Notes: generated from the sequence alone by a model not told the origin. A stretch of 64,000 nucleotides of DNA from an uncultured Chloroflexia bacterium (GCA_963712745.1 CAVQJC010000011.1:256001-320000), one strand, 5' to 3'; counted from the stretch's first letter, positions 1 to 64,000 are shown. Program-made: numbers and translations.

Positions 1-17
1 CGCGCCGGGGGTGGCCG

Positions 18-329
18 ATGACGAGTGACCTTCTGCTCGTGGTCCTGGTGGCCGCCGGCACCCTGGCCATGCGGGCCTCGATGGTCACGCTGCTGGCCGA
101 TGCGGCCATCCCCGCACGCGTCGAACAGGCGCTCAGCCTGGTGGCGCCGGCGGTGCTCTCCGGGCTGGTGGCACAGACCCTCTTTCTCGATGGAGGCGAC
201 TTCCGGCCGTTCGATACCTGGTATCTCGCTGCTGCCATAGCCGCTTTGGTGGCCTGGCGCACCACTTCCTTCGGCTGGACGCTGCTGGCAGGCATGGGCA
301 GCGTTTGGCTTTTCGAGGCTGTCCTCTAG
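18..329 (+). CDS. azlD: AzlD-family branched-chain amino acid export membrane protein
   Basis: 103 aa hydrophobic protein with GTLAMR..., APAVLSGLV and AALVAWRT AzlD-like pattern; ATGA overlap suggests an upstream partner (azlC) ending at 21. Confidence 0.75.
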   Translation: MTSDLLLVVLVAAGTLAMRASMVTLLADAAIPARVEQALSLVAPAVLSGLVAQTLFLDGGDFRPFDTWYLAAAIAALVAWRTTSFGWTLLAGMGSVWLFEAVL

Positions 330-381
330 AATCCGATCCCGGGGAAGTGCCACCGTCGCTCGCCCGGCCAGAGGCCTCGCA

Positions 382-413
382 CGACGGAGTAGCCCATCGA
401 CGGAGTAGCCCAT
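382..413. repeat. Perfect 16-bp tandem duplication CGACGGAGTAGCCCAT x2
   Basis: Read directly at 382-397 and 398-413, in the intergenic region upstream of the M23 gene. Confidence 0.9.
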
Positions 414-551
414 CAGTACCAGTGGGGTTGGACGAACGACTAGTCCACAAGTTCCATCTCCACCGATACCATTCGCCAACCTCGAGATGGGTCCGCATGC
501 TTGCCTGTGCCCTGGCGATGGCCATCCCGAGATGAAGTGGAGTGGAGAGCA

Positions 552-1965
552 GTGCCCCTGACCGGCTCAGTCGCGTGGCCCACATCGGCTACCCGGCTCG
601 CGATCGCGTTGTGTGCGTTCGCGCTGCTCGCCACGGCCAGCGCCACCGGGGACCGGCCCGTGGCTGCCGCTGATCTCTCCAGCCAGATCAACGCCAATCG
701 CTCGTACATGGAATATGCGCAGAAGACGATGCGCGCCCAGGACCAGGCCATCCTCTCGATCCAGAGCCAGCGCACGGGCGTCAAGAAGGCCTACAAGGAG
801 GCGCGCGCCACGCTCAGGCAGCTGCGCACCTGGTACAAGGCCACGCTCAAGATGGTGGCGACTCGACAGGCACGACTGGCCGAGGCCGAGGGACGCTACG
901 CGTCCGCGGCCGAGGCGCCGGATCCCAAGGAGTACAGGGATCGCGTGAGCAAGCTGCGCAAGGACGTGCGTGACGCGCTTGGCCAGAAGCAGACCCTCGC
1001 CTCGCGCGTGCGGGCTGCCGAGCGGACGTTCAAGGCCAGCCGCGCGCGCCTCAACTCGCTGAACCGCGCGCAGAAGGCGGCCATCGCCCGGCGCGAAGGT
1101 GCCGAGGCCACTCTCGGAGCGCGGATCGTCGAGATGCAGCGGCTGGCAGCGACACGGGCCGAGACCCAGTCCACGGTCAGCCTCGCGAGCGGTAGTTCGG
1201 CCTTCTCCTGGCCGACCACCGGCCGGATCGACCCAACCATACGGATGCACCGGCTTCAACCTGAACCCGCGACGCGGCTCCTGTCGCCACTTCCACGACG
1301 GCATCGACGTCGTGGACTCGTACGGCACGCCGGTACGGTCGGTGGCCGTGGGCGTCGTGGCCTATTCGGGCTGGAACCCGTGGGACGAAGGCGGCCGCGC
1401 CTGGATCGTCGTCGTCGTCCACCCTGACGGCTACGTTTCGCGCTATGGGCACATGATCCCGCGGCAGCCCGTCCGGGCGGGCGACGTGGTGCACACCGGC
1501 CAGATCATCGGGCGCATGGGCAGCACCGGCAAGTCCACCGGTACACACCTGCACTTCGAGCTGCTCCGCAACGGCAGCGACGTCAACCCGGTCGAGTACC
1601 TGCCCACCGGCGTGGTCCGGATCGACAAGTCCACCACGCGCGAAGGTCGCGCTGCACAGGCTAGCGGGAAGTCCAAGGCCACGGCGAAGTCCAAGGCCAA
1701 GCCGAAGCCGAAGCCGAAGGTCAAGCTCCCGAAGTTCAACAGGGCCACCAAGTTCCCCGATGAGAAGCCGACCATCGTGTGCCAGCCGGGTGGCGGGGAC
1801 AAGGGCTCGGCCGCGGTGGACGCCTGCGTGGCCGCCTTGTCGACCACGAGGGGCGACCGTCACGCGCCGCCGGTCTCTCGCGCCGATCCGGCGACCGAGG
1901 GGGAGACGACCACCGAGCCGGGTGTGCCCTTGCCCTACCGGGGCGCGTCGCCCGATCCTTCCTAG
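552..1965 (+). CDS. Secreted coiled-coil + M23 peptidase (EnvC/murein hydrolase-like); apparent +1 frameshift at ~1230
   Basis: Signal peptide and coiled coil in ORF 501-1427; HDGID, YGHM and STGTHLHFE M23 motifs in ORF 1099-1965; removing G1230 joins WPTTGRI to TQPYG; GTG start after GGAGAG. Confidence 0.85.
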
Positions 1966-2101
1966 GACTCTACCAGTCCCGGCGCGGTCCCGCCCCGACC
2001 GGCTCGGCCCCGCCAGCACCCATCCGCTCCAGCGGCGCTACGCTGTGCTCCGCGTCCGCCGGCACGCCGTGCCCTGGCGGCACCCATGGAGGTTCCAACC
2101 C

Positions 2102-3259
2102 TTGAACGTCGCAACCAGGATCGGTGGCCGCGGCCGCCGCAGTCCGATCGCTGCCGTGCTCGTGGCAGCGCTGCTGCTGACCCTGCCCGGAGCGGTGCTG
2201 GCGCAGGACGCCGACCAGAGCTCCGCCCCCGAGCCCGACGCATCCGGTGTCGAGTTCCCCATAATGCTCGGCGGCCAGCTGCTCACGGCCGAGACCTTCA
2301 CCGGCCCACAATGGCTTGACCAGGTCGATGACGGTGAGACCGACCTGAGCGGCTACATCGAGGGCACCGAGGCGCTCGTGGCGGACGTGGGCAAGACGCT
2401 CGACGACCTCACCGTCAAATCGGCGCTCTATCAGCCGAGCCCCGGCAACAATGCCGTGGTCGTGGCCATGCGCATCGAAGGCGTGGATGCGCGCGACTTC
2501 GCTGCGCCGGCCATCGCGCTCATGCTCGGAGACGTGGTCGAGCCCGACCTGCTGCTGCGGCCGTTGGGTGACAAGTGGGCGCTGCGTGTCGTCGATGCGA
2601 CGATGCCCGGGGTCTACCCCCGCACCGCCTATCTCAAGGACGACACCGTTTGGATCATCGAGGGCGACGAGGACTACGTCTGGGATGCGCTCGATCAGCT
2701 GCCCGACCCCGACCCCGTCGGCGAGAGTGCGGCAGACACCCTCTTCACCGACGTCCCGCTCTCGCTGGAAGGCCGACGTCGGGTGGGCCTCTACGAGACG
2801 ACCGAACCGCTCTTCCTGCCGACCTTCGGCGAGCGTCTCGGCGATACCGTCGACCCGTGGCTGGCAGACCTCTACCTCGAGGCTGGCATCTCGCCCTCGG
2901 AGATGATCGGCGTCTACGGCTGGTGGGGCCTGCCCTCACCTGAGAATGGCCTCCAGATCGAGGGCTACCGCCTCCCGCCCGGTGGCGAGGAACAGCTGCA
3001 GCGGCTGCTGACCGACATCTTCCTGGCCCGTCCGGCCGAGGAGGGCGCGGATCCCGAGACGACCAGCGAGCTGAGCCAGTCGCTGACCGGCATCGGCTTC
3101 AGCGAAGGCGAGTTCGCCGGACGCCAGGTGACCACGCTCGACTATGGGACCGCGGTGAAGCACATCTTCGGCTCGGAGGACGGTGAGACCATCTGGGTCG
3201 TGACCGATCCTTCGAGCGAGCCGTCGCTGGTAGAGGCCGCCGTCGCGGCTCTGCCGTAG
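2102..3259 (+). CDS. Secreted acidic hypothetical protein with two internally similar halves
   Basis: GGAGG RBS then TTG at 2102; signal peptide ending AVLA-QD; halves end in TVWIIEG...ALDQLP and TIWVVTD...AVAALP. Confidence 0.7.
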   Translation: MNVATRIGGRGRRSPIAAVLVAALLLTLPGAVLAQDADQSSAPEPDASGVEFPIMLGGQLLTAETFTGPQWLDQVDDGETDLSGYIEGTEALVADVGKTLDDLTVKSALYQPSPGNNAVVVAMRIEGVDARDFAAPAIALMLGDVVEPDLLLRPLGDKWALRVVDATMPGVYPRTAYLKDDTVWIIEGDEDYVWDALDQLPDPDPVGESAADTLFTDVPLSLEGRRRVGLYETTEPLFLPTFGERLGDTVDPWLADLYLEAGISPSEMIGVYGWWGLPSPENGLQIEGYRLPPGGEEQLQRLLTDIFLARPAEEGADPETTSELSQSLTGIGFSEGEFAGRQVTTLDYGTAVKHIFGSEDGETIWVVTDPSSEPSLVEAAVAALP

Positions 3260-3298
3260 CGCCATCGCGCCGCGGCGCGCGGCCGGCGACGCCAGGGC

Positions 3299-4678
3299 TC
3301 AAGCGAGCGGTTCGAGGCGAGCCGTGAAGTGGCGTAGCCAGGGGGCCTGTTCGACGATGCGGTAGCCGCGCATCTCCGGGGCTCGCCCGGCGACGTCGAG
3401 GATGACCTCGGCCACGTAGTCGATGTGGCTCTGGGTGTACATGCGCCGGGGGATGGCCAGGCGTACCAGCTCCATGGCGGCGGGCTCGTCGGGCTCTTCC
3501 TCACGTGCCCGGCCGAACATGACCGTGCCGATCTCGACACCGCGCACGCCGCCTGCGCGGTAGAGCTCGATGGCCAGCGCCTGGGCCGGGTACTCGTGCG
3601 CCGGGATGTGTGGCAGGAGTGCCTTGGCGTCGATGTACACCGCATGGCCGCCCGGCGGGCGGACGGTGGGGATGCCGGCCGCGTGCACGGTCTCGGCGAG
3701 GTACTCGGTCGAGCGGATGCGGTAGCGCAGGTACTTCTCGTCGACCACCTCCTGGAGACCCTGGGCGATGGCCTCCAGATCGTAGCCGGCCAGGCCGCCA
3801 TAGGTGGGGAAGCCCTCGGTCAGGATGAGCAGGTTCCGCGCCGACCGAGCCCACGAGGCGTCGTTGAGCGCGAGGAAGCCGCCGATGTTGGCCAACCCGT
3901 CCTTCTTGGCCGAGACCGTGCAGCCGTCGGCGATGGAGAACATCTCCTGCGCGATCTGCTTGGGCGTCCTGTCGGCATAGCCTTCTTCGCGCAGCTTGAT
4001 GAACCAGGCGTTCTCAGCGAAGCGGCAGGCGTCGAGGAACATGGGGATGCCGTATCCGTCGCAGACCGCCCGCACCGCACGCAGGTTGGCCATCGACACC
4101 GGCTGGCCGCCACCGGAGTTGTTGGTCACCGTTACCATCACCAGCGGGACCTTCTCGACGCCGTGTCCTTCGATGGCCGCACGCAGCGCCTCGATATCGA
4201 CGTCGCCCTTGAAGGGCAGCTCGGCCGCCGGGTCGCGACCCTCGGCGCAGACCACGTCGAGCGCCTCCGCGCCCTGGTACTCGACGTTGGCCCGGGTGGT
4301 GTCGAAGTGGGTGTTGTTGGGCACGACGTCGCCCTCGCTGACGGCGACGGTGAAGAGGATCTTCTCAGCCGCTCGACCCTGGTGCGTGGGGATGATCTCG
4401 CTGTAGCCGGTGAGATCGCGCACGACCTCTTCGAAGCGGTAGAACGAGCGGGAGCCGGCATACGACTCGTCGCCCATCATCATCCCGGCCCACTGCCTGG
4501 AGGACATGGCCCCGGTGCCGGAGTCGGTCAGGAGGTCGATGATGACCTCGTCGGCATGAAGACCGAAGAGGTTGAACCCGGCGCGGACGAGGGCGGCTTC
4601 ACGGGCCTCACGGTCGGGCAGGTCGATGGCCTGCACGGTGTGGATACGGAACGGTTCGATGATCGTCTTGAAGCCCAT
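3299..4678 (-). CDS. tnaA: Tryptophanase (PLP beta-eliminating lyase)
   Basis: IDLLTDSGT, GDESYAGS, PTHQGRAAE, DACRFAENA, SAKKDG (PLP Lys); FDTTR and LRHFTA are TnaA-type residues rather than TPL-type FTTTR and LRFFTA. Confidence 0.9.
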   Translation of the reverse strand: MGFKTIIEPFRIHTVQAIDLPDREAREAALVRAGFNLFGLHADEVIIDLLTDSGTGAMSSRQWAGMMMGDESYAGSRSFYRFEEVVRDLTGYSEIIPTHQGRAAEKILFTVAVSEGDVVPNNTHFDTTRANVEYQGAEALDVVCAEGRDPAAELPFKGDVDIEALRAAIEGHGVEKVPLVMVTVTNNSGGGQPVSMANLRAVRAVCDGYGIPMFLDACRFAENAWFIKLREEGYADRTPKQIAQEMFSIADGCTVSAKKDGLANIGGFLALNDASWARSARNLLILTEGFPTYGGLAGYDLEAIAQGLQEVVDEKYLRYRIRSTEYLAETVHAAGIPTVRPPGGHAVYIDAKALLPHIPAHEYPAQALAIELYRAGGVRGVEIGTVMFGRAREEEPDEPAAMELVRLAIPRRMYTQSHIDYVAEVILDVAGRAPEMRGYRIVEQAPWLRHFTARLEPLA

Positions 4679-4732
4679 GGGTCCCCTCGGCGGCGCGTTC
4701 GCCCCGAGTCTCGCATCTGGGCTGCCGGCGCG

Positions 4733-6325
4733 TCAGGCTGACGGCGGCGTGACGACGACGCCGTCCTCACCCTGCCAGAGCAACTGGTAGCCATGCTCGA
4801 CGAGCAGATCGGCGACGAGGCCGTCAGGGGTCACGGCGTCCGCGGAGTCGTCCACGTAGACGACCACGCTGTCGGGGCCGGGGTAGCGACGGACCCAGGC
4901 ATCGACACAGGCTGCCCGATCGACGGGGTCGGTCCGGCACTTCAACAGCTCTCGTTCGGCCATGCGCTGCGGGTCGCGCCGGTCGCCGGCCCACTCGTAC
5001 CCCTGTGTGGTGGTCATGCTGGTACGTCCCGACAGTGCCGGGAACCACTCGCTGACGATGTCGGAGCCCCATACGGCGGTAGCCAGCGAGACCGTGCGAG
5101 TCTCCGTGGGCGTGTGCTCGCGCACCCACGTCATGGCTGCCCGTTGGCTGGGCGTGAGCGCCGCGTCCGGCCCGGTGGCGTCGATGGCGGCGTTCATGGC
5201 CGGGATGAACGCCAGCGCCACGACCACCACGACCACCATCCGTCGCACGGCCCCCTGCCGGCTGACAGCCGTCGCACCCGATGCCTTCGCTGCCAGGCGC
5301 CAGACTGCCGGGACCAGCACATCGAGCGTCCCGTGCGCCGCCAGCAGGCTCACCGGAGCGGCGCCGGCGAGGGGGGAAAAGCGTGCGTCGAGCGCGAACA
5401 CGCCGATGCGCCAGACCAGCAGGAAGGGACGCCGCGCGCGAGCCTCGTGGACCTGGCCCACGATGTCCAGGATGCCGACCGCCGGAACCGTGAGCAGGAA
5501 GAGGAAGGCATAGGCGATGACCGACTCGAAGAGGTCGCGATCGGGTACCGCGGATGCGGAGAGGAACGGGTCGAACCCATGGCGGGCCACCACCGTCGCG
5601 ACCCAGGGCGCGATGATGATGAGGGCACCGGCGGCTGCCACCAGCGTCTGCACCAGCGCTTGGCGGGTGCGCCAGCGCGTCAGCCACGCCGCCCCCAGCG
5701 CGATGGCGATGAAGGGCCCTGCTTCGGGGTGGGTGGCCACGGCGAGCCCGGCCAGGACGGCGGTCGCTGCCACGTGCCGCCAGCGGCCGGTGCGGTACAT
5801 GCGCATGCCCTGCCAGGTCGCCAGCAGCGCCAACAGCAGGCCCGGCGCCCGGGTCAGCCCGCCTCCGGCGACGAGCGCGCCGATGACGCCGAGCAGCGCC
5901 CCGTAGAAGGCCGCTGCCACCAGCGCATGCCGGCGGGAGGGGCCAAGCTCCGTCGCCAGCAGGTACATCGCCAGGACGCAGGCCACGTTCAAGGCGGAGG
6001 GCAGGAACCGCAGGATGTCGGTTCGGTCGGCCCCCGTGAGCGCTTCGGCCGATGCCGCCACATAGAAGCCCAGGGGTGGATAGGCGAACGGGATGGTTCC
6101 GCCCTGGTACGTGACGAACTCGGGCAGGCCGAAGCCGGCGTCGAGGATATCGCCGATCATGACGTAGAACAGCCCACCGTCCCAGAGCGGCCAATCGTGG
6201 GCCAGGAGTGGCAGCAGGCGAAGGACGGCGACCAGCGCCAGGATGGCGACGAGGCCGGCGGCAGCCGCCCGCGAGCCGATGTCGGCATTCGGGGCTGCGC
6301 TCGAGGGTGGGGCCGTGGCGGTCAC
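4733..6325 (-). CDS. Polytopic membrane glycosyltransferase-like protein (GT-C/PMT_2-like)
   Basis: Many TM segments; DGGLF acidic loop after TM1; YPPL motif; soluble C-terminal domain with EWFPAL. Confidence 0.6.
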   Translation of the reverse strand: MTATAPPSSAAPNADIGSRAAAAGLVAILALVAVLRLLPLLAHDWPLWDGGLFYVMIGDILDAGFGLPEFVTYQGGTIPFAYPPLGFYVAASAEALTGADRTDILRFLPSALNVACVLAMYLLATELGPSRRHALVAAAFYGALLGVIGALVAGGGLTRAPGLLLALLATWQGMRMYRTGRWRHVAATAVLAGLAVATHPEAGPFIAIALGAAWLTRWRTRQALVQTLVAAAGALIIIAPWVATVVARHGFDPFLSASAVPDRDLFESVIAYAFLFLLTVPAVGILDIVGQVHEARARRPFLLVWRIGVFALDARFSPLAGAAPVSLLAAHGTLDVLVPAVWRLAAKASGATAVSRQGAVRRMVVVVVVALAFIPAMNAAIDATGPDAALTPSQRAAMTWVREHTPTETRTVSLATAVWGSDIVSEWFPALSGRTSMTTTQGYEWAGDRRDPQRMAERELLKCRTDPVDRAACVDAWVRRYPGPDSVVVYVDDSADAVTPDGLVADLLVEHGYQLLWQGEDGVVVTPPSA

Positions 6326-6440
6326 CGGCCCGTGTCGACGCGGGGTCGCTCGACCTGCCGTCCGGCTTGGCGACAGAGGTGTCGCTCGTCCACCTTCGTC
6401 AACCGGCGGGGATATGCATGGAGGTCAGGGTAGCGTGTGG

Positions 6441-7148
6441 TCAGGCTTCATCTGCGGCCGCGTCCGCCGGTGCCAGGAAGGCGTTGGCCAGGAAGCCGGT
6501 CAGCGTGCCGAAGACGCCCACGCCGACCAGGATGATGAGCGAGCCCACGAGACGCCCGGCGTCCGTGACAGGGTAGGTGTCGCCATAGCCCACCGTAGAC
6601 ATCGTGACGATCAGGTACCAGATCGCATCGGTGGCGGTGACGATGTTGGCATCCGGGGCTCCGCGCTCGACCGACAGCATGGCCAGGGCGCCGAACTCCA
6701 TGACCAGGATGGCCACGAGGAACACCAGCAGCAGGCCGCCCGTCGCCCGGTTCTCGAAGAACGCCTTGACCGCGGGCCCAAGCCCGCCCATGCGACCGAC
6801 CACCCGGACGACACGGACGATGCGTAGGACTCGCGCGATGCGCAGCGCAGGGATGACGCTGATCAGGTCGAGCCAGCCCCAGCCCTTCAGGAGGTAGGCG
6901 CGGTTGTCCTCGGCCACCTGCAGGCGGCGCAGCAGATCGGCCAGGAAGATGACGATGAGGATCCCGTCCATGATGGTCACGACCTGGCTGATGTCGGGGT
7001 TGCGCGCGACGATGGCCAGGACCAGGTTGAAGATCGATAGCACCGCCACGCACAGGACGAAGATCTCCCAGGGCATCGACAGCAGGACCTGGCCGTCTTT
7101 GGTCTGGGACCCCCAGGGGATGTCCTTGTCGATCGCGCGGTCTTCCAT
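6441..7148 (-). CDS. Voltage-gated K+ channel (6TM, KvAP-like)
   Basis: S4 RIARVLRIVRVVR; pore filter TMSTVGYGD; AGGAG RBS. Confidence 0.9.
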   Translation of the reverse strand: MEDRAIDKDIPWGSQTKDGQVLLSMPWEIFVLCVAVLSIFNLVLAIVARNPDISQVVTIMDGILIVIFLADLLRRLQVAEDNRAYLLKGWGWLDLISVIPALRIARVLRIVRVVRVVGRMGGLGPAVKAFFENRATGGLLLVFLVAILVMEFGALAMLSVERGAPDANIVTATDAIWYLIVTMSTVGYGDTYPVTDAGRLVGSLIILVGVGVFGTLTGFLANAFLAPADAAADEA

Positions 7149-7423
7149 CAGCTGGTCTCCTTTCGCTCCCGGCGGCAGCGACCGGCTGCCTCACTGTCGA
7201 GCATGATGCCTCCGGGGAGCTCAGCGGGGCATGGTTCCGTCGAACACGTCCCAGACGTCGCGCGACGCGGGTCAGCCGCCGTATCCCTACTACCTCGTCG
7301 AGGTGGACGTTCGGGGCTGTTGGCGGCGACTCGAGAGCAGTCGCCTGAAGACTTCTCCGAGCTGAGGGAGAATGTCGCCCCAAGCGGTCGCACCGCCATC
7401 GCGCACGAGGTGAACCCACCCGC

Positions 7424-9892
7424 ATGAGCACCAGCGCCCGCCGCCGGGCATTCGCGATCCTCTTGTTGGTGACGGTGATGACAGCCGGCCTGGCTCCGGC
7501 CGCAGCGCCGGGCCTGGGGCCGGCGACCGCGACCGCGGCCCAGAGCACGCCTTCTGCGACCGGTCAGTGCGTGGCCGGCTGGCAGGAGCAGCCCGTGCCC
7601 TCGAGCGCGCTCGAGTCGACTCCGTTCGAGATCGTCACTCACAAGGGCAAGCCGGCCTGGGTCGTGGGCGGCTCCAACAGCGGACCGCTGGTGCTGCGCT
7701 GGAGGTCCACCTACTGGAAGCACATGGCCAGGAGCGCAACCGGTCATCGTGGCTTCGTGGGCGCCGTCGCGTCCGGCGACCAGCAGATGCTGGCGGTCGG
7801 CTACGAGCGCGAGCCATCGCTCGAGTTCGAGCCCTACGTCGGGCGCATGAGCAGCGGCGCCTTCAGCACCCGCAAGCCCCCGCGCCCGACCAACGACCGA
7901 GCCGGCCTGGCTGACATCGCGGTGGTCTCCGGCGGCAAGCAGTGGGTCGTGGGCACTCGCCTCTACCGCGGCAGGCTGATGGCCTTCGCCTCCCGCTGGA
8001 GCGGCTCCAAGTGGACCCATCACCCCCCGGCCAGCGGCAGTGGTGCGGGCCTGCTGGCGGTCGAGCAGTCCCCCAGCGGCACCCTCTGGACGGTCGGCTG
8101 GAAGGAGGTCAGCGCGGGGCGGCCCAAACCGCTCATCGGGCGCTGGAACAAGGGTCGATGGGAGACCACTCGCGGGCCCAACCTCGGCGGCGGCACCGGC
8201 ATCCTGACCGATCTGTCCTTCGCCTCGGGCAACGATGGCTACGCGGTCGGCTACCAGGTCAAGAACGCCAGCGACCACCACCACGCCATCCTGTTCCACT
8301 GGAACGGCAAGGCCTGGACCCGCATCGACCTGCCCTGGGCGGCGGACTTCTCGGCCCTGCCACGGGCCATCTCGGTGGCCGGCGACGGCCAGATCTGGAT
8401 CGGTGGCGCCCAGCTCGCCACCGAGTCACGCGAGACCCGCGGTTTCGTGGCGCACTACGCTGGAGGGGCCTGGGAGGTCGACGTCCTGGGCGTGCCCAAG
8501 GACGTCCGCTCGGAGGTCACCGACGTAGCCGCCATCGACAAGGGCGCCATCGCCGTGGCAGCCATCGCCGGCACCACGGCCGTGCTGCGATCGTGTGAGC
8601 CGCCGACCGTGTCGCTGGCCCGAAAGCGCAAGGTATCCATCAGCGCCATCGAGGCCCGAGTGGCCGCGGACGAGGTCCATGTCGAGGACGAGCTGCCCCT
8701 CTCGCGGGGCGATGTCGCGCCGGCAGGCACGCTGGCCACGCTTGCCTCGCCTGTGCCCGCAGCCGCGCAGGGGTTCAAGGTCAGGGACCGCACCAGGAAG
8801 GCCGGGCTGGCGATCTACGCCGGCACCTACGATGGCTTCGCCAGCGATATGGACGGCAACGGCCGCAAGGACGTCTTCATCAGCCGCCACGGAGGCCAGC
8901 TGCCGCTGCTGATGATGAATTGCAAGTCCGGCTTCGTGCGTGCGGCGGGTGCCCGGCTCTTCAGTGTGGTCGATCGCCACGGTTGTGACGTGGCCGACGT
9001 CGACCGCAGCGGTGCGCGCGACATCCTCTGTGCGGTGGGCCGCGGTCGTGGCAAGCAGATCACCCGCCACGAGCTGACCATCGATGCCGGCAAGGCCGGC
9101 GGCCACCTCGATCGCTCCACGGCCGGCCTGTCCGACCCGCTTGGGCGAGGACGCGTGGTCGAGTTCATCCACCTCGACAAGGACGGCTGGCCGGACGTGT
9201 TCGTGGGCACCGCACCCGATCGAGATGACGCCCTGCCCAGCCTCAACCGCTTCTACCGCAACAACGGCGGCACCCTCGCACCGGCTCATGACGTCGGCCT
9301 GGACAAGTCGCATGGGGCCATCTGCTCCTGGAGTGGCGACATCGACCGCGATCGCGACGAGGACCTGGCCTACTGCACGTTCTGGCCCATCGGCTCGCGG
9401 CGGGCCGGCGTTCGACTCATGCGCAACGAGGGGGGCAAGCTCGTCGACCGCACGGTGTCCCGCGGTGTCAAGCCCATGGGCGACATCGACATCGACTTCG
9501 CCGACGTGACCGGTGACGGGCGCAAGGACCTGATCCAGCTGACCCCGAGCCGACTGCGGGTGAGCAAGTACACCCGATCCGGCTACGTCCGGGTCTGGGA
9601 AGCGGCCATGAGCGACGGGGTCGCCATCGCCACCGGCGACGCCGACAACGACGGCCGTTCGGACATCTACGTGGCGCGAGGCAACAAGAAGTCAAACAAG
9701 CCCGACCGGCTGCTGGTCAGCCGCAAGCAGGGCCGCACGTTCGTCTCGGTGGCCATCCCCACCACGTCCAAGGGTGCGCCCGACGATGTCTTCGCTCTCG
9801 ACTACGACAAGAACGGCTACGCCGACTTCGTCGTCCTCAATGGCGGTGGCAAGAAGGGGCCTGTGAAGCTGCTCGCTTCATACCCTCGGTAG
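7424..9892 (+). CDS. Secreted beta-propeller + FG-GAP/VCBS repeat protein
   Basis: Signal peptide; N-terminal W-VG/HWNG repeats; C-terminal DxDxDGxxD repeats (DMDGNGRKD, DKDGWPD, DVTGDGRKD, DADNDGRSD, DYDKNGYAD). Confidence 0.85.
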   Translation: MSTSARRRAFAILLLVTVMTAGLAPAAAPGLGPATATAAQSTPSATGQCVAGWQEQPVPSSALESTPFEIVTHKGKPAWVVGGSNSGPLVLRWRSTYWKHMARSATGHRGFVGAVASGDQQMLAVGYEREPSLEFEPYVGRMSSGAFSTRKPPRPTNDRAGLADIAVVSGGKQWVVGTRLYRGRLMAFASRWSGSKWTHHPPASGSGAGLLAVEQSPSGTLWTVGWKEVSAGRPKPLIGRWNKGRWETTRGPNLGGGTGILTDLSFASGNDGYAVGYQVKNASDHHHAILFHWNGKAWTRIDLPWAADFSALPRAISVAGDGQIWIGGAQLATESRETRGFVAHYAGGAWEVDVLGVPKDVRSEVTDVAAIDKGAIAVAAIAGTTAVLRSCEPPTVSLARKRKVSISAIEARVAADEVHVEDELPLSRGDVAPAGTLATLASPVPAAAQGFKVRDRTRKAGLAIYAGTYDGFASDMDGNGRKDVFISRHGGQLPLLMMNCKSGFVRAAGARLFSVVDRHGCDVADVDRSGARDILCAVGRGRGKQITRHELTIDAGKAGGHLDRSTAGLSDPLGRGRVVEFIHLDKDGWPDVFVGTAPDRDDALPSLNRFYRNNGGTLAPAHDVGLDKSHGAICSWSGDIDRDRDEDLAYCTFWPIGSRRAGVRLMRNEGGKLVDRTVSRGVKPMGDIDIDFADVTGDGRKDLIQLTPSRLRVSKYTRSGYVRVWEAAMSDGVAIATGDADNDGRSDIYVARGNKKSNKPDRLLVSRKQGRTFVSVAIPTTSKGAPDDVFALDYDKNGYADFVVLNGGGKKGPVKLLASYPR

Positions 9893-9911
9893 CGGCCCGG
9901 ATCATCGACCG

Positions 9912-10286
9912 ATGGACCCGATGGAGCACGCGCGCCCGGCCAACCAGGAGCACGGGGCAACCGGCGTGGTGGACAGCCCACCGTCCGGCCTTGCCGATGG
10001 CGACGGAACGGCGCGCCTGACCACAGACCAGATGCTCGAGTAGCTCCGGATGATGGCGCCCCAGATGGTCGGGGATGCCCCGCCGGCCTTGCGCCATGCC
10101 AGCGCCAGCGCGGCCGACCTGGCCGCCAGCGCTGCTCGTGGCGCCGGTCCGCTGGCGCGTACTCGCGACGAGGTCACCGAGGGAGCCAGACTGCGCCTGG
10201 CCGACTCGAACGAGGCCAGGTGTGGAGTGTCTCCGGCACTGGCTGGGAGAAGCTACGATCGGCCGGGCAGCGCGACTCCCCGCTGA
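9912..10286 (+). pseudogene. Probable decayed small helical protein gene with in-frame TAG at 10041
   Basis: ATG 9912 reads ...DQMLE*LRMMAPQ...ADLAASAARGAGPLA in the same frame across a single TAG. Confidence 0.4.
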
Positions 10287-10361
10287 GTCGTGATCGCTGC
10301 CAGGGGCTGACGACGAGGCCCCGCCAACCAGTGCTTGCAGGACGACAAGGTCTTCCATTCC

Positions 10362-11789
10362 GTGCGAATCGGCATCCTGACCGACTTCCCCACGCGCTCG
10401 ACGCTGTCCGGGCCGGCCATTCAGGCCGAGGTCCTGAAAGAGGGATTGGTGGCGCGAGGACACGAGGTCGTCCTGCTCGGTCCCGATACGCGATCGGCTC
10501 GTCCGCTCGAACCTGGTCAGGAGACCTTCCTCTTTCGGGGCATCTCCCATCCCGCGCACCCTGGAGTCAAGGTCTCGCTGCCGGCAAGCCCTCGCAGGAT
10601 GCGCCATCCACCCAGGCTGGACGTCGTGCTCGCCCAGACCACGAATCCCATGGCCTGCTACGCGAACTGGATCCGCCGGATGTGGCGCGTACCCGTGTTG
10701 CACACGCATACCATCCACTTGCCGACACATGCTCACCACCTGCTGCCGGGCGTGCTGGCGCGAATGGCCGTCCCTCGCCGTCTCAGCGGGCGACTTGGCC
10801 GTGTGGGAGAGCGGTCGTTCGTCAGGCTGTACAACGCCGGCGACACACTCGTCGTGCAGAGTCCCCATCTCATCGACTACTGGCGTACCCGAGGGGTCAC
10901 GGTACCCATCGAAGTGCTCGAACGGCCTATCTATGGGCCGGCCTTCGACCGGCCAGCGGGCCGCGATCCCTTCCCCGCCACAGCGAGTCAGGGGGCGCGC
11001 CTTCTGGTGGTCTGCCGACACGACCGGGAGAAGTCCCTGGACCAGTTGATCAGGATCTTCGATGAGCGCGTCGCCGCGCAGGCGCCCCAGGCGACGCTCA
11101 CCTTGTTGGGCACCGGCGCCGCACACGACGAACTGAAGGCTCAGGCAGCAAGGTCGCGGTCCGCCCACCGCATCTTCCTGCCCGGCGAGGTCGAGTTCGA
11201 TGAGCTGGTCGACTGGTATCGGAACGCCGATCTCTTCGGCTACACCTCGGTCTCGGAGACATTCGGGAACGTGGTCAACGAAGCCATGTACTGCGGGCTT
11301 CCGGTGGTGGCCTTCGATGACGGGATGGGGGTCGCCCACCTTGTCAAGGACGGGTGGAGCGGCCGGCTGGTCGACCCCGCATCCAGATCGGCGGAAGCCG
11401 ATTGGGGACAAGCCTGCCTCGCGCTGCTGGCTGATTCGCAGCTTCGCCGGACATACGGCGCGCGCGGCGCGGCTGCGGCCGCGGAGCGCTCGCGACTGGA
11501 GCACGTGCTCGAGCGCCTGGAGGTGTTGATGGAGCGTGCCCGTCAGCATTGCCGCGCTACCGTCGTGCCGCCTCTTTCCGCCCTGCCGCCGGCCCGACAG
11601 GAGCGGTCGCTCCGTTCCTGTCTCCGATGGTGGCGGTTCTGGAACTCCCTGTTCATCGGTGTCAGCTACGCCGCCAACCTGGACCGCCTGCCCGCAGTCT
11701 TGTCCAGGCCCTGGCTCATGGAAGCCGGGAGGAGGGCGACCAAGGGTGATCACGCGCCGCCGGCGCGGCGCCGTTCCGGTCATCGCTGA
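10362..11789 (+). CDS. GT4 glycosyltransferase (diacylglycerol glycosyltransferase-like)
   Basis: MRIGILTD start, HTHTIH, RHDREK, SVSETFGNVVNEAM (ExFG-x4-EA). Confidence 0.85.
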   Translation: MRIGILTDFPTRSTLSGPAIQAEVLKEGLVARGHEVVLLGPDTRSARPLEPGQETFLFRGISHPAHPGVKVSLPASPRRMRHPPRLDVVLAQTTNPMACYANWIRRMWRVPVLHTHTIHLPTHAHHLLPGVLARMAVPRRLSGRLGRVGERSFVRLYNAGDTLVVQSPHLIDYWRTRGVTVPIEVLERPIYGPAFDRPAGRDPFPATASQGARLLVVCRHDREKSLDQLIRIFDERVAAQAPQATLTLLGTGAAHDELKAQAARSRSAHRIFLPGEVEFDELVDWYRNADLFGYTSVSETFGNVVNEAMYCGLPVVAFDDGMGVAHLVKDGWSGRLVDPASRSAEADWGQACLALLADSQLRRTYGARGAAAAAERSRLEHVLERLEVLMERARQHCRATVVPPLSALPPARQERSLRSCLRWWRFWNSLFIGVSYAANLDRLPAVLSRPWLMEAGRRATKGDHAPPARRRSGHR

Positions 11790-11872
11790 CGTCTGCCCTC
11801 TGTCAGCGGTGCCCGGCCGTCCGCGCCGCGAATCACGCTGAGGGACGGCGACCGGGCGGAGAGTCCGGGGAT

Positions 11873-13030
11873 CTACGCCGGCTGCGCCGGTCGCTCGCGC
11901 GGTGCGCCCTGCTTGCCGTCCAGCTGGTACTCGTAGATCCGGTACGTCTGGTAGATCCGCGCGCCCAGCTTCTCCAGGGCGCCGCGCATGCGGACATTGT
12001 CCTCGAGCACCAGCGACGCGTCCGCGCCCCGCCCGCCACGCGCGAGAGCTGCCTCCCACGTCTTGACGTACAGCGGAACGCCGAGCGGCAGCTTCCGGTA
12101 CTGCTGCTTGACGCCGAGCGCGAAGATCCGCAGCGCGTCGATGTTCCGGCGCCCGAATACCCAGTGGTACCACCCGAACGGCAGCAGCTTGCCGTCCATC
12201 TTCTTCAGGACCTGGTTGAAGTCGGGGAACGTGATGGCCGCGGCGGCGGGCTCACCGTCGACGAACGCCCACCACGATAGCCGCGGGTCGACCATCTGCT
12301 TCATGCCCCGCGCCAGCATCATGAACTCGTCACGCGGCACGCGCGCATGGCCCCAGTTGTGCTCCCACGCGTCGTTGTAGACGTCCCGGAACCACAGGAT
12401 CTCCTCGTCCCAGTCGGCCATGTCCAGGTGTCGGATCTCGACCTCCGGGTGCCGGTCGAGGAAGCGCTGGGAGGCGCGCGCGAGCCGCTCTGGGATGGGG
12501 GCGCGGTCGAGCCAGTACGCGTACCAGTCACGCACGCCGACCATGCCGAGCGTCTCGTAGTGGCCGGCGTAGTAGTCGCGGTTGTGGGGGTTGAGCAGCG
12601 CAGGGTCGGTGTCCCAGCCATCGACCCTGAGCCCGAACTCGTGATTCGGGGAGAAGTTGTATGGCCCCCGCGCAGCTGCGACACCCTGCCCGCGCAGCCA
12701 CTCGGCTGCGGTCTCGAATAGCGCCCGGCTGACTTCGATCTCGTCAGGGAACTCGAAGAACCCGAAGAAGCCGACGTCCTCGTCGACTCCCTGCCCGGGG
12801 TCCATGACCGTCGCCGCGATGGTGCCGACTGGGGCACCGTCGCGGGAGGCGATGAAGCACTCCACGCGGGCGCGCCGAAAGAACGGGTTCTTGTCGGGGT
12901 GCAGGAACTCCTTTCGCTCGGCCAGCAGTGGAGGCACCCAGTGGGTGTCGTCTGCGTAGATGGGCCACCATGTCTTGCAGAACCGGACTGCATCTCGCGG
13001 TAGTTCGATGGCTCGGACCTCGACGGACAT
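11873..13030 (-). CDS. YghO-like GNAT-fold N-acyltransferase (bacterial ceramide synthase family-like)
   Basis: WVPPL, KNPFF, GFFGFFE, RGPYNFS, YNDAWEHNWG, PDFNQ...GKLLPFGW, LEDN, YRIYE; AGGAGA RBS before ATG 13030. Confidence 0.7.
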   Translation of the reverse strand: MSVEVRAIELPRDAVRFCKTWWPIYADDTHWVPPLLAERKEFLHPDKNPFFRRARVECFIASRDGAPVGTIAATVMDPGQGVDEDVGFFGFFEFPDEIEVSRALFETAAEWLRGQGVAAARGPYNFSPNHEFGLRVDGWDTDPALLNPHNRDYYAGHYETLGMVGVRDWYAYWLDRAPIPERLARASQRFLDRHPEVEIRHLDMADWDEEILWFRDVYNDAWEHNWGHARVPRDEFMMLARGMKQMVDPRLSWWAFVDGEPAAAAITFPDFNQVLKKMDGKLLPFGWYHWVFGRRNIDALRIFALGVKQQYRKLPLGVPLYVKTWEAALARGGRGADASLVLEDNVRMRGALEKLGARIYQTYRIYEYQLDGKQGAPRERPAQPA

Positions 13031-13197
13031 CGGGGTGTCTCCTACGGCCGTGACTCGGCCGTCCGCAGGTGGACGGCGATCTGCCACATCCCGACCTCCG
13101 GGCGTGATCGAGGTGTCCGGCGCGCCCCCCGGATCATCTCGTCAACGTCCCGCGAGCGGTGCATGGGTACGACATCAGTCCGACACCCTATCAGTCG

Positions 13198-13236
13198 CGG
13201 TCAAGACGACCGGCCAGTCCTCGGTCAAGACGACCG
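13198..13236. promoter_or_regulatory. Two identical 15-bp palindromic boxes CGGTC-AAGAC-GACCG, 24-bp period
   Basis: Read at 13198-13212 and 13222-13236, in the divergent intergenic region. Confidence 0.55.
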
Positions 13237-13302
13237 CCCCTGCCGCTGCTTCGACCGTCTCGCACGTGCTAGGCTCGTCGCCCCCCGACCGAAGGAGATG
13301 AG

Positions 13303-13677
13303 ATGAGGATCGCAGTCACGCTTCCCGCAGCCGACCTGGACCGCGCCAAGGCCTGGTACTCCAAGATCCTGGGCCTGGAGCCGGTCGAGATCGAGCCGAT
13401 GGGCGAGCTCTGGTACGAGCTCGGCGGATACCGCTTCATGGTCTACTCCTCGCAGTTCGCCGGCACCAACCAGGCGACCGCAGCCGGGCTCCTGGTCGAC
13501 GACGCGGAGGCCACCATCGCAGAGCTGAGGGCTCGAGGCGCCACGTTCGAGGACTATGACTTCGGCGAAGACTTCCGCACCGTCGACGGCGTCATGACCT
13601 TGCCTGATGGCCGCAAGTCGGCCTGGATGAAGGATTCGGAGGGGAACATCCTCGGTATCTCGCAGGCGGGCGAGTAG
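13303..13677 (+). CDS. VOC/glyoxalase family protein
   Basis: DLDRAKAWYSKILGL and AWMKDSEGNIL motifs; AAGGAG RBS. Confidence 0.9.
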   Translation: MRIAVTLPAADLDRAKAWYSKILGLEPVEIEPMGELWYELGGYRFMVYSSQFAGTNQATAAGLLVDDAEATIAELRARGATFEDYDFGEDFRTVDGVMTLPDGRKSAWMKDSEGNILGISQAGE

Positions 13678-13719
13678 GCACGGGCAGCCGGCACGGTCCC
13701 TGGCCGGCTTGGCTGCCAC

Positions 13720-15268
13720 TCACGCTCCGCTCGGGGAGGACGTCTCGTCGAGCACCCGAGCCATGACCTGCGCGAAGCGGGCCGGCTCCTCGAACGACGG
13801 CCGGTGCCCGGAGTGCTCGAAGACGATGCGCTCCTTGGCCGGTGCCTCCAGCTGCTCGAACCACCCGTCGGCGAGGACCGCCCGGCCTCGTGCCTCGTGG
13901 GCGCCCTGGACCATGTAGATCGGCACCTCGAGCTCGGTGATGTCGCGCCGGAAGTCGATGTCCTGCAGCTGCGGGTAGAGGACCGCGAACGTGTCGAGGA
14001 AGGCGCGTAGTCCGTTGACCTGGTCCATGAACGTGTTCTCCGGCACGAAGAGCGTGAACGGCAGCTCCGTGTCCCCGTCCCACTCCGGATAGGGGTTCCA
14101 GTCGTGCTCGTGCGATAGCGCGCGCTCGTAGTCGAGGATGTCCTCGTATGGGGGAGGCCCGCTCTCGCGCAGCGCTTCGGCCAGCCCCTCGTCGCCGACC
14201 GACTCGGCCCAGGCCACCGTGTCCTCCCAGAACATCACGTCCGTCTCGCGCTGGCTGACCATCTGGCCGCTGCCGATGACCGCGTGGTAGAGGTCTGGTC
14301 GTTCATCCGCGGCGAGCACCGCCAGCGTGCTGCCCCAGGAGTTGCCATGGACGTAGATGGCCGCTTCGTCGAAGCGCTCCCGCAGATACTCGGAGAGCTC
14401 GATGGTGTCGGCCACCATCTGCTCGAGGGTCAGCGACTCGGTGGGATCGAGCGCCGCGTACGACTTGCCCGTACCCCGCTGCTCCCAGGTGACGACCACG
14501 AAGTCGTCCTCCAGGGACGTGTCGGCGCGCATGGCCCCGAGATCGGTCCCGCCGGGGCCGCCGGCGAGGTGCAGCAGCACCGGTGCCTCGGTGCTGCGAC
14601 CGCGGATCATGAGAGCCTGCTCGTGCCCACCTATCGTTACGCTCGTCAGCTCCGCGATCGAGCCCGCGCACGGGCGTGCCATCGGGGCCCAGGACGGGCG
14701 CCGTCGTGGCCGGCCGGGACACCAGAAGAGCGAGTCCGGCGAGCCCAAGGGTGGCCACGATCGTCAGGGCCCAGCCGAGGAGGCCCAGGCGGTGCGACGC
14801 GGGGCGCCCCAGTCGCGCCGCCAGCTCGACGCCGTAGACAGCACCCAGAACCATCGGTGCCAGTCCCAGCAGGTAGGTCACGCCGCGCCCGAGGACGGCC
14901 GCGATGATGCCGTAGGTCGAGCCCAGGTTGACCGTATCGACGGTCGGACCGGTCGTGGCCATCCGCCCCAGCTCGAACGCGGCGACGAAGGTGACCGGCG
15001 CCAGCAGCAGGGACCAGCGCGACCCCAGTACGAGACCCGCCAGGGCACCCACGATGAGCGCGCCGGCCATCCACCAGAGCGCGTCGGCCGTGGTGGCCGG
15101 ACCCCTTGGCGTCAACCAGGCCGCGACGATCCCGCCCGTGGCGGCCACCGCCGTGGCGACGGCCAGCGCCAGCCATCTGCCGGACCAGATTCTCCCGAGC
15201 AGCCTCAGGTCTCGGTTGCCGGCCCGGCCGATCCCCATCACGCCCTGGCTTGCCTGTACCCCCATCAC
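13720..15268 (-). CDS. Membrane-anchored alpha/beta hydrolase (proline iminopeptidase-like); apparent frameshift at ~14667
   Basis: N-terminal TM region (ORF 14303-15268) joins catalytic domain HLAGGPG, GNSWGS, HSGH (ORF 13720-14748) if one base is removed at GTPV-x-GSIAEL. Confidence 0.8.
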
Positions 15269-15280
15269 AACGCTTCATCC

Positions 15281-15308
15281 TCGTGGTTCGTGGTTCGTGG
15301 TTCGTGGG
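15281..15308. repeat. Heptamer microsatellite (TCGTGGT)x~4
   Basis: TCGTGGT TCGTGGT TCGTGGT TCGTGGG between the hydrolase start and the TetR operator. Confidence 0.9.
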
Positions 15309-15342
15309 GCGCTGCGGAGCCCGCTGCCCCTGTAGTAATGTA

Positions 15343-15356
15343 AGCAAGTACTTGCT
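15343..15356. promoter_or_regulatory. Putative TetR operator
   Basis: Perfect 14-bp palindrome AGCAAGTACTTGCT in an AT-rich divergent promoter directly upstream of TetR. Confidence 0.75.
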
Positions 15357-15373
15357 GTCTTGGAGGCTATCAC

Positions 15374-15979
15374 ATGGGGCGAGCCGACACCGAGACCAGG
15401 ATCCTCGCGGCTGCGTCCGAGCTGATCGCGGAACGGGGCTACTCCGCCACCACCACCAGCTCGATCGCCGAACGCGCGGGGGTCAACGAGGTGACGCTCT
15501 TCCGGCGCTTCGGCAACAAGGCGGGCATCCTGCGGGCTATGGCCGTCGCGGCGGCCGCTGCCCGCAGTGAGTTCCCACCCCTCGACGCGCTCGTTCCGGG
15601 CGATCTGAGGGCGACGCTAGTGAACCTGGCCGAGACTGAGATCAGGGACGCCATCGCCAGCGGTGGCCTGGTGCTCCGCCTGACGCTGGAGGCGCGCTCC
15701 GTCCCGGAGGTGCGTGAGGTCATGGGCCAGATCTCGGCCTCGAGTCTCGAGCGGCTGGCGCGCTTCCTGCGCGGGTACCAGGAGGACGGCTCGCTTCGAT
15801 CGGACTTCGACGCGGAGCTGCTCGCAGAGGCGTTCTTCAGCCTGACCTCGACGCTGGTGATGCAACGGATGACGCTCATCGAGCCGCGACTGCCGGCGGC
15901 CAGAGAGATCAGCACGATGGCAGGTCAGCTCGTGGACTTGATGTGGTCGGGCGTAGGCCCGGGAAGGGGGAATCGATGA
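15374..15979 (+). CDS. TetR/AcrR family regulator
   Basis: ILAAA...GYSATT..IAERAGVNEVTLFRRFGNK HTH. Confidence 0.95.
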   Translation: MGRADTETRILAAASELIAERGYSATTTSSIAERAGVNEVTLFRRFGNKAGILRAMAVAAAAARSEFPPLDALVPGDLRATLVNLAETEIRDAIASGGLVLRLTLEARSVPEVREVMGQISASSLERLARFLRGYQEDGSLRSDFDAELLAEAFFSLTSTLVMQRMTLIEPRLPAAREISTMAGQLVDLMWSGVGPGRGNR

Positions 15980-16899
15980 ATCGCACCAGGGCCAGACTGG
16001 TCGCCGTGTTCGGCGCCATCGCTGCCGTGCTCGCGGGGGCGGCCAGCGCTGCGGGCGTGTTCCTGCGCGGCGATCTGGCCACCGCCGAGTTCGTGACCGT
16101 TCGCGGTGAGGTCGTGCGGGTCGTGACCGAGGGCATCTACCGCTTCAATGCCGAGGGCATCGTGGCCGAGGGCGTGGGCTGGGACATCGTGACCCTGTTC
16201 GCGGTCGTGCCCGCCGCCATCGTGGCGCTGGCGATGACGGGGCGTGGTTCCCTCCGGGCCAGCCTCGTCGCTGCCGGGTTGCTGGCCTACTTCTGCTACC
16301 AGTCGGCTGAATACGCCGTCTTCTGGGCCTACGGACCACTGTATCCGATCTACGTGACCACGCTCGCGCTGAGCGTGTCGGCGCTGGGCCTGCTCGTCCA
16401 CGGCCTGGACCTCGAGGCATTACGCGAGCACATCCGACCCTCATTCCCGCACCGCGCCATCGCCGGCTACGGCATCGCTGTGGTCGTGATCCTGGCGGGG
16501 CTCTGGCTGCCCGTCATCGCGGGCACGCTCGGCGGGGAGGTCGGTGACGAGCTACAGGGCGCCTCCACGCTGGTGGTGCCGGCGTTCGACCTGGGGCTAC
16601 TCGTGCCGCTGGCCGTCTTCACCGGGCTCGCCGTCCACCGGCGTCTCGCCGTCGGATACCTGCTCGGGATGGTCCTCCTCGTCAAGGGTGCCTCGATGGC
16701 GCTGGCCATCGCGGCCATGCTGGTCGTGGAGTGGCGCGTCACCGGTGAGATGTTGCCGCCGCCACTGGTCGTGTTCGCGGCGGTCGCGGTCGCGAGCGTG
16801 GCCATCGCCGCGCGGGCGCTGCGGTCGATCGCTGAGCTGGGGCCGGTGGCCACGCCCACGGGCGACCTGCCGGCGGCGACTGCCGCTGCGCATGGGTAG
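15976..16899 (+). CDS. Multi-pass membrane hypothetical protein
   Basis: ATGA overlap with TetR; about 8 TM segments; strong codon bias. Confidence 0.8.
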   Translation: MNRTRARLVAVFGAIAAVLAGAASAAGVFLRGDLATAEFVTVRGEVVRVVTEGIYRFNAEGIVAEGVGWDIVTLFAVVPAAIVALAMTGRGSLRASLVAAGLLAYFCYQSAEYAVFWAYGPLYPIYVTTLALSVSALGLLVHGLDLEALREHIRPSFPHRAIAGYGIAVVVILAGLWLPVIAGTLGGEVGDELQGASTLVVPAFDLGLLVPLAVFTGLAVHRRLAVGYLLGMVLLVKGASMALAIAAMLVVEWRVTGEMLPPPLVVFAAVAVASVAIAARALRSIAELGPVATPTGDLPAATAAAHG

Positions 16900-17115
16900 C
16901 GGGCTGGCAGTCCCTGGGTGGCGGGAAGCGGCGGCGGCCCTCGGAGATCATGGATGGTGACCGCAGCGTCCCCCATACTCGAGTCGAACATCGTCCGACT
17001 CATTGAGGCCGTGCGCATCACTTCGACATCGGCCGCGCCTTGGCCACGTTCCGCACGAGCCCGCCGCCGCACCAACGACCACCGGATCGACTCACGCGCA
17101 GGCGCGTGACCCTCG

Positions 17116-18111
17116 ATGGATCGCCGGCCGTGGACGACAGCGGATCTCACGCCCAAACCGGGAGCGCCGGAACTCGTGGTGATCCAGGTCCGTGTGCCTG
17201 CCGAGCACCATTCCGGATTCGAGGACTGGCTGCGCCAATTCAACAGCGCCGTCGAGCTCTCGGCGGGCCACCTGGACTACGACCTCACCCCGCCTACGCC
17301 CGGCTTCGACGAGGACTGGGTCCTGGTCCACCGTTTCACCGACCGCACGTCGGCCGCAGCCTGGGTCGCATCTGGCGAACACGCGGAGCTGATCGCCACT
17401 CTCCGACCCCTGGCCCTTGGTGATATCGACGTCCATCTCTACACCTCCGACCCGCGCCGCCGGGGGCGGGTATCGGCGCTCTTCACGACCCGGGTCGACC
17501 AGGGACGCGAGCAGGAGTTCCTCCGATGGAGCACGCGGGTCGCGACAGCCCAGGCTGCCTTCGAGGGTTTCATCAGCTACCAGGTCGAGCCCCCGATCGA
17601 GGGCGTCCAGCCCGACTGGGTGGCAGTCCTCAGCTACGACACCGACGCCCACATGCGTGCGTGGCTCTCGTCCTCCGAGCGGGCGGCGTTGCTGGAGGAC
17701 GGGGCCTCGTTCGACTCCCGGGCGCGGGTCCACATCGTGCGCAACGACCTCGACGCCTGGTTCAACGCTCCCGGTGGGGCAAGGAAGGTGGCCCCGGCCT
17801 GGAAGCGCAACATGCTCGTGCTGCTCGTGCTCTACCCGGTGGTCTTCCTGACCGCTACTTGGATCCAGGATCCGTTGCTCACCGACAATGGTCTGCCCTT
17901 CTGGCTTGCGCTCTTCATCGCCAACATCATCTCCGTCCTGACCCTGGGCTGGATCCTGGTGCCCGCGGCCGACAAGCTCTTTGGCTGGTGGCTCTACCCC
18001 GAGGGTCGCAGCCGTCGACGGACGACGGTCATCGGCACCGGCGTGGTGGTGGCGTTGTATGGAGTCTCGCTGGTCCTGACCTCGTGGATCTCGACCTGGC
18101 CCTGGCCGTAG
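17116..18111 (+). CDS. Tandem antibiotic-biosynthesis-monooxygenase-like domains + C-terminal TMs
   Basis: Two ABM-like repeats (FEDWL...GHL...WVLVHRF; FLRW...FEGF...WVAVLSY...AWLSSSER); PAWK...LLVLYP TM tail. Confidence 0.75.
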   Translation: MDRRPWTTADLTPKPGAPELVVIQVRVPAEHHSGFEDWLRQFNSAVELSAGHLDYDLTPPTPGFDEDWVLVHRFTDRTSAAAWVASGEHAELIATLRPLALGDIDVHLYTSDPRRRGRVSALFTTRVDQGREQEFLRWSTRVATAQAAFEGFISYQVEPPIEGVQPDWVAVLSYDTDAHMRAWLSSSERAALLEDGASFDSRARVHIVRNDLDAWFNAPGGARKVAPAWKRNMLVLLVLYPVVFLTATWIQDPLLTDNGLPFWLALFIANIISVLTLGWILVPAADKLFGWWLYPEGRSRRRTTVIGTGVVVALYGVSLVLTSWISTWPWP

Positions 18112-18218
18112 GTATCTTTCAGGTGTGAAACGGCTTCCGATCGGCCGGTGGGAACGTGCCGCCGCTGGTGCCGGAGCCACGGGGCTGGGGTTCGGGTGAC
18201 TGGGACCTGTGGCCTGAG

Positions 18219-21200
18219 TCAGGCGTCGGAGGAGTCAGCTTCGTCGGCATCGAGCGGCTCCAGCCACCGCGTCTCGGGCAGTGGGCCCAGCAGTGGGTGC
18301 AGGCCGATCTCATCGATCAGCGCCATCGCGCGATCGCGCGCATCTGACACACGTCTGGAGCGGGCGGCGAGGAGTGCGGCATCGGCCCAGGCGTCGGCGG
18401 CCTTGAGCTTGAGCCCCAGGTCCTCCAGCTCCGCGGCCGCTGTCTCCACGGCCTGACCGGCGGTGTCATCGGCCAGTCCATCGAGCCAGCGCCACTCCGC
18501 GTGTCGCCGTCGCGGACCATCGGCTGGCCGTGCGTCCTGGTGCAGATCGACCGCTCGCTCCAGCGCCTCCCGATCGTCGAGGCGGAGGGCCATCCTGGCG
18601 AGCTCGTGCGCGACGAAGACGCGTTGGAGAGCCCATACGTCCGTATCGTTCGCAGCCCGGGCAAGGGTCTCGAGCGCACCGCGTGGATCATCAGGCCAGC
18701 GAGCCCATGCTCTCGCGAGCAACCATTCGGCGGCGATCTGCGGCTCCACCTCGGCGCTCGATGCCTCGGACTCGCCCAGGGCACGGTCGGCTGCGGCGAT
18801 ATCACCGCGCAACCGGTGGACGTTGGCCTGGTGGAGGTACATGTGCGCGAGCAGCGGTGCCGCTGTCGAGGCTGCGATCGCTTCGTCCAAGTAGTTCGAT
18901 GCCGCATCGAGACGCCCGAGCTCGACCACGTACTCAGCCTGATTGCCAGCCAACCAGGCGACCGTGTTGTCCGCAGCAGCGCGACGAGCTCTGTTCAGGC
19001 CCTCCTCGGTGAGCGCGACCAGCGGCCGAAGGTCGTCCCCGCGGTTGCTCCGGGTGGCGGGCAGGTTGATATAACAGCGAAGCAGCAGGTTCCGGTCGTC
19101 AGCAGCCTGGGCGAGTCGGAATGACTCCTCGAGCAGCTCGATCGCCTCATCCAGACGCCCAAGGAATGCATAGCTGACCCCCAGATCGTGCTTGGCCCAA
19201 CGCAGTGTCTCTGCACCGGCGCTTGCCTCTGCCTCATGGACCGCACGTTCGAGCCAGGGGGTGGCCTGCTCGACCGGCCCGGCACGCCAATATGTCCAGC
19301 CGAGGAACGCGAGCAACTTCGCGCGGCCGGGCGACGGGGGCCCTGGCTCCAGGGCTGTGATGCCCTCTCGGAGCAGGGCTCGCGCGCCATCCACGTCGCC
19401 GGTTTCGTAGCGGGCCACGCCCTGGACACTGCGCAGGCTCGCCAGGAGCTGCTCATCCGCTGGCGTTGGGTCAGGGAGTGCCAGCAAGCCTGCGGTAGCG
19501 TTTGCCATCACCGCTTCCCGGTCTGCGGGATCGCCGGCGGTCCATTCCGCTCTGGCGTACTCATCAGCAAGCGCGGCGATCTCCCGGGGCCCGACCCTCA
19601 GCTTGGCCGCCTGCGCGATTGCCAGTCGATACCAGCGGCCGGCGGGAGCGAGTTGGCTCATCGCCGAGGCACGGCGCGCAGCTCGCAGCGCGGCCGCCCG
19701 GGTCAGCTCCCGCAGGTTCCCGACATCGACGTCTCGGTCTACCGGCAGCTCCTCCTCGTAGGCGAGCGCGGCAGCGAGATGGCCGCCGATCAGCTCGGCG
19801 AACTCATCGATGCGGTCGGCCAGTTCTTCCTCCGCCCAGCGCGCGATCTTCACGTGAATGCGGGATCGCTCACGCTTGGGCAGTGATTCGTAGGCGACAT
19901 CGCGGATGAGAACATGGCGGAAGCCGTACTCGGCGGCACCGGCCAGCGACGACGGCTCGCGGTGCACCACCAGGTCCTTGACCCGCAGACCCCGGATGCG
20001 CTCGCTGGTGAGCGCCAGGCCCTCGCTCGAGATGTGGGCCACGAGCTGGTCCCAGAAGATGCGTCCGATGACGGCGGCATCCTGGGCCACTTGCTTCTCC
20101 TGACTCGGCAAGGTATCGAGGCGGGCTGTCAGCACGGCCTGTACCGAGCCCGGATCTCGATCTCGTCGACCGGTACAGCCAGCTGCCAGCGACCATCGAC
20201 GAACCGCAGCGCGCCGCGGTCGACGAGCATGCGCACCATCTCTTCGGCGAAGAGGGGGTTGCCCTCGGCCCGCGGGATGATGTGGTCACGTAGGACTGCA
20301 GGGACGCCCCCCTCGAGGAGACCCCCCAGGAGCGCGGTACTGGCCTCGGCATCGAGCGGTTCGAGCACGATCGCAGCGGCGTTGGGCAGGCCGCCGCCCC
20401 AGCCGGGCCTGATGCCAAGGAGCTCATGCCGAGCGAGGCAGAGGATGACCATCGGTCCCTCGCCCCAGCGGGCCAGGAAGTCCAGGAACGAGAGCACCCC
20501 GTCGTCAGCCCAGTGGATGTCCTCCACCACGAGCACCAATGGCTCCAACCGGGCGATGGCACCGAGGTATCGCCTCCAGGCCTCGAAGAGCTCCTCCCGT
20601 GGTCGCTCCCGTGGTTCCGCGATCCCGAGTACGGCTTCCAGAGCGTCCTCGACGCCGGCGTCGTCGGCGTCCAGGTCCAGCTCGGAGAGACGTGCACGCA
20701 GCTTGTCGCGGGCTGCCTCGGGGGAATCGTCGTCGTGGATGCGAGCATCCGACCGGACGACGTCAGCAAAAGGTCCGAAGCTGGGTCCCGCGTAGGCGAG
20801 GCAACGGCCCTTGCGCCAGTGGTACACATCGGGCAGCCCATCGAGATACTTCTCGAGCTCCCAGGTCAGGCGACTCTTGCCCACGCCAGCGCTGCCGATG
20901 ACGGTCACCAGATGGGGGCGGCCGTCTGCGACGGTGCGCCGGACCGTCTCCTTGAGCAGTGTCAGCTCGTTGTCGCGTCCCACCAGCGGCGACTCCAGTC
21001 CGAGCGGAGCCCGACGTCCTCCGCGCCCGCTCTTGACGGCGACAGCCCGCCAGGCCGCGACCGGCGCGCCCTTGCCCTTGAGCTCGAGCGCCGGCAGCTC
21101 GGCGTGCTCGATGACATCGCGAGTAGCGCTGTACGTGGAAGGGCCGATGGCGACCGTGCCGGGCGCCGCGGCCGCCTGGAGTCGGGCAGCGGTGTTGACC

Positions 21201-21790
21201 GCATCACCGGTGACGAAGAGGTCTCGCTCCTCCGCGGCCCGGGACTGGTCCACCAGGACCTCTCCTGTCTCGACCCCGATGCGCAGGGCCAGCTCGGGAC
21301 GCTCGCCCGCCGTGGCCGCGAGTCCGGCCATGACCGCCTGCATCTCCAGGGCCGCCCGCACGGCCCGCTCGGGGTCGTCCTCGTGGGCGACCGGCACGCC
21401 GAAGACCGCTAGCAGGGCATCCCCAGCGAACTTCTCGATGGTGCCCTCGTAGCGCCGGACCTCGATGGAGAGGCGCTCGAACGTATCGCCAACGAGAGAT
21501 GACACGAGCTCGGGATCGTGCGTCTCGCCCAACCCAGTGAAGCCCACCAGGTCGGCGAACAGAAGCGTGGCCACCTTGCGCTCGCGGACGCGGTCGCGTC
21601 GCTGGTCCCTGCTTCGACTGTCGTTCGCGCCGACAGCGGCCCCCGAGGCCGCACCGCAGTGCTTGCAGAAGCGTGCATCTACATCGAGGGACGCGCCGCA
21701 TGCCCCGCATCGAGCCTCCACGGCGAGACCGCAGCCCGGGCAGAACCGGGCGTCGTCATCCAGCCTTCGGCTGCAGCCATGACATTCCAT
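18219..21790 (-). CDS. Double zinc ribbon + class III adenylate/guanylate cyclase + STAND ATPase + TPR protein; apparent frameshift at ~20150
   Basis: CxxC x4; LFADLVGFT, KFAGDA, GDAVNTAARLQ; GSAGVGKS Walker A; VVEDIHWAD; EGNPLF; one added base restores EI-PGSVQAVLTARLD. Confidence 0.9.
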
Positions 21791-22047
21791 CGACGCACCC
21801 TACAGGATTCGGATCTTGGGGCTAGATGGCTGGCGCACGCCGAGTTCGCGCTGTCCCCACAGTCCGCAGAACGCTATCCGTTGCTGCGCGACCCCTCCCG
21901 GCTTGCGCCGTCAGAGTGCCCTCGCGGACGGGAGAGACAGTCCGTCCGGCAGTGTCGGTGGAGCCCCGGGGGTGCGAACATGACGACCCACGCCATCCGA
22001 CTGCACGCCGGATCCCCCACGGCCGGTCACCGCAGGGGGTTCCACCC

Positions 22048-24040
22048 ATGCTCGCACCGCGCTTCGCCCTCGCCGCCGCTCTGCTCACGGGCGTCTGTGT
22101 CCGCACCCGCATCCGCCGCCGAGCCTGCACCGGCGTTCGCGCCGCCATTCGAGCCTGCTGCCTGCCCGTTCATCCTGCCGACCGGCCAGGTCGAGGGCGA
22201 GACCGTGGAGTGCGGCTATGTCGTCGTGCCGGAGGACCGCTCCGATCCGGACTCGGGCACCATCCGCATCGCGACGGCCATCTTCCATCCTCCCGGCGGG
22301 GCGACGCATCCCGACCCCGTCGTGTACCTGGAGGGCGGACCCGGCGGCAGCCCCCTGAAGCTGGCCGGGACGCTGCGCGACTTCGACAGCTCCTACCGTC
22401 CCTTCCTCGAGTCGGGCCGCGACCTGATCCTCGTCGACCAGCGCGGCGTCGGGTTCTCAGAGCCGGCGCTCGAGTGCCCGGCCTTCAGCCAGCTCTATCT
22501 CGACCTCCTCGACCAGCGCCTCGGTGAAGACCCGGAGCGCGTCAGCGGGGACAGGATGCGTGCCCTCAAGGTCGAGGCCCTGGCCGCGTGTGCAGACGAC
22601 CTGAGGGCATCGGCCGACCTGGGCGCGTACAACACCGCCGAGATCGGCGCCGACATCGAGGACCTGCGCGTCGCGCTCGGGCTCGAGCAGCTGAACCTGT
22701 GGGGCACGTCGTACGGCACCTGGGTGGCGCTGGCTGCCATGCGCGACCACCCCGGCGGCATCCGCAGCGTCATCCTCGATGCTCCGCTGACTCCGGAGGC
22801 CGATGTCTACGTCGACGCACCATCCAGCTTCGCCCGAGCCCTCGAAGAGGTCTTCGCCGCCTGCGCCGCGGATGCCGAGTGCGCACAGGCATTCCCGGAG
22901 CTGCCCGCTGTCCTGGCCGCGACGGTGGAACGGCTCGACGCTGTCCCGGTCGCGGTCGACATCCTCGATCCCATCGAAGGCCGGCGGGTGGACATGCTGA
23001 TCGACGGTTCGACCTTCCTCGAGCTGGTGTTCAGAGCGCTCTACCAGGCACCCATGCGGGCGGCCCTGCCCGCGATGATCGCCGATGCTCGCGAGGGGGA
23101 GTTCAGCACGCTCCTCAACATCGCTCAACTCGACGTGCTGCGGCAGGGCTTCCGCAGCTGGGGCATGTACTACTCGGTGCTGTGCCACGACGAGGTGCCT
23201 TTCTCCTCGCTCGAGGCCTTCGAGTCTGCTGCGGACGAGCATCCTGAGCTGGCCGGCATGTACAGCCACTTCGAGATCGGACCACTGCCGTTCGAGCTGT
23301 GCCCACTGTGGGACGCTGGCGCCGCGCCGCCGACCGAGAACCGCCCGGTCGATGGCGACATCCCTGTGCTGATCACGACCGGCCAGTACGACCCCATCGT
23401 GCCCCCGACCTGGGGCCGGCGGGCCACCGAAACGCTGACCGGCGCCTCCTTCCATGTGTTCCCAGGGCTGGCCCATGGCGCGAGCGGATCGCCGTGCGCC
23501 ACCGAGATGATGCTGGCATTCCTTGAGCAGCCCACGGCTGCGATCGATGCATCCTGCATCGCCGCGATGCCGATCGCGCCATTCGACATCCCCTCGGGCA
23601 CCGCCGCTGCCGTCGAGATCACGCTCGAGCCCTTCTCCAGCGACGCGGTCGGATTGCGAGGGGTTCGTCCCGGCGGCTGGAGCGAGCTTGCGCCCGGGCA
23701 GTTCGGCCGCAGGGCCACCGCCACCGATCCCACGTCGCTCGTCGTGGCACCACTGCCGCTGCTACATGACCAGGCGCTGGCGCTGCTGACCGACCGGTTC
23801 GGTCTGACTGGACCGCCAGAGCCGCTCGCGACGGTCTCGGCCGGCGAGCTCGACTGGACCCGCTACGGCACGGAGGTGCAGGGTGTGGCCATCGACTTCG
23901 CTATCGCGCCGTCAGGTGAGACCTCGCTCATCGCCGTGCTCACGAGTGCTCCCGCGGAGCGCGACCAGCTCGTCGACTCGGTCCTGCTACCGGTCATCGA
24001 AGGCCTTCGCCCGCTCAGCCAGGACTCCGGGAGCACATAG
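22048..24040 (+). CDS. Secreted TAP-like alpha/beta hydrolase; probable frameshift in the signal peptide at ~22090
   Basis: YLEGGPGGS, DQRGVG, WGTSYGT, DPIVP, AHG; signal peptide MLAPRFALAAALLT lies one frame off; alternative in-frame start at 21980. Confidence 0.8.
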
Positions 24041-24200
24041 AGGTTCGAGCCCGGTGGCCAGGGTTGCTGCGCCCAGGGCGGCGAGGGGAAACGAGTCTAG
24101 GGTAGTGTCGGTGGCAGGCACTGGCCGGCATGGCCATCGCCCGCCGTGGAGGCTTCAGGTGTCGCTAGTGACTGGGTAGCAGTCACCAGGAGGTAGAAAC

Positions 24201-25541
24201 GTGACCGAACAGTTCTTCAACGAGGTCTCAGGCCCCATCCCGTTCGCCGGAAAGGGCTCAGGAGAGCCGCTGTCGTTCAAGGTCTACGACCCCGATCGGA
24301 TGGTTCTTGGGAGGCGTATGGAGGAACACCTGCGTATCGGCGTCTGCCTCTGGCATTCGTTCGCGTGGGACGGCCGCGACATGTTCGGGGCCGGGACCCT
24401 CGATCGCCCGTGGCTCGACCCCTCGCTCGAGCCGATGGCCGCGGCGCGCTTGAAGATGGCCGCGGTGTTCGAGTTCCTCGAGAAGCTCGGCGTGCCCTAC
24501 TACTGCTTCCACGACGTGGACGTGGCGCCGGAGGGTGATTCCTACCGCGAGCTGCACGACAACCTGGACGCGCTCACCGAGGACGCCCTGGGCTACCAGG
24601 AGCGGACTGGCACCCAGCTACTGTGGGGCACGGCCAACCTGTTCACCAATCGGCGCTACCAGGCCGGCGCCGCGACCAACCCTGATCCCGAGGTCTTCGC
24701 CTACGCCGCAGCGCAGGTCTGTCACATGCTCGAGGTCACCCAGCGCCTGGGTGGCACCAACTATGTGCTGTGGGGCGGCCGAGAGGGCTACGACACGCCG
24801 CTCAACACGGACTTCCGCCGTGAAGGAGACCAGCTGGCACGGTTCCTGCACCTCGTAGCCGAGCACAAGGCCAAGATCGGCTTCGAGGGGACCCTGCTGA
24901 TCGAGCCCAAGCCGCAGGAGCCGACGAAGCACCAGTACGACTACGACTCTGCCACGGTGCACGGCTTCCTCACCCGCTATGGCCTCGACGGCGAGTACCG
25001 GCTCAACATCGAGGCCAACCACGCCACGCTGGCGGGCCACAGCTTCCATCACGAAGTCGCGTATGCGATGGCCAACGGCATGTTCGGCTCCATCGATGCC
25101 AACCGGGGCGACCCCCAGGTCGGCTGGGACACCGACCAGTTCCCGAACTCCGTCGAGGACCTGGTCATGCCCATGTACATCCTCTTGCAGGGCGGTGGTT
25201 TCACCACCGGCGGCTTCAACTTCGACGCCAAGCTGCGCCGTCAGTCCACCGACCGTAACGACCTGTTCCACGCCCACATCGGTGGCATCGACACCCTGGC
25301 CAGGGCCCTGCTCGTGGCCGCGGACATGGTCGAGGACGGCACCCTCGCGTCGATGGTCGAGGAGCGCTACGCGGGCTGGTCGGGCCACCTCGGCAAGACG
25401 ATCATGGACAGCGGCGCCTCGCTGTCCGACCTCGCTGGCCGAGTCAAGGCCGGTGAGATCGATCCGAGCCCGGTCAGTGGCCAGCAGGAACTCTACGAGA
25501 ACGTCGTCAACCACCACATCTGGGCAGGGTCGAACGACTAG
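24201..25541 (+). CDS. xylA: Xylose isomerase (class II)
   Basis: [37 protein letters not shown]; AGGAGG RBS. Confidence 0.97.
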
Positions 25542-25550
25542 CCCGTCAAG

Positions 25551-25582
25551 CAGCGGAGCCGGCACCAGGCACGGCTCCGCTG
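25551..25582 (+). terminator. GC-rich hairpin after xylA
   Basis: CAGCGGAGCCG / CGGCTCCGCTG 11-bp stem; no U-tract. Confidence 0.55.
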
Positions 25583-25803
25583 GCTTCGGGGAGCCTGGAG
25601 CCCGGCGGACCCGCCCAGCCTTCGCTGGCGCGGCGCGGGCGGTGAGGGCCTGGATCCACGACGCAACCGATCAGGCGGACTGATGGCTGCCGAGGACGAG
25701 TCGACCTTCGATCGTCTGGCCTGGAGCTCACGATGGCCCGACCGTGTCGGTGTATCGACCACGGCCGCGCCCGCGTGGCACAGCCGTGGTCGATGCTTCT
25801 TGC

Positions 25804-26189
25804 CTACCTACCCCGGATGGGACACTTGAAGTCCTTCGCAGCTCCCGCTCGATCGTGACGTCGCCCGCCGCCGCGGCGGCCAGGATGTCGGCCTCGGAGG
25901 TCAGCAGGGTCGGATCGGTGTTGAAGGTCACCTCCCGAACGGCCCACTTGCCACCGTGGTAGCCCTTGTCGCCGGGGCCCACCGCGGCCACGGCACCCTG
26001 CTCCTCACCGGGGAAGATGTAGAGCGCGTCGCGACCTTCTTGCGGCGAGGCCGCCGGTGGGACGATCGTCCGGACCAGTTGGCCGTCGAGCCAGAGCGTT
26101 CCGGTCGCTGGCTTGCCTGCGAAAGCCGGTGCCGCCGAGGCGATGACGAGGAGGCTCGTGAGCACGAGCCCGATGATGAGATGACGCAT
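25804..26189 (-). CDS. Small secreted hypothetical protein; probable frameshift near 25840
   Basis: GAGGAG RBS; signal peptide ending APAFA; GPGDKGYHGGKW core; shifted frame ends KDFKCPIRGR-stop. Confidence 0.65.
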
Positions 26190-26479
26190 GGCGTCTCCTC
26201 TCCGCTGAGGCCAGGTTCTCCGGCCGTCGGTACGCACGCTCTGCCTCTGCTGCGACGGTGGCGTGGCGGCCCGATGACGGAGCCGTGACCGTCGTGACGG
26301 GCGGATGACGCTCGTCGTTGGACATGCGGCGCGTCTTGTGCTGCTGATGCATCACGGAGCGCCCGTCAGCCTGGACTGAGGTCGCCTATCTGCTTACTCC
26401 ACCCTGACATCGGCGTGCCAGCACCCTGACGCCCAGGCCTGAGACTCCTTCCCATGAGAGGCCTCCACATCCGTGACCG

Positions 26480-27865
26480 ATGGCAACGCTGACGCACTCG
26501 GGCCCGGCTCCTGTGGGCCGCCACCTCGCTCAGCCTCGGACGTGGCCGATCCGTCCCACGGACATCGTGGTGACCCTGTTCGCGGCCGGGCTTCTCGTGG
26601 CCGGCATGTGGGTCGCCCATGGCGGACTCGACCAGCTGGGCACGCCCGCCGGGCTGATGACAGGCCTCGGTCAGGTCACGGCGCTGATCGGGACCTACCT
26701 CGCCCTCGCCCAGATCGTGCTCATGGCGCGCGTGCCCTGGATCGACCACGTCGTCGGCAGTGACAAGCTCATGGCCTGGCACCGCTGGCTGGGCATCGGC
26801 ACCATCACGCTCATCCTCACCCACGTCCTCCTGACCACGACCGGCTGGGCCATGTCATCGGGCTCGGGCGTGGTGGCCGAGTTCCTGGCCATGAACGAGC
26901 TGTGGGACGTTCTCATCGCCACCGTCGGCACCGCGCTCCTGACCATCGTGGCCATCACCTCCATCGCCGCGGTCCGCCGCCGCCTTGCGTACGAGACCTG
27001 GTACGGCCTTCACCTGTACGCGTACCTGGGCATCGTGCTGGCCTTCGGCCACCAGATCGCCATCGGCGCCGACTTCATCGGCGATCCAGTGGCCCTCTGG
27101 TTCTGGATCGGGCTCTACGCCGTCACCTTCGGCCTGCTCATCTGGTATCGGGTGCTGACGCCGATGCGCACGTCTGCTCGACACCGACTGCGCGTGGCCG
27201 CAGTCGTCCGCGAGGCGCCAAGCGTCGTGTCCATCTACCTGACGGGCCGCGATCTGCACGAGCTCCCGCTGCGGGCCGGCCAGTTCTTCCACGTCCGCTT
27301 CCTGCGTCGGGGTGGCTGGTGGCGGCCACACCCGTTCTCGATCTCGGCGGCGCCGAACGGCGAGTACCTGCGACTGACCATCAAGGACCTCGGCGACGAC
27401 TCGCATCGCATGCTGTCGATGCCGGCCGGCACACCCGTCTTCATCGAAGGTCCGTACGGAGCCTTCACGCGGGAGGTCATCAAGCGGGACCGCGTGGTGA
27501 TGCTCGCCGGCGGCGTGGGTGTGACCCCGCTTCGGGCGATCTTCGAAGATCTGGAGCCCGGTAGCCAGCACATCACCTTCCTCTACCGCGAGGGCAACCC
27601 CGCCGAGACCATCTTCCGGGAGGAGCTGCTCGCGCTCGCAGCCCGGCACCGTGCGGAGGTCCGCTTCCTCGAAGGGCACCGCGGCAGCCCGGCCATGCCG
27701 GTCGATCCGATGGAGCCGCGGTGGCTCCGATCACTCGCGCCACACATCGCCGGGTCGGACGTGCTCGTGTGCGGCTCCAGGTCGTTCACCGAGTGCGTGC
27801 TGGCCTCACTCGACACGCTGGGCGTCCCGGCCCGGCACATCCACGCCGAACGCTTTGGGTACTGA
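26480..27865 (+). CDS. Ferric reductase-like TM (heme b) + FAD/NAD-binding oxidoreductase
   Basis: WHRWLG, HV, LHLYAY and GHQ heme His residues; PHPFSIS, EGPYG, AGGVGVTP, VCG, ERF. Confidence 0.9.
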   Translation: MATLTHSGPAPVGRHLAQPRTWPIRPTDIVVTLFAAGLLVAGMWVAHGGLDQLGTPAGLMTGLGQVTALIGTYLALAQIVLMARVPWIDHVVGSDKLMAWHRWLGIGTITLILTHVLLTTTGWAMSSGSGVVAEFLAMNELWDVLIATVGTALLTIVAITSIAAVRRRLAYETWYGLHLYAYLGIVLAFGHQIAIGADFIGDPVALWFWIGLYAVTFGLLIWYRVLTPMRTSARHRLRVAAVVREAPSVVSIYLTGRDLHELPLRAGQFFHVRFLRRGGWWRPHPFSISAAPNGEYLRLTIKDLGDDSHRMLSMPAGTPVFIEGPYGAFTREVIKRDRVVMLAGGVGVTPLRAIFEDLEPGSQHITFLYREGNPAETIFREELLALAARHRAEVRFLEGHRGSPAMPVDPMEPRWLRSLAPHIAGSDVLVCGSRSFTECVLASLDTLGVPARHIHAERFGY

Positions 27866-27866
27866 C

Positions 27867-28445
27867 ATGCAGAACGATCAACGCGAACCCTCCCGCCTAC
27901 CCGTCAGGGGCACATTCGGCCTGGTCGGCACGGTGGCCGCCCTGGCGCTCCTGCTCTCGTTCCGCAGCGCGCCCTCGCTCCCGCCGGGGGCGACCGTGGC
28001 CAACGACGACGAGGAGACTCAGGCCATCGCCGCCACAGCGACCGAGTCCGGTGCCGCCGAGGCCGAGTCGGAGCCTGGCGCCGCAGCCCAGGCATCGGTC
28101 TCGGAGGTCGCCCCGGAGGAGACCATCGAGGCCGCCGCCGAACCGGTCACCGAGCTTGCCACCGGTGAGGCGCTCACCGCCACGGGCGACGCCATCACCA
28201 TCCGCTGGGGTGAGGTGCAGGTGGCCGTGACCGTTGAGGGCGACGACATCATCGACGTCGCGACGCTGGCCATGCCCATGAGTGACCGCCGCTCGCAGCG
28301 CATCAACACCTACGCCGAGCCGGTCCTGCGCGAAGAGGCCATCGCCATCGATAGCTCGGACGTCTCGGTCGTCTCCGGCGCCACGTACACCAGCCAGGCC
28401 TACGCGTCGTCACTGCAGTCCGCCCTGGACCAGCTGGGCGCCTGA
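27867..28445 (+). CDS. Membrane-anchored FMN-binding (flavinylated) protein
   Basis: N-terminal TM, low-complexity linker, WGEVQV...VSGATYTS flavinylation motif. Confidence 0.9.
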   Translation: MQNDQREPSRLPVRGTFGLVGTVAALALLLSFRSAPSLPPGATVANDDEETQAIAATATESGAAEAESEPGAAAQASVSEVAPEETIEAAAEPVTELATGEALTATGDAITIRWGEVQVAVTVEGDDIIDVATLAMPMSDRRSQRINTYAEPVLREEAIAIDSSDVSVVSGATYTSQAYASSLQSALDQLGA

Positions 28446-29242
28446 TGGTCATCGCATCGGCGCCACCGCCCGGCATCGCCACCCGCGATCCGGGGCGCCG
28501 GCGTGTCGAACGCGCGATGGGCACGATGATCAGCCTCTATCTGCCTGACGGCGGGGCTTCCTCGCCTCCGGTCGATGCCGCCTTCGCCTGGCTCCACGAG
28601 GTCGACGATCGGTTCAGCCCGTTCAAACCGGATAGCGAGGTCGGCCGCATGATGCGCGGAGAGGTTCGGCTGTCCCAGTCATCGGCCGACCTGGCCGAGG
28701 TGCTGGAGATCGCAGACACCGTGGAAGTGCTCAGCGGGGGCGCCTTCGATATCCGCGGCCACCGCGAGGATGGCCGGCCTGATCCGACTGGGGTGGTGAA
28801 GGGCTGGTCGATCGATCGCGCCGGCGCCATCCTCGCGGCCGCGGGCATCGCCCGGTTCTGCTTGACCGCCGGCGGCGATGTGCTCGTTCGCGGCGGGCAG
28901 GAGAAGGGTGTGCCCTGGAAGGTGGGTATCGCCCATCCCTTCGAGCCCGATTCCGTTGCGCTCGTGCTGCAGGGCGACGATCTTGCCGTGGCCACTTCGG
29001 GAACGACCGAGCGCGGGCATCACATCACCGATCCCCACTCGGGCAAGGCGGCCGACGAGCTGCTGACGGTGACCGTGGCCGGCCCCGACCTGGCGCGCGC
29101 TGACGCCTACGCCACGGCCGCATTCGCCATGGGCCGTGAAGGCCTGCGCTGGGTGGACGCGCTGCCGGGCTACTACGCCGCCGGCATCACCCACGACGCT
29201 CGCCTCGTCTCCACGCGAGGCCTCGATCGCCTCCGCGCCTGA
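28445..29242 (+). CDS. apbE: FAD:protein FMN transferase
   Basis: AMGT, FSPFKPDSE, GAFD, DPTGVVKGW, AGGD, VATSG, HITDP, ADAYATA. Confidence 0.92.
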   Translation: MVIASAPPPGIATRDPGRRRVERAMGTMISLYLPDGGASSPPVDAAFAWLHEVDDRFSPFKPDSEVGRMMRGEVRLSQSSADLAEVLEIADTVEVLSGGAFDIRGHREDGRPDPTGVVKGWSIDRAGAILAAAGIARFCLTAGGDVLVRGGQEKGVPWKVGIAHPFEPDSVALVLQGDDLAVATSGTTERGHHITDPHSGKAADELLTVTVAGPDLARADAYATAAFAMGREGLRWVDALPGYYAAGITHDARLVSTRGLDRLRA

Positions 29243-29332
29243 CAGGAGGCGCAGACGGTAGGTCCGCGTGTGTGATGCAATCGACGCTGACATCGTCACG
29301 GATGCACGACACGCTTGCTGGAGGGAGCCACC

Positions 29333-30244
29333 ATGGCGCAACTCGGGATCAACACCTGTTTCGCGGTGAAGCGCTGGCCTCGTCCGGCGGATTGGGCCCC
29401 CATCGTGCGCGACCGACTCGGCCTAGACCTTGTCCAAGTCTCGCTGGACCTGGTGGACGTGACGCAGAGCGAAGAGTCACTGGCCCGCCTCGTCGATGAG
29501 CACCTGGAGGCGGCGGCTCGTCACGGGATCCGCATCCACTCCGTCTTCACCGGCATCGCGGGCTACTCCTCGAACCTGCTGCTCCACCCGGACGAGCGCG
29601 AGCGGGATGCAGCGGAGCGCTGGTATGAGCGCGCCATCGCATTCACGGCGCGGCTCGGCGCCGAGTCGGTCGGTGGGCACGTCGGTGCCTACAGCGTCCC
29701 CGACTGGGCAGACGCGGAGCGGCGCTCCACACTGTGGGAGGAGCTCAAGGTCCGCCTGAGCCGGCTGGCGTCCGCGGCGCACAGCCGTGGACTCGAGGGG
29801 TTCCTCATCGAGAACCTGGCCGCCCGGCGCGAGCCTTCGACGATGGCCGACATCGAGTCGCTCATCACCGACGGTGACGACGAGCATGTCCCACTCCAGC
29901 TTTGCCTGGATGTGGGGCACATGTGCGTGCCTGGGACCGAGGGTGAAGAACGCGATCCCCATGCCTGGTTGCGGCGGCTGGGCCGTCGCGCGGCCGTCAT
30001 CCAGATCCAGCAAGGCGACGTCCTCGGCGACCGGCACTGGCCGTTCACAGCTGAGCACGATGAGGTCGGCCGCATCGTTCCGAGCAGGGTGCTGGAGACG
30101 CTGGGTCAGGCCTCGACGGCGCCGCTGATCTTCGAGATCATCCCCGCTTTCGAGGCTCCCGACGATGCCACGCTCGCCGATCTGGTCGAATCGGTGCGGC
30201 GCTGGCGCGAGGCGATGGCCGACTTCGAAGCATCCGCAAACTGA
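29333..30244 (+). CDS. Xylose-isomerase-like TIM barrel sugar(-phosphate) epimerase, EryC-like
   Basis: LGINTCFAVKRWP, NLLLHPD, LIEN, LDVGH, HWPF, FEI metal-binding pattern. Confidence 0.7.
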   Translation: MAQLGINTCFAVKRWPRPADWAPIVRDRLGLDLVQVSLDLVDVTQSEESLARLVDEHLEAAARHGIRIHSVFTGIAGYSSNLLLHPDERERDAAERWYERAIAFTARLGAESVGGHVGAYSVPDWADAERRSTLWEELKVRLSRLASAAHSRGLEGFLIENLAARREPSTMADIESLITDGDDEHVPLQLCLDVGHMCVPGTEGEERDPHAWLRRLGRRAAVIQIQQGDVLGDRHWPFTAEHDEVGRIVPSRVLETLGQASTAPLIFEIIPAFEAPDDATLADLVESVRRWREAMADFEASAN

Positions 30245-30401
30245 GCCTCACCGCGAGTGTCGATCAGGCTCGTCGTACTTCCTTCCGACGGCCTCGTCGG
30301 GCGGTCGAATCGGGGCGAATATCGATTGACAATCGTGGCACGATGACGACTGGGTGTACCGACGGTCCAGATCCAGGCAAGACAAGCATGGGAGATGTTT
30401 G

Positions 30402-31484
30402 ATGACCAGTGTTACCCGCTCTCGCGTTCACGCGCGAGTCGCCCTCCTCAGTGGCGCGGTCCTGACCGCATCGATGCTCGCTGGGGCGATGCCGGCAACC
30501 GCACAGGACGACGGGGCCGCGTTGGCCGAGTGCCTTGCTGCGGCCGAGCCCAAGACGTACGGGTATATCAAGCCCGGCCCGGACACGTGGTACCAGCGCG
30601 ACGTTGACGGCTTCGTCTATGCGGCCGAGGCCGATGGCAACGAGGTCGTCGTCCTCGACACCGAGTACGACTCCGAGAAGGAGATCGCCAACATCGAGTC
30701 GCTCATCAACCAGGGCGTCGATGGCATCAGCATGTTCTCATCGACCGAGGCGGGAGCGACCCTGGCCGCGGAGGAAGGGAACAAGGCCGGCATCCCGGTC
30801 GTCCTCACCGACAGCGTCGGGACGGTCATCGCCAACGGCACCGATCATGTCGCGTCCATCGACTTCGACTGGTACGGCATGGGCGAGTCCTACGCGCAGT
30901 GGATGGCCGACAACTACCCCGGTGAGACGTTCGCCATCCTGACCGGGTTCTTCATCTCGCCGCCGAGTCAGCAGATCAACGCGGGCATGACCGAGAAGGC
31001 CGCTGAGCTTGGCGTCAACACCCTCATCGAGCCCATCCTCGAGACCGAGTACAGCCCGGACAAGGCTCGCGACCTCGCCCAGGACCTGCTCTTCTCGGGT
31101 GAGGAGCCTGGCCTCATGTTCGTGATGGACGAGGACATGGCCACCGCGGTGATCCGCATGCTGCGCAACGAAGGCGCGCTGGACAATCCGGTCAAGGTCT
31201 TCGCTCAGAACGGCTCGCCGGCCGGCATCCCGCTGCTCCACGAAGGCTCGCTGAAGTACACCATCAGCAGCTCGCCTGGCTGGGAGGGCTATGTCGCCTA
31301 CCACGCGCTGAACAACTACGTCCAGGGCTGCACCGATGAGATCAACAGGCAGATCATGCTGCCGGTGATCCCGGTGACCCCGGAGAACGTGGACGATCCG
31401 ACCCAGGTCGTGCCCTGGGAGCCGGATGCCGTCTACGAAGAGCTGACCAAGACCCACTTCCCGGACTTGCTGCCCGCCGAGTAA
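30402..31484 (+). CDS. Sugar ABC (CUT2) substrate-binding protein
   Basis: Signal peptide ending ATA-QD; NIESLINQGVDGI, AGIPVV periplasmic-binding motifs; TTGACA upstream at 30326. Confidence 0.88.
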   Translation: MTSVTRSRVHARVALLSGAVLTASMLAGAMPATAQDDGAALAECLAAAEPKTYGYIKPGPDTWYQRDVDGFVYAAEADGNEVVVLDTEYDSEKEIANIESLINQGVDGISMFSSTEAGATLAAEEGNKAGIPVVLTDSVGTVIANGTDHVASIDFDWYGMGESYAQWMADNYPGETFAILTGFFISPPSQQINAGMTEKAAELGVNTLIEPILETEYSPDKARDLAQDLLFSGEEPGLMFVMDEDMATAVIRMLRNEGALDNPVKVFAQNGSPAGIPLLHEGSLKYTISSSPGWEGYVAYHALNNYVQGCTDEINRQIMLPVIPVTPENVDDPTQVVPWEPDAVYEELTKTHFPDLLPAE

Positions 31485-31503
31485 CGGGCACTCAACGGAC
31501 TGC

Positions 31504-33042
31504 TTGCCGGTGATCGCGCAAGCAGAGGGGGCCGGATCGGACGTCACGGGTGACCGGGACGCTGGTCCGGTCCTTTCGCTGGAACACATCTCCAAGACGT
31601 ATCCGGGTACTCGCGCCCTGATCGACGTCAGCTTCGATCTGTCCGCGGGTGAGGTCCACAGCCTCATCGGCGAGAACGGGGCTGGCAAGTCCACCCTCAT
31701 GAAGATCCTGGCCGGGGTCGTGGCCCCCGACGAGGGCAAGATCGTCATCCGGGGTCAGGCGCGGCAGCACCTCACGCCGCGCTCGGCTCTCGACCTCGGT
31801 GTCAGCACCATCTACCAGGACGCGGACATCGTGAGTAGCCTGACCGTGGCCGACAACATCTTCCTCGGCCAGGAGCCGACACGTGGACTGGACGTGGTCG
31901 ACACACGCGCGCAACGGCGCGTCTCAGCCGAGCTCATCGAGGACCTGGGCGTCACCCTGGAGCCCGACAAGCTCGGAGCGGACCTGACGCCGGCCGAACG
32001 CCAGCTGACCATGATCGTGCGGGCACTGCGCTTCTCACCAGCCGTGCTCGTCCTTGACGAACCGACCTCGTCACTAGGTCAGACGGAGACCGAGCATCTC
32101 CTGGGGTTGGTGCGCCGGCTGGCCGCCAAGGGCATCGGCATCATCTACATCTCGCACTACCTCGAGGAGGTGCTGCGGGTCGCGGATCGCATCACCGTGC
32201 TCAAGGATGGCCGACACGTGGATACTCGCCCCGCGCAGGGCAGCACCCCCGATGACCTGGTCCGCCTCATGGTCGGGCGCGACGCCTCTGCCTTCTTCGT
32301 CAAGGAGACCGTGGAGATCGGTGACGTGGCCATGCGTGCCGAAGGCTTCCTTGGGCCCGGCCTCAGTGAGCCGGCGTCGTTCGAGGTGCGGCATGGGGAG
32401 GTCTTGGGATTCGGTGGGCTTGTCGGGGCCGGTCGCACGGAGCTCATGGAACTGCTGTTCGGGGTCTCCAAGGCCACTGCCGGCGAGCTCCACATCGAGG
32501 GCCGGACCTTCAAGCCGCGCAGCCCTCGCGAGGCGGTGGCCGCCGGGCTATCCCTCGTGACCGAAGATCGAGGCGGCTCCGGGCTGCTGCCCGACCGACC
32601 CGTGCGTGAGAACCTGGCTGTCGCGTGGAACGAGCTTCGCGGCATCTTCGTCAAGGGGGAGCGACAGCTGGCAGAGGGCATCGTGGAGCGGCTTGGCGTG
32701 GTGACGCCATCGGTGGAGCAGGAGGTCAGGCGGCTCAGCGGCGGCAACCAGCAAAAGGTCGTGATCGGCCGGTGGCTGGCCGTCGACGCCAAGGTCTACC
32801 TCTTCGACGAACCCACCAAGGGCGTCGATGTCGGCGCAAAGCACGACATCTACGGCCTCATCGCGGAGCTCCTCAAGCAGGGACGCGCGGTGGTCATCGT
32901 GTCATCCGACCTGCCTGAGCTCCTGTCCATCAGCGACAGGATCGCCATCATGCGCCAGGGCCGGATCATCAACACCGTGCCCGCGGCCCGAGCCACGGAG
33001 CAGAGCCTGATGCGCGAGTTCCTGGGAGTGGCGCATGACTGA
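31504..33042 (+). CDS. Sugar ABC ATP-binding protein (RbsA/MglA-like)
   Basis: GENGAGKS, LDEPT, LSGGNQQKV, DEPTKGVDVG. Confidence 0.95.
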   Translation: MPVIAQAEGAGSDVTGDRDAGPVLSLEHISKTYPGTRALIDVSFDLSAGEVHSLIGENGAGKSTLMKILAGVVAPDEGKIVIRGQARQHLTPRSALDLGVSTIYQDADIVSSLTVADNIFLGQEPTRGLDVVDTRAQRRVSAELIEDLGVTLEPDKLGADLTPAERQLTMIVRALRFSPAVLVLDEPTSSLGQTETEHLLGLVRRLAAKGIGIIYISHYLEEVLRVADRITVLKDGRHVDTRPAQGSTPDDLVRLMVGRDASAFFVKETVEIGDVAMRAEGFLGPGLSEPASFEVRHGEVLGFGGLVGAGRTELMELLFGVSKATAGELHIEGRTFKPRSPREAVAAGLSLVTEDRGGSGLLPDRPVRENLAVAWNELRGIFVKGERQLAEGIVERLGVVTPSVEQEVRRLSGGNQQKVVIGRWLAVDAKVYLFDEPTKGVDVGAKHDIYGLIAELLKQGRAVVIVSSDLPELLSISDRIAIMRQGRIINTVPAARATEQSLMREFLGVAHD

Positions 33043-34048
33043 GCCGGTACAGGCCGCGCCGGGCGGGCCGGACCCCATGGCTGGGCGTACCACGCGGCAG
33101 CGCGTCACTCGGTTCGTGGCCGCGAATCAATGGGTGCTGTTGCTGGCGCTGACCATCGTGCTGGGCCTGTTCACGGGCCTCATGAACGAGCGCTTCTTCA
33201 ACCCCCGCAACCTCATCAGCATCCTGGAGCAGTCGTCGGTGCTGGGGCTCGTGGCGGCGGGCGCGACCATCCTCATCATCTCGGGCAACTTCGACATCTC
33301 CGTCGGGGCCATCATCGGACTGTGCGCGGTGGTCATGTCGATGATCGTCCTGGCCGGATACCCCGAAGAGTTGGCGATGCTGGCAGGAGTCGCGGTGGCC
33401 GTGGCCTGCAGTGTCTTCAACGCCGGCGTCTCGCGCCTGTTCCAGGCGCCGACCTTCATCGTGTCACTGGCCACCCTGGGCATCTACACGGGCATCGGAC
33501 TGTGGTTGACCGCCGGCATCATCCAGCTGGTGCCCGACAACTTCACCTTCCTGGCCGGGACGCGCATCGGCGGTACGATCCCGCTCATCTTCCTCATCAG
33601 CCTGGCGGGCTATGTAGCGGTCGGGTTCCTGCTCAAGTACACCCGCATCGGTCGGCGCACCTACGCCGTCGGAGACAATCCCCGTGCGGCCTTCCTGGCC
33701 GGCATCGACGTCTCGCGGACCACGGTGGGCCTGTTTGCCATCAACGGCGTCCTCGTCGGCATCGCGGCCATCGTGCTCATCTCGCGCATCGGCTCAGCAC
33801 TGCCGGACACCGGCGCCGGCCTGGAGCTGCGCGCCATCGGAGCGGTCGTCATCGGGGGTGTACCCATCACCGGCGGTCGTGGCGGCGTAGTCGGGACATT
33901 TTTCGGTGTGTTGCTGTTGGGCGTCATCTCCAACATGCTCAACATGCTGCGCGTGGACCCATTCCTGCAGGACATCGCCTTCGGTCTGCTCATCGTCCTG
34001 GCCATCGGGGTGAGCTGGCTGCGCACACGCGTCGGAGCGGACGGCTAG
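33035..34048 (+). CDS. Sugar ABC permease (RbsC-like)
   Basis: FDISVG, YAVGDNPRAAFLAGI, ELRAIGAVVIGG. Confidence 0.95.
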   Translation: MTEPVQAAPGGPDPMAGRTTRQRVTRFVAANQWVLLLALTIVLGLFTGLMNERFFNPRNLISILEQSSVLGLVAAGATILIISGNFDISVGAIIGLCAVVMSMIVLAGYPEELAMLAGVAVAVACSVFNAGVSRLFQAPTFIVSLATLGIYTGIGLWLTAGIIQLVPDNFTFLAGTRIGGTIPLIFLISLAGYVAVGFLLKYTRIGRRTYAVGDNPRAAFLAGIDVSRTTVGLFAINGVLVGIAAIVLISRIGSALPDTGAGLELRAIGAVVIGGVPITGGRGGVVGTFFGVLLLGVISNMLNMLRVDPFLQDIAFGLLIVLAIGVSWLRTRVGADG

Positions 34049-34151
34049 CGGCCGACCACAGGCCGCCTCATACCCTCATACCCTGTCCACCCCACCGGTT
34101 ACCAAGTAACCATGGCGATACCGGCTGTGCCGGACGCAGGCTCTCGGGGAT

Positions 34152-34736
34152 ATGGACCCCGTCACCCTGAGCCTCGTCCTCGAACGCCGGGCCGAGGAGA
34201 TCCACGAGCCGGAGTTCGCCGCCTACGCCCCACTCGTGAGCTTCGAAGCCTTCCTGCCCGCGGAGCGGGTGTTCGGCTGGGTGCGCCTCGACGCGGATCG
34301 CCTGACCGACCTGCTCAACGTCCATGACCTCATCCGCCTCGCGAACGTGCTCGTCGAGGACCACCGCACCGGCAGGGCTGTTTCGGCCGACGAGACGCTT
34401 ATCCCCCGGTCCGAGATCATCGCAGTCGTCGCCCGCGGCCCACGCGGCGACCCAGCCCGTCGCCGGGCGACTCGGGCTCATGCGGTGGTGTACCGATCAG
34501 GCATGTACAGCATCGGTGGCTTCGTTCACGCCCCGGTCGGCCTGGACGCTCAGGAGCGATTGCAGGACGGGAGTCCGATGATCCCGCTGACCGACGCATG
34601 GGTCGAGTACCGCTGTGGTGAACAGCACCGCTGCCATCGCAGCGACACGGTCATCGTCAACCGTGAGCTGGCGACCACGTTCGAGCTGGCCGGCGAGCCG
34701 ACCGACTTGACGCCGCGAGGGCCACACCAAGCCTGA
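34152..34736 (+). CDS. Hypothetical protein with two similar domains
   Basis: RLTDLLN...IRLANV and GFVH...IPLTDA repeated pattern; coherent codon usage. Confidence 0.65.
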   Translation: MDPVTLSLVLERRAEEIHEPEFAAYAPLVSFEAFLPAERVFGWVRLDADRLTDLLNVHDLIRLANVLVEDHRTGRAVSADETLIPRSEIIAVVARGPRGDPARRRATRAHAVVYRSGMYSIGGFVHAPVGLDAQERLQDGSPMIPLTDAWVEYRCGEQHRCHRSDTVIVNRELATTFELAGEPTDLTPRGPHQA

Positions 34737-35002
34737 CACGCCGTGCTGGCGCGCCATGCCTTCCCGGGCCTACTTCACCTGTGGTAGCCGAGGGCGCGCC
34801 TCCTCCCGATCGATGAGGGCGCGACCATCCGACAGGAGCGCTGTGCGCCGCCTCGCGGGCCTCGGCGAGCGTGCCCGCCGGCGTGAAGCTACCCGCGGCT
34901 GCCGAGCTTACCCGCGGATGGATGACCTCCAGCACTCGACCAGGCTGGGACACCGGTCATGATTCAGACGGAGTCGCAGCCAGCACAGAAGGGGGGACTG
35001 GC

Positions 35003-35825
35003 ATGAGAGACCTGCGCGGCAAGAGCGCCATCGTCACCGGAGCATCCCGCGGCGTCGGAGTGAGCATCGCCCGTGCGCTCGCCTCTGAAGGCGTGAACCT
35101 GGTCCTGACGGCCCGGGCTGCCGACCAGCTCTCTCGGGTGACGGAGCAGATCCGCCGACAGGGAGTGCGCGTTGTGGAGGTCCCGGCCGATGTCACGGTA
35201 GCGGCCGATCGGGCTGCTATCGTGACCGCAGCCGAGCTGCACCTTGGGCAGGTCGACATCCTCGTCAACAACGCCGCCATCATCGAGTGGTCGCGTTTCG
35301 ATGAGGAGGAACCCGAGGACATCAGCCTCATCATCGAGACGAACCTGGTGGCCCCGCTCCTTCTGACTCGAATGGTCCTGCCCGAGATGCTGAGGCGTCG
35401 TTCCGGGCACATCGTCAATCACGGCTCCCTGGCCGGCAAGGTCGCCATCCCCTTCGAAGCCACGTATGACGCCTCCAAGGGCGGGCTGCACCAGTGGGCC
35501 AGCGCGCTCCGACAGGAACTCGAGGGCAGCGGAGTCGGTGTGACCACCATCCTGCCCAGCTATATCACCGAGGTCGGCCAGGCGGCCGACCATGGGGTGG
35601 TCGCGCCCCGGTTGTCCGGGCCGGTGTCTCCCGCCCGGGTCGCGTCTGCGGTCATCGAGGCCGTGCGACGAGATCCACCCGAGATCGATCGTCCGCTCGG
35701 TCCCGACTCGACCCCTGCTCGCGCTCGGCGAGCTCATCCCGGGCTTCGGCGCCAGGGTCATGAAGTCCATGGGCATCGTCGGGCTGCACCGTGGCCTGGC
35801 CGATCGGCGCGAGCGGTCCTTCTGA
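35003..35825 (+). CDS. Short-chain dehydrogenase/reductase; apparent +1 frameshift at 35687
   Basis: TGASRGVG, LVNNAA, YDASK; removing G35687 gives EIIVRS...ELIPGFGARVMK and a stop at 35825. Confidence 0.85.
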
Positions 35826-35918
35826 CCGCACGATCTCGCCATCCCGGGGGGATCACGGGTTCGGCCTGGTCGAAGTCGACCCCGATCGTCGTTTGCCCGC
35901 GGGCGTGCCCCGCTAGGT

Positions 35919-36179
35919 CTAGTTGAGGCCGTCGCCCGCTCCGAAGAGTGCGCCAAGCAGCACGAGCGCGTGGGCGTCGGGGCACATCGCCATCTGTTGC
36001 GCCGCCTTCACCCCTTTCGAGGTGAGCGCGTGCTCCACGGCACCGTCGTCGCCCACCGTGGCCACTACCAGGCCAGCCGTGACGAGCTCGGTGATCAGCT
36101 CGGCGACTCTGATGGCATCGTCGGCCGTGGCCCACGAGCGTCGCGTTGCGCTCCCGTGGATGAGAGTATCGGCTCGCAC
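35919..36179 (-). CDS. Small hypothetical protein, winged-helix-like
   Basis: LITELVTAGLV...ALTSKG wHTH-like signature; start uncertain. Confidence 0.4.
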   Translation of the reverse strand: MRADTLIHGSATRRSWATADDAIRVAELITELVTAGLVVATVGDDGAVEHALTSKGVKAAQQMAMCPDAHALVLLGALFGAGDGLN

Positions 36180-36715
36180 TGCACCCCTCGGCTTCGGGTG
36201 ACGCGGCTCCGGAGTGGACCGCCGCGGTATCACCTCGCCCTTACTTGTAGCAGCGCCGGGCCGATACAGGTAGTGACCGCATCCCCACCGGACCATTGCG
36301 CTCCGCTCAATCGGTTGGTACCAATGGGCTATGAGATAGGACTTCTGGCCATTTCCCAGCCCAGCCGTCCAACAAGAGGGCGCGCTGACTGCACCGGCGA
36401 TCGGCATGGAGCACCAGGCCTCTCGGGGCCTTGAGCTCGCTGCCGGTCATGCTGCCGAAGCCGCTGCAGATGGGCGGAGGACGGGCTGAGCGCCGGGTTG
36501 GGCTGCCTGCTGCGCTGGTGGCCTGGCGATGGCATGCTCAGGAGTGTCGGTGCCAGATCCGTGCACAAACGGCGCGAGGCTCGCGCGTGGCGGTCAAGTT
36601 CGGAAGGAGAGCAGTCGGTGAGGTTTGCCAGTCCCCTGGTAACCGCATTGGCTGACGGTTCGCTTGCTGCCGACTTGGGCCCGTTGTTCCCACCGCTCCT
36701 TGTTGGGCCTGCCTT

Positions 36716-37840
36716 CTACCCCGTCGCTCCCGCCCACGCCCCTCCGAGCATCACGCGTCCCACTCGGAGGTCGTCGTCGAGCTCGACCAAGTCGGCCCGC
36801 TGGCCAGCAGCCAGGCGACCACGATCGGCGATTCCGAGCAAGGTCGTGGGATTGAGTGTGGCGGCGGCCACCGCCTGTGGCAGCGGCACCCCGGAGCGAG
36901 CGAGGTTGCGTACGGCGGTATCCAGGCCGATGACGGAACCGGCCAGGACGTCACTTTCGACGAGTTCACAGCGGTCGCCTTGGACCTCGACCTCGAGACC
37001 GCCCAGCCGACCGCGGCCATTGCCCGTCCCGGCCAAGGAGATGGCGTCAGTGACCAGGAGCAGGCGATTCGCAGGCTTGGTGCGGACGATGAGCGGCCAC
37101 AGTACAGGGTCCACGTGCTGACCATCCGCGATGAGCTCGATGAAGGCGCTGTCGTCGGCCAGGGCCGCTGTGGCCAAGCCCGGGGCGTGGTGGTGAACGC
37201 CGCTCATGGCATTGAAAAGGTGGGTGGTCGACGTGGCTCCCGCGGCGTACGCCTGCGCAGCCTCGTGAGCCGTCGCGCTCGAATGACCCAGCGAAACCAC
37301 GACACCTCGTTCCCGGAGCCACCGGATCAGTTCCACCGCGCCGGGTAGCTCGGGGGCCATGGTCACGATCCGCCAGTCGTCGAGGAGTGGCTCGAGAACG
37401 TCGGCCGAGATGTCAGACGGCGAAATGATGAACTCTGGGTTCTGGGCACCCTTGCGGGCGATGTTGATGAAGGGTCCCTCCAAGTTGAACCCCAGCGCTT
37501 GGGCCCCATCGGCCGGGGCCCGCTTGCGCCAGGTCCGGGCAACCTCAGCGAACAGGTGCAGCGTGGGCAGCGAGGCGGTCACCGCTGTGGGAAGGAAGGC
37601 GGTCACGCCTCGGCGAAGGAGCGCGCGGGCCATACCATCCAGGGCAGCAGGCCCATCCATGGCGTCGTGCCCACCATGGCCGTGTACGTGCACGTCAACG
37701 AGTCCAGGACAGATCAGGGGGCCGGACTCGCCCTCGTCGAGCTCGATGCGTTCGATCGCGTCACCGGACACGACGACTCTTCCGGGTGCTACCTGGTCCT
37801 CCAACACAAGTCGTCCCCGCACCGTCAGGGTTTCAGCCAT
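36716..37840 (-). CDS. nagA: N-acetylglucosamine-6-phosphate deacetylase
   Basis: PGLVDVHVHG, LEGPF, LGHS, HLFNAM, IADGQHV, VTDA, LAGS. Confidence 0.93.
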   Translation of the reverse strand: MAETLTVRGRLVLEDQVAPGRVVVSGDAIERIELDEGESGPLICPGLVDVHVHGHGGHDAMDGPAALDGMARALLRRGVTAFLPTAVTASLPTLHLFAEVARTWRKRAPADGAQALGFNLEGPFINIARKGAQNPEFIISPSDISADVLEPLLDDWRIVTMAPELPGAVELIRWLRERGVVVSLGHSSATAHEAAQAYAAGATSTTHLFNAMSGVHHHAPGLATAALADDSAFIELIADGQHVDPVLWPLIVRTKPANRLLLVTDAISLAGTGNGRGRLGGLEVEVQGDRCELVESDVLAGSVIGLDTAVRNLARSGVPLPQAVAAATLNPTTLLGIADRGRLAAGQRADLVELDDDLRVGRVMLGGAWAGATG

Positions 37841-38071
37841 CCGACCACTCCTCCTGTGTGCTCTGTGGTCCGTCGACGGGCACCCATCCCCCGGGTCGGC
37901 GCATGCCTTGTTCCGACTGCTATCACGGAGTCGGCTGGGCGCGATCTCGAGGGCGGAGGTCGATCCTCCGGACGGTCGGGATCTTCTTCTCCGTACACCC
38001 AGCTGGGAAGGAGACGGCCGCGAACGCCACTGGCGTGTGTGATGGGGTCGCCTGCAGCGAGCTGGTGCGAC

Positions 38072-38854
38072 CTAGCGGCGCAAGTGGACATGGACCTCGT
38101 ATCCCTCACCAACGACCGTTGAAAGCGTCCACTCGACGCGTCGGGCGCCGGCGAACCCCACGCGTTCGACCACGAACACCGGTGAGTTGACAGGGATGCT
38201 CAAGATCCGCGCGGCATCAGGCTCGGCTGTGGCGACACGATACGTCTCGTCCGCGCTGTCGACGTCGAGTGCGTGACGGCTCCGCAGGTACTCATAGAGC
38301 GACCCGCTCGAGGCCAGCGCCGCTTCGACGTCCATACCGAACTCTGCGGGCAGGTACGTGACCTGATGCGCGATGGCATGACCATCGGCCCGACGGATGC
38401 GCTCGATCCGGACGCAGCCTCGACCAGGGTCGAGGTCGATCGGCATCTTGCCGGGCCTCGACAGATGCTCCACGCCAATGAGATCGGAGCTCTGTTTGAG
38501 ACCAAGCTCATGCAGTTCCTCCGAGAACGACGTCAAGCGGCGCGGACCGACCGCGATGGAGCGGGGACGGACGAATGAGCCCCGACCCTGCTCGCGGTGC
38601 AGCAATCCATCGCGCTCGAGCAGATCGAGGGCGTGGCGCACCGTGATCCGGGACGCTCGGTAATCGCGGGAGAGCTGAGCTTCCGTGGGGATCGACGATC
38701 CCACGTCGAACTCCTCGGCCAGGATGCGACGTCTGAGGTCGTCCGCGAGCTGCCGGTACAGCGGCTGTCCATCACGTACCAGCGCCCGGGTCGCGGCCGA
38801 CGAGCCGCTTGCCTGGCGCGGGGCAGGAGGTCTGGTCCGTGAGGGGGTTGCCAT
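38072..38854 (-). CDS. GntR/HutC family regulator with UTRA domain (NagR/DasR-like)
   Basis: PLYRQL...IPTEAQL...SRITVRHAL...QGRGSFV; UTRA C-terminus. Confidence 0.93.
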   Translation of the reverse strand: MATPSRTRPPAPRQASGSSAATRALVRDGQPLYRQLADDLRRRILAEEFDVGSSIPTEAQLSRDYRASRITVRHALDLLERDGLLHREQGRGSFVRPRSIAVGPRRLTSFSEELHELGLKQSSDLIGVEHLSRPGKMPIDLDPGRGCVRIERIRRADGHAIAHQVTYLPAEFGMDVEAALASSGSLYEYLRSRHALDVDSADETYRVATAEPDAARILSIPVNSPVFVVERVGFAGARRVEWTLSTVVGEGYEVHVHLRR

Positions 38855-38855
38855 A

Positions 38856-38869
38856 GTTGTTATGACATC
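38856..38869. promoter_or_regulatory. Putative GntR/HutC operator GTTGTTATGACATC
   Basis: AT-rich near-palindrome abutting the GntR start codon in the divergent promoter. Confidence 0.6.
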
Positions 38870-38955
38870 ATATCATCTGGTAGCATCGTGCGGTCTCACC
38901 GCCCGATGGCCCGGGCGCACGTCCCAGGCTCTCGCAGGAGAAGGAGGAAGTCCGA

Positions 38956-40266
38956 ATGTCCAAGTCCCGAGGCGTAGCCGTCGGTCTGGCTGCGCTGTTT
39001 GCTGTGAGCCTGAGTGGCGCCGCGACAGCGCAGGATGAACCGGTGGAGATCTCGTACCTGACCCATTGGGGCCCTGACCAGGCCGCACAGCTGGAAGCGA
39101 TCGCTGCGGCCTTCAGCGCAGAGAACCCCGACGTGAGCGTCGATATCCGGGCCGTACCGTTCGGCGACCTGTTGACCACCATCAAGACCCAGGCTGCGAG
39201 TCCTGGTGGGCCGACCATCGCCGGTATCTACAACCTGTGGCTACCCGAGCTGGTCCGTGACGGGGTGGCGGCCGCAGCCCCAGACGAGTATGCGTCGGAC
39301 ATCTCCGCCAACTGGCCTGCCGGTGCGGTCGATGGCGCGTCGGTCGATGGCGTGAGCTATGGCTATCCGAACGAGATCAACGCGTACGCACTCAACTACA
39401 ACAAGCGCCTCTTCGAGGAGGCCGGCATCGCGGCTCCCCCGGCGACCTGGGATGAGCTCGTGGATGCCGCCCAGAAGCTCACCGTCAAGGACGGCGACTT
39501 GATCATGCAGCAGGGCTTCGGCCTTATCAACAGCTGGCCTGCTGGCGTCGTGCACCCGTTCTACTCGATGGTCGCCTCTGATGGCGGCGACATCGTCGAC
39601 GGTGTCACACCTACGCTGGACGCCGGCGCGACCGCCGAGACGCTGGCGTTCTACGAGAGCCTTGTGTCCGAGTACGGCGTGACCGCGCCAGAGATGGGCA
39701 CCGCTGATGCCAACACGGCGGGTCCGTTCATGGACAACTTCACCAGCGGCAACACCGCCATGATCATCATGGCCAACTGGTGGCAGAGTGCGCTGAAGGC
39801 GGCCATGGGCGATGCCTTCGCCGACGTCGCGACCGCGCCCATTCCTGTCGGTCCCAACGGTGAGGGGTCCAAGGCTGTCTCCTACGAGTGGCTGACCACC
39901 GTCAATGGTCTGGCCACGCCGGAGCAGCAGGACGCCGCCTGGCGCTTCCTGCAGTACCTCCACGACGCTGCCAGCGGTGCGACCGGTTCGGGAATGGGTG
40001 AGATCCTCATCGGTATGGGCATCATCCCCAGCCGCAGCAGCGATGCTGACGCGTTCGCCGAGCAACTGTCCGGCCCGTTCCTCCAGACCTACGTGGACAG
40101 CCTTGCCACCGCTGTGCCTTTCCCCATGATCCTGGGCGGGCAGGAGCTCAGCGAGATGCTCCAGAAGAAGATCGAAGGCGTGATGTTCGGAGAGCTGAGC
40201 GCAGATGATGCTGCCGCCCAGGCGCAAGCCGAAGCGGAGCAGATCCTGTCCCAGCACTACGAGTAG
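38956..40266 (+). CDS. Carbohydrate ABC (CUT1) substrate-binding protein
   Basis: Signal peptide; YNKRLFEEAGI..PPATWDEL; AGGAGG RBS. Confidence 0.93.
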   Translation: MSKSRGVAVGLAALFAVSLSGAATAQDEPVEISYLTHWGPDQAAQLEAIAAAFSAENPDVSVDIRAVPFGDLLTTIKTQAASPGGPTIAGIYNLWLPELVRDGVAAAAPDEYASDISANWPAGAVDGASVDGVSYGYPNEINAYALNYNKRLFEEAGIAAPPATWDELVDAAQKLTVKDGDLIMQQGFGLINSWPAGVVHPFYSMVASDGGDIVDGVTPTLDAGATAETLAFYESLVSEYGVTAPEMGTADANTAGPFMDNFTSGNTAMIIMANWWQSALKAAMGDAFADVATAPIPVGPNGEGSKAVSYEWLTTVNGLATPEQQDAAWRFLQYLHDAASGATGSGMGEILIGMGIIPSRSSDADAFAEQLSGPFLQTYVDSLATAVPFPMILGGQELSEMLQKKIEGVMFGELSADDAAAQAQAEAEQILSQHYE

Positions 40267-40282
40267 CGAGAACGAATCCGCA

Positions 40283-40344
40283 GGCAGCGCCCTGGTCGTT
40301 GCGCCGGTCACCTGAGACCTGGTGATGACGACCAGGGCGCTGCC
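40283..40344 (+). terminator. Long intercistronic stem-loop after the SBP gene (stabiliser or partial terminator)
   Basis: 17-bp perfect arms GGCAGCGCCCTGGTCGT / ACGACCAGGGCGCTGCC plus inner TCACC/GGTGA. Confidence 0.7.
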
Positions 40345-40400
40345 GCGATGTTGAGCGACCGTCGCGCCTCGGCGCTGACACGGGAGGATCGACTCACACG

Positions 40401-41318
40401 ATGACAGGGCACGCCGGCACGCCGGACGAGCGGCACGGAAGCATCCGCCCGACCTGGCGCACGCCGATCCTGTTCATCGCGCCGGCCGCACTGCTCATCT
40501 TCGCGACGGTACTGACGCCCATCGTGCTTTCAGGCTGGATCAGCCTGCACGAGTGGAGCCTGTTGACGCCGATCACGGACATGGAGTGGGTCGGGCTCGA
40601 CAACTACGCGGCCATCTTTCGCGACGCCTCGTTCACGCGGGCGCTCACCAACACCGCTGTCTTCGCGATCGCCTTCGTGTTGATCGGCATCCCGCTTGCG
40701 CTGGTGATCGCCGTCGTCATCGACGGCAGCGGCGTGCGCGGCGGCCGCGCCGTGCTGGCCGTGATGTTCACCACCTATGTCATCCCCACCGTGGCCGTTG
40801 CGCTGCTGTGGTCATACCTGCTGTCGCCGAGGGGCGGGCCGGTCAACGAGCTGCTGAAGATCATCGGATTGCCCCCGCAGCCATGGCTGGGCTCTCCGCG
40901 GACAGCACTGGCCAGCCTGGTCCTGCTGACCATCTGGCAGTACCTGGGCTACTTCACCACCATCCTGGTCGCCGGCCTGACGCAGATCCCGCGCGAGCTC
41001 AACGAGGCTGCGTCCATCGACGGCTGCGGGCCGGTGACACGACTATTCCGCATCACCATCCCGCTCCTTCGGCGCCCACTGACCTTCGCCATCGCCATCT
41101 GCCTGATCACCGGTCTCGGTGTCTTCGACTCGGTCAACGTGCTGACCCGAGGCGGGCCGGTCGATTCGACCAATGTCGTCACCTTCCACGCTGTCCGCAC
41201 TGCCTTTGACTTCGGGTCGGCGGGCCGCGCGGCAGCGATGACGATGGTGCTCCTGGTCGGCGTAGTGCTGGCGGTCGGGAGCGTCCTCCTGCTCAGCCGC
41301 GATACCCACGACCAATGA
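40401..41318 (+). CDS. Carbohydrate ABC permease (MalF-like)
   Basis: WVGLDNY; EAASIDG EAA motif. Confidence 0.93.
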   Translation: MTGHAGTPDERHGSIRPTWRTPILFIAPAALLIFATVLTPIVLSGWISLHEWSLLTPITDMEWVGLDNYAAIFRDASFTRALTNTAVFAIAFVLIGIPLALVIAVVIDGSGVRGGRAVLAVMFTTYVIPTVAVALLWSYLLSPRGGPVNELLKIIGLPPQPWLGSPRTALASLVLLTIWQYLGYFTTILVAGLTQIPRELNEAASIDGCGPVTRLFRITIPLLRRPLTFAIAICLITGLGVFDSVNVLTRGGPVDSTNVVTFHAVRTAFDFGSAGRAAAMTMVLLVGVVLAVGSVLLLSRDTHDQ

Positions 41319-42163
41319 TTTCGGACCGGTCGATCATCCCTCGACGGTTGCGCAGGCTGCCTGCGGCGGCGGTGCTGTTGGTCACGCTGTTGTTCGCCGG
41401 CTTCCCGCTCTTCTGGCTAGCCTCCAACTCGCTGAAGCTGCCAGAGGAGATCACCGCACTGCCGCCGGTGTGGCTGCCAAGCGAGCCTTCACTGGACGCT
41501 TTCGTCGAGGCGTTCCGGCTGCTGCCTTTGGGCAATGCCTTCCTCAACTCGATGCTGATCGCAGGCATCTCGACGGCCGCGGTCGTGGCCACCAGCACCG
41601 CGGCAGGCTGGGCCTTTGCGGTCTATGAGTTTCGTGGACGCGAGCCGCTGTTCCTGCTGCTGCTGGCCACCATGTTCGTCCCACCGATCGCGACGCTGGT
41701 ACCGCTGTATTGGCTCGTCCAGTCCGCGGGTCTGCTGGATTCGCTGGTAGGGGTTCTGGTACCGCAGTTGGCGAACGCGTTTGGCATCTTCCTGATCCGC
41801 CAGTTCGCTCGCGGGGTGCCCCGTGAACTCCTCGATGCTGCTCGTGTGGACGGCGCATCCGAGTGGCGCATCCTCATGTCCGTGGGCGTTCCGCTGCTAC
41901 GCCCGGCCATCGCTACCCTGGCGATGTTCGCGTTCGTCTTCTACTGGAACGCCTATCTGTGGCCGCTCGTCGTGCTGCAATCGCCCGACCACTTCACCGT
42001 CGTGCTCGTGGTCAATCAGCTGCAGTCCTACACGTCCGCGGTACGGCTATCGAATGTCATCTTCGCCGGCACGCTGATGGCCATCCTGCCCAACATCCTG
42101 CTCTTCATCATCGTCCGGCGGGCCTATTCGGACGCAGGCTTCAGCAGCGCTGTGAAGGGGTAG
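41315..42163 (+). CDS. Carbohydrate ABC permease (MalG-like)
   Basis: ELLDAARVDGAS; WNAYLWPL. Confidence 0.93.
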   Translation: MISDRSIIPRRLRRLPAAAVLLVTLLFAGFPLFWLASNSLKLPEEITALPPVWLPSEPSLDAFVEAFRLLPLGNAFLNSMLIAGISTAAVVATSTAAGWAFAVYEFRGREPLFLLLLATMFVPPIATLVPLYWLVQSAGLLDSLVGVLVPQLANAFGIFLIRQFARGVPRELLDAARVDGASEWRILMSVGVPLLRPAIATLAMFAFVFYWNAYLWPLVVLQSPDHFTVVLVVNQLQSYTSAVRLSNVIFAGTLMAILPNILLFIIVRRAYSDAGFSSAVKG

Positions 42164-42166
42164 CGG

Positions 42167-43072
42167 ATGAGCAACGTGGTAGCCATCGACATGGGTGGCA
42201 CGAAGACCGCCATCGCGGTCTTCGACGTCGACGGGCGCCTGCTTGCTCGATCGGTGGAGGCTACCCCGAGGCTCACACCCCATGATGCTGTGCATCGTTT
42301 CGCGGAGCGGGCACGACAGCTCGAGGGCATCGCCGAGGTCACGGCCGTCGGGATGGCGATGCCTGCCATCGTGGACGCCAACGGGCACGTAGCCTGGGCA
42401 GCGCAGAGCGTGTCCGCATGGGAAGGGGCTCCCGTCGGTGTGATGCTCGCGTCGGCCTTCGGCATTCCTGCGGTCGCGCTGTTCGATGGCTACGCCGCGA
42501 CCCTCGGGGAGGCGACCTTCGGCGCAGGCCGTGGCTATGACAGCGTGGCGACGCTGATCATCGGCACCGGTTTCGGCGCTGGCGTCTGGCTCGAGGGCAA
42601 GGTCATCGAGGGGCGGACGGGTGTGGCCGGGGCGGTCGGCTGGAATCGCTGGCCGTTGACCGACGGGCTGCTCTCGGAGCCGGCTGAGGCCGTCGCTTCG
42701 GGAACGGGGATCCTGGCTGTGGCGCGCCTCGCTGGACGGCATCAGGACTACCCCGACACGGCGTCCGTGTTCCGACGAGCGTCCGAGGGAGATTCGGCGG
42801 CTCGACACGCCGTGGACCAAGCCGCCCTCGTGGCTGGCACGGTGGCCGGGCACATCATCGATCTGTTGGCCCCGCAACTCGTGGTCTGGTCTGGAGGGGT
42901 TGGCTCGCGCGCTGACTTCTCGGAGCTGGCCACCGCGGTCGCGCAGCAGAGCTGTCAACCGTACGCGGTCACGCGTACGAAGTTCACCACATCGGGGCTC
43001 GGCGCTGAGTCGAGCCTCGTCGGAGCGGCAGCCAAGGCGCTGTCGATAGCCAAGGGAGAGGATCCAGGATGA
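42167..43072 (+). CDS. ROK family sugar kinase
   Basis: IDMGGTK, IGTGFGAG, no HTH; lacks the Cys-rich Zn motif. Confidence 0.85.
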   Translation: MSNVVAIDMGGTKTAIAVFDVDGRLLARSVEATPRLTPHDAVHRFAERARQLEGIAEVTAVGMAMPAIVDANGHVAWAAQSVSAWEGAPVGVMLASAFGIPAVALFDGYAATLGEATFGAGRGYDSVATLIIGTGFGAGVWLEGKVIEGRTGVAGAVGWNRWPLTDGLLSEPAEAVASGTGILAVARLAGRHQDYPDTASVFRRASEGDSAARHAVDQAALVAGTVAGHIIDLLAPQLVVWSGGVGSRADFSELATAVAQQSCQPYAVTRTKFTTSGLGAESSLVGAAAKALSIAKGEDPG

Positions 43073-43818
43073 GTGCACAACGTTACTTCGAAGCAGCGGC
43101 GGAGTTGGTCACCAAGATCGAGCAGACGCAGACCGAAGCCATCGGTCAGGCCGCCCGCATGATGGCCGACGGCGTGAAGGAAGGTGGCTTGGTGAGCCTG
43201 TTCGGCAGCGGTCACTCGATCCTGCCTGTGATGGACGCCTTTCCTCGCTATGGCAGCTATCCGTGCCTGCGGCCGCTGACGGACCAGCGCCTGGGTTGGT
43301 CCAATGTGCTCGGCACCGGCGGTGTGCGCGAGTTGTTGTGGCTCGAGCGCACGGAGGGCTACATCGCCAACTTTCTGGGCAATTACTCCTTCCAGGACGG
43401 TGACACGCTCGTGGCATACAGCCACGGCGGCCTGAACGCCGCTGCGATCGATGCCGCCCTCTACGCGAAGGAGCGCGGTGCCTCGATCGTGGCTATCACC
43501 TCGGTCGCGAACCTGGACCTCAATGCCGCCACGCATTCGTCTGGCAAGCGCCTCGCGGAGGTCGCTGACGTCGTCATCGACAACTGCTGTGATCCAGCCG
43601 ATGCGGTGGTCGATATCGACGGCTGGGGACCTCCGGTCGGGGCGACCTCCACGCTGGCTGTCATCGTCATCACGATGTGCCTCGTGAGCCAGCTGGCGCA
43701 GGAGTTGAAGGATCGCGGCATCGTGCTGCCGACGTTCGTGTCGCCGAATGACACGCGCTTCGGTCCTGACCACAACGTCGAGGTCTTCGCGGAGTACAAG
43801 CGTCGCGTCCATCGCTAG
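43069..43818 (+). CDS. UPF0309-type single SIS-domain sugar-phosphate enzyme (NagS-like)
   Basis: FGSGHS, LERTEG, SHGGLN, AITS, HSSGKRL, ATST, FVSPN. Confidence 0.8.
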   Translation: MSAQRYFEAAAELVTKIEQTQTEAIGQAARMMADGVKEGGLVSLFGSGHSILPVMDAFPRYGSYPCLRPLTDQRLGWSNVLGTGGVRELLWLERTEGYIANFLGNYSFQDGDTLVAYSHGGLNAAAIDAALYAKERGASIVAITSVANLDLNAATHSSGKRLAEVADVVIDNCCDPADAVVDIDGWGPPVGATSTLAVIVITMCLVSQLAQELKDRGIVLPTFVSPNDTRFGPDHNVEVFAEYKRRVHR

Positions 43819-43885
43819 CGTCGCAGCCATCCGATCTCCCGTGCCGGCGTGTACCGGTGGCGGGCTCGATGGCGTTCGCTGTCGG

Positions 43886-43999
43886 ATGACCACTGAGGAT
43901 AGGCTCGCCGGAGCGGCCGGATTCGCCGCTCTGCGTGCCATCAAGTCAGCGCCCGATCCCGACGGCATCCTCGACCCGGGCAAGGTGATGCCGGACTGA
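43886..43999 (+). pseudogene. C-terminal remnant of an FAD-linked oxidase (GlcD/VAO family)
   Basis: ALRAIKSAPDPDGILDPGK matches the KxxxDPxxILNPGK family terminus; no N-terminal FAD domain. Confidence 0.6.
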
Positions 44000-44309
44000 T
44001 TGGTCGCTTTCAACGGGCCACCGGCGACCATCTTCCCGTCGTGCCGCTGTCTTCCGACCCGCTCCTGCTGAAATGGGGACGGATCAAGTGAGCATCGCAT
44101 GCCCATGCGTGGCACGATCAAGGCGGATGGAAACGCGGATCTGCTGACCAGACTTGCATCTGGAGGAGGAGCGGAGAGGCCCTGGCCGAGATCAGCGGGC
44201 TCGGCCGTGGCGCCCTTACCCCTATCGTCCCAGTCCACTAGATGGACGATGACGTTGCACAGCCATGTACCATCGAGCATCATCGCCGGTCCATGGGGTC
44301 ACCAGCAGC

Positions 44310-45074
44310 ATGAGTGGTCGAAACAGCGAAGCGGGTCGATCGGTCCTCAGCAAGGCGTTCGCCATCCTCGATGCTCTGCGCGATGCCCAAGTCGACTTGA
44401 CGCGAGCACAGCTGGCACGTCGGACCGGACTACCCATGACCACCGTGCACCGATTGGCGACCGAACTGTGTGAGCACGGCGCGCTCGAGATGACGGAGCG
44501 ACGGACCTACCGTGTCGGTCCGTGGCTGTGGGAGATCGGCACCCTCTCAGCGCACACCCGCACCTTTCGACATGTCGCTATCCCGTTCATGCAAGACCTC
44601 TACGACGCGACAAGGGAGAACGTGCAGCTGGCCGTGCCGGATGGTCTCGACGCACTCATCATCGAGCGCGTACGAGGTCGGACGTCCGTCCCCATCACCT
44701 CCCGAGTCGGAGGCCGCATCCCGATGCACTCGACAGGCGTAGGCAAGGCCATCCTGGCGTTCTCGCCGGATGATTTGCAGGAACAGGTGATCGCCCGGGG
44801 CCTCACGCCGCTGACGCCGTACACGATCACTGACCCTGATGTCTTCCGAGCCGAGTTAGCCGAGACACGAGAACGTGGCTACTCGGTCACGCGCATGGAG
44901 ATGGCTCTCAATTCCGCGTCCGTTGGCGTGCCCATCTTCGACAGCGACGACATAGTGATCGGCGCGATCTCCTTGATCGTCGAGGCGAGTCGAGCTGACG
45001 TGGCCCGGCTGGCACCGCCGATCAAGGCCGTGGCGCGTGGTATCAGCCGAAACCTCGAGACCCGGAGGCCCTAG
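44310..45074 (+). CDS. IclR family regulator
   Basis: SVLSKAFAIL...TGLPMTTVHRL; HSTGVGKAIL; RERGYS. Confidence 0.93.
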   Translation: MSGRNSEAGRSVLSKAFAILDALRDAQVDLTRAQLARRTGLPMTTVHRLATELCEHGALEMTERRTYRVGPWLWEIGTLSAHTRTFRHVAIPFMQDLYDATRENVQLAVPDGLDALIIERVRGRTSVPITSRVGGRIPMHSTGVGKAILAFSPDDLQEQVIARGLTPLTPYTITDPDVFRAELAETRERGYSVTRMEMALNSASVGVPIFDSDDIVIGAISLIVEASRADVARLAPPIKAVARGISRNLETRRP

Positions 45075-45115
45075 GCGGCGGCTCGTCTGGACCGCTGGCC
45101 ACGCAGCGTAGTTGT

Positions 45116-45126
45116 CCACTGAGTGG
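45116..45126. promoter_or_regulatory. Putative IclR-type operator CCACT-G-AGTGG
   Basis: Odd-centred palindrome between iclR and the ABC operon. Confidence 0.5.
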
Positions 45127-45205
45127 TCGATACGGTTGACGCTGCCGGAACGCTCCTTCTACCGTCCGGCGAAGCTGCGACGCAGAGCACGGAGGTATCG
45201 GGGGA

Positions 45206-46234
45206 TTGGGGCAGTCCACGCAAGGCGGGAACGCGGGCGCATCGAACGGGAAGCCTGTTGACGGCTGGTCGATTCGCCGTCTGGCCATGGCTGACTGGTC
45301 CAGCGCCGTCCTCGCTCTGCTGGTCGTGCTCATGGTCGTCGGCATCGCCCACCCCAACTTCCTTGCGCCAGGGCAGCTCATCAACGTCGTGCAGAGCTCG
45401 GTCTACGCGGCCCTCATCGCCGCGGGCCTGGTCTTCCTCATCCCTCAGAACGAGATCGACCTGTCCGTCGGCGGCAGCTACATCCTCACCGGCGTAGTGG
45501 CGGCCCTGCTCATGCGGGAGGGGTTGAACCCCTGGCTCGCTGCCACGGTCGCGATCGGCGTGGCCGTAAGCGTCGGACTGGCCAACGCCTTCACCAGCCA
45601 GGTCATCGGCATCCCCTCCCTGATCGGCACACTGGCCATGGGCTGGATGCTGCGTGGTCTCGCGCTCGCGCTAAGCAACGGGACCCAAGTGACCGGCCTC
45701 CCGATACAGGATCCCTTCTTCGAGATCCTCGGCGGCACCAAGCTCATGGGCATCCCGGTGTCGGTCATCCTGCTCGTCGTCGTCGGACTGATCCTGACCA
45801 TCGTCATGCGCAACACGCCGTTCGGCTTCCGGGTGCGAGAGATCGGCTCCAACCCCGATGCGGCTGAGTTCTCCGGTATCCCCATCCGGCGGACCAAGAC
45901 CATGGGCTTCATGCTCGCCGGCTTCATGGCCGGTCTTGCCGGCGTCGTCGCCGTCGCATTCTTCACCACCGGAGATCCCCAGAGCGGCGGAGGCATCGAG
46001 CTCTACGCCGTGGCCGGCGCGGTCATCGGCGGCACGCCGCTCGCGGGCGGCAAGGCCACGGTCTTCGGCGCCATGGTCGGAGCCATCCTGCTGACCGCCG
46101 TGGCGGTCGGCCTCGTCTACTTCCAGATCCCAGCGGTCTGGGCCCAGTTCGCGACCGGCGCCGTCATCCTCGGTGCGGTCTCCGTAGATGGCCTCGTCCA
46201 GCGTCAGCGGCGCCGCGCGGCCCGGCAGGAGTAG
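45206..46234 (+). CDS. Sugar ABC (CUT2) permease
   Basis: IDLSVG, EIGSNPDAAEFSGI, ELYAVAGAVIGG; TTG start after GGAGG. Confidence 0.92.
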   Translation: MGQSTQGGNAGASNGKPVDGWSIRRLAMADWSSAVLALLVVLMVVGIAHPNFLAPGQLINVVQSSVYAALIAAGLVFLIPQNEIDLSVGGSYILTGVVAALLMREGLNPWLAATVAIGVAVSVGLANAFTSQVIGIPSLIGTLAMGWMLRGLALALSNGTQVTGLPIQDPFFEILGGTKLMGIPVSVILLVVVGLILTIVMRNTPFGFRVREIGSNPDAAEFSGIPIRRTKTMGFMLAGFMAGLAGVVAVAFFTTGDPQSGGGIELYAVAGAVIGGTPLAGGKATVFGAMVGAILLTAVAVGLVYFQIPAVWAQFATGAVILGAVSVDGLVQRQRRRAARQE

Positions 46235-46325
46235 GACAGGTGCCGCCACCACATGCCGGATCGGCCGACCTTTCGGACCGGTCCAGGTGTCTCAACCCCT
46301 TCACAGGGACAAGGAGGAAGTGGAC

Positions 46326-47424
46326 ATGAGTCCTCGGATCGAGACTACGGGCCGGCGAAGCACGCGTCTGGGACGCGTCGCTATCGTTGCGGCCGCGACC
46401 CTCGTTCTTGCCGCCATGGGCGGTGCCAGCGCGTTCGCACAGGACGAGGAGACGGCAGAGATCGGCTTCGTCTTCTGGGAGACGAAGACCGACGCCTTCG
46501 TGCAGATGGCCAACGGCGGTAAGGCCGTCGGCGATCTCGATCCGCGTGTCAACGTGGAGCGCGCCGCGCCCGACACCGGCGATCCGCAGCGCCAGGCGGC
46601 GCTGTTCGGGCCCATTGCCCAGACGCAGACGGACGGCATCGTCCTGCAGAGCCTGGCCGCTGACCCGCTGTTCCGCGTGGTCAAGGAAGCCACCGACAAC
46701 GGGATCCCCGTCGCGGCCATCGACGCCCCACCGCCCAACGACGCGGGCGTGGGCCTCTTCATCACCGCTGACAACCACGGCCTCGGCATGCAGCTGGCGG
46801 AAGCCGTCCTGGCCCTGGTTCCTGAGGATGCCAGCGGCACGGTCATCATCGGCAACACCGGCGTCGGCGTCCCGCCGCTCGACCAGCGAGCACAGGGCAT
46901 GATCGACAAGATCAGTGAGCTCCGCCCGGACCTCCAGATCGTTGGTCCCATCTCCACCATGGGCACGGCGGCCACCTCGGCCGAGGTCTACGCAGCCTGG
47001 GACGGACTGCTCAAGAACAACCCCGATGCGGTCGCGGTCATGGCGCCTAGCGCGCAGGACGCGACGGCCATGGGATTGCTCGCCAAGCGCGCCGACTTCG
47101 ATCTGCCGTCCGGTGGCTTCGACCTCGAGGCCGGCAACCTGCAGGCCGTCAAGGAAGGCACCGTCGACTACGTGATGTCTCCTGAGCACTGGCTCAGCGG
47201 CTACGTGGCCACGCGTGCACTGGCGAATGCGGCCCTCGCAGGTGAGGACCCCATCCAGGGCCTCATGCTCCTGCCGGGTCTGCTGGTGAGCTCCGAGAAC
47301 GTGGACGAGATCGATCGCTCGCCAGGAGAGTGAGGAGACCGTATCGGCCGCCCTCGCTCCCGTCGGCGATGACATCGTGGCGAACGCGGAACAGTACATC
47401 GTGAACACCTGGCCGCCGAGCTGA
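46326..47424 (+). CDS. Sugar ABC substrate-binding protein; apparent +1 frameshift at 47313
   Basis: AAGGAGG RBS; signal peptide ending AFA-QD; removing G47313 gives ENVDEIIARQES... and a stop at 47424. Confidence 0.85.
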
Positions 47425-47445
47425 TCGGCTAGGACTCGCACTTCG

Positions 47446-48993
47446 ATGACCGCTTTCGAGGCGCAGGGCGTCCGCAAGACCTATGGAGGCGTCGTGGCAC
47501 TCCACGGCGCCGACTTCGCCGTCCGCCCGGGCAGCGTGCACGCGCTGCTCGGGGAGAATGGGGCGGGGAAGTCCACGCTGGTCAAGGTCATGACCGGCGC
47601 CGTCCGGCCCGACTCGGGCACCGTGCGCCTCGATGGCAACGAGGTCAGCTTCAGGAACACCGCCGACGCCGTCTCGCACGGCGTCGCGGTCGTGGCCCAG
47701 GAGCTGAGCCTCTTTCCCCATCTCGACATCCTGGCCAACCTGTTCCCCATGCGTGAGCCGCGACGCGGACCTCTGGTCGATCGCAAACGCATGCTACAGC
47801 TGGCTACCCCGGTACTCGAACGACTCGGCGTCGAGCACCATCCTTCCACTCGCATCAGTGAACTCTCACTCGCCGATCGCCAGCTGGTCGAGATCGCCAA
47901 GGCACTCGTCGCTGAGCCGCGCGTTCTGCTGCTCGATGAGCCCACTTCAGCGCTGGAGACCGGTGACAGCGAACGGCTGCTGGGCATCCTGCGCGTGCTG
48001 CGCGAGCGCGACGTCGCTGTCGTCTACGTCTCGCACATCCTCGAGGAGGTCATGCGCCTCTGCGACGAAGTGACCGTGCTGCGTGACGGCTACGTCGTCA
48101 TGAGTGGCGAGCAGCTCGCTGAGCTTAACCTTGAGACCATCGTCGCCGCCATGCTGGGGAAGGACGACGAGAGGGTGTCGAAGGGGCCGGGGGTCGATGT
48201 GGGCGTCCCGGCCATCAAGGCCAGCCCGCCACTGACCGCCGATGCCACTCCGGCCGAGCTGGTGCTCGATGGCGTCAGCTCGAAAGCGGGCCTGAACGAC
48301 GTGAGCTTGCGGGTCGCGGCTGGCGAGGTCGTCGGACTCGCCGGCCTCCAGGGGTCCGGCCCCGGGGCCGTGCTCAGCGCGATCGCCGGGATATCGGACA
48401 TCAGCGCCGGTGAGATCCGCCTGCCCGGCGAGCAGGTACGCCCGACCTCCTTCCGCCAGGCCATCGACCGCGGGGTGGCTTTCGTCTCTGGCGACCGGCG
48501 CCGGTTGGGGCTCATGCTCGACAAGCCCATCTGGGAGAACATCGTCCAGGTCCGCACCATGGGCATGGCCCGCGACGGCATGCTGTTGCGAACCGGACAG
48601 CTGCGTGAACGTGCGGCCAAGTTGGCACAGGAGCTCGGCGTGAGAACGCCGTCGGTCACCATCAACGCCGGCAATCTCTCTGGTGGCAACCAACAGAAGG
48701 TCGTCATCGCCAAGTGGATGGACTCCGACCCGACCACGTTCTTGCTCGACGACCCCACCCGTGGCGTCGATGTCGGCGCCCGACAGGAGATCAATGCGCT
48801 CTTGCGCACCGCAGCGGCCGGAGGCGCCGTGGTCATGTTCCTGTCCACAGACCTCGAGGAGCTGGCCACCGGCTGCGACCGCGTCCTCGTCTTCTATCGG
48901 GGCTCGATCTGTGCCGAACTGAGTGGCCCAGGGCTGACCGCGCCGGCGCTGCTGCAGCTCATGAATACCGGCACCGTCGAGGAGGCTGCTTGA
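47446..48993 (+). CDS. Sugar ABC ATP-binding protein
   Basis: GENGAGKS, LDEPT, LSGGNQQKV, DDPTRGVDVG. Confidence 0.95.
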   Translation: MTAFEAQGVRKTYGGVVALHGADFAVRPGSVHALLGENGAGKSTLVKVMTGAVRPDSGTVRLDGNEVSFRNTADAVSHGVAVVAQELSLFPHLDILANLFPMREPRRGPLVDRKRMLQLATPVLERLGVEHHPSTRISELSLADRQLVEIAKALVAEPRVLLLDEPTSALETGDSERLLGILRVLRERDVAVVYVSHILEEVMRLCDEVTVLRDGYVVMSGEQLAELNLETIVAAMLGKDDERVSKGPGVDVGVPAIKASPPLTADATPAELVLDGVSSKAGLNDVSLRVAAGEVVGLAGLQGSGPGAVLSAIAGISDISAGEIRLPGEQVRPTSFRQAIDRGVAFVSGDRRRLGLMLDKPIWENIVQVRTMGMARDGMLLRTGQLRERAAKLAQELGVRTPSVTINAGNLSGGNQQKVVIAKWMDSDPTTFLLDDPTRGVDVGARQEINALLRTAAAGGAVVMFLSTDLEELATGCDRVLVFYRGSICAELSGPGLTAPALLQLMNTGTVEEAA

Positions 48994-48994
48994 G

Positions 48995-49891
48995 ATGGCA
49001 TCACCTTGGCCACTGACCACCGGGCCATTGCCCGAGATCCAGCTCCGCGATCACGGTGTACGCACCCGTGCGGGCGCGATCTACTCTGTGCTTGAGGGCT
49101 ATCGTCCACTTCGCCTGGATCTCTACCTACCGCCAGTGACGCGAGCTCCGGCACCGGTGGTCGTGTGGATCCACGGCGGGGCGTTCATGCACGGTGACCG
49201 GACCGCGTTGCCGCCACTGCTCGAGCAGGAGCGCCTGTTCACGCGGCTGCCGCTGGCCGGCTATGCGGTGGCCTCGATCGAGTATCGCCTGAGCGGCGAG
49301 GCGATCTTTCCGGCTCAGCTCGAGGACGTGCAGGCCGGCATCCGCTGGCTGCGCGCTCGGGCCCACGAGCTTGAGATCGACCCTGCGCGCATGGCCGCTT
49401 GGGGTGAGTCAGCCGGTGGCCACCTGGCAGCCTTCGCTGGAGTCGCCGGTCGCCTCGACGCGACCGATGACGACGTGGAGTTCGCCGAACAGCCCACGAA
49501 CGTCTCGGCCGTCGTGGACTGGTATGGGCCGACCGACTTCTCATCGATGGACCGGCAGGCAGGCGAGATCTCACGCATGAATCACGACGACCCCAATTCG
49601 CCGGAGTCGCGGCTCATCGGAGCCCCGGTCCAGGAACGTCTCGACCTCGTAGAGCGCGCGGACCCGGCGATGCGTGCTACGGCTGCGACTCCGCCGTTCC
49701 TGGTCATGCATGGCACCCGGGATGGGCTGGTGCCCTTTGGCCAGAGCCAGCACCTAGTGAGCCGGCTGAACGAGCTCGGTGTTTCCGTGGAGTTCCGCCC
49801 GGTCGAAGGCGCCGATCACGTCTTCGAGGGCTTCGAGAAGGGGGGTGTTTTGGTAGACGAGGTGGTCGACTTCCTCGAACGCACTCTGTGA
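48995..49891 (+). CDS. HSL/BD-FAE-like alpha/beta esterase
   Basis: LDLYLP, IHGGAF, YRLS, GESAGG, HGTRDGLVP, GADH. Confidence 0.9.
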   Translation: MASPWPLTTGPLPEIQLRDHGVRTRAGAIYSVLEGYRPLRLDLYLPPVTRAPAPVVVWIHGGAFMHGDRTALPPLLEQERLFTRLPLAGYAVASIEYRLSGEAIFPAQLEDVQAGIRWLRARAHELEIDPARMAAWGESAGGHLAAFAGVAGRLDATDDDVEFAEQPTNVSAVVDWYGPTDFSSMDRQAGEISRMNHDDPNSPESRLIGAPVQERLDLVERADPAMRATAATPPFLVMHGTRDGLVPFGQSQHLVSRLNELGVSVEFRPVEGADHVFEGFEKGGVLVDEVVDFLERTL

Positions 49892-50034
49892 CCCGGGACT
49901 GAACCGGGTAGCAACCGACCGTCGCACCTCCGCGGACGGTCGAGGGGCATCGACCTCATCGCCGCAGCGAACGCGTCACGCGACAGGGCATATCCCGCGT
50001 GCGTGCCTGTTCGACTTGCGCGCCAACGACACTG

Positions 50035-51003
50035 ATGAGCGCACCAAACACCCGCACCGACACCACCGGCGTGGCCATCGTCTTCGGGGCAGCGGCGGCG
50101 CTGGGCACCCTCGGCGTCATCTCCAACCTGGCCTACGACGCCGGTATGTCGGCCGCGGTCTTCACGGCCCTGCGCGCGGCGCTCGGGACGGTGATCCTGG
50201 GCACGCTGGTACTGCTTCACCTCCAGCCCAGCACCAGCATCCGAGCACTGCCACGGCGCGAGAAGCGCCTGTTCCTCATCGCCATCGTGACGAACGGCTC
50301 CATGAACCTGTTGCTCTTCGCGGGCTTCGAGGTGATGACGGTGGCCCTGGTCATGACGGTCTTCTACACGTACCCCTTGATGGTGATGGTCGTCCAGGCT
50401 GTGCGCGGTCAGGAGCTGGTCACGCCGACACGCGTAGCCGCTCTGATCGTGGCCATGGCTGGACTCCTGCTGGTCATCGGCAGCCAGGTCGGACCGGACG
50501 CACACGTCTCGCTGGCAGGCATCGCGCTGGGGCTGGCTGCGGCGATGTGCCAAGCGGCCTACCTGGTCGTGTCTCGCGACGGCTATCCCTCCGTGCCCGC
50601 GGTGCAGGCAACCTCGTTGGTGCTCGTCGGCGGCGTGCTCATTTCAGGCTCCGCCGCGATCCTCACGGGCGGGGTCGGGTCGGTCAGCACGTGGGCCTCG
50701 GAGCCGGTCGCCTGGCTGGCCGTGATCGTGGCGGGAACGCTCGGTGCTGCCATCCCCAAGGTCATGCTGCTGGTGGGCGTCCGCCGTATCGGCGGCACAC
50801 GCACAGCCACGGTCATGCTCTCCGAGCCGGTGATGGCTGCCGCCTTCGCCGCCGTCGCATTGGGCCAGGAGGTGACCGTGGCTGAGGTCATCGGCGGGGC
50901 GGCGATCCTCCTGGGTGCTGCGCTGGTGCAGCGTCCATCAAGGCGCGACGCCGAAGCCCCCGGTCCGCCCGGGGCCGAGAGTGCCTGGGCCCCTCACGAG
51001 TGA
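50035..51003 (+). CDS. DMT/EamA family transporter
   Basis: About 10 TM segments in two EamA repeats; YTYP, EPV motifs. Confidence 0.9.
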   Translation: MSAPNTRTDTTGVAIVFGAAAALGTLGVISNLAYDAGMSAAVFTALRAALGTVILGTLVLLHLQPSTSIRALPRREKRLFLIAIVTNGSMNLLLFAGFEVMTVALVMTVFYTYPLMVMVVQAVRGQELVTPTRVAALIVAMAGLLLVIGSQVGPDAHVSLAGIALGLAAAMCQAAYLVVSRDGYPSVPAVQATSLVLVGGVLISGSAAILTGGVGSVSTWASEPVAWLAVIVAGTLGAAIPKVMLLVGVRRIGGTRTATVMLSEPVMAAAFAAVALGQEVTVAEVIGGAAILLGAALVQRPSRRDAEAPGPPGAESAWAPHE

Positions 51004-51033
51004 GCGCACCGCGAAAGCTGCGGCGCAAAGGAA

Positions 51034-51075
51034 TGGTTGGCGAGGAAGGATTCGGGCCCTTCGATCCCCTGATCC
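51034..51075 (-). repeat. Degenerate copy of the tRNA-Gln 3' half (att-like direct repeat)
   Basis: TGGTTGGCGAGGAAGGATTCGGGCCCTTCGATCCCCTGATCC vs 62050-62090 TGGCTGGCGAGGAAGGATTCG-AACCTTCAATCCCCTGATCC; 37 of 42 columns identical by hand alignment. Confidence 0.88.
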
Positions 51076-51252
51076 CGAGGCGCCACGCTCGATCCGGCTC
51101 TCCTGACTCGTGATCCTCGGATGCTGTAGTGGTGTCTCCACTGTGGGTCAGAGGAGACGATCGGATGTGCCGACCTTGGCGGCTCTCAGCCATGGCGGGC
51201 TTGGGCGTGCCTCGGTTGTTCCCATCGTTCCTCTTCGGCTCCGTCGGTCAGG

Positions 51253-53352
51253 TCAGGTCTCTGCGAACAGATGTCTGGAGATCACGTGGTCCTGATACTC
51301 AGGCGACAGATCACAGAAGTAGCCGCTCCAGCCCCAGACCCGAACGATGAGGTCACGGTGGTCCTCGGGATGCGCCTTGGCCTCGATGAGCTTGCTCGCG
51401 CTCAGCGCGTTCAGCTGCAGTTGCTGGCCGCCGAGCTGGGCGAACGTGCGCACGAGCGTCGCGACCTTGCCGATCGAGCCCTCGCCCCGGAAGACCGAGT
51501 CGGAGAGCTCCAGCGTGATAGGGCCACCGTTGCAGATGCGACCGTAGTCGAGCTTGGAGTAGGACTGCAGGACGCTGATCGGGCCCCGCAGCCGGGTCCC
51601 TGGCGTGGGCGCAAGGTTTGCGCCGAATGGATCCCCCCGCCGGCGTCCGTCCGCTGTCGGACCGACGACGGGCTCAGGCAGCGGCCCGTCGCTGCGCCCC
51701 CGTGCGAGCCACAGGTAGTACATGGCCGTACCAGTGCCCGGGCGGACCACCAGCCCAGACCGATCGAGCTCCGCCTCGCAGGCGTCCGCCAGCCAGTCGT
51801 AGAGCTTCACGAGCAAGTCATCCACGAGCGGCTCATTCAGGCCAACGTGAGGACTCTCATTGGCCAGCCGGTTCCGGAGCGCCTCGTGACCGACGAAGTC
51901 ATCATCGAGCGCACGGAGCACGTCTGCCGGCTCCGTGTCCGCCAGCTCGAAGACGTGCCGCTGGATCGCTGCGAGCGAGTCGGCCGCGCTCGCAGCGGCC
52001 GCGCCGTGGATACCGAGATTGCGGTACCTCGCCCCGCGGCCGTGATCGACACCGCGTTCCAGAGCGTTGGTCATGAGGACGGAGTACCAGGGCGCGGGCG
52101 CCCAGAGGAGTCGTTCATATGGAGTTGTCCGCTCGCGGACCTGAAGGGCGATCTGCTCTCTGGTCAGGTCGAGGATGTCCTCGAAGGAAGCACCCGCATC
52201 CAGCCCCTCACGGATGGCATGGTCGGCCGCGGCCGGGAACGACACGGCGCCGATGTTGCCGACATCCATGCCACGACCCGGGATGATGAACTCCCAGCAC
52301 GCAGCCACGGTGTAGTCGCGCGCATCCTCGAGGTCGTAGCCATGGCTCGCAAGGGCGGGGATGACGACATCATCGTTGGCGTACTGGGGGAAGCCAAGGC
52401 CCTTTCGTGTGAGCTCGGTGGCGAGCTCCAGAAGGGACTGGTCGGTAGCGGCGTTGATACGCAGGTTGACCTTGGGGTCGATAAGCCCGACATCCCGGGC
52501 CACGCGAAGAGCCATCCAAGTCAGTGGATTGACTGCGGAGTCACCAGCCGGCGTGGTGCCACCGAGCGTCATCGACTGACCGTTGTCTCCCTGCTGGATA
52601 CCGGGATAGAGGTCGGAATCCCGATTGAGGGCGATGAAGAACTCGGCCAGCAGTTCCTCGGCGTCGGCTTCATCGAGGCGGTCCGATCCAAGGTCGGCCG
52701 ACAGGTACGGCCAGAGGTACTGATCCAGACGGCCAAGCCCGACATGATGGTGTCCCGACAGCCAGACGATCGCCTGGAGGAAGCGCAGCGACTGCAGGGC
52801 TTCGTGGAAGGTTCGTGCCCCGTGCGCCGGCACATGCTCCAGTACCCGGGCCACCTCTTCCTTGCCCAGACGACGTGCCTCCGCCGCGTACCTGCCAGCC
52901 AGTGCGATGACGGCGTCGACGGTCTCGACTGCCGCATCGGTGAACTCGATCGCGTCATCGTCGCCGACGGCCACAGCTCGCGCGCGGGTCTCCAAGGCGA
53001 CTCGGCGCCGCCCGGCAAGGCCCTGTCCGAGGGCCATGGCCCAGTCGGCACAGACGTTGTTGATGACCCCACCCTCGTGCAGGGTCCGACCCTCAGTCAG
53101 GGCCGCGAGGTCCGAGGTCGTATAGACGTCCGGGATGTCACGGAGGGTCCGGGTGAAGACGATGCGTTCTTCGGGCTCGATGACGACCCGTTCCGCTTCA
53201 CACATGCGCCTTGTGAGCCGGGCTCGCCGCATCGGCCAGGAGAGACCCTGGCCATCGCACTCGCTGATGAGCTCTGGGGAGGCGCTTTGCCGGAAGCGCA
53301 CGAAGTACCCGTCGCGCGTCCGCGCGCGCAGTCCTGTCAGTCTCTCGTTCAT
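51253..53352 (-). CDS. Glycyl radical enzyme (PFL-like superfamily), uncharacterised, 699 aa
   Basis: TFHEALQ, GRLDQYLWPY, AACWE Cys loop, TADGR, QLQLN, DLIVRVWGWS glycyl loop; ATGA overlap with the activase gene. Confidence 0.92.
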   Translation of the reverse strand: MNERLTGLRARTRDGYFVRFRQSASPELISECDGQGLSWPMRRARLTRRMCEAERVVIEPEERIVFTRTLRDIPDVYTTSDLAALTEGRTLHEGGVINNVCADWAMALGQGLAGRRRVALETRARAVAVGDDDAIEFTDAAVETVDAVIALAGRYAAEARRLGKEEVARVLEHVPAHGARTFHEALQSLRFLQAIVWLSGHHHVGLGRLDQYLWPYLSADLGSDRLDEADAEELLAEFFIALNRDSDLYPGIQQGDNGQSMTLGGTTPAGDSAVNPLTWMALRVARDVGLIDPKVNLRINAATDQSLLELATELTRKGLGFPQYANDDVVIPALASHGYDLEDARDYTVAACWEFIIPGRGMDVGNIGAVSFPAAADHAIREGLDAGASFEDILDLTREQIALQVRERTTPYERLLWAPAPWYSVLMTNALERGVDHGRGARYRNLGIHGAAAASAADSLAAIQRHVFELADTEPADVLRALDDDFVGHEALRNRLANESPHVGLNEPLVDDLLVKLYDWLADACEAELDRSGLVVRPGTGTAMYYLWLARGRSDGPLPEPVVGPTADGRRRGDPFGANLAPTPGTRLRGPISVLQSYSKLDYGRICNGGPITLELSDSVFRGEGSIGKVATLVRTFAQLGGQQLQLNALSASKLIEAKAHPEDHRDLIVRVWGWSGYFCDLSPEYQDHVISRHLFAET

Positions 53353-54104
53353 GCGACTCGAACCTCGATTCCCTCGCGCCTGAATGGCTCCAGGAGCGCG
53401 TTCGGCTGTTGATCCTCGGCGAATCCGGGGCTGAAGGTCATTCCACAGGCGGCGTACTTCGCCCCGGCTGCCCGGTTGTACGGAAGCAGCTGGACTTCGA
53501 CCAGGGTGGGCGTCGTCGTGAGCCACCGGGCGATGGCATCGAGGTTGTCCCTTGTGTCGGTCACGCCCGGCACGAGCGGGACCCGCGCTACGAACGGTCG
53601 TGAAAGCCGCTCCAGCAGCGCCACGTTCCTGAGGATCTGCCCGTTCTCCTGTCCCGTCCAGCGTCGATGGGCATGCGGGTCGATGAGCTTGAGGTCGAGG
53701 AACAGGAGGTCGCAGCGTCCGGCCACGGAACAGAAGCTGTCGGCGTCCGCGTATCCCGAGGTGTCGAGCACGACGTGCGTGTCACCGAGCAGGTCGATGA
53801 CGTCGGCTACGAAGCCTGCCTGCATGAGGGGCTCCCCGCCGGAGAACGTGAAGCCGCCTCCGCCCGCGGCCAGGATGTCGACCTGCCCGTTCAGCAGGCC
53901 GGCCAGCTCCTCTGCCTCGTAGCTGCGTCCCACCGTGCGCTCGCCTGCTGGTGAGCGCATCACTTGTGGGGCCATCTCCAGGCCCTCCGGGTTGTGGCAC
54001 CAGGTGCAGCGAAGCGGGCAGCCCTTCATGAACACGGTGGTACGGATACCAGGCCCGTCATGGACCGTGAACTCGCGGATGTCGAAGACGATGCCCTGAC
54101 TCAT
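53349..54104 (-). CDS. Glycyl-radical enzyme activating protein (radical SAM)
   Basis: HDGPGIRTTVFMKGCPLRCTWCHNPE, FSGGEP, DTSG, DLK, LLPYN; no auxiliary ferredoxin insert. Confidence 0.93.
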   Translation of the reverse strand: MSQGIVFDIREFTVHDGPGIRTTVFMKGCPLRCTWCHNPEGLEMAPQVMRSPAGERTVGRSYEAEELAGLLNGQVDILAAGGGGFTFSGGEPLMQAGFVADVIDLLGDTHVVLDTSGYADADSFCSVAGRCDLLFLDLKLIDPHAHRRWTGQENGQILRNVALLERLSRPFVARVPLVPGVTDTRDNLDAIARWLTTTPTLVEVQLLPYNRAAGAKYAACGMTFSPGFAEDQQPNALLEPFRREGIEVRVA

Positions 54105-54135
54105 GGTGTGCGATCCCCCGGGAGGTGTGGCCCAG

Positions 54136-55734
54136 TCACGCGTCTGCTCCGGCGGATCCGTTCGTGTCGCCCACGTTCCTGTCCGGCAGCATCAAGGTCA
54201 GGAGCGACTGCTCGGTGGCCTCATCGCGTGCGACCTCGGCCGAGATCGAACCCGCGCGCATCACGTAGATGCGATCGCTCATGCTGATGATCTCAGGCAG
54301 GTCGGAGGAGATCATGAGGACCGCTCCGCCCCGGTCGGCGATGGCTTCCATGAGCTGGTAGAGCGCATAGCGCGCCGAGACGTCTACGCCGCGGGTAGGT
54401 TCATCGAGGACGTAGACGAGCCGGTCGCGAGCCAACCACTTGCCGATCGCCACGCGCTGCTGATTGCCGCCGCTCAGGGTGAACGCTGGCTGGCGCACCG
54501 TGCGGGCCACGATGCTCAGCTCCTCCACCAGCGAGCTTGCCAGTCCTTCCTCCCGACCGGGGCTGACGAGCGGCCCCGGGCCCAGGCGCGGCCACTCCGT
54601 GATGGCCAGGTTGCGCACGATCGGTAGCGACAGGATGACGCCCTGGTCCTTGCGGTTCTCGGGGACGAAGGCGAATCCGGCGTCGAGACGACGGCGCATC
54701 GGCCACGACGTGACGTCAACTCCGTTGAGGAGCACCGAGCCTGACTCCGCCGGGTCCGCCCCCACGATGACGCGGGCCAGCTCAGTCCTGCCGGCGCCGA
54801 CCAGTCCGGCGACACCGACGATCTCACCCCGTCTGACCGTGATCGAGACAGCTGCCGGAGCCCCGACCGGCAGCAGGTCCCGGGTCTCCAGGGCGATGTC
54901 ACCCGGCGTCGACCGACCACGCTGGTAGACCGAGTCGAGATGGCGGCCAACCATCCGCTCGACGATCTCGTCCTTGCTGGTCTCGCTGGTTCGAAGTGTT
55001 CCCGTGGAGCGACCATCCTTCAGGACCGAGACCCGGTCAGAGATGGTGAAGACCTCGTCGAGTCGATGCGTGACGAAGAGGATGCCTAATCCCTCCGAGC
55101 GCAGCCGTCGCAGCAGTTCGAAGAGTCGCTCCGTCTCGAAACGGCTGAGGCTGGCCGTGGGTTCATCAAGGATGAGGATGCGCGAGCGTTCGTTCAGCGC
55201 CCGCGCGATCTCCACCAGCTGCTGCTGCGACGTCGAGAGTCGCTCGACCGGGGTGTCCGGATCGATGGCCACGCTGAGCGTGGCGATGGCGTCGGTCGCC
55301 TGCCGCCGCATCTCGCCCTTGTCCAGGCGGCGTCCCCGACGCAACTCCCGACCCAGGAACATGTTCTCCACGACCGTCAGGTGTGGCGCCAGGCTGAACT
55401 CCTGCCAGATGACCGCGATGCCCTCCTTGCGCACCCGGGAGATCGTGGTCTCCCCGCGGTAGCGGCCCATCACATGCAGGCTCCCGCCCTCGTAGGGGAG
55501 GGCCCCACCGAGGATCTTGATCAGCGTCGACTTGCCGGCGCCGTTCTCGCCTACGAGCGCGTGGACCTCGCCCGCTCGCAGCTCGAGGGAGGCATCCGCC
55601 AACAGCAGCACATCCGTGCCCCGGATCGGCCGACCTTCGTCGTCGTACGCGAACTTCTGCACGTGTTGGGCGTCAAGCAGGACGGTCTCTGCAGTCTCTT
55701 GAGTCGCCGCAGCGCCTTCTCCCACGGTCGTCAC
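54136..55734 (-). CDS. Sugar ABC ATP-binding protein
   Basis: GENGAGKS, LDEPT, LSGGNQQRV, DEPTRGVDV. Confidence 0.95.
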   Translation of the reverse strand: MTTVGEGAAATQETAETVLLDAQHVQKFAYDDEGRPIRGTDVLLLADASLELRAGEVHALVGENGAGKSTLIKILGGALPYEGGSLHVMGRYRGETTISRVRKEGIAVIWQEFSLAPHLTVVENMFLGRELRRGRRLDKGEMRRQATDAIATLSVAIDPDTPVERLSTSQQQLVEIARALNERSRILILDEPTASLSRFETERLFELLRRLRSEGLGILFVTHRLDEVFTISDRVSVLKDGRSTGTLRTSETSKDEIVERMVGRHLDSVYQRGRSTPGDIALETRDLLPVGAPAAVSITVRRGEIVGVAGLVGAGRTELARVIVGADPAESGSVLLNGVDVTSWPMRRRLDAGFAFVPENRKDQGVILSLPIVRNLAITEWPRLGPGPLVSPGREEGLASSLVEELSIVARTVRQPAFTLSGGNQQRVAIGKWLARDRLVYVLDEPTRGVDVSARYALYQLMEAIADRGGAVLMISSDLPEIISMSDRIYVMRAGSISAEVARDEATEQSLLTLMLPDRNVGDTNGSAGADA

Positions 55735-56771
55735 GTCCGTTCGCCCAGGTATCGACTACGCGCGGCGTCGATGACCAGTGATGTGACGATGAGCAGGCCC
55801 ATCACCGCCTGGTAGAGGAGTGGCGTGATGTTGAGCAGGACGATGCAGTTGCCGATGGTGCGGATGATGATGGCGCCGATGATCACCCCTACCACGGTGC
55901 CGCGGCCGCCGAAGAGGCTGGTGCCGCCGACGACCGCAGCAGTGATGGTCTCGAAGGTCGTGTTGAAGCCGCCGAGCGTCGGCACGCCGATCTGCACACG
56001 GGAGGTGAGCATCACTGCCGCCAGGGCGGCCATCCCGCTCCCGATGGCGAAGCAGGTCACGACGATCCTGGGGACGCGGATGCCGGAGAGGCCGGCGGTC
56101 ACGCGGTTGTAGCCGACAGCTACGACCGAGCGGCCGAACGTCGAGCGGTTGAGCACGATCCAGGCGAGAGCAGCCACTACTGCCGCCAAGACCACGAGAT
56201 AGGGGATCCCGAAGAGGAATCCGGTCTGCAGACCGACGAACAGGTCGTCGGCCGGCATCGAGAGCATGCTGCCCGCCGAGATCATCTGCGCGATGGCGTA
56301 GGCGATGTAGAAGCTGCCCAGGGTCGTGATGAAGGCCGGGATACGGACCCACTGGACGAGGACGCCGTTGAACAGACCGAAGGCGACGCCTGTCCCGAGG
56401 GCCACTGTAAGCGACAAGGCAAAGTTGCCAGTCTCGATCATGACCGTCACGAGGACGACCGATGTCAGGCCGTACACCGCGCCCACCGACAGGTCGATGC
56501 CGCCGATAAGCAGTACGAACAGGATGCCGATCGCCGCGACCGAGAGGTCAGAAGCCTGACGCAGGACATTGCGGATGTTGTCGAGGCTCCCGAAGTTCGG
56601 TACGAACAGGGCCGCCAGGATCCACATCACGATGAGGAGCCCCAACAGGCCCAAGGTCGGGTTCCGGCTGATCCGATCCCACATCGCGGCCAGGCGACCT
56701 CGCGAGGTCGCCGCGGCGGGCTCGGGGGTGGTCCGGGGCCCGCCTGTCACGGTCCTCTCGGGATCGCTCAT
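55731..56771 (-). CDS. Sugar ABC permease
   Basis: GIDLSVG, PAFITTLG, ITAAVVGGTSLFGGRG. Confidence 0.93.
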   Translation of the reverse strand: MSDPERTVTGGPRTTPEPAAATSRGRLAAMWDRISRNPTLGLLGLLIVMWILAALFVPNFGSLDNIRNVLRQASDLSVAAIGILFVLLIGGIDLSVGAVYGLTSVVLVTVMIETGNFALSLTVALGTGVAFGLFNGVLVQWVRIPAFITTLGSFYIAYAIAQMISAGSMLSMPADDLFVGLQTGFLFGIPYLVVLAAVVAALAWIVLNRSTFGRSVVAVGYNRVTAGLSGIRVPRIVVTCFAIGSGMAALAAVMLTSRVQIGVPTLGGFNTTFETITAAVVGGTSLFGGRGTVVGVIIGAIIIRTIGNCIVLLNITPLLYQAVMGLLIVTSLVIDAARSRYLGERT

Positions 56772-57759
56772 GTGCTGCGGACGCCCCGGGCGCGCACGAC
56801 TGCCCTGCTCAGGGCATCACGAAGGACCGGACCCTGGACCGTCACGAGCACCGCCAGGATGATGAGCATGCCCGTGACGAGGTCCTGCATGAACGGTTGC
56901 ACACCCTGCAGGTTCAGGATGTTGCGGATCGCGACCAGGAAGACGGCACCCGCGCCGGCGGCCCAGAGATGTCCGCGGCCGCCGAAGAGGTCGACTCCTC
57001 CGATGACGCAAGCGGCCACAGCGGACAGCGTGAACGGTTCCCCCTGCAGCGGGCTGGCCGTTCCCAGTCGCGCGGCCAGCATCGTTCCGGCCGTTGCGGC
57101 CAGCAGCCCGGACACGACATAGGCACTTGACAGGATGCGGAGGACCGGGACACCGGATAGGCGGGCAACGGCCAGGTTGTCTCCCGTCGCTCGCAGGTGC
57201 ACGCCCCAGCTCGTCATGCGCCAGACAACCTCCAGCAGGACGAGGACGGTGACTGCCAAGACGACCAGGTAGGGGATCCCGAGGACGCCATCGTTACCGA
57301 GCGACACCAACTCGGGCGGGAGGAGCGGGCGACCGACCAGGTCGGCCAGATAGAGGGCCAGGCCGGCGGCGATGCCCAGCGTTCCAAAGGTAGCGATGAA
57401 CGGCGGCAGCTTGAGGCGGGAGACGATGACGGCATTGATGGCTCCGAACGCCACGCCCGCCGCCAGGCCGGCGATCACGGCCAGCGGCCAGGCTACGCCG
57501 ATGCTCACGAGCGCGACCTCCAGCACGCCCACGAGAGACATCACGCCACCGATCGACAGATCGATACCGCCGGTGACGATGACGAGGGTCATGCCGAACG
57601 CCGCCACCGACAGGATCGCTGCCTGGGACACGACGTTCTCGAGGTTGGGGAGCGTCGCGAAGTAGGGCACGAACTGGCCCACGAGCAGCACGCGCCACGG
57701 CGATCAGCAGCAACGGCAGCGATCGCGCGTGGCAGTCGGTCCCTCTGGCGGCTGGGCAT
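56768..57759 (-). CDS. Sugar ABC permease; two apparent +1 insertions near the N-terminus (~57720, ~57693)
   Basis: GIDLSIG, PPFIATFG, VIGGVDLFGGRG; GGAGG RBS and ATG 57759; removing two bases gives MPSRQRDRLPRAILPLLLIAVAVLLVGQF. Confidence 0.85.
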
Positions 57760-57780
57760 CCCCAGGGCCTCCGCTGAAGA

Positions 57781-57811
57781 GCTGGCGCACCCCCGTGCGG
57801 GGTGCGTCAGC
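57781..57811 (-). terminator. Intercistronic stem-loop after the SBP gene
   Basis: GCTGGCGCACCCC / GGGGTGCGTCAGC arms with one imperfect pair. Confidence 0.6.
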
Positions 57812-57831
57812 GCACTTGGACTGGGTGGACC

Positions 57832-58800
57832 CTAGAAGGCCTTCTCCATGGCCTCTTCGGCGTTGTCGATCGTCACCGTGGTGGTGCCTGAATCGATGTA
57901 CTTCTCGAGTGAGCCGGGCTCGATCTCACCGTTCGCGATGCCCACAGCGAACTCTGCCGCCATGGAGCCCATGGCCATCGGGTCCTGGGTGTTGTCAGCC
58001 AGGAGCTTGCCGTCGAGGACGCCCTGGATGCCGACCGTGGAACCGTCGATGGCGAGGACCGCCACGTCGGTCTTGCCTGCCCCGGCGAGTGCCTGGAGGA
58101 TGCCGTCGACCATGACGTCACTGGCCGAAAGGACGGCCTGGAGGTCGGGGTTGGCGGTCAGGATGTTCTCCATCGCGGCCAATGCCATGGCGTTGTCCCA
58201 TTCCCCGGTGGCAGACGCCACAGGCGTGATCCCGCCCGAGGCCAGGCCCTCGTTGAAGCCGGTGAGGCGGTCGTCGCCGGCAACCGAGCCGGGTGCGCCC
58301 TCGATGATGGCGACCTTGAGCTCGGGATCGGGCATCGCCGTGACGAGATACGTCGCCAACTCGCGCCCGGCATTCACGTTGTCGGTCGCGATGAGGGTCT
58401 CGTACAGCTCTTCGTTGCCGGCCGCGATGGGCTGGTCGACCAGGATGACCGGGACGCCGGCATCCTTGGCCTTCTGCAGCGCCGGCAGGACCGCCGAACC
58501 GTCGAGCGGGCTCACGATGATGCCGTCGACCTGCTGCGTGACGAGGTCTTCCAGCTGGCTGGACTGGCTGGCCACAGCGGTCTGCCCACCAGCGACCAGC
58601 AGCTGGACCGTACCGCCCAGCTCCTCGACCTTGTCCGTTGCCGCCTGCACCCAGGCGGCCTGGAACGGATCGTTGGTGATGGTCTTGACGGACAGTCCGA
58701 TGACCGGGCCGTCGTCCTGGGCGACCGCGCCCGCGGGCACCATCGCCACAACTAGTGCTGCTGCCGCAATGACAGCTGAGCTGACACCAAGACGTCGCAT
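57832..58800 (-). CDS. RbsB-like sugar ABC substrate-binding protein
   Basis: Signal peptide ending AVA-QD; NDPF, VDGII, AGVPVILVD, DN, R..GF, DG; GGAGA RBS. Confidence 0.93.
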   Translation of the reverse strand: MRRLGVSSAVIAAAALVVAMVPAGAVAQDDGPVIGLSVKTITNDPFQAAWVQAATDKVEELGGTVQLLVAGGQTAVASQSSQLEDLVTQQVDGIIVSPLDGSAVLPALQKAKDAGVPVILVDQPIAAGNEELYETLIATDNVNAGRELATYLVTAMPDPELKVAIIEGAPGSVAGDDRLTGFNEGLASGGITPVASATGEWDNAMALAAMENILTANPDLQAVLSASDVMVDGILQALAGAGKTDVAVLAIDGSTVGIQGVLDGKLLADNTQDPMAMGSMAAEFAVGIANGEIEPGSLEKYIDSGTTTVTIDNAEEAMEKAF

Positions 58801-58994
58801 GAGTGATTCTCCGTTCTTGTGGTCTTTCGGCCACACTTCTGTCTTCGCCGTGGATGCCTCGGATGCCGTTGACTGGGTCCTGGGCGCCGATATCAGCGCC
58901 CGCCGCCGGCTCGGTTCATCCGTTACCATCCGGTGGTCTCGTTCGTAGTGGCCCGGTTCGTCACCCCCCTCCGCCTGCAGACTGTGATGAGTTC

Positions 58995-60497
58995 CTAGAC
59001 GGCACCGGCAAGATGCCAGTAGGCGTTGCTCCACTGCACTTCCTTGCGGAAGCGGCGAGCCGTCGTGTCAGCGTCGATGGCGACCAGCTCGACCCCGACC
59101 ATCTCGGCGAAGTCCTCGATGACCTCGAGACCGACCGCCTGCGAGTAGGCCGTGTGGTGCGGGCCGCCCGCCAACAGCCACGACTCGGCCGCGGTGGTGA
59201 AGTCCGGCTTGGGCACCCACAACGCACGGGCCACAGGCAGCTTCGGCAGGTCCGAGGGCGGGTCGATGGCGTCGATCTCGTTGGCCACCAAGCGCAGGCG
59301 CGTGCCCATGTCGACCAGGCCCACCACGACACCCGGACCGGCGGCACCGCTGAACACGAGTCGCACCGGGTCCTCGCGTTCGCCCACGAAGAGGGGATGG
59401 ATCTCGCATGCGGGCGTGGCGGCGGCGATGGTCGGACAGATCTCCAGCATGTGCGCCCCGAGCACGGCCGTCTGCGGTGCCCCGAAGTCGTAGGTGTAGT
59501 CCTCCATGAACGAGACGCCACCCTCGAGCCCTTCGCTCATGGCCTTGACGATGCGCACGAGCATCGACGACTTCCAGTCGCCCTCCGCGCCGAAGCCATA
59601 GCCGTCGGCCATGAGCCGCTGGGCCCCGATGCCCGGCAGCTGCTTCAGGCCGCCCAGGTCCTCGAAGGTGTCGACGAAGGCCATCGAACCGCGCTCGGTG
59701 AGGAAGGCCCGCAGGCCCAGCTCGATGCGGGCCGCATCACGCAGGGACTCGCGCCGGTCGCCTCCGGGGCGCAGCTCGGGCACGACCTCGTAGCGCTCGT
59801 CGTACTCGGCGCAGAGTCGGTCGACCTCGGCATCGGCCACCTGGTCCACGACCGCGGCCAGCTCGTTGACCGGGTAGGTGTTGCAGGCGGCGCCGAAGCG
59901 GGCCTGCACCTCGACCTTGTCGCCGTCGGTGTCGGCCACCTCGCGCATGTTGTCGCCGAAGCGGATGACCCGCAGGTCGCGCGCCTCGTGGGCGCCGGCC
60001 GCCGCGCGCATCCAGGCGCCGACACGACGCTGCACGCCCGCCTCCTGCCAGTGGCCGGCCACGGTCTTGCGCGGTATCCGCAGGCGCGACACGATGTAGG
60101 CGAACTCGCGGTCGCCATGGGCCGACTGGTTGAGGTTCATGAACTCCATGTCGATGGCGCCGTAGGGCAGGTCGGCGCCGTACTGGGTATGCAGGTGCAG
60201 GAACGGCTTGGTCAACGCCTGCAGCCCCGCGATCCACATCTTGGCCGGGCTGAACGTGTGCATCCAGCCGATGACGCCGATGCAGCTGTCGTCCGCGGAG
60301 GCATCGATGCAGGCGCGGCGGATGCCATCAGGGTCGAGCAGCGTGGGTGTGTGAACGATCTCGACAGGGATGTCCGGAGCGGCCCCAAGGCCAGCGACGA
60401 TACGTGCTGATTGCTCGGCGACTTGCCGCCGAGTCTCCTCGCCGTAGTAGTGCAGGCTCCCCGTCAGGAAGATGATCCGCAGCCCGTCGAACGCCAT
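58995..60497 (-). CDS. araA: L-arabinose isomerase
   Basis: WMHTFSPAKMW, FMNLNQSAHGDREF, FGDNMR, FGAEGDWK, SFMEDYTY, GAHMLE, GGPHHT; GAGGAGG RBS. Confidence 0.96.
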   Translation of the reverse strand: MAFDGLRIIFLTGSLHYYGEETRRQVAEQSARIVAGLGAAPDIPVEIVHTPTLLDPDGIRRACIDASADDSCIGVIGWMHTFSPAKMWIAGLQALTKPFLHLHTQYGADLPYGAIDMEFMNLNQSAHGDREFAYIVSRLRIPRKTVAGHWQEAGVQRRVGAWMRAAAGAHEARDLRVIRFGDNMREVADTDGDKVEVQARFGAACNTYPVNELAAVVDQVADAEVDRLCAEYDERYEVVPELRPGGDRRESLRDAARIELGLRAFLTERGSMAFVDTFEDLGGLKQLPGIGAQRLMADGYGFGAEGDWKSSMLVRIVKAMSEGLEGGVSFMEDYTYDFGAPQTAVLGAHMLEICPTIAAATPACEIHPLFVGEREDPVRLVFSGAAGPGVVVGLVDMGTRLRLVANEIDAIDPPSDLPKLPVARALWVPKPDFTTAAESWLLAGGPHHTAYSQAVGLEVIEDFAEMVGVELVAIDADTTARRFRKEVQWSNAYWHLAGAV

Positions 60498-60541
60498 TCC
60501 GAACTTCCTCCTCGGCCTGGATGGGCCCAAGTCCCTATGAC

Positions 60542-60569
60542 TGCAAGCGATTGTATGCAAGCGCATGTG
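60542..60569. promoter_or_regulatory. Two abutting LacI-type operators
   Basis: TGCAAGCGATTGTA and TGCAAGCGCATGTG resemble the LacI-family TGxAAxCGxTTxCA pattern, between divergent araA and lacI. Confidence 0.7.
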
Positions 60570-60668
60570 CCAGCGTCAACCAGTACGCTGGAGCCCCATA
60601 GGCGTCAATGACACGACCCGATGCAGCCCGGCCGCTACGATGGGAGGCCGGAGGCACCAAGGACAGCC

Positions 60669-61781
60669 ATGACACGAGCCAAGCGGCGAGTTCACCCGAG
60701 TCCTGTCGACACCACGCCCGCCGTGTCCGCGAATGTCGCTGCGGGCGTGCCCACGATGCGTGACATCGCCAAGGCCACCAGCGTCTCGCAATCGACGGTG
60801 TCACGGATCCTGAGCGGCACTCCCACTGCCATCCCCATCGCGGAGGCGACACGCGAACGGGTCCTGGAGACGGCCAAGCGTCTCGGCTACAGACCCAACC
60901 CACTGGCGCGTGGACTGATGGGCGCACGGACCATGCTTCTCGGCGCCATCGTCCGAGACATCACCGACCCGAGCTTTCCAGCCATCATCGAGGCTGTCAC
61001 CACCGAAGCCGGCAGACACGGCTACAACGTCGTGCTGGGCCATGCCCGAGGGAGCGCAGGCGAAGCGGTCGAGCTCTGGGCCATCCTGGAATCGCGCCAC
61101 TGCGACGCGATCCTGTTGCTTGGTGACTTGAGCAATCAGCCGGCGCTCATCGAAGGCCTTGAGAGCACGCGCGAGCCGGTCGTGGCGCTCTGGCACGGCT
61201 CACGTTCTACCGTGATCCCGACCGTCAACGTCAACAACCGCAGCGCGATCACGACCCTGATGGAGCATCTCGCCTCGCTGGGGCACGAGCGCATCGCCTT
61301 CGTCGGCAGGAAGCAGTTGGGAGACATCGTAGAGCGTGGGGAGGCCTATGAGGCCTTCCTCGAGCGCCAAGGCTGGCAGATCAACCCGGAGTACATGCCA
61401 GACGCCATCAACGAGTACGAAGGCGGCATGGAGGCGCTGCATCGTCTGATGGATCTGGAGGAGCCCCCGACGGCCATCGTCGGCGCGACCGATGTCCTTG
61501 CCATCGGCCTGGTGCACGCGGCGCTCCAGCGGGGCCTCCGGGTGCCGGAGGATGTGTCGGTGACCGGTATCGACGACATCCCGGGGGCTCATGTGATCAT
61601 GCCGCCCCTGACGACGATGCGGATGCCCGTGCGGGCCATGGTCAAGGCCGCGATAGACATCGCCATCGGCTCGCTTGATCGAGAGTCCCACCCCGTGGTG
61701 GATGTCCACCCGGTGTTCGAGGCCGAACTCGTGGTTCGCGGTTCCACGGGGCCCCCACCTGATGCACCGACACGCGCATGA
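60669..61781 (+). CDS. LacI family regulator
   Basis: TMRDIAKATSVSQSTVSRIL, LGYRPNPLARGL, VPEDVSVTGIDD, PPLTT. Confidence 0.95.
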   Translation: MTRAKRRVHPSPVDTTPAVSANVAAGVPTMRDIAKATSVSQSTVSRILSGTPTAIPIAEATRERVLETAKRLGYRPNPLARGLMGARTMLLGAIVRDITDPSFPAIIEAVTTEAGRHGYNVVLGHARGSAGEAVELWAILESRHCDAILLLGDLSNQPALIEGLESTREPVVALWHGSRSTVIPTVNVNNRSAITTLMEHLASLGHERIAFVGRKQLGDIVERGEAYEAFLERQGWQINPEYMPDAINEYEGGMEALHRLMDLEEPPTAIVGATDVLAIGLVHAALQRGLRVPEDVSVTGIDDIPGAHVIMPPLTTMRMPVRAMVKAAIDIAIGSLDRESHPVVDVHPVFEAELVVRGSTGPPPDAPTRA

Positions 61782-62049
61782 CCGCGCCTCGCTTCGCCGT
61801 GCACCTCGATCGTTAGCCTGCCCGGCGCAACTCGGCTACCAGGGGCGACTCAGGTCATGCGGCCCCAACGGCGCCAACGGCCTCGCCGCCCGCCGTCTTC
61901 TCGCGCAGTATCCATCCGAGGGTCGCTCGCTCGATCGCGTCACCACGCACTGGACTGTCCGGTGGAGGCCAAGGTGGAGCTGACGGCCAAGAGGAAGCAT
62001 CAAGGCCCCGAGAAGGTAGTCCCGAGGCCTGTGTCACGAATCGAAGAGT

Positions 62050-62124
62050 TGGCTGGCGAGGAAGGATTCGAACCTTCAATCCCCTGATCCAGAGTCAGGT
62101 GCCTTACCGTTTGGCCACTCGCCA
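62050..62124 (-). tRNA. tRNA-Gln(CTG)
   Basis: Cloverleaf TGGCGAG/CTCGCCA acceptor (U1-A72), CCTGA-CT-CTG-GA-TCAGG anticodon arm, GGTTCGAATCC T arm, encoded CCA. Confidence 0.97.
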
Positions 62125-62237
62125 GCGACGACGTCAGGATACCAAATCACCGCCACACCCCCTCTCGGCCGCCAGACGAGAGGCCCCCGCTCTTTGGTAG
62201 CGTTGGGGCACGCCCGAACGTCGTCGCTGGAGACCCC

Positions 62238-63857
62238 GTGCCCGAGATCATCCATGGCATCGAACGCCGCCCGTTGGAGTCCGGCAAATCGCTGTTCGAT
62301 TATGCCGACGAGGTCTCGGTCGCCGTTCCCCAATCGTGTGGCCGCTCGGGCCGCTGCCGCGAGTGCGTGGTCGAGGTCCGCCAGGGCGGTGATGCCCTCT
62401 CGCCCCGCACCGAAGCGGAGGAGTACCTGCCCGCCGATTTCCGGCTTGCCTGCCAGGCGGAGATCGTCTCGCTCGACCACGACGTCGAGTTCGCCATCAT
62501 CCGCCGGCGCATGCATATCCTCGAGGAGGCCGGTGAGCCCATCACCGAGATCGACCCCGTCGTCACCACCACCGAGCACGCGGTGCTCTACGACGGCGTC
62601 ACGCTGGACCTGCGCCGCCAGCACGTGCTGGGCCTGGCCGTCGACGTGGGCACGACCACGGTCGTCTTCCGTCTCATCGACCTGACCGACGGCCACGTCG
62701 TGAGCGGCGGTGCCTTCGAGAACCCCCAGCGCTTTGGCGGCAGCGACGTGATGAGTCGCATCGGGTATGAGCGCGACCACCCCGGCACCTTGCGCAAGGC
62801 TCTCCGGCGTGCGCTCAACGCGGGCCTCAAGGACATCTACAAGGAGCTGAGCATCGACCGCCACGAGGTCTACGAGGCCATGGTCGTGGCCAACTCCACG
62901 ATGCGCGATCTCTTCTTCGACATCGACGTCCGGCCCATCGGCGAGATGCCCTACAAGTCGGTGACCGAGCTGGCCGTGCTCCGTGGCGAGACCGACTCCA
63001 CCTGGGTCAGCAAGCGCGCCTACGAGCTGGGCATCCTCATCCACCCGCAGGCCCGCGTGGTCGGTGCTCCGCTCATCGCCAGCCACGTGGGCGGGGATGT
63101 GGCGGCTGACCTGGTCGCTACCGACTTCGGCTCGGCGCCCGGCTCCAGCCTGCTCATCGACATCGGCACCAACACCGAGATCGTGGCCACCGACGGCAAG
63201 CACATCGTGGCCGCGTCGAGCCCGGCCGGTCCGGCCTTCGAGGGCGGCATGCTGCGCTTCGGCATGGCCGGCGCTGACGGCGCCATCGAGGCGGTCCACA
63301 TCAACGACGACGAGTTCGTCTACCAGGTCATCGGTGGCTACGAGCCCGAGGGCATCTGCGGCTCCGGCCTGGTCGACATCATCGCCGAGCTGCGCCGCCT
63401 CGAATGGATGAGCCCGGAGGGTCGCTTCATCCACGGCGGCAGCGAGTACGCCATCGCACCCCTGCGCGGCATCACCTTCTCGCGTTCCGACGCCAGCCAG
63501 CTGGCCCAGGCCAAGGCCTCCAACGCCTCGGGCCAGCGCATCCTGCTGCGGCGACTGGGCCTGGCCGCGGACGAGGTCGACCACATCTACCTCGCCGGCG
63601 GCTTCGCCAATGCCATCGACATCGAGAACGCCATCGCCATCGGCTTCCTGGCCCAGGTCCGGCCAGAGCGTGTGGAGCGGGTCGGCAACTCCGCCCTGCG
63701 TGGCGCCACCATGCTGCTGCTTTCACGTCGGCGGCGCGAGTCGCTGAGCGAGCTCATCGGCCGCATCGAACACGTCGAGCTGGAGACCGAACCCGATTTC
63801 TTCGACCTCTTCGTCGACGGCTGCCTCTTCCATCCCATCCCCACCGCCGCCGCATAG
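62238..63857 (+). CDS. ASKHA/DUF4445 reductive activator of corrinoid proteins (RACo/AcsV-like) with N-terminal 2Fe-2S domain
   Basis: CGRSGRCREC...RLACQ; AVDVGTTT, NPQRFGGSDVMSRI, VGGD, IDIGTNTE, AGPAFEG, GICGSG, AGGF, VGNSA. Confidence 0.9.
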   Translation: MPEIIHGIERRPLESGKSLFDYADEVSVAVPQSCGRSGRCRECVVEVRQGGDALSPRTEAEEYLPADFRLACQAEIVSLDHDVEFAIIRRRMHILEEAGEPITEIDPVVTTTEHAVLYDGVTLDLRRQHVLGLAVDVGTTTVVFRLIDLTDGHVVSGGAFENPQRFGGSDVMSRIGYERDHPGTLRKALRRALNAGLKDIYKELSIDRHEVYEAMVVANSTMRDLFFDIDVRPIGEMPYKSVTELAVLRGETDSTWVSKRAYELGILIHPQARVVGAPLIASHVGGDVAADLVATDFGSAPGSSLLIDIGTNTEIVATDGKHIVAASSPAGPAFEGGMLRFGMAGADGAIEAVHINDDEFVYQVIGGYEPEGICGSGLVDIIAELRRLEWMSPEGRFIHGGSEYAIAPLRGITFSRSDASQLAQAKASNASGQRILLRRLGLAADEVDHIYLAGGFANAIDIENAIAIGFLAQVRPERVERVGNSALRGATMLLLSRRRRESLSELIGRIEHVELETEPDFFDLFVDGCLFHPIPTAAA

Positions 63858-64000
63858 GGCGGCCACGGCCGACGTCGCAGCGTGGGCTGGACCCCGGTCC
63901 CTCCGCCGAGGTCGTAGTCCGTTCGGCAGTCGACACCGTCGTGAGGGCGCTGGCACCATCGAGGCAGGGCGCCGAGCTGGTGTGCCCCGTTCCGGAGGAA

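Follow-up and report, generated by a model that had tools for sequence, protein, structure and literature searches.

The window, a 64,000-nucleotide stretch of DNA from a Chloroflexota metagenome-assembled genome, contains a glycyl radical enzyme (GRE) gene in one run with an L-arabinose isomerase gene (araA) and the genes of a sugar importer. Our best reading of this GRE, which we put forward tentatively, is that it is a new sugar-acting, C-O-cleaving enzyme that feeds arabinose or galactose routes; we infer its class of substrate, the bond that it cleaves and its place upstream of AraA. The clade to which it belongs recurs with sugar transporters and arabinose/galactose genes in many anaerobic phyla, and this suggests that sugar breakdown includes a radical step not yet described. 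Our literature search found no published description of such a GRE.

The seven genes of the run and the divergent LacI gene all lie where the first-pass annotation had placed them. The order on the minus strand is araA, CUT2 binding protein, permease, permease, ATPase, activase and GRE. AraA (58995..60497, 500 aa) is the GRE-linked copy of the isomerase; it has the AraA_N, central and C domains and passes the NF002795 equivalog cut-off (742 bits, cut-off 622), and its start at 60497 has GGAGGAAG upstream. The secreted sugar-binding protein (Peripla_BP_4, 57832..58800) has a signal peptide, MRRLGVSSAVIAAAALVVAMVPAGAVA, which begins at 58800, and its best solved relatives are ribose-binding proteins. 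Both BPD_transp_2 permeases (56768..57691 and 55731..56771) match AraH best, with 158 and 177 bits respectively, each below the cut-off, and the best NCBIfam match of the ATPase with its two ABC domains (54136..55734) is AraG (482 bits, cut-off 689). These parts together are predicted to form a CUT2 monosaccharide ABC importer, and all of the substrate-specific importer equivalog cut-offs are missed. Overlaps of 4 nt join the ATPase and permease genes and the two permease genes, and the ATG of the GRE gene (51253..53352, 699 aa) overlaps the stop of the activase gene (53349..54104, 251 aa) as ATGA. This adjacency, a TIGR02494 score of 204 bits (cut-off 174) and a CX3CX2C motif (C29/C33/C36) mark the latter as the gene of the cognate radical SAM activase of the GRE. 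Because only three further cysteines are present, the activase lacks an auxiliary ferredoxin-like domain; the CX2CX2CX3C motif is likewise absent from 61 of 70 family activases.

The LacI-family gene (largest ORF 60621..61781, plus strand) has its helix-turn-helix from residue 45 and a likely start codon at 60669. As had been claimed, it diverges from a run preceded by tandem operators: two boxes resembling LacI-type operators, TGCAAGCGATTGTA and TGCAAGCGCATGT, are placed 14 nt apart at 60542..60568 over a promoter-like site, TTGACG-18-TACAAT (60550..60579, minus strand), whose -10 box overlaps the first operator box. This is the single sigma-70-like promoter match in 11.4 kb, where shuffled sequences give a mean of 0.8. 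The tandem box TGCAANCG-N6-TGCAANCG occurs just twice in 4.2 Mb, at the araA promoter of the window and at C2:180465, between a second araA (araA2) and araD. The run is best explained as a single operon of an arabinose regulon under repressor control: a LacI-type (AraR-like) repressor would bind the two tandem boxes over the promoter, and the operon would supply the CUT2 importer, AraA, the GRE and its activase. Gene calls and a profile search of the run bear out that it has no kinase, epimerase or shell gene; the same contig carries microcompartment (BMC) shell genes at a distance of about 234 kb.

From the missing AraB and AraD the first-pass annotation had argued that the unphosphorylated ketose might reach the GRE. 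That argument is weakened, since araB (TIGR01234, 746 bits) and an araD-like gene are found on contig C2, adjoining araA2. Co-regulation of araB/araD elsewhere with the araA of the run had been named in advance as evidence against the proposal, and the same tandem operator does stand at both loci. The AraA product would most probably pass to AraB and AraD. We therefore regard as unlikely a pathway independent of AraB and AraD in which L-arabinose (or D-galactose) is imported, AraA turns it into L-ribulose (or D-tagatose) and the GRE dehydrates or cleaves this ketose, even though araA, importer, activase and GRE share one operon with no kinase or epimerase throughout the clade of the window GRE, as such a pathway would have it. 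The distribution of araA within the genus fits it as well. The GRE is present in 6 of 25 genomes, all six have at least two AraA loci, and in 6/6 an extra araA is beside the GRE; where the GRE and araA share a contig (n=5), one araA is 5.6-6.8 kb from the GRE. The other AraA-bearing genomes of the genus (n=9) have one AraA locus each and no GRE. The GRE-linked AraA is 90% identical to the copy on C2, and GRE-linked copies group with the other copy of their own genome, not in a specialised clade. Beyond the genus, no AraA passes the cut-off in 6 of the 10 GRE-bearing genomes from other phyla, which argues against L-ribulose as a universal substrate, and loci consisting of an MFS transporter, GRE and activase alone have no isomerase. 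In Anaerolineae the GRE shares an operon with araA, kinase and AraD, where a competing branch would be odd.

The domains (PF02901, E 2.6e-85; PF01228, E 8.5e-19), motifs and adjacent activase indicate that the window protein belongs to the PFL-like GRE superfamily. Its Cys loop is AACWEF (C352, W353, E354) and its glycine loop RVWGWSGYF, with G674 as the glycine. CWE is found in 81/81 family sequences and RVWGWSGYF in 78/81, and an alignment of 50 sequences shows C352, R671 and G674 to be invariant together with a set of family-specific polar residues (Q253, D256, N257, Q259, R537, N608, T613 and E615). The Cys-x-Glu motif would place the enzyme in the CXE class of GRE 1,2-eliminases and isomerases, which is defined by it in the sections of PMC13450708 on these enzymes (5.6, 5.7). 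An AF2 model built from the 50-sequence alignment (pLDDT 91.5) matches eliminase and isomerase structures; its TM scores, normalised to the model, are much the same for all PFL2-type GRE structures (0.75-0.87).

None of the curated equivalog cut-offs was reached by the GRE in the NCBIfam profile comparison. Pyruvate formate-lyase is rejected, as the loop is A-C-W-E with no Cys-Cys pair and TIGR01255 gives 39 bits against a cut-off of 994; a true PFL is encoded elsewhere in the genome (C1:145880-147814). CutC, HypD, sulfopropanediol dehydratase (HpsG/HpfG), HPAD and indoleacetate decarboxylase are rejected with 121-234 bits against cut-offs of 1000-1150, and the YbiW/PflD family with 310 bits against 678 (TIGR01774) and 254 against 1109 (PRK09983). 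The claim that the GRE groups with no characterised enzyme is upheld by these scores, by an identity to PflD of 32% and by its separate clade, which a branch of 0.87 with 100% local support sets off from E. coli PflD and YbiW. At least 512 relatives are found among species genomes of Chloroflexota, the PVC phyla, Acidobacteriota, Bacillota and Bacteroidota. Clade members are compact (about 695 aa) and their activases mostly lack the ferredoxin domain. Judged by sequence, the clade is a large, compact, uncharacterised group of Cys-x-Glu GREs.

The neighbourhoods of the 80 closest relatives and the window were compared; many of these 81 loci are cut by contig ends, and counts from related genomes are not independent samples. 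An activase is near the GRE in 66 loci (70 by clustering), a sugar transporter in 46 (CUT2 in 37, sugar-porter MFS in 10) and a LacI gene in 29. A monosaccharide transporter, a LacI regulator and an activase are the minimal conserved companions of the GRE. At least one of araA, AraD, FGGY kinase, GH127 or a GH51-like protein occurs in 30 loci, or 33 if GalK is included, and araA itself occurs in 12, where it follows the GRE at a median distance of 36 bp; 48/81 loci, many of them short contigs, have no arabinose/galactose gene within 10 kb. GalK directly follows the GRE in three loci and aldose 1-epimerase in one. These neighbourhoods and the same-genus genomes agree with the expectation that homologues keep the link to araA and CUT2 ABC genes.

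The recurrence of transporter, LacI, GRE and activase modules in AraA-less genomes would also suit a GRE that acts on an imported free sugar, for example L-arabinofuranose, by abstracting the C2 hydrogen and opening the ring at C1-O as YbiW/PflD do; this radical entry step, which would give the 2-ketose, could replace AraA. Kinase and AraD directly follow the GRE in two loci (L079, L081), two Anaerolineales loci (L041, L053) have kinase and AraD, with GalK after the GRE, and no araA within 10 kb, and the ribose-binding-protein-like binding protein presumably fits a furanose binder. We hold this to be unlikely, as the GRE would duplicate AraA in the 12 loci holding both and, set against a metal-dependent isomerase, would bring no thermodynamic and no obvious physiological advantage. 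An AraD-type epimerase is above the cut-off in one AraA-less genome (G044), but this is just one of the five tested.

Known 1,2-eliminases and isomerases yield deoxy-carbonyl products and not plain arabinose or galactose unless the sugar leaves, so the link to AraA and GalK is not mechanistically closed. It would be closed if the sugar were the leaving group, with hydrogen abstracted from a small aglycone or ether partner and L-arabinose or D-galactose set free. Hyp-O-arabinosides or -galactosides could be attacked in the manner of HypD, or the partner could be glycerol or another unit with vicinal hydroxyls. A plain aldose fits the araA, GalK or aldose 1-epimerase directly downstream, GH127, to which the Bifidobacterium enzyme for Hyp-linked beta-arabinooligosaccharides belongs, is present in 7/81 loci and an M24 prolidase-like gene in 5/81, and the Zn-dependent alcohol dehydrogenases of 9/81 loci could take a carbonyl co-product. 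This is nevertheless quite improbable: ribose-type CUT2 binding proteins and sugar-porter MFS proteins are not known as carriers of glycosylated amino acids, hydrolysis of glycosides needs no radicals, the HypD equivalog gives 233 bits where 1100 are required, and no P5C-handling gene was seen.

The same Zn-dependent dehydrogenases, and an Fe-dependent one encoded after araD on C2, could serve a GRE that is a small-molecule dehydratase or lyase, for instance of ethylene glycol, 1,2-propanediol or some other by-product of fermentation, and that shares only its regulation with pentose use; fold and motif are equally near glycerol and propanediol dehydratases. The tight link to sugar importers across several phyla (46/81 loci) makes this very improbable, as do the polar family-specific invariant residues, the missing microcompartment link (nearest shell genes 234 kb off) and the lack of an aldehyde dehydrogenase or phosphotransacylase set.

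The neighbourhood has a further element in Chloroflexota. URO-D methyltransferases are found in 19 loci, 13 of them with a corrinoid protein, and all are from this phylum; the window operon lacks them. The full run, checked in five loci, reads URO-D x3 (x4 in one), corrinoid protein, activase, GRE, araA, with gaps of mostly 10-100 bp and, in one locus, kinase and AraD before araA. Chemically, a methyl ester is a good source of methyl groups for Co(I), which would suit a uronate route: D-galacturonate, in Anaerolineae after corrinoid-dependent removal of the methyl ester, could undergo radical decarboxylation or formate-lyase-type cleavage to L-arabinose or a 4-keto-pentose, which the operon's Zn-dependent alcohol dehydrogenase could reduce. 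The stoichiometry fits (GalA to Ara and CO2), yet we consider the route extremely improbable. Conserved uronate genes are absent nearby (one UxaC in 81 loci), the transporters are of neutral-sugar type, GalK stays unexplained, and none of the known GRE decarboxylases in the part of PMC13450708 drawn on here acts on a non-aromatic acid.

The preferred reading, a C-O-cleaving GRE acting on a sugar, would proceed by radical chemistry of the YbiW/PflD or diol-dehydratase type. The activase would place a radical on G674, and the C352 thiyl radical would take a hydrogen from a hydroxyl-bearing carbon. E354 would deprotonate that hydroxyl, the neighbouring C-O bond would break, and the hydrogen would return to the product radical. 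The substrate may be an imported, chemically modified arabino- or galacto-type sugar closed to the ordinary isomerase/kinase route, which in Anaerolineae would probably be O-demethylated first by the co-operonic corrinoid methyltransferases. The product would then enter the AraA/kinase/AraD or GalK routes.

Of known systems, the GRE isomerases YbiW and PflD share with the window GRE the PFL2-type fold, the Cys-x-Glu loop, a sugar context and an adjoining activase. Of the solved structures, that of E. coli PflD matches it best in sequence (E 5e-67; 32% identity over 550 aa). According to section 5.7 of PMC13450708, these isomerases open 1,5-anhydroglucitol-6-P and 1,5-anhydromannitol-6-P to 1-deoxyfructose-6-P. 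The window GRE falls short of their length by about 65-110 aa, with an N-terminal segment of about 55 residues missing, its loop is CWE instead of CVE or CIE, its family has an invariant Glu615 where PflD and YbiW have Lys, and its activase, unlike theirs, has no ferredoxin domain. The neighbours differ too: free-sugar importers of ABC or MFS type and araA/galK in the window family, but PTS genes, a sugar phosphatase and F6P aldolase with YbiW/PflD (frw PTS genes beside pflD, ybiV and fsaA beside ybiW in E. coli), none of which was found in the window or the 80 related loci.

The B12-independent glycerol/propanediol dehydratases, CutC and HypD have the same CXE motif and match the model well (TM 0.83-0.87, normalised to the model), with 21-26% identity in structural alignment. 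These enzymes are GRE 1,2-eliminases, as treated in section 5.6 of PMC13450708, and the window GRE presumably shares with them hydrogen abstraction beside the leaving group. It scores three- to tenfold or more below the CutC, HypD and other GRE-class equivalog cut-offs and, unlike these eliminases, has no microcompartment link and no aldehyde-handling gene set.

The operons of the Chloroflexota relatives, with up to 3-4 URO-D genes and an MtgC/MtbC-like corrinoid protein, resemble corrinoid-dependent methyltransferase systems, in which MtaA/CmuA-type URO-D enzymes and a corrinoid protein have an O-demethylase role; the solved structures include no near counterpart of the relatives' URO-D proteins (0 hits and 1 weak hit). 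Our literature search found no corrinoid methyltransferase system coupled to a GRE and arabinose genes, and we know of no description of such a coupling.

The classical arabinose regulons are those of E. coli (araBAD and araFGH) and of Bacillus (AraR). Like them, the window genome has an AraA that passes its equivalog cut-off, ABC components resembling AraG and AraH, and paired operators for a LacI-type repressor; araB and araD, too, stand under this type of operator. The classical regulons have no counterpart of the GRE and its activase, and the window genome differs from them in having two copies of araA, one of them reserved for the GRE operon.

The co-oriented run reported in the first-pass annotation is real, as judged from an ORF listing and from Pfam and NCBIfam scans of the window, in a region of 65-70% G+C. 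All seven genes lie on the minus strand: araA (58995-60497; NF002795, 742 bits against a cut-off of 622), a secreted Peripla_BP_4 binding protein with a signal peptide (57832-58800), two BPD_transp_2 permeases (56768-57691 and 55731-56771, from the same scans), a two-domain ABC ATPase whose best match, AraG, falls below its cut-off (54136-55734), a radical SAM activase (53349-54104; TIGR02494, 204 bits against 174) and the glycyl radical enzyme (GRE) of 699 aa (51253-53352). There are 4-nt overlaps between the permease and ATPase ORFs, and the stop codon of the activase overlaps the start codon of the GRE as ATGA. A lacI gene (60621-61781), whose product has its HTH from residue 45, is divergent from the run, with tandem operator-like boxes. 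As had been stated, ORF and profile scans found no kinase, epimerase or shell gene within the run.

Several features of the region and its genome accompany the operon. The first permease ORF begins at position 43 of the AraH profile, and the 140 nt gap separating it from the binding-protein gene holds no listed start codon (window 56768-57831); the gene may in fact begin at a rare start codon. Within 45206-49891 (+) lies another CUT2 sugar ABC set, made up of a permease (45206-46234), a binding protein (46188-47333) and an ATPase (47446-48993); directly after it come a BD-FAE family esterase (48995-49891, +) and then an EamA transporter (49999-51003). The esterase is co-oriented with a monosaccharide importer, which suggests that the set imports an esterified sugar. 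Three BMC shell-protein matches at C11:71152-73791, 234 kb from the GRE, indicate a microcompartment locus elsewhere in the genome.

The GRE carries the loops AACWEF (C352-W-E354, the Cys-x-Glu or CXE loop) and RVWGWSGYF (the glycine loop), and the failure to match it to any characterised class, noted earlier from the sequence, is borne out. It falls below every curated NCBIfam cut-off, with 310 bits against 678 for the PFL2-3 subfamily, 254 against 1109 for the PflD type, 233 against 1100 for HypD, 223 against 1050 for CutC and 39 against 994 for PFL. Among solved structures, E. coli PflD is nearest in sequence (E 5e-67; 32% identity across 550 residues). A single-sequence AlphaFold prediction was unusable (pLDDT 40), and a model built from a 50-sequence alignment (pLDDT 91.5, pTM 0.92) was used instead. 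In Foldseek searches of the PDB this model is about equally similar to glycerol dehydratase, PflD, CutC, propanediol dehydratase and HypD (model-normalised TM 0.83-0.87, identity 21-26%); since all PFL2-type GREs match about equally, the fold assigns no class. An ESM Atlas search returned unnamed glycine-radical clusters and nothing else.

The best 120 matches in a protein search are nearly all 693-724 aa long and 60-100% identical, with some shorter fragments besides, and are named no more specifically than 'pyruvate formate lyase' and the like. When one genome per species was scanned, at least 599 pattern matches emerged, at least 512 of them encoding relatives. Among the best 80 of these, which were kept, the closest (77-83% identity) are from Limnocylindrales-like or 'Chloroflexia' metagenome-assembled genomes, and the phyla represented are Chloroflexota, Planctomycetota, Verrucomicrobiota, Lentisphaerota, Kiritimatiellota, Acidobacteriota, Spirochaetota, Synergistota, Bacillota, Bacteroidota and a few others. 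The clade is large and reaches at least ten phyla of polysaccharide-degrading anaerobes. In a FastTree phylogeny comprising E. coli PflD, YbiW and PflB and 79 family members (only rows of 600 aa or more were included), the family forms one clade apart from PflD and YbiW, with 100% local support on a branch of 0.87.

Gene neighbourhoods were compared in 81 loci, the 80 relatives and the window, by calling ORFs, clustering them all against all and naming the clusters by Pfam and NCBIfam; many loci are cut by contig ends, so the following counts, all within 10 kb of the GRE, are lower bounds. An activase is present in 66 of the 81 loci (70 by clustering) and a sugar transporter of some type in 46, with CUT2 ABC genes in 37 and a sugar-porter MFS in 10 (TIGR00879, 372 bits, cut-off 238). 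LacI genes occur in 29. At least one arabinose or galactose gene is found in 33 loci: araA in 12 (median 36 bp downstream of the GRE), AraD-type epimerase in eight (NF005123, 341 bits, cut-off 251), FGGY kinase in seven and galactokinase in six (TIGR00131, 283 bits, cut-off 227) are among the clusters counted. GH127 is present in seven loci, a 698-aa protein partly like the arabinofuranosidase ArfA in 12 (167 bits, below cut-off), a Zn-dependent alcohol dehydrogenase in nine and an M24 prolidase-like protein in five. Neighbours outside the clusters are mostly other glycoside hydrolases, and an aldose 1-epimerase directly follows the GRE in one locus. In PVC, Acidobacteriota and Bacteroidota the loci are pared down to LacI, an MFS or ABC importer, activase and GRE, often with GH127 or the ArfA-like protein beside them.

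The GRE, itself uncharacterised, belongs to a widespread clade in which a sugar context is conserved. The minimal conserved module, a monosaccharide importer with LacI, activase and GRE, argues that the substrate is an imported sugar-like molecule. Glycerol and propanediol dehydratases are among the near-equal fold matches, and we regard a non-sugar small-molecule dehydratase as very unlikely beside this module. The core of the first-pass annotation, a putative radical step of no assigned class wired to arabinose use, comes out strengthened and broadened.

An unexpected addition is a link to corrinoid methyltransferases in the relatives. URO-D family methyltransferase genes are found within 10 kb in 19 of the 81 loci (49 genes) and a corrinoid protein in 13. 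A recurrent operon of Chloroflexota (Anaerolineae type) opens with LacI, binding protein, ATPase and permease; after an opposite-strand gene it continues with three URO-D genes, corrinoid protein, activase, GRE, araA, M24, Zn-dependent alcohol dehydrogenase, kinase and AraD, mostly with gaps of 10-100 bp. In the Anaerolineae-type loci L025, L027, L032-L034, L036, L038, L044, L062, L075 and L079, all from Chloroflexota metagenome-assembled genomes, activase and GRE are directly preceded by a corrinoid protein and by URO-D genes, three or four in number and divergent in sequence. Two of the URO-D proteins, compared with solved structures, have no relative or only one weak relative. The genome of the window holds 22 URO-D family and eight B12-binding_2 matches, indicating many corrinoid methyltransferase systems; none of the matches is in the GRE operon. 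A RACo-type reductive activator of corrinoid proteins (62238-63857, +; Fer2, Raco_middle and RACo_C_ter domains) directly follows lacI. It was rejected as a tie to the corrinoid systems, since it was not found within 10 kb of the GRE in any of the 80 other loci and has no URO-D gene after it, and its adjacency to lacI is treated as not conserved.

Adjacency of araA to the GRE arises in two separate subclades with differing gene orders, and, as araA occurs at one to three places per genome, 12 adjacencies in 81 windows of 20 kb are by simple reasoning, not computation, far above chance. Among 24 same-genus genomes and that of the window, six carry the GRE, and each of the six has at least two AraA loci; the nine AraA-bearing genomes without the GRE have a single locus each, although as kin these genomes are not independent. 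In the five genomes with both on one contig, the distance between the GRE and one araA is 5.6-6.8 kb; the sixth (G004) has them on different contigs. A specialised clade of GRE-linked AraA is ruled out: these copies cluster by genome, beside the other copy from the same genome or a sister genome (90% identity in the genome of the window), and their reaction is presumably the ordinary one. In ten GRE-bearing genomes of other phyla, AraA is above cut-off in four and was not found in six, and an AraD-type epimerase is above cut-off in one of five AraA-less genomes checked. AraA thus often accompanies the GRE without being an obligatory partner. Action of the GRE on the ketose produced by AraA seems rather unlikely given the genomes in which AraA was not found; direct radical conversion of the free sugar to a ketose would suit those genomes, and beside an ordinary AraA in the others it is unlikely.

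The remainder of the arabinose pathway is encoded elsewhere in the genome (4.2 Mb, 20 contigs, 84.6% complete), which has one classical PFL and the window GRE as its sole second GRE. Contig C2 (176529-182800, locus L019) carries araB (+; TIGR01234, 746 bits), a second araA (araA2, -), an araD-like class II aldolase gene (+) and, next to it, an Fe-dependent alcohol dehydrogenase (+). araA2 is read in two frames, which could be a frameshift or an assembly error, and a near-copy of araB with an equal profile score, on C13 (8.4 kb, locus L145), could represent strain variation or a duplication in the assembly. At the araA promoter of the window the operator-like boxes TGCAAGCGATTGTA and TGCAAGCGCATGT, 14 nt apart (60542-60568), overlap the -10 hexamer of the only sigma-70-like site detected in 11.4 kb. 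Searched on both strands, the whole genome has 203 single boxes and just two copies of the tandem TGCAANCG-N6-TGCAANCG, at this promoter and, between the divergent araA2 and araD, at C2:180465. An inverted version is confined to C13, a contig that carries a perfect inverted repeat of GTGCAAACGAGTG at about 3330-3360. Other near-matches to the single box at C17:11680, C5:70565 and C5:109828, inside sulfatase or GGDEF genes, were taken as chance. Because the tandem box occurs at just those two sites, the GRE operon and araB/araD are very probably under one common repressor, so that no bypass of AraB and AraD has to be invoked. Such co-regulation had been named in the first-pass annotation itself as counting against its proposal. 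That part of the earlier proposal is weakened, araB and araD being present on C2 and the tandem operator being common to the operon and the araA2/araD region.

Near-identical DNA is found in estuary and sediment metagenome runs. Matches to the GRE, the activase-GRE junction, the ATPase, a permease and the araA-lacI region come, with 0-1 differences, from short contigs of two metatranscriptome libraries; operon parts without such cover are uninformative. Since one contig runs across the intergenic region between the divergent genes, carry-over of DNA is possible, and the contigs are taken as a weak hint of operon expression, not counted as proof.

In Anaerolineae the genes run methyltransferases, GRE, isomerase, kinase and epimerase, and in other loci galK or a mutarotase gene comes immediately after the GRE; taken together, these orders suggest a reaction that precedes the usual arabinose and galactose routes. 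By its CXE motif the enzyme falls, in its chemistry, among the 1,2-eliminases and isomerases. We therefore tentatively prefer, at somewhat short of an even chance, radical C-O cleavage of a modified arabino- or galacto-type sugar. Cleavage of a uronate to a pentose is highly improbable. Known GRE eliminations leave a deoxy-carbonyl product, and plain arabinose or galactose would be hard to derive from them except with the sugar itself as leaving group. That would be the case if the sugar were eliminated from a small conjugate, for example a Hyp-O-arabinoside, which we hold to be distinctly unlikely. C-O cleavage of a modified sugar could belong to a wider scheme, possible yet doubtful in its full extent. 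In it the clade would be the first GRE to act on free, unphosphorylated sugars of plant or algal cell walls, and radical C-O scission would make arabinose- or galactose-type monosaccharides with ether modifications (O-methylation or some other block) usable under anoxia. In Anaerolineae the GRE would share its operon, and its task, with a corrinoid sugar O-demethylase of a new kind, and the two would make up an anaerobic route for methylated cell-wall sugars that is widespread in sediments and soils. The clade is consistently wired to sugar importers and to arabinose or galactose catabolism. Its substrate, once found, would give anaerobic carbohydrate degradation a new reaction and could account for O2-free mineralisation of methylated or otherwise blocked sugars.

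The catalogue of characterised GREs, in the available part of a 2026 review, contains no equivalent enzyme; the same text lists only two sugar-acting GREs, both from gut bacteria and acting on phosphorylated anhydroalditols, and whole GRE clades without a function (PMC13450708). A full-text literature search returned no paper linking a GRE to arabinose isomerase, methylated sugars or corrinoid systems. Compared with PflD and YbiW, the GRE lacks an N-terminal segment of about 55 residues, its family has conserved stretches of its own (QQGDNGQ, RPGTG.AMYY and NGGP.T.E), and Glu615 is invariant in the family where PflD and YbiW have Lys. According to the available text of the review, the vast majority of GRE activases contain an eight-cysteine ferredoxin-like domain, and the radical SAM domain alone is found in PFL-AE and class III RNR-AE and in no others (PMC13450708). 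The activase of the window (251 aa) has CX3CX2C at C29/C33/C36 and just three other cysteines, and 61 of 70 family activases are without the CX2CX2CX3C motif. Set against that survey, the GRE and its activase are an unusually minimal pair for a CXE-type GRE. The clade is unusually compact, activases with no more than a radical SAM domain predominate in it, and so small a pair is possibly easier to handle in vitro.
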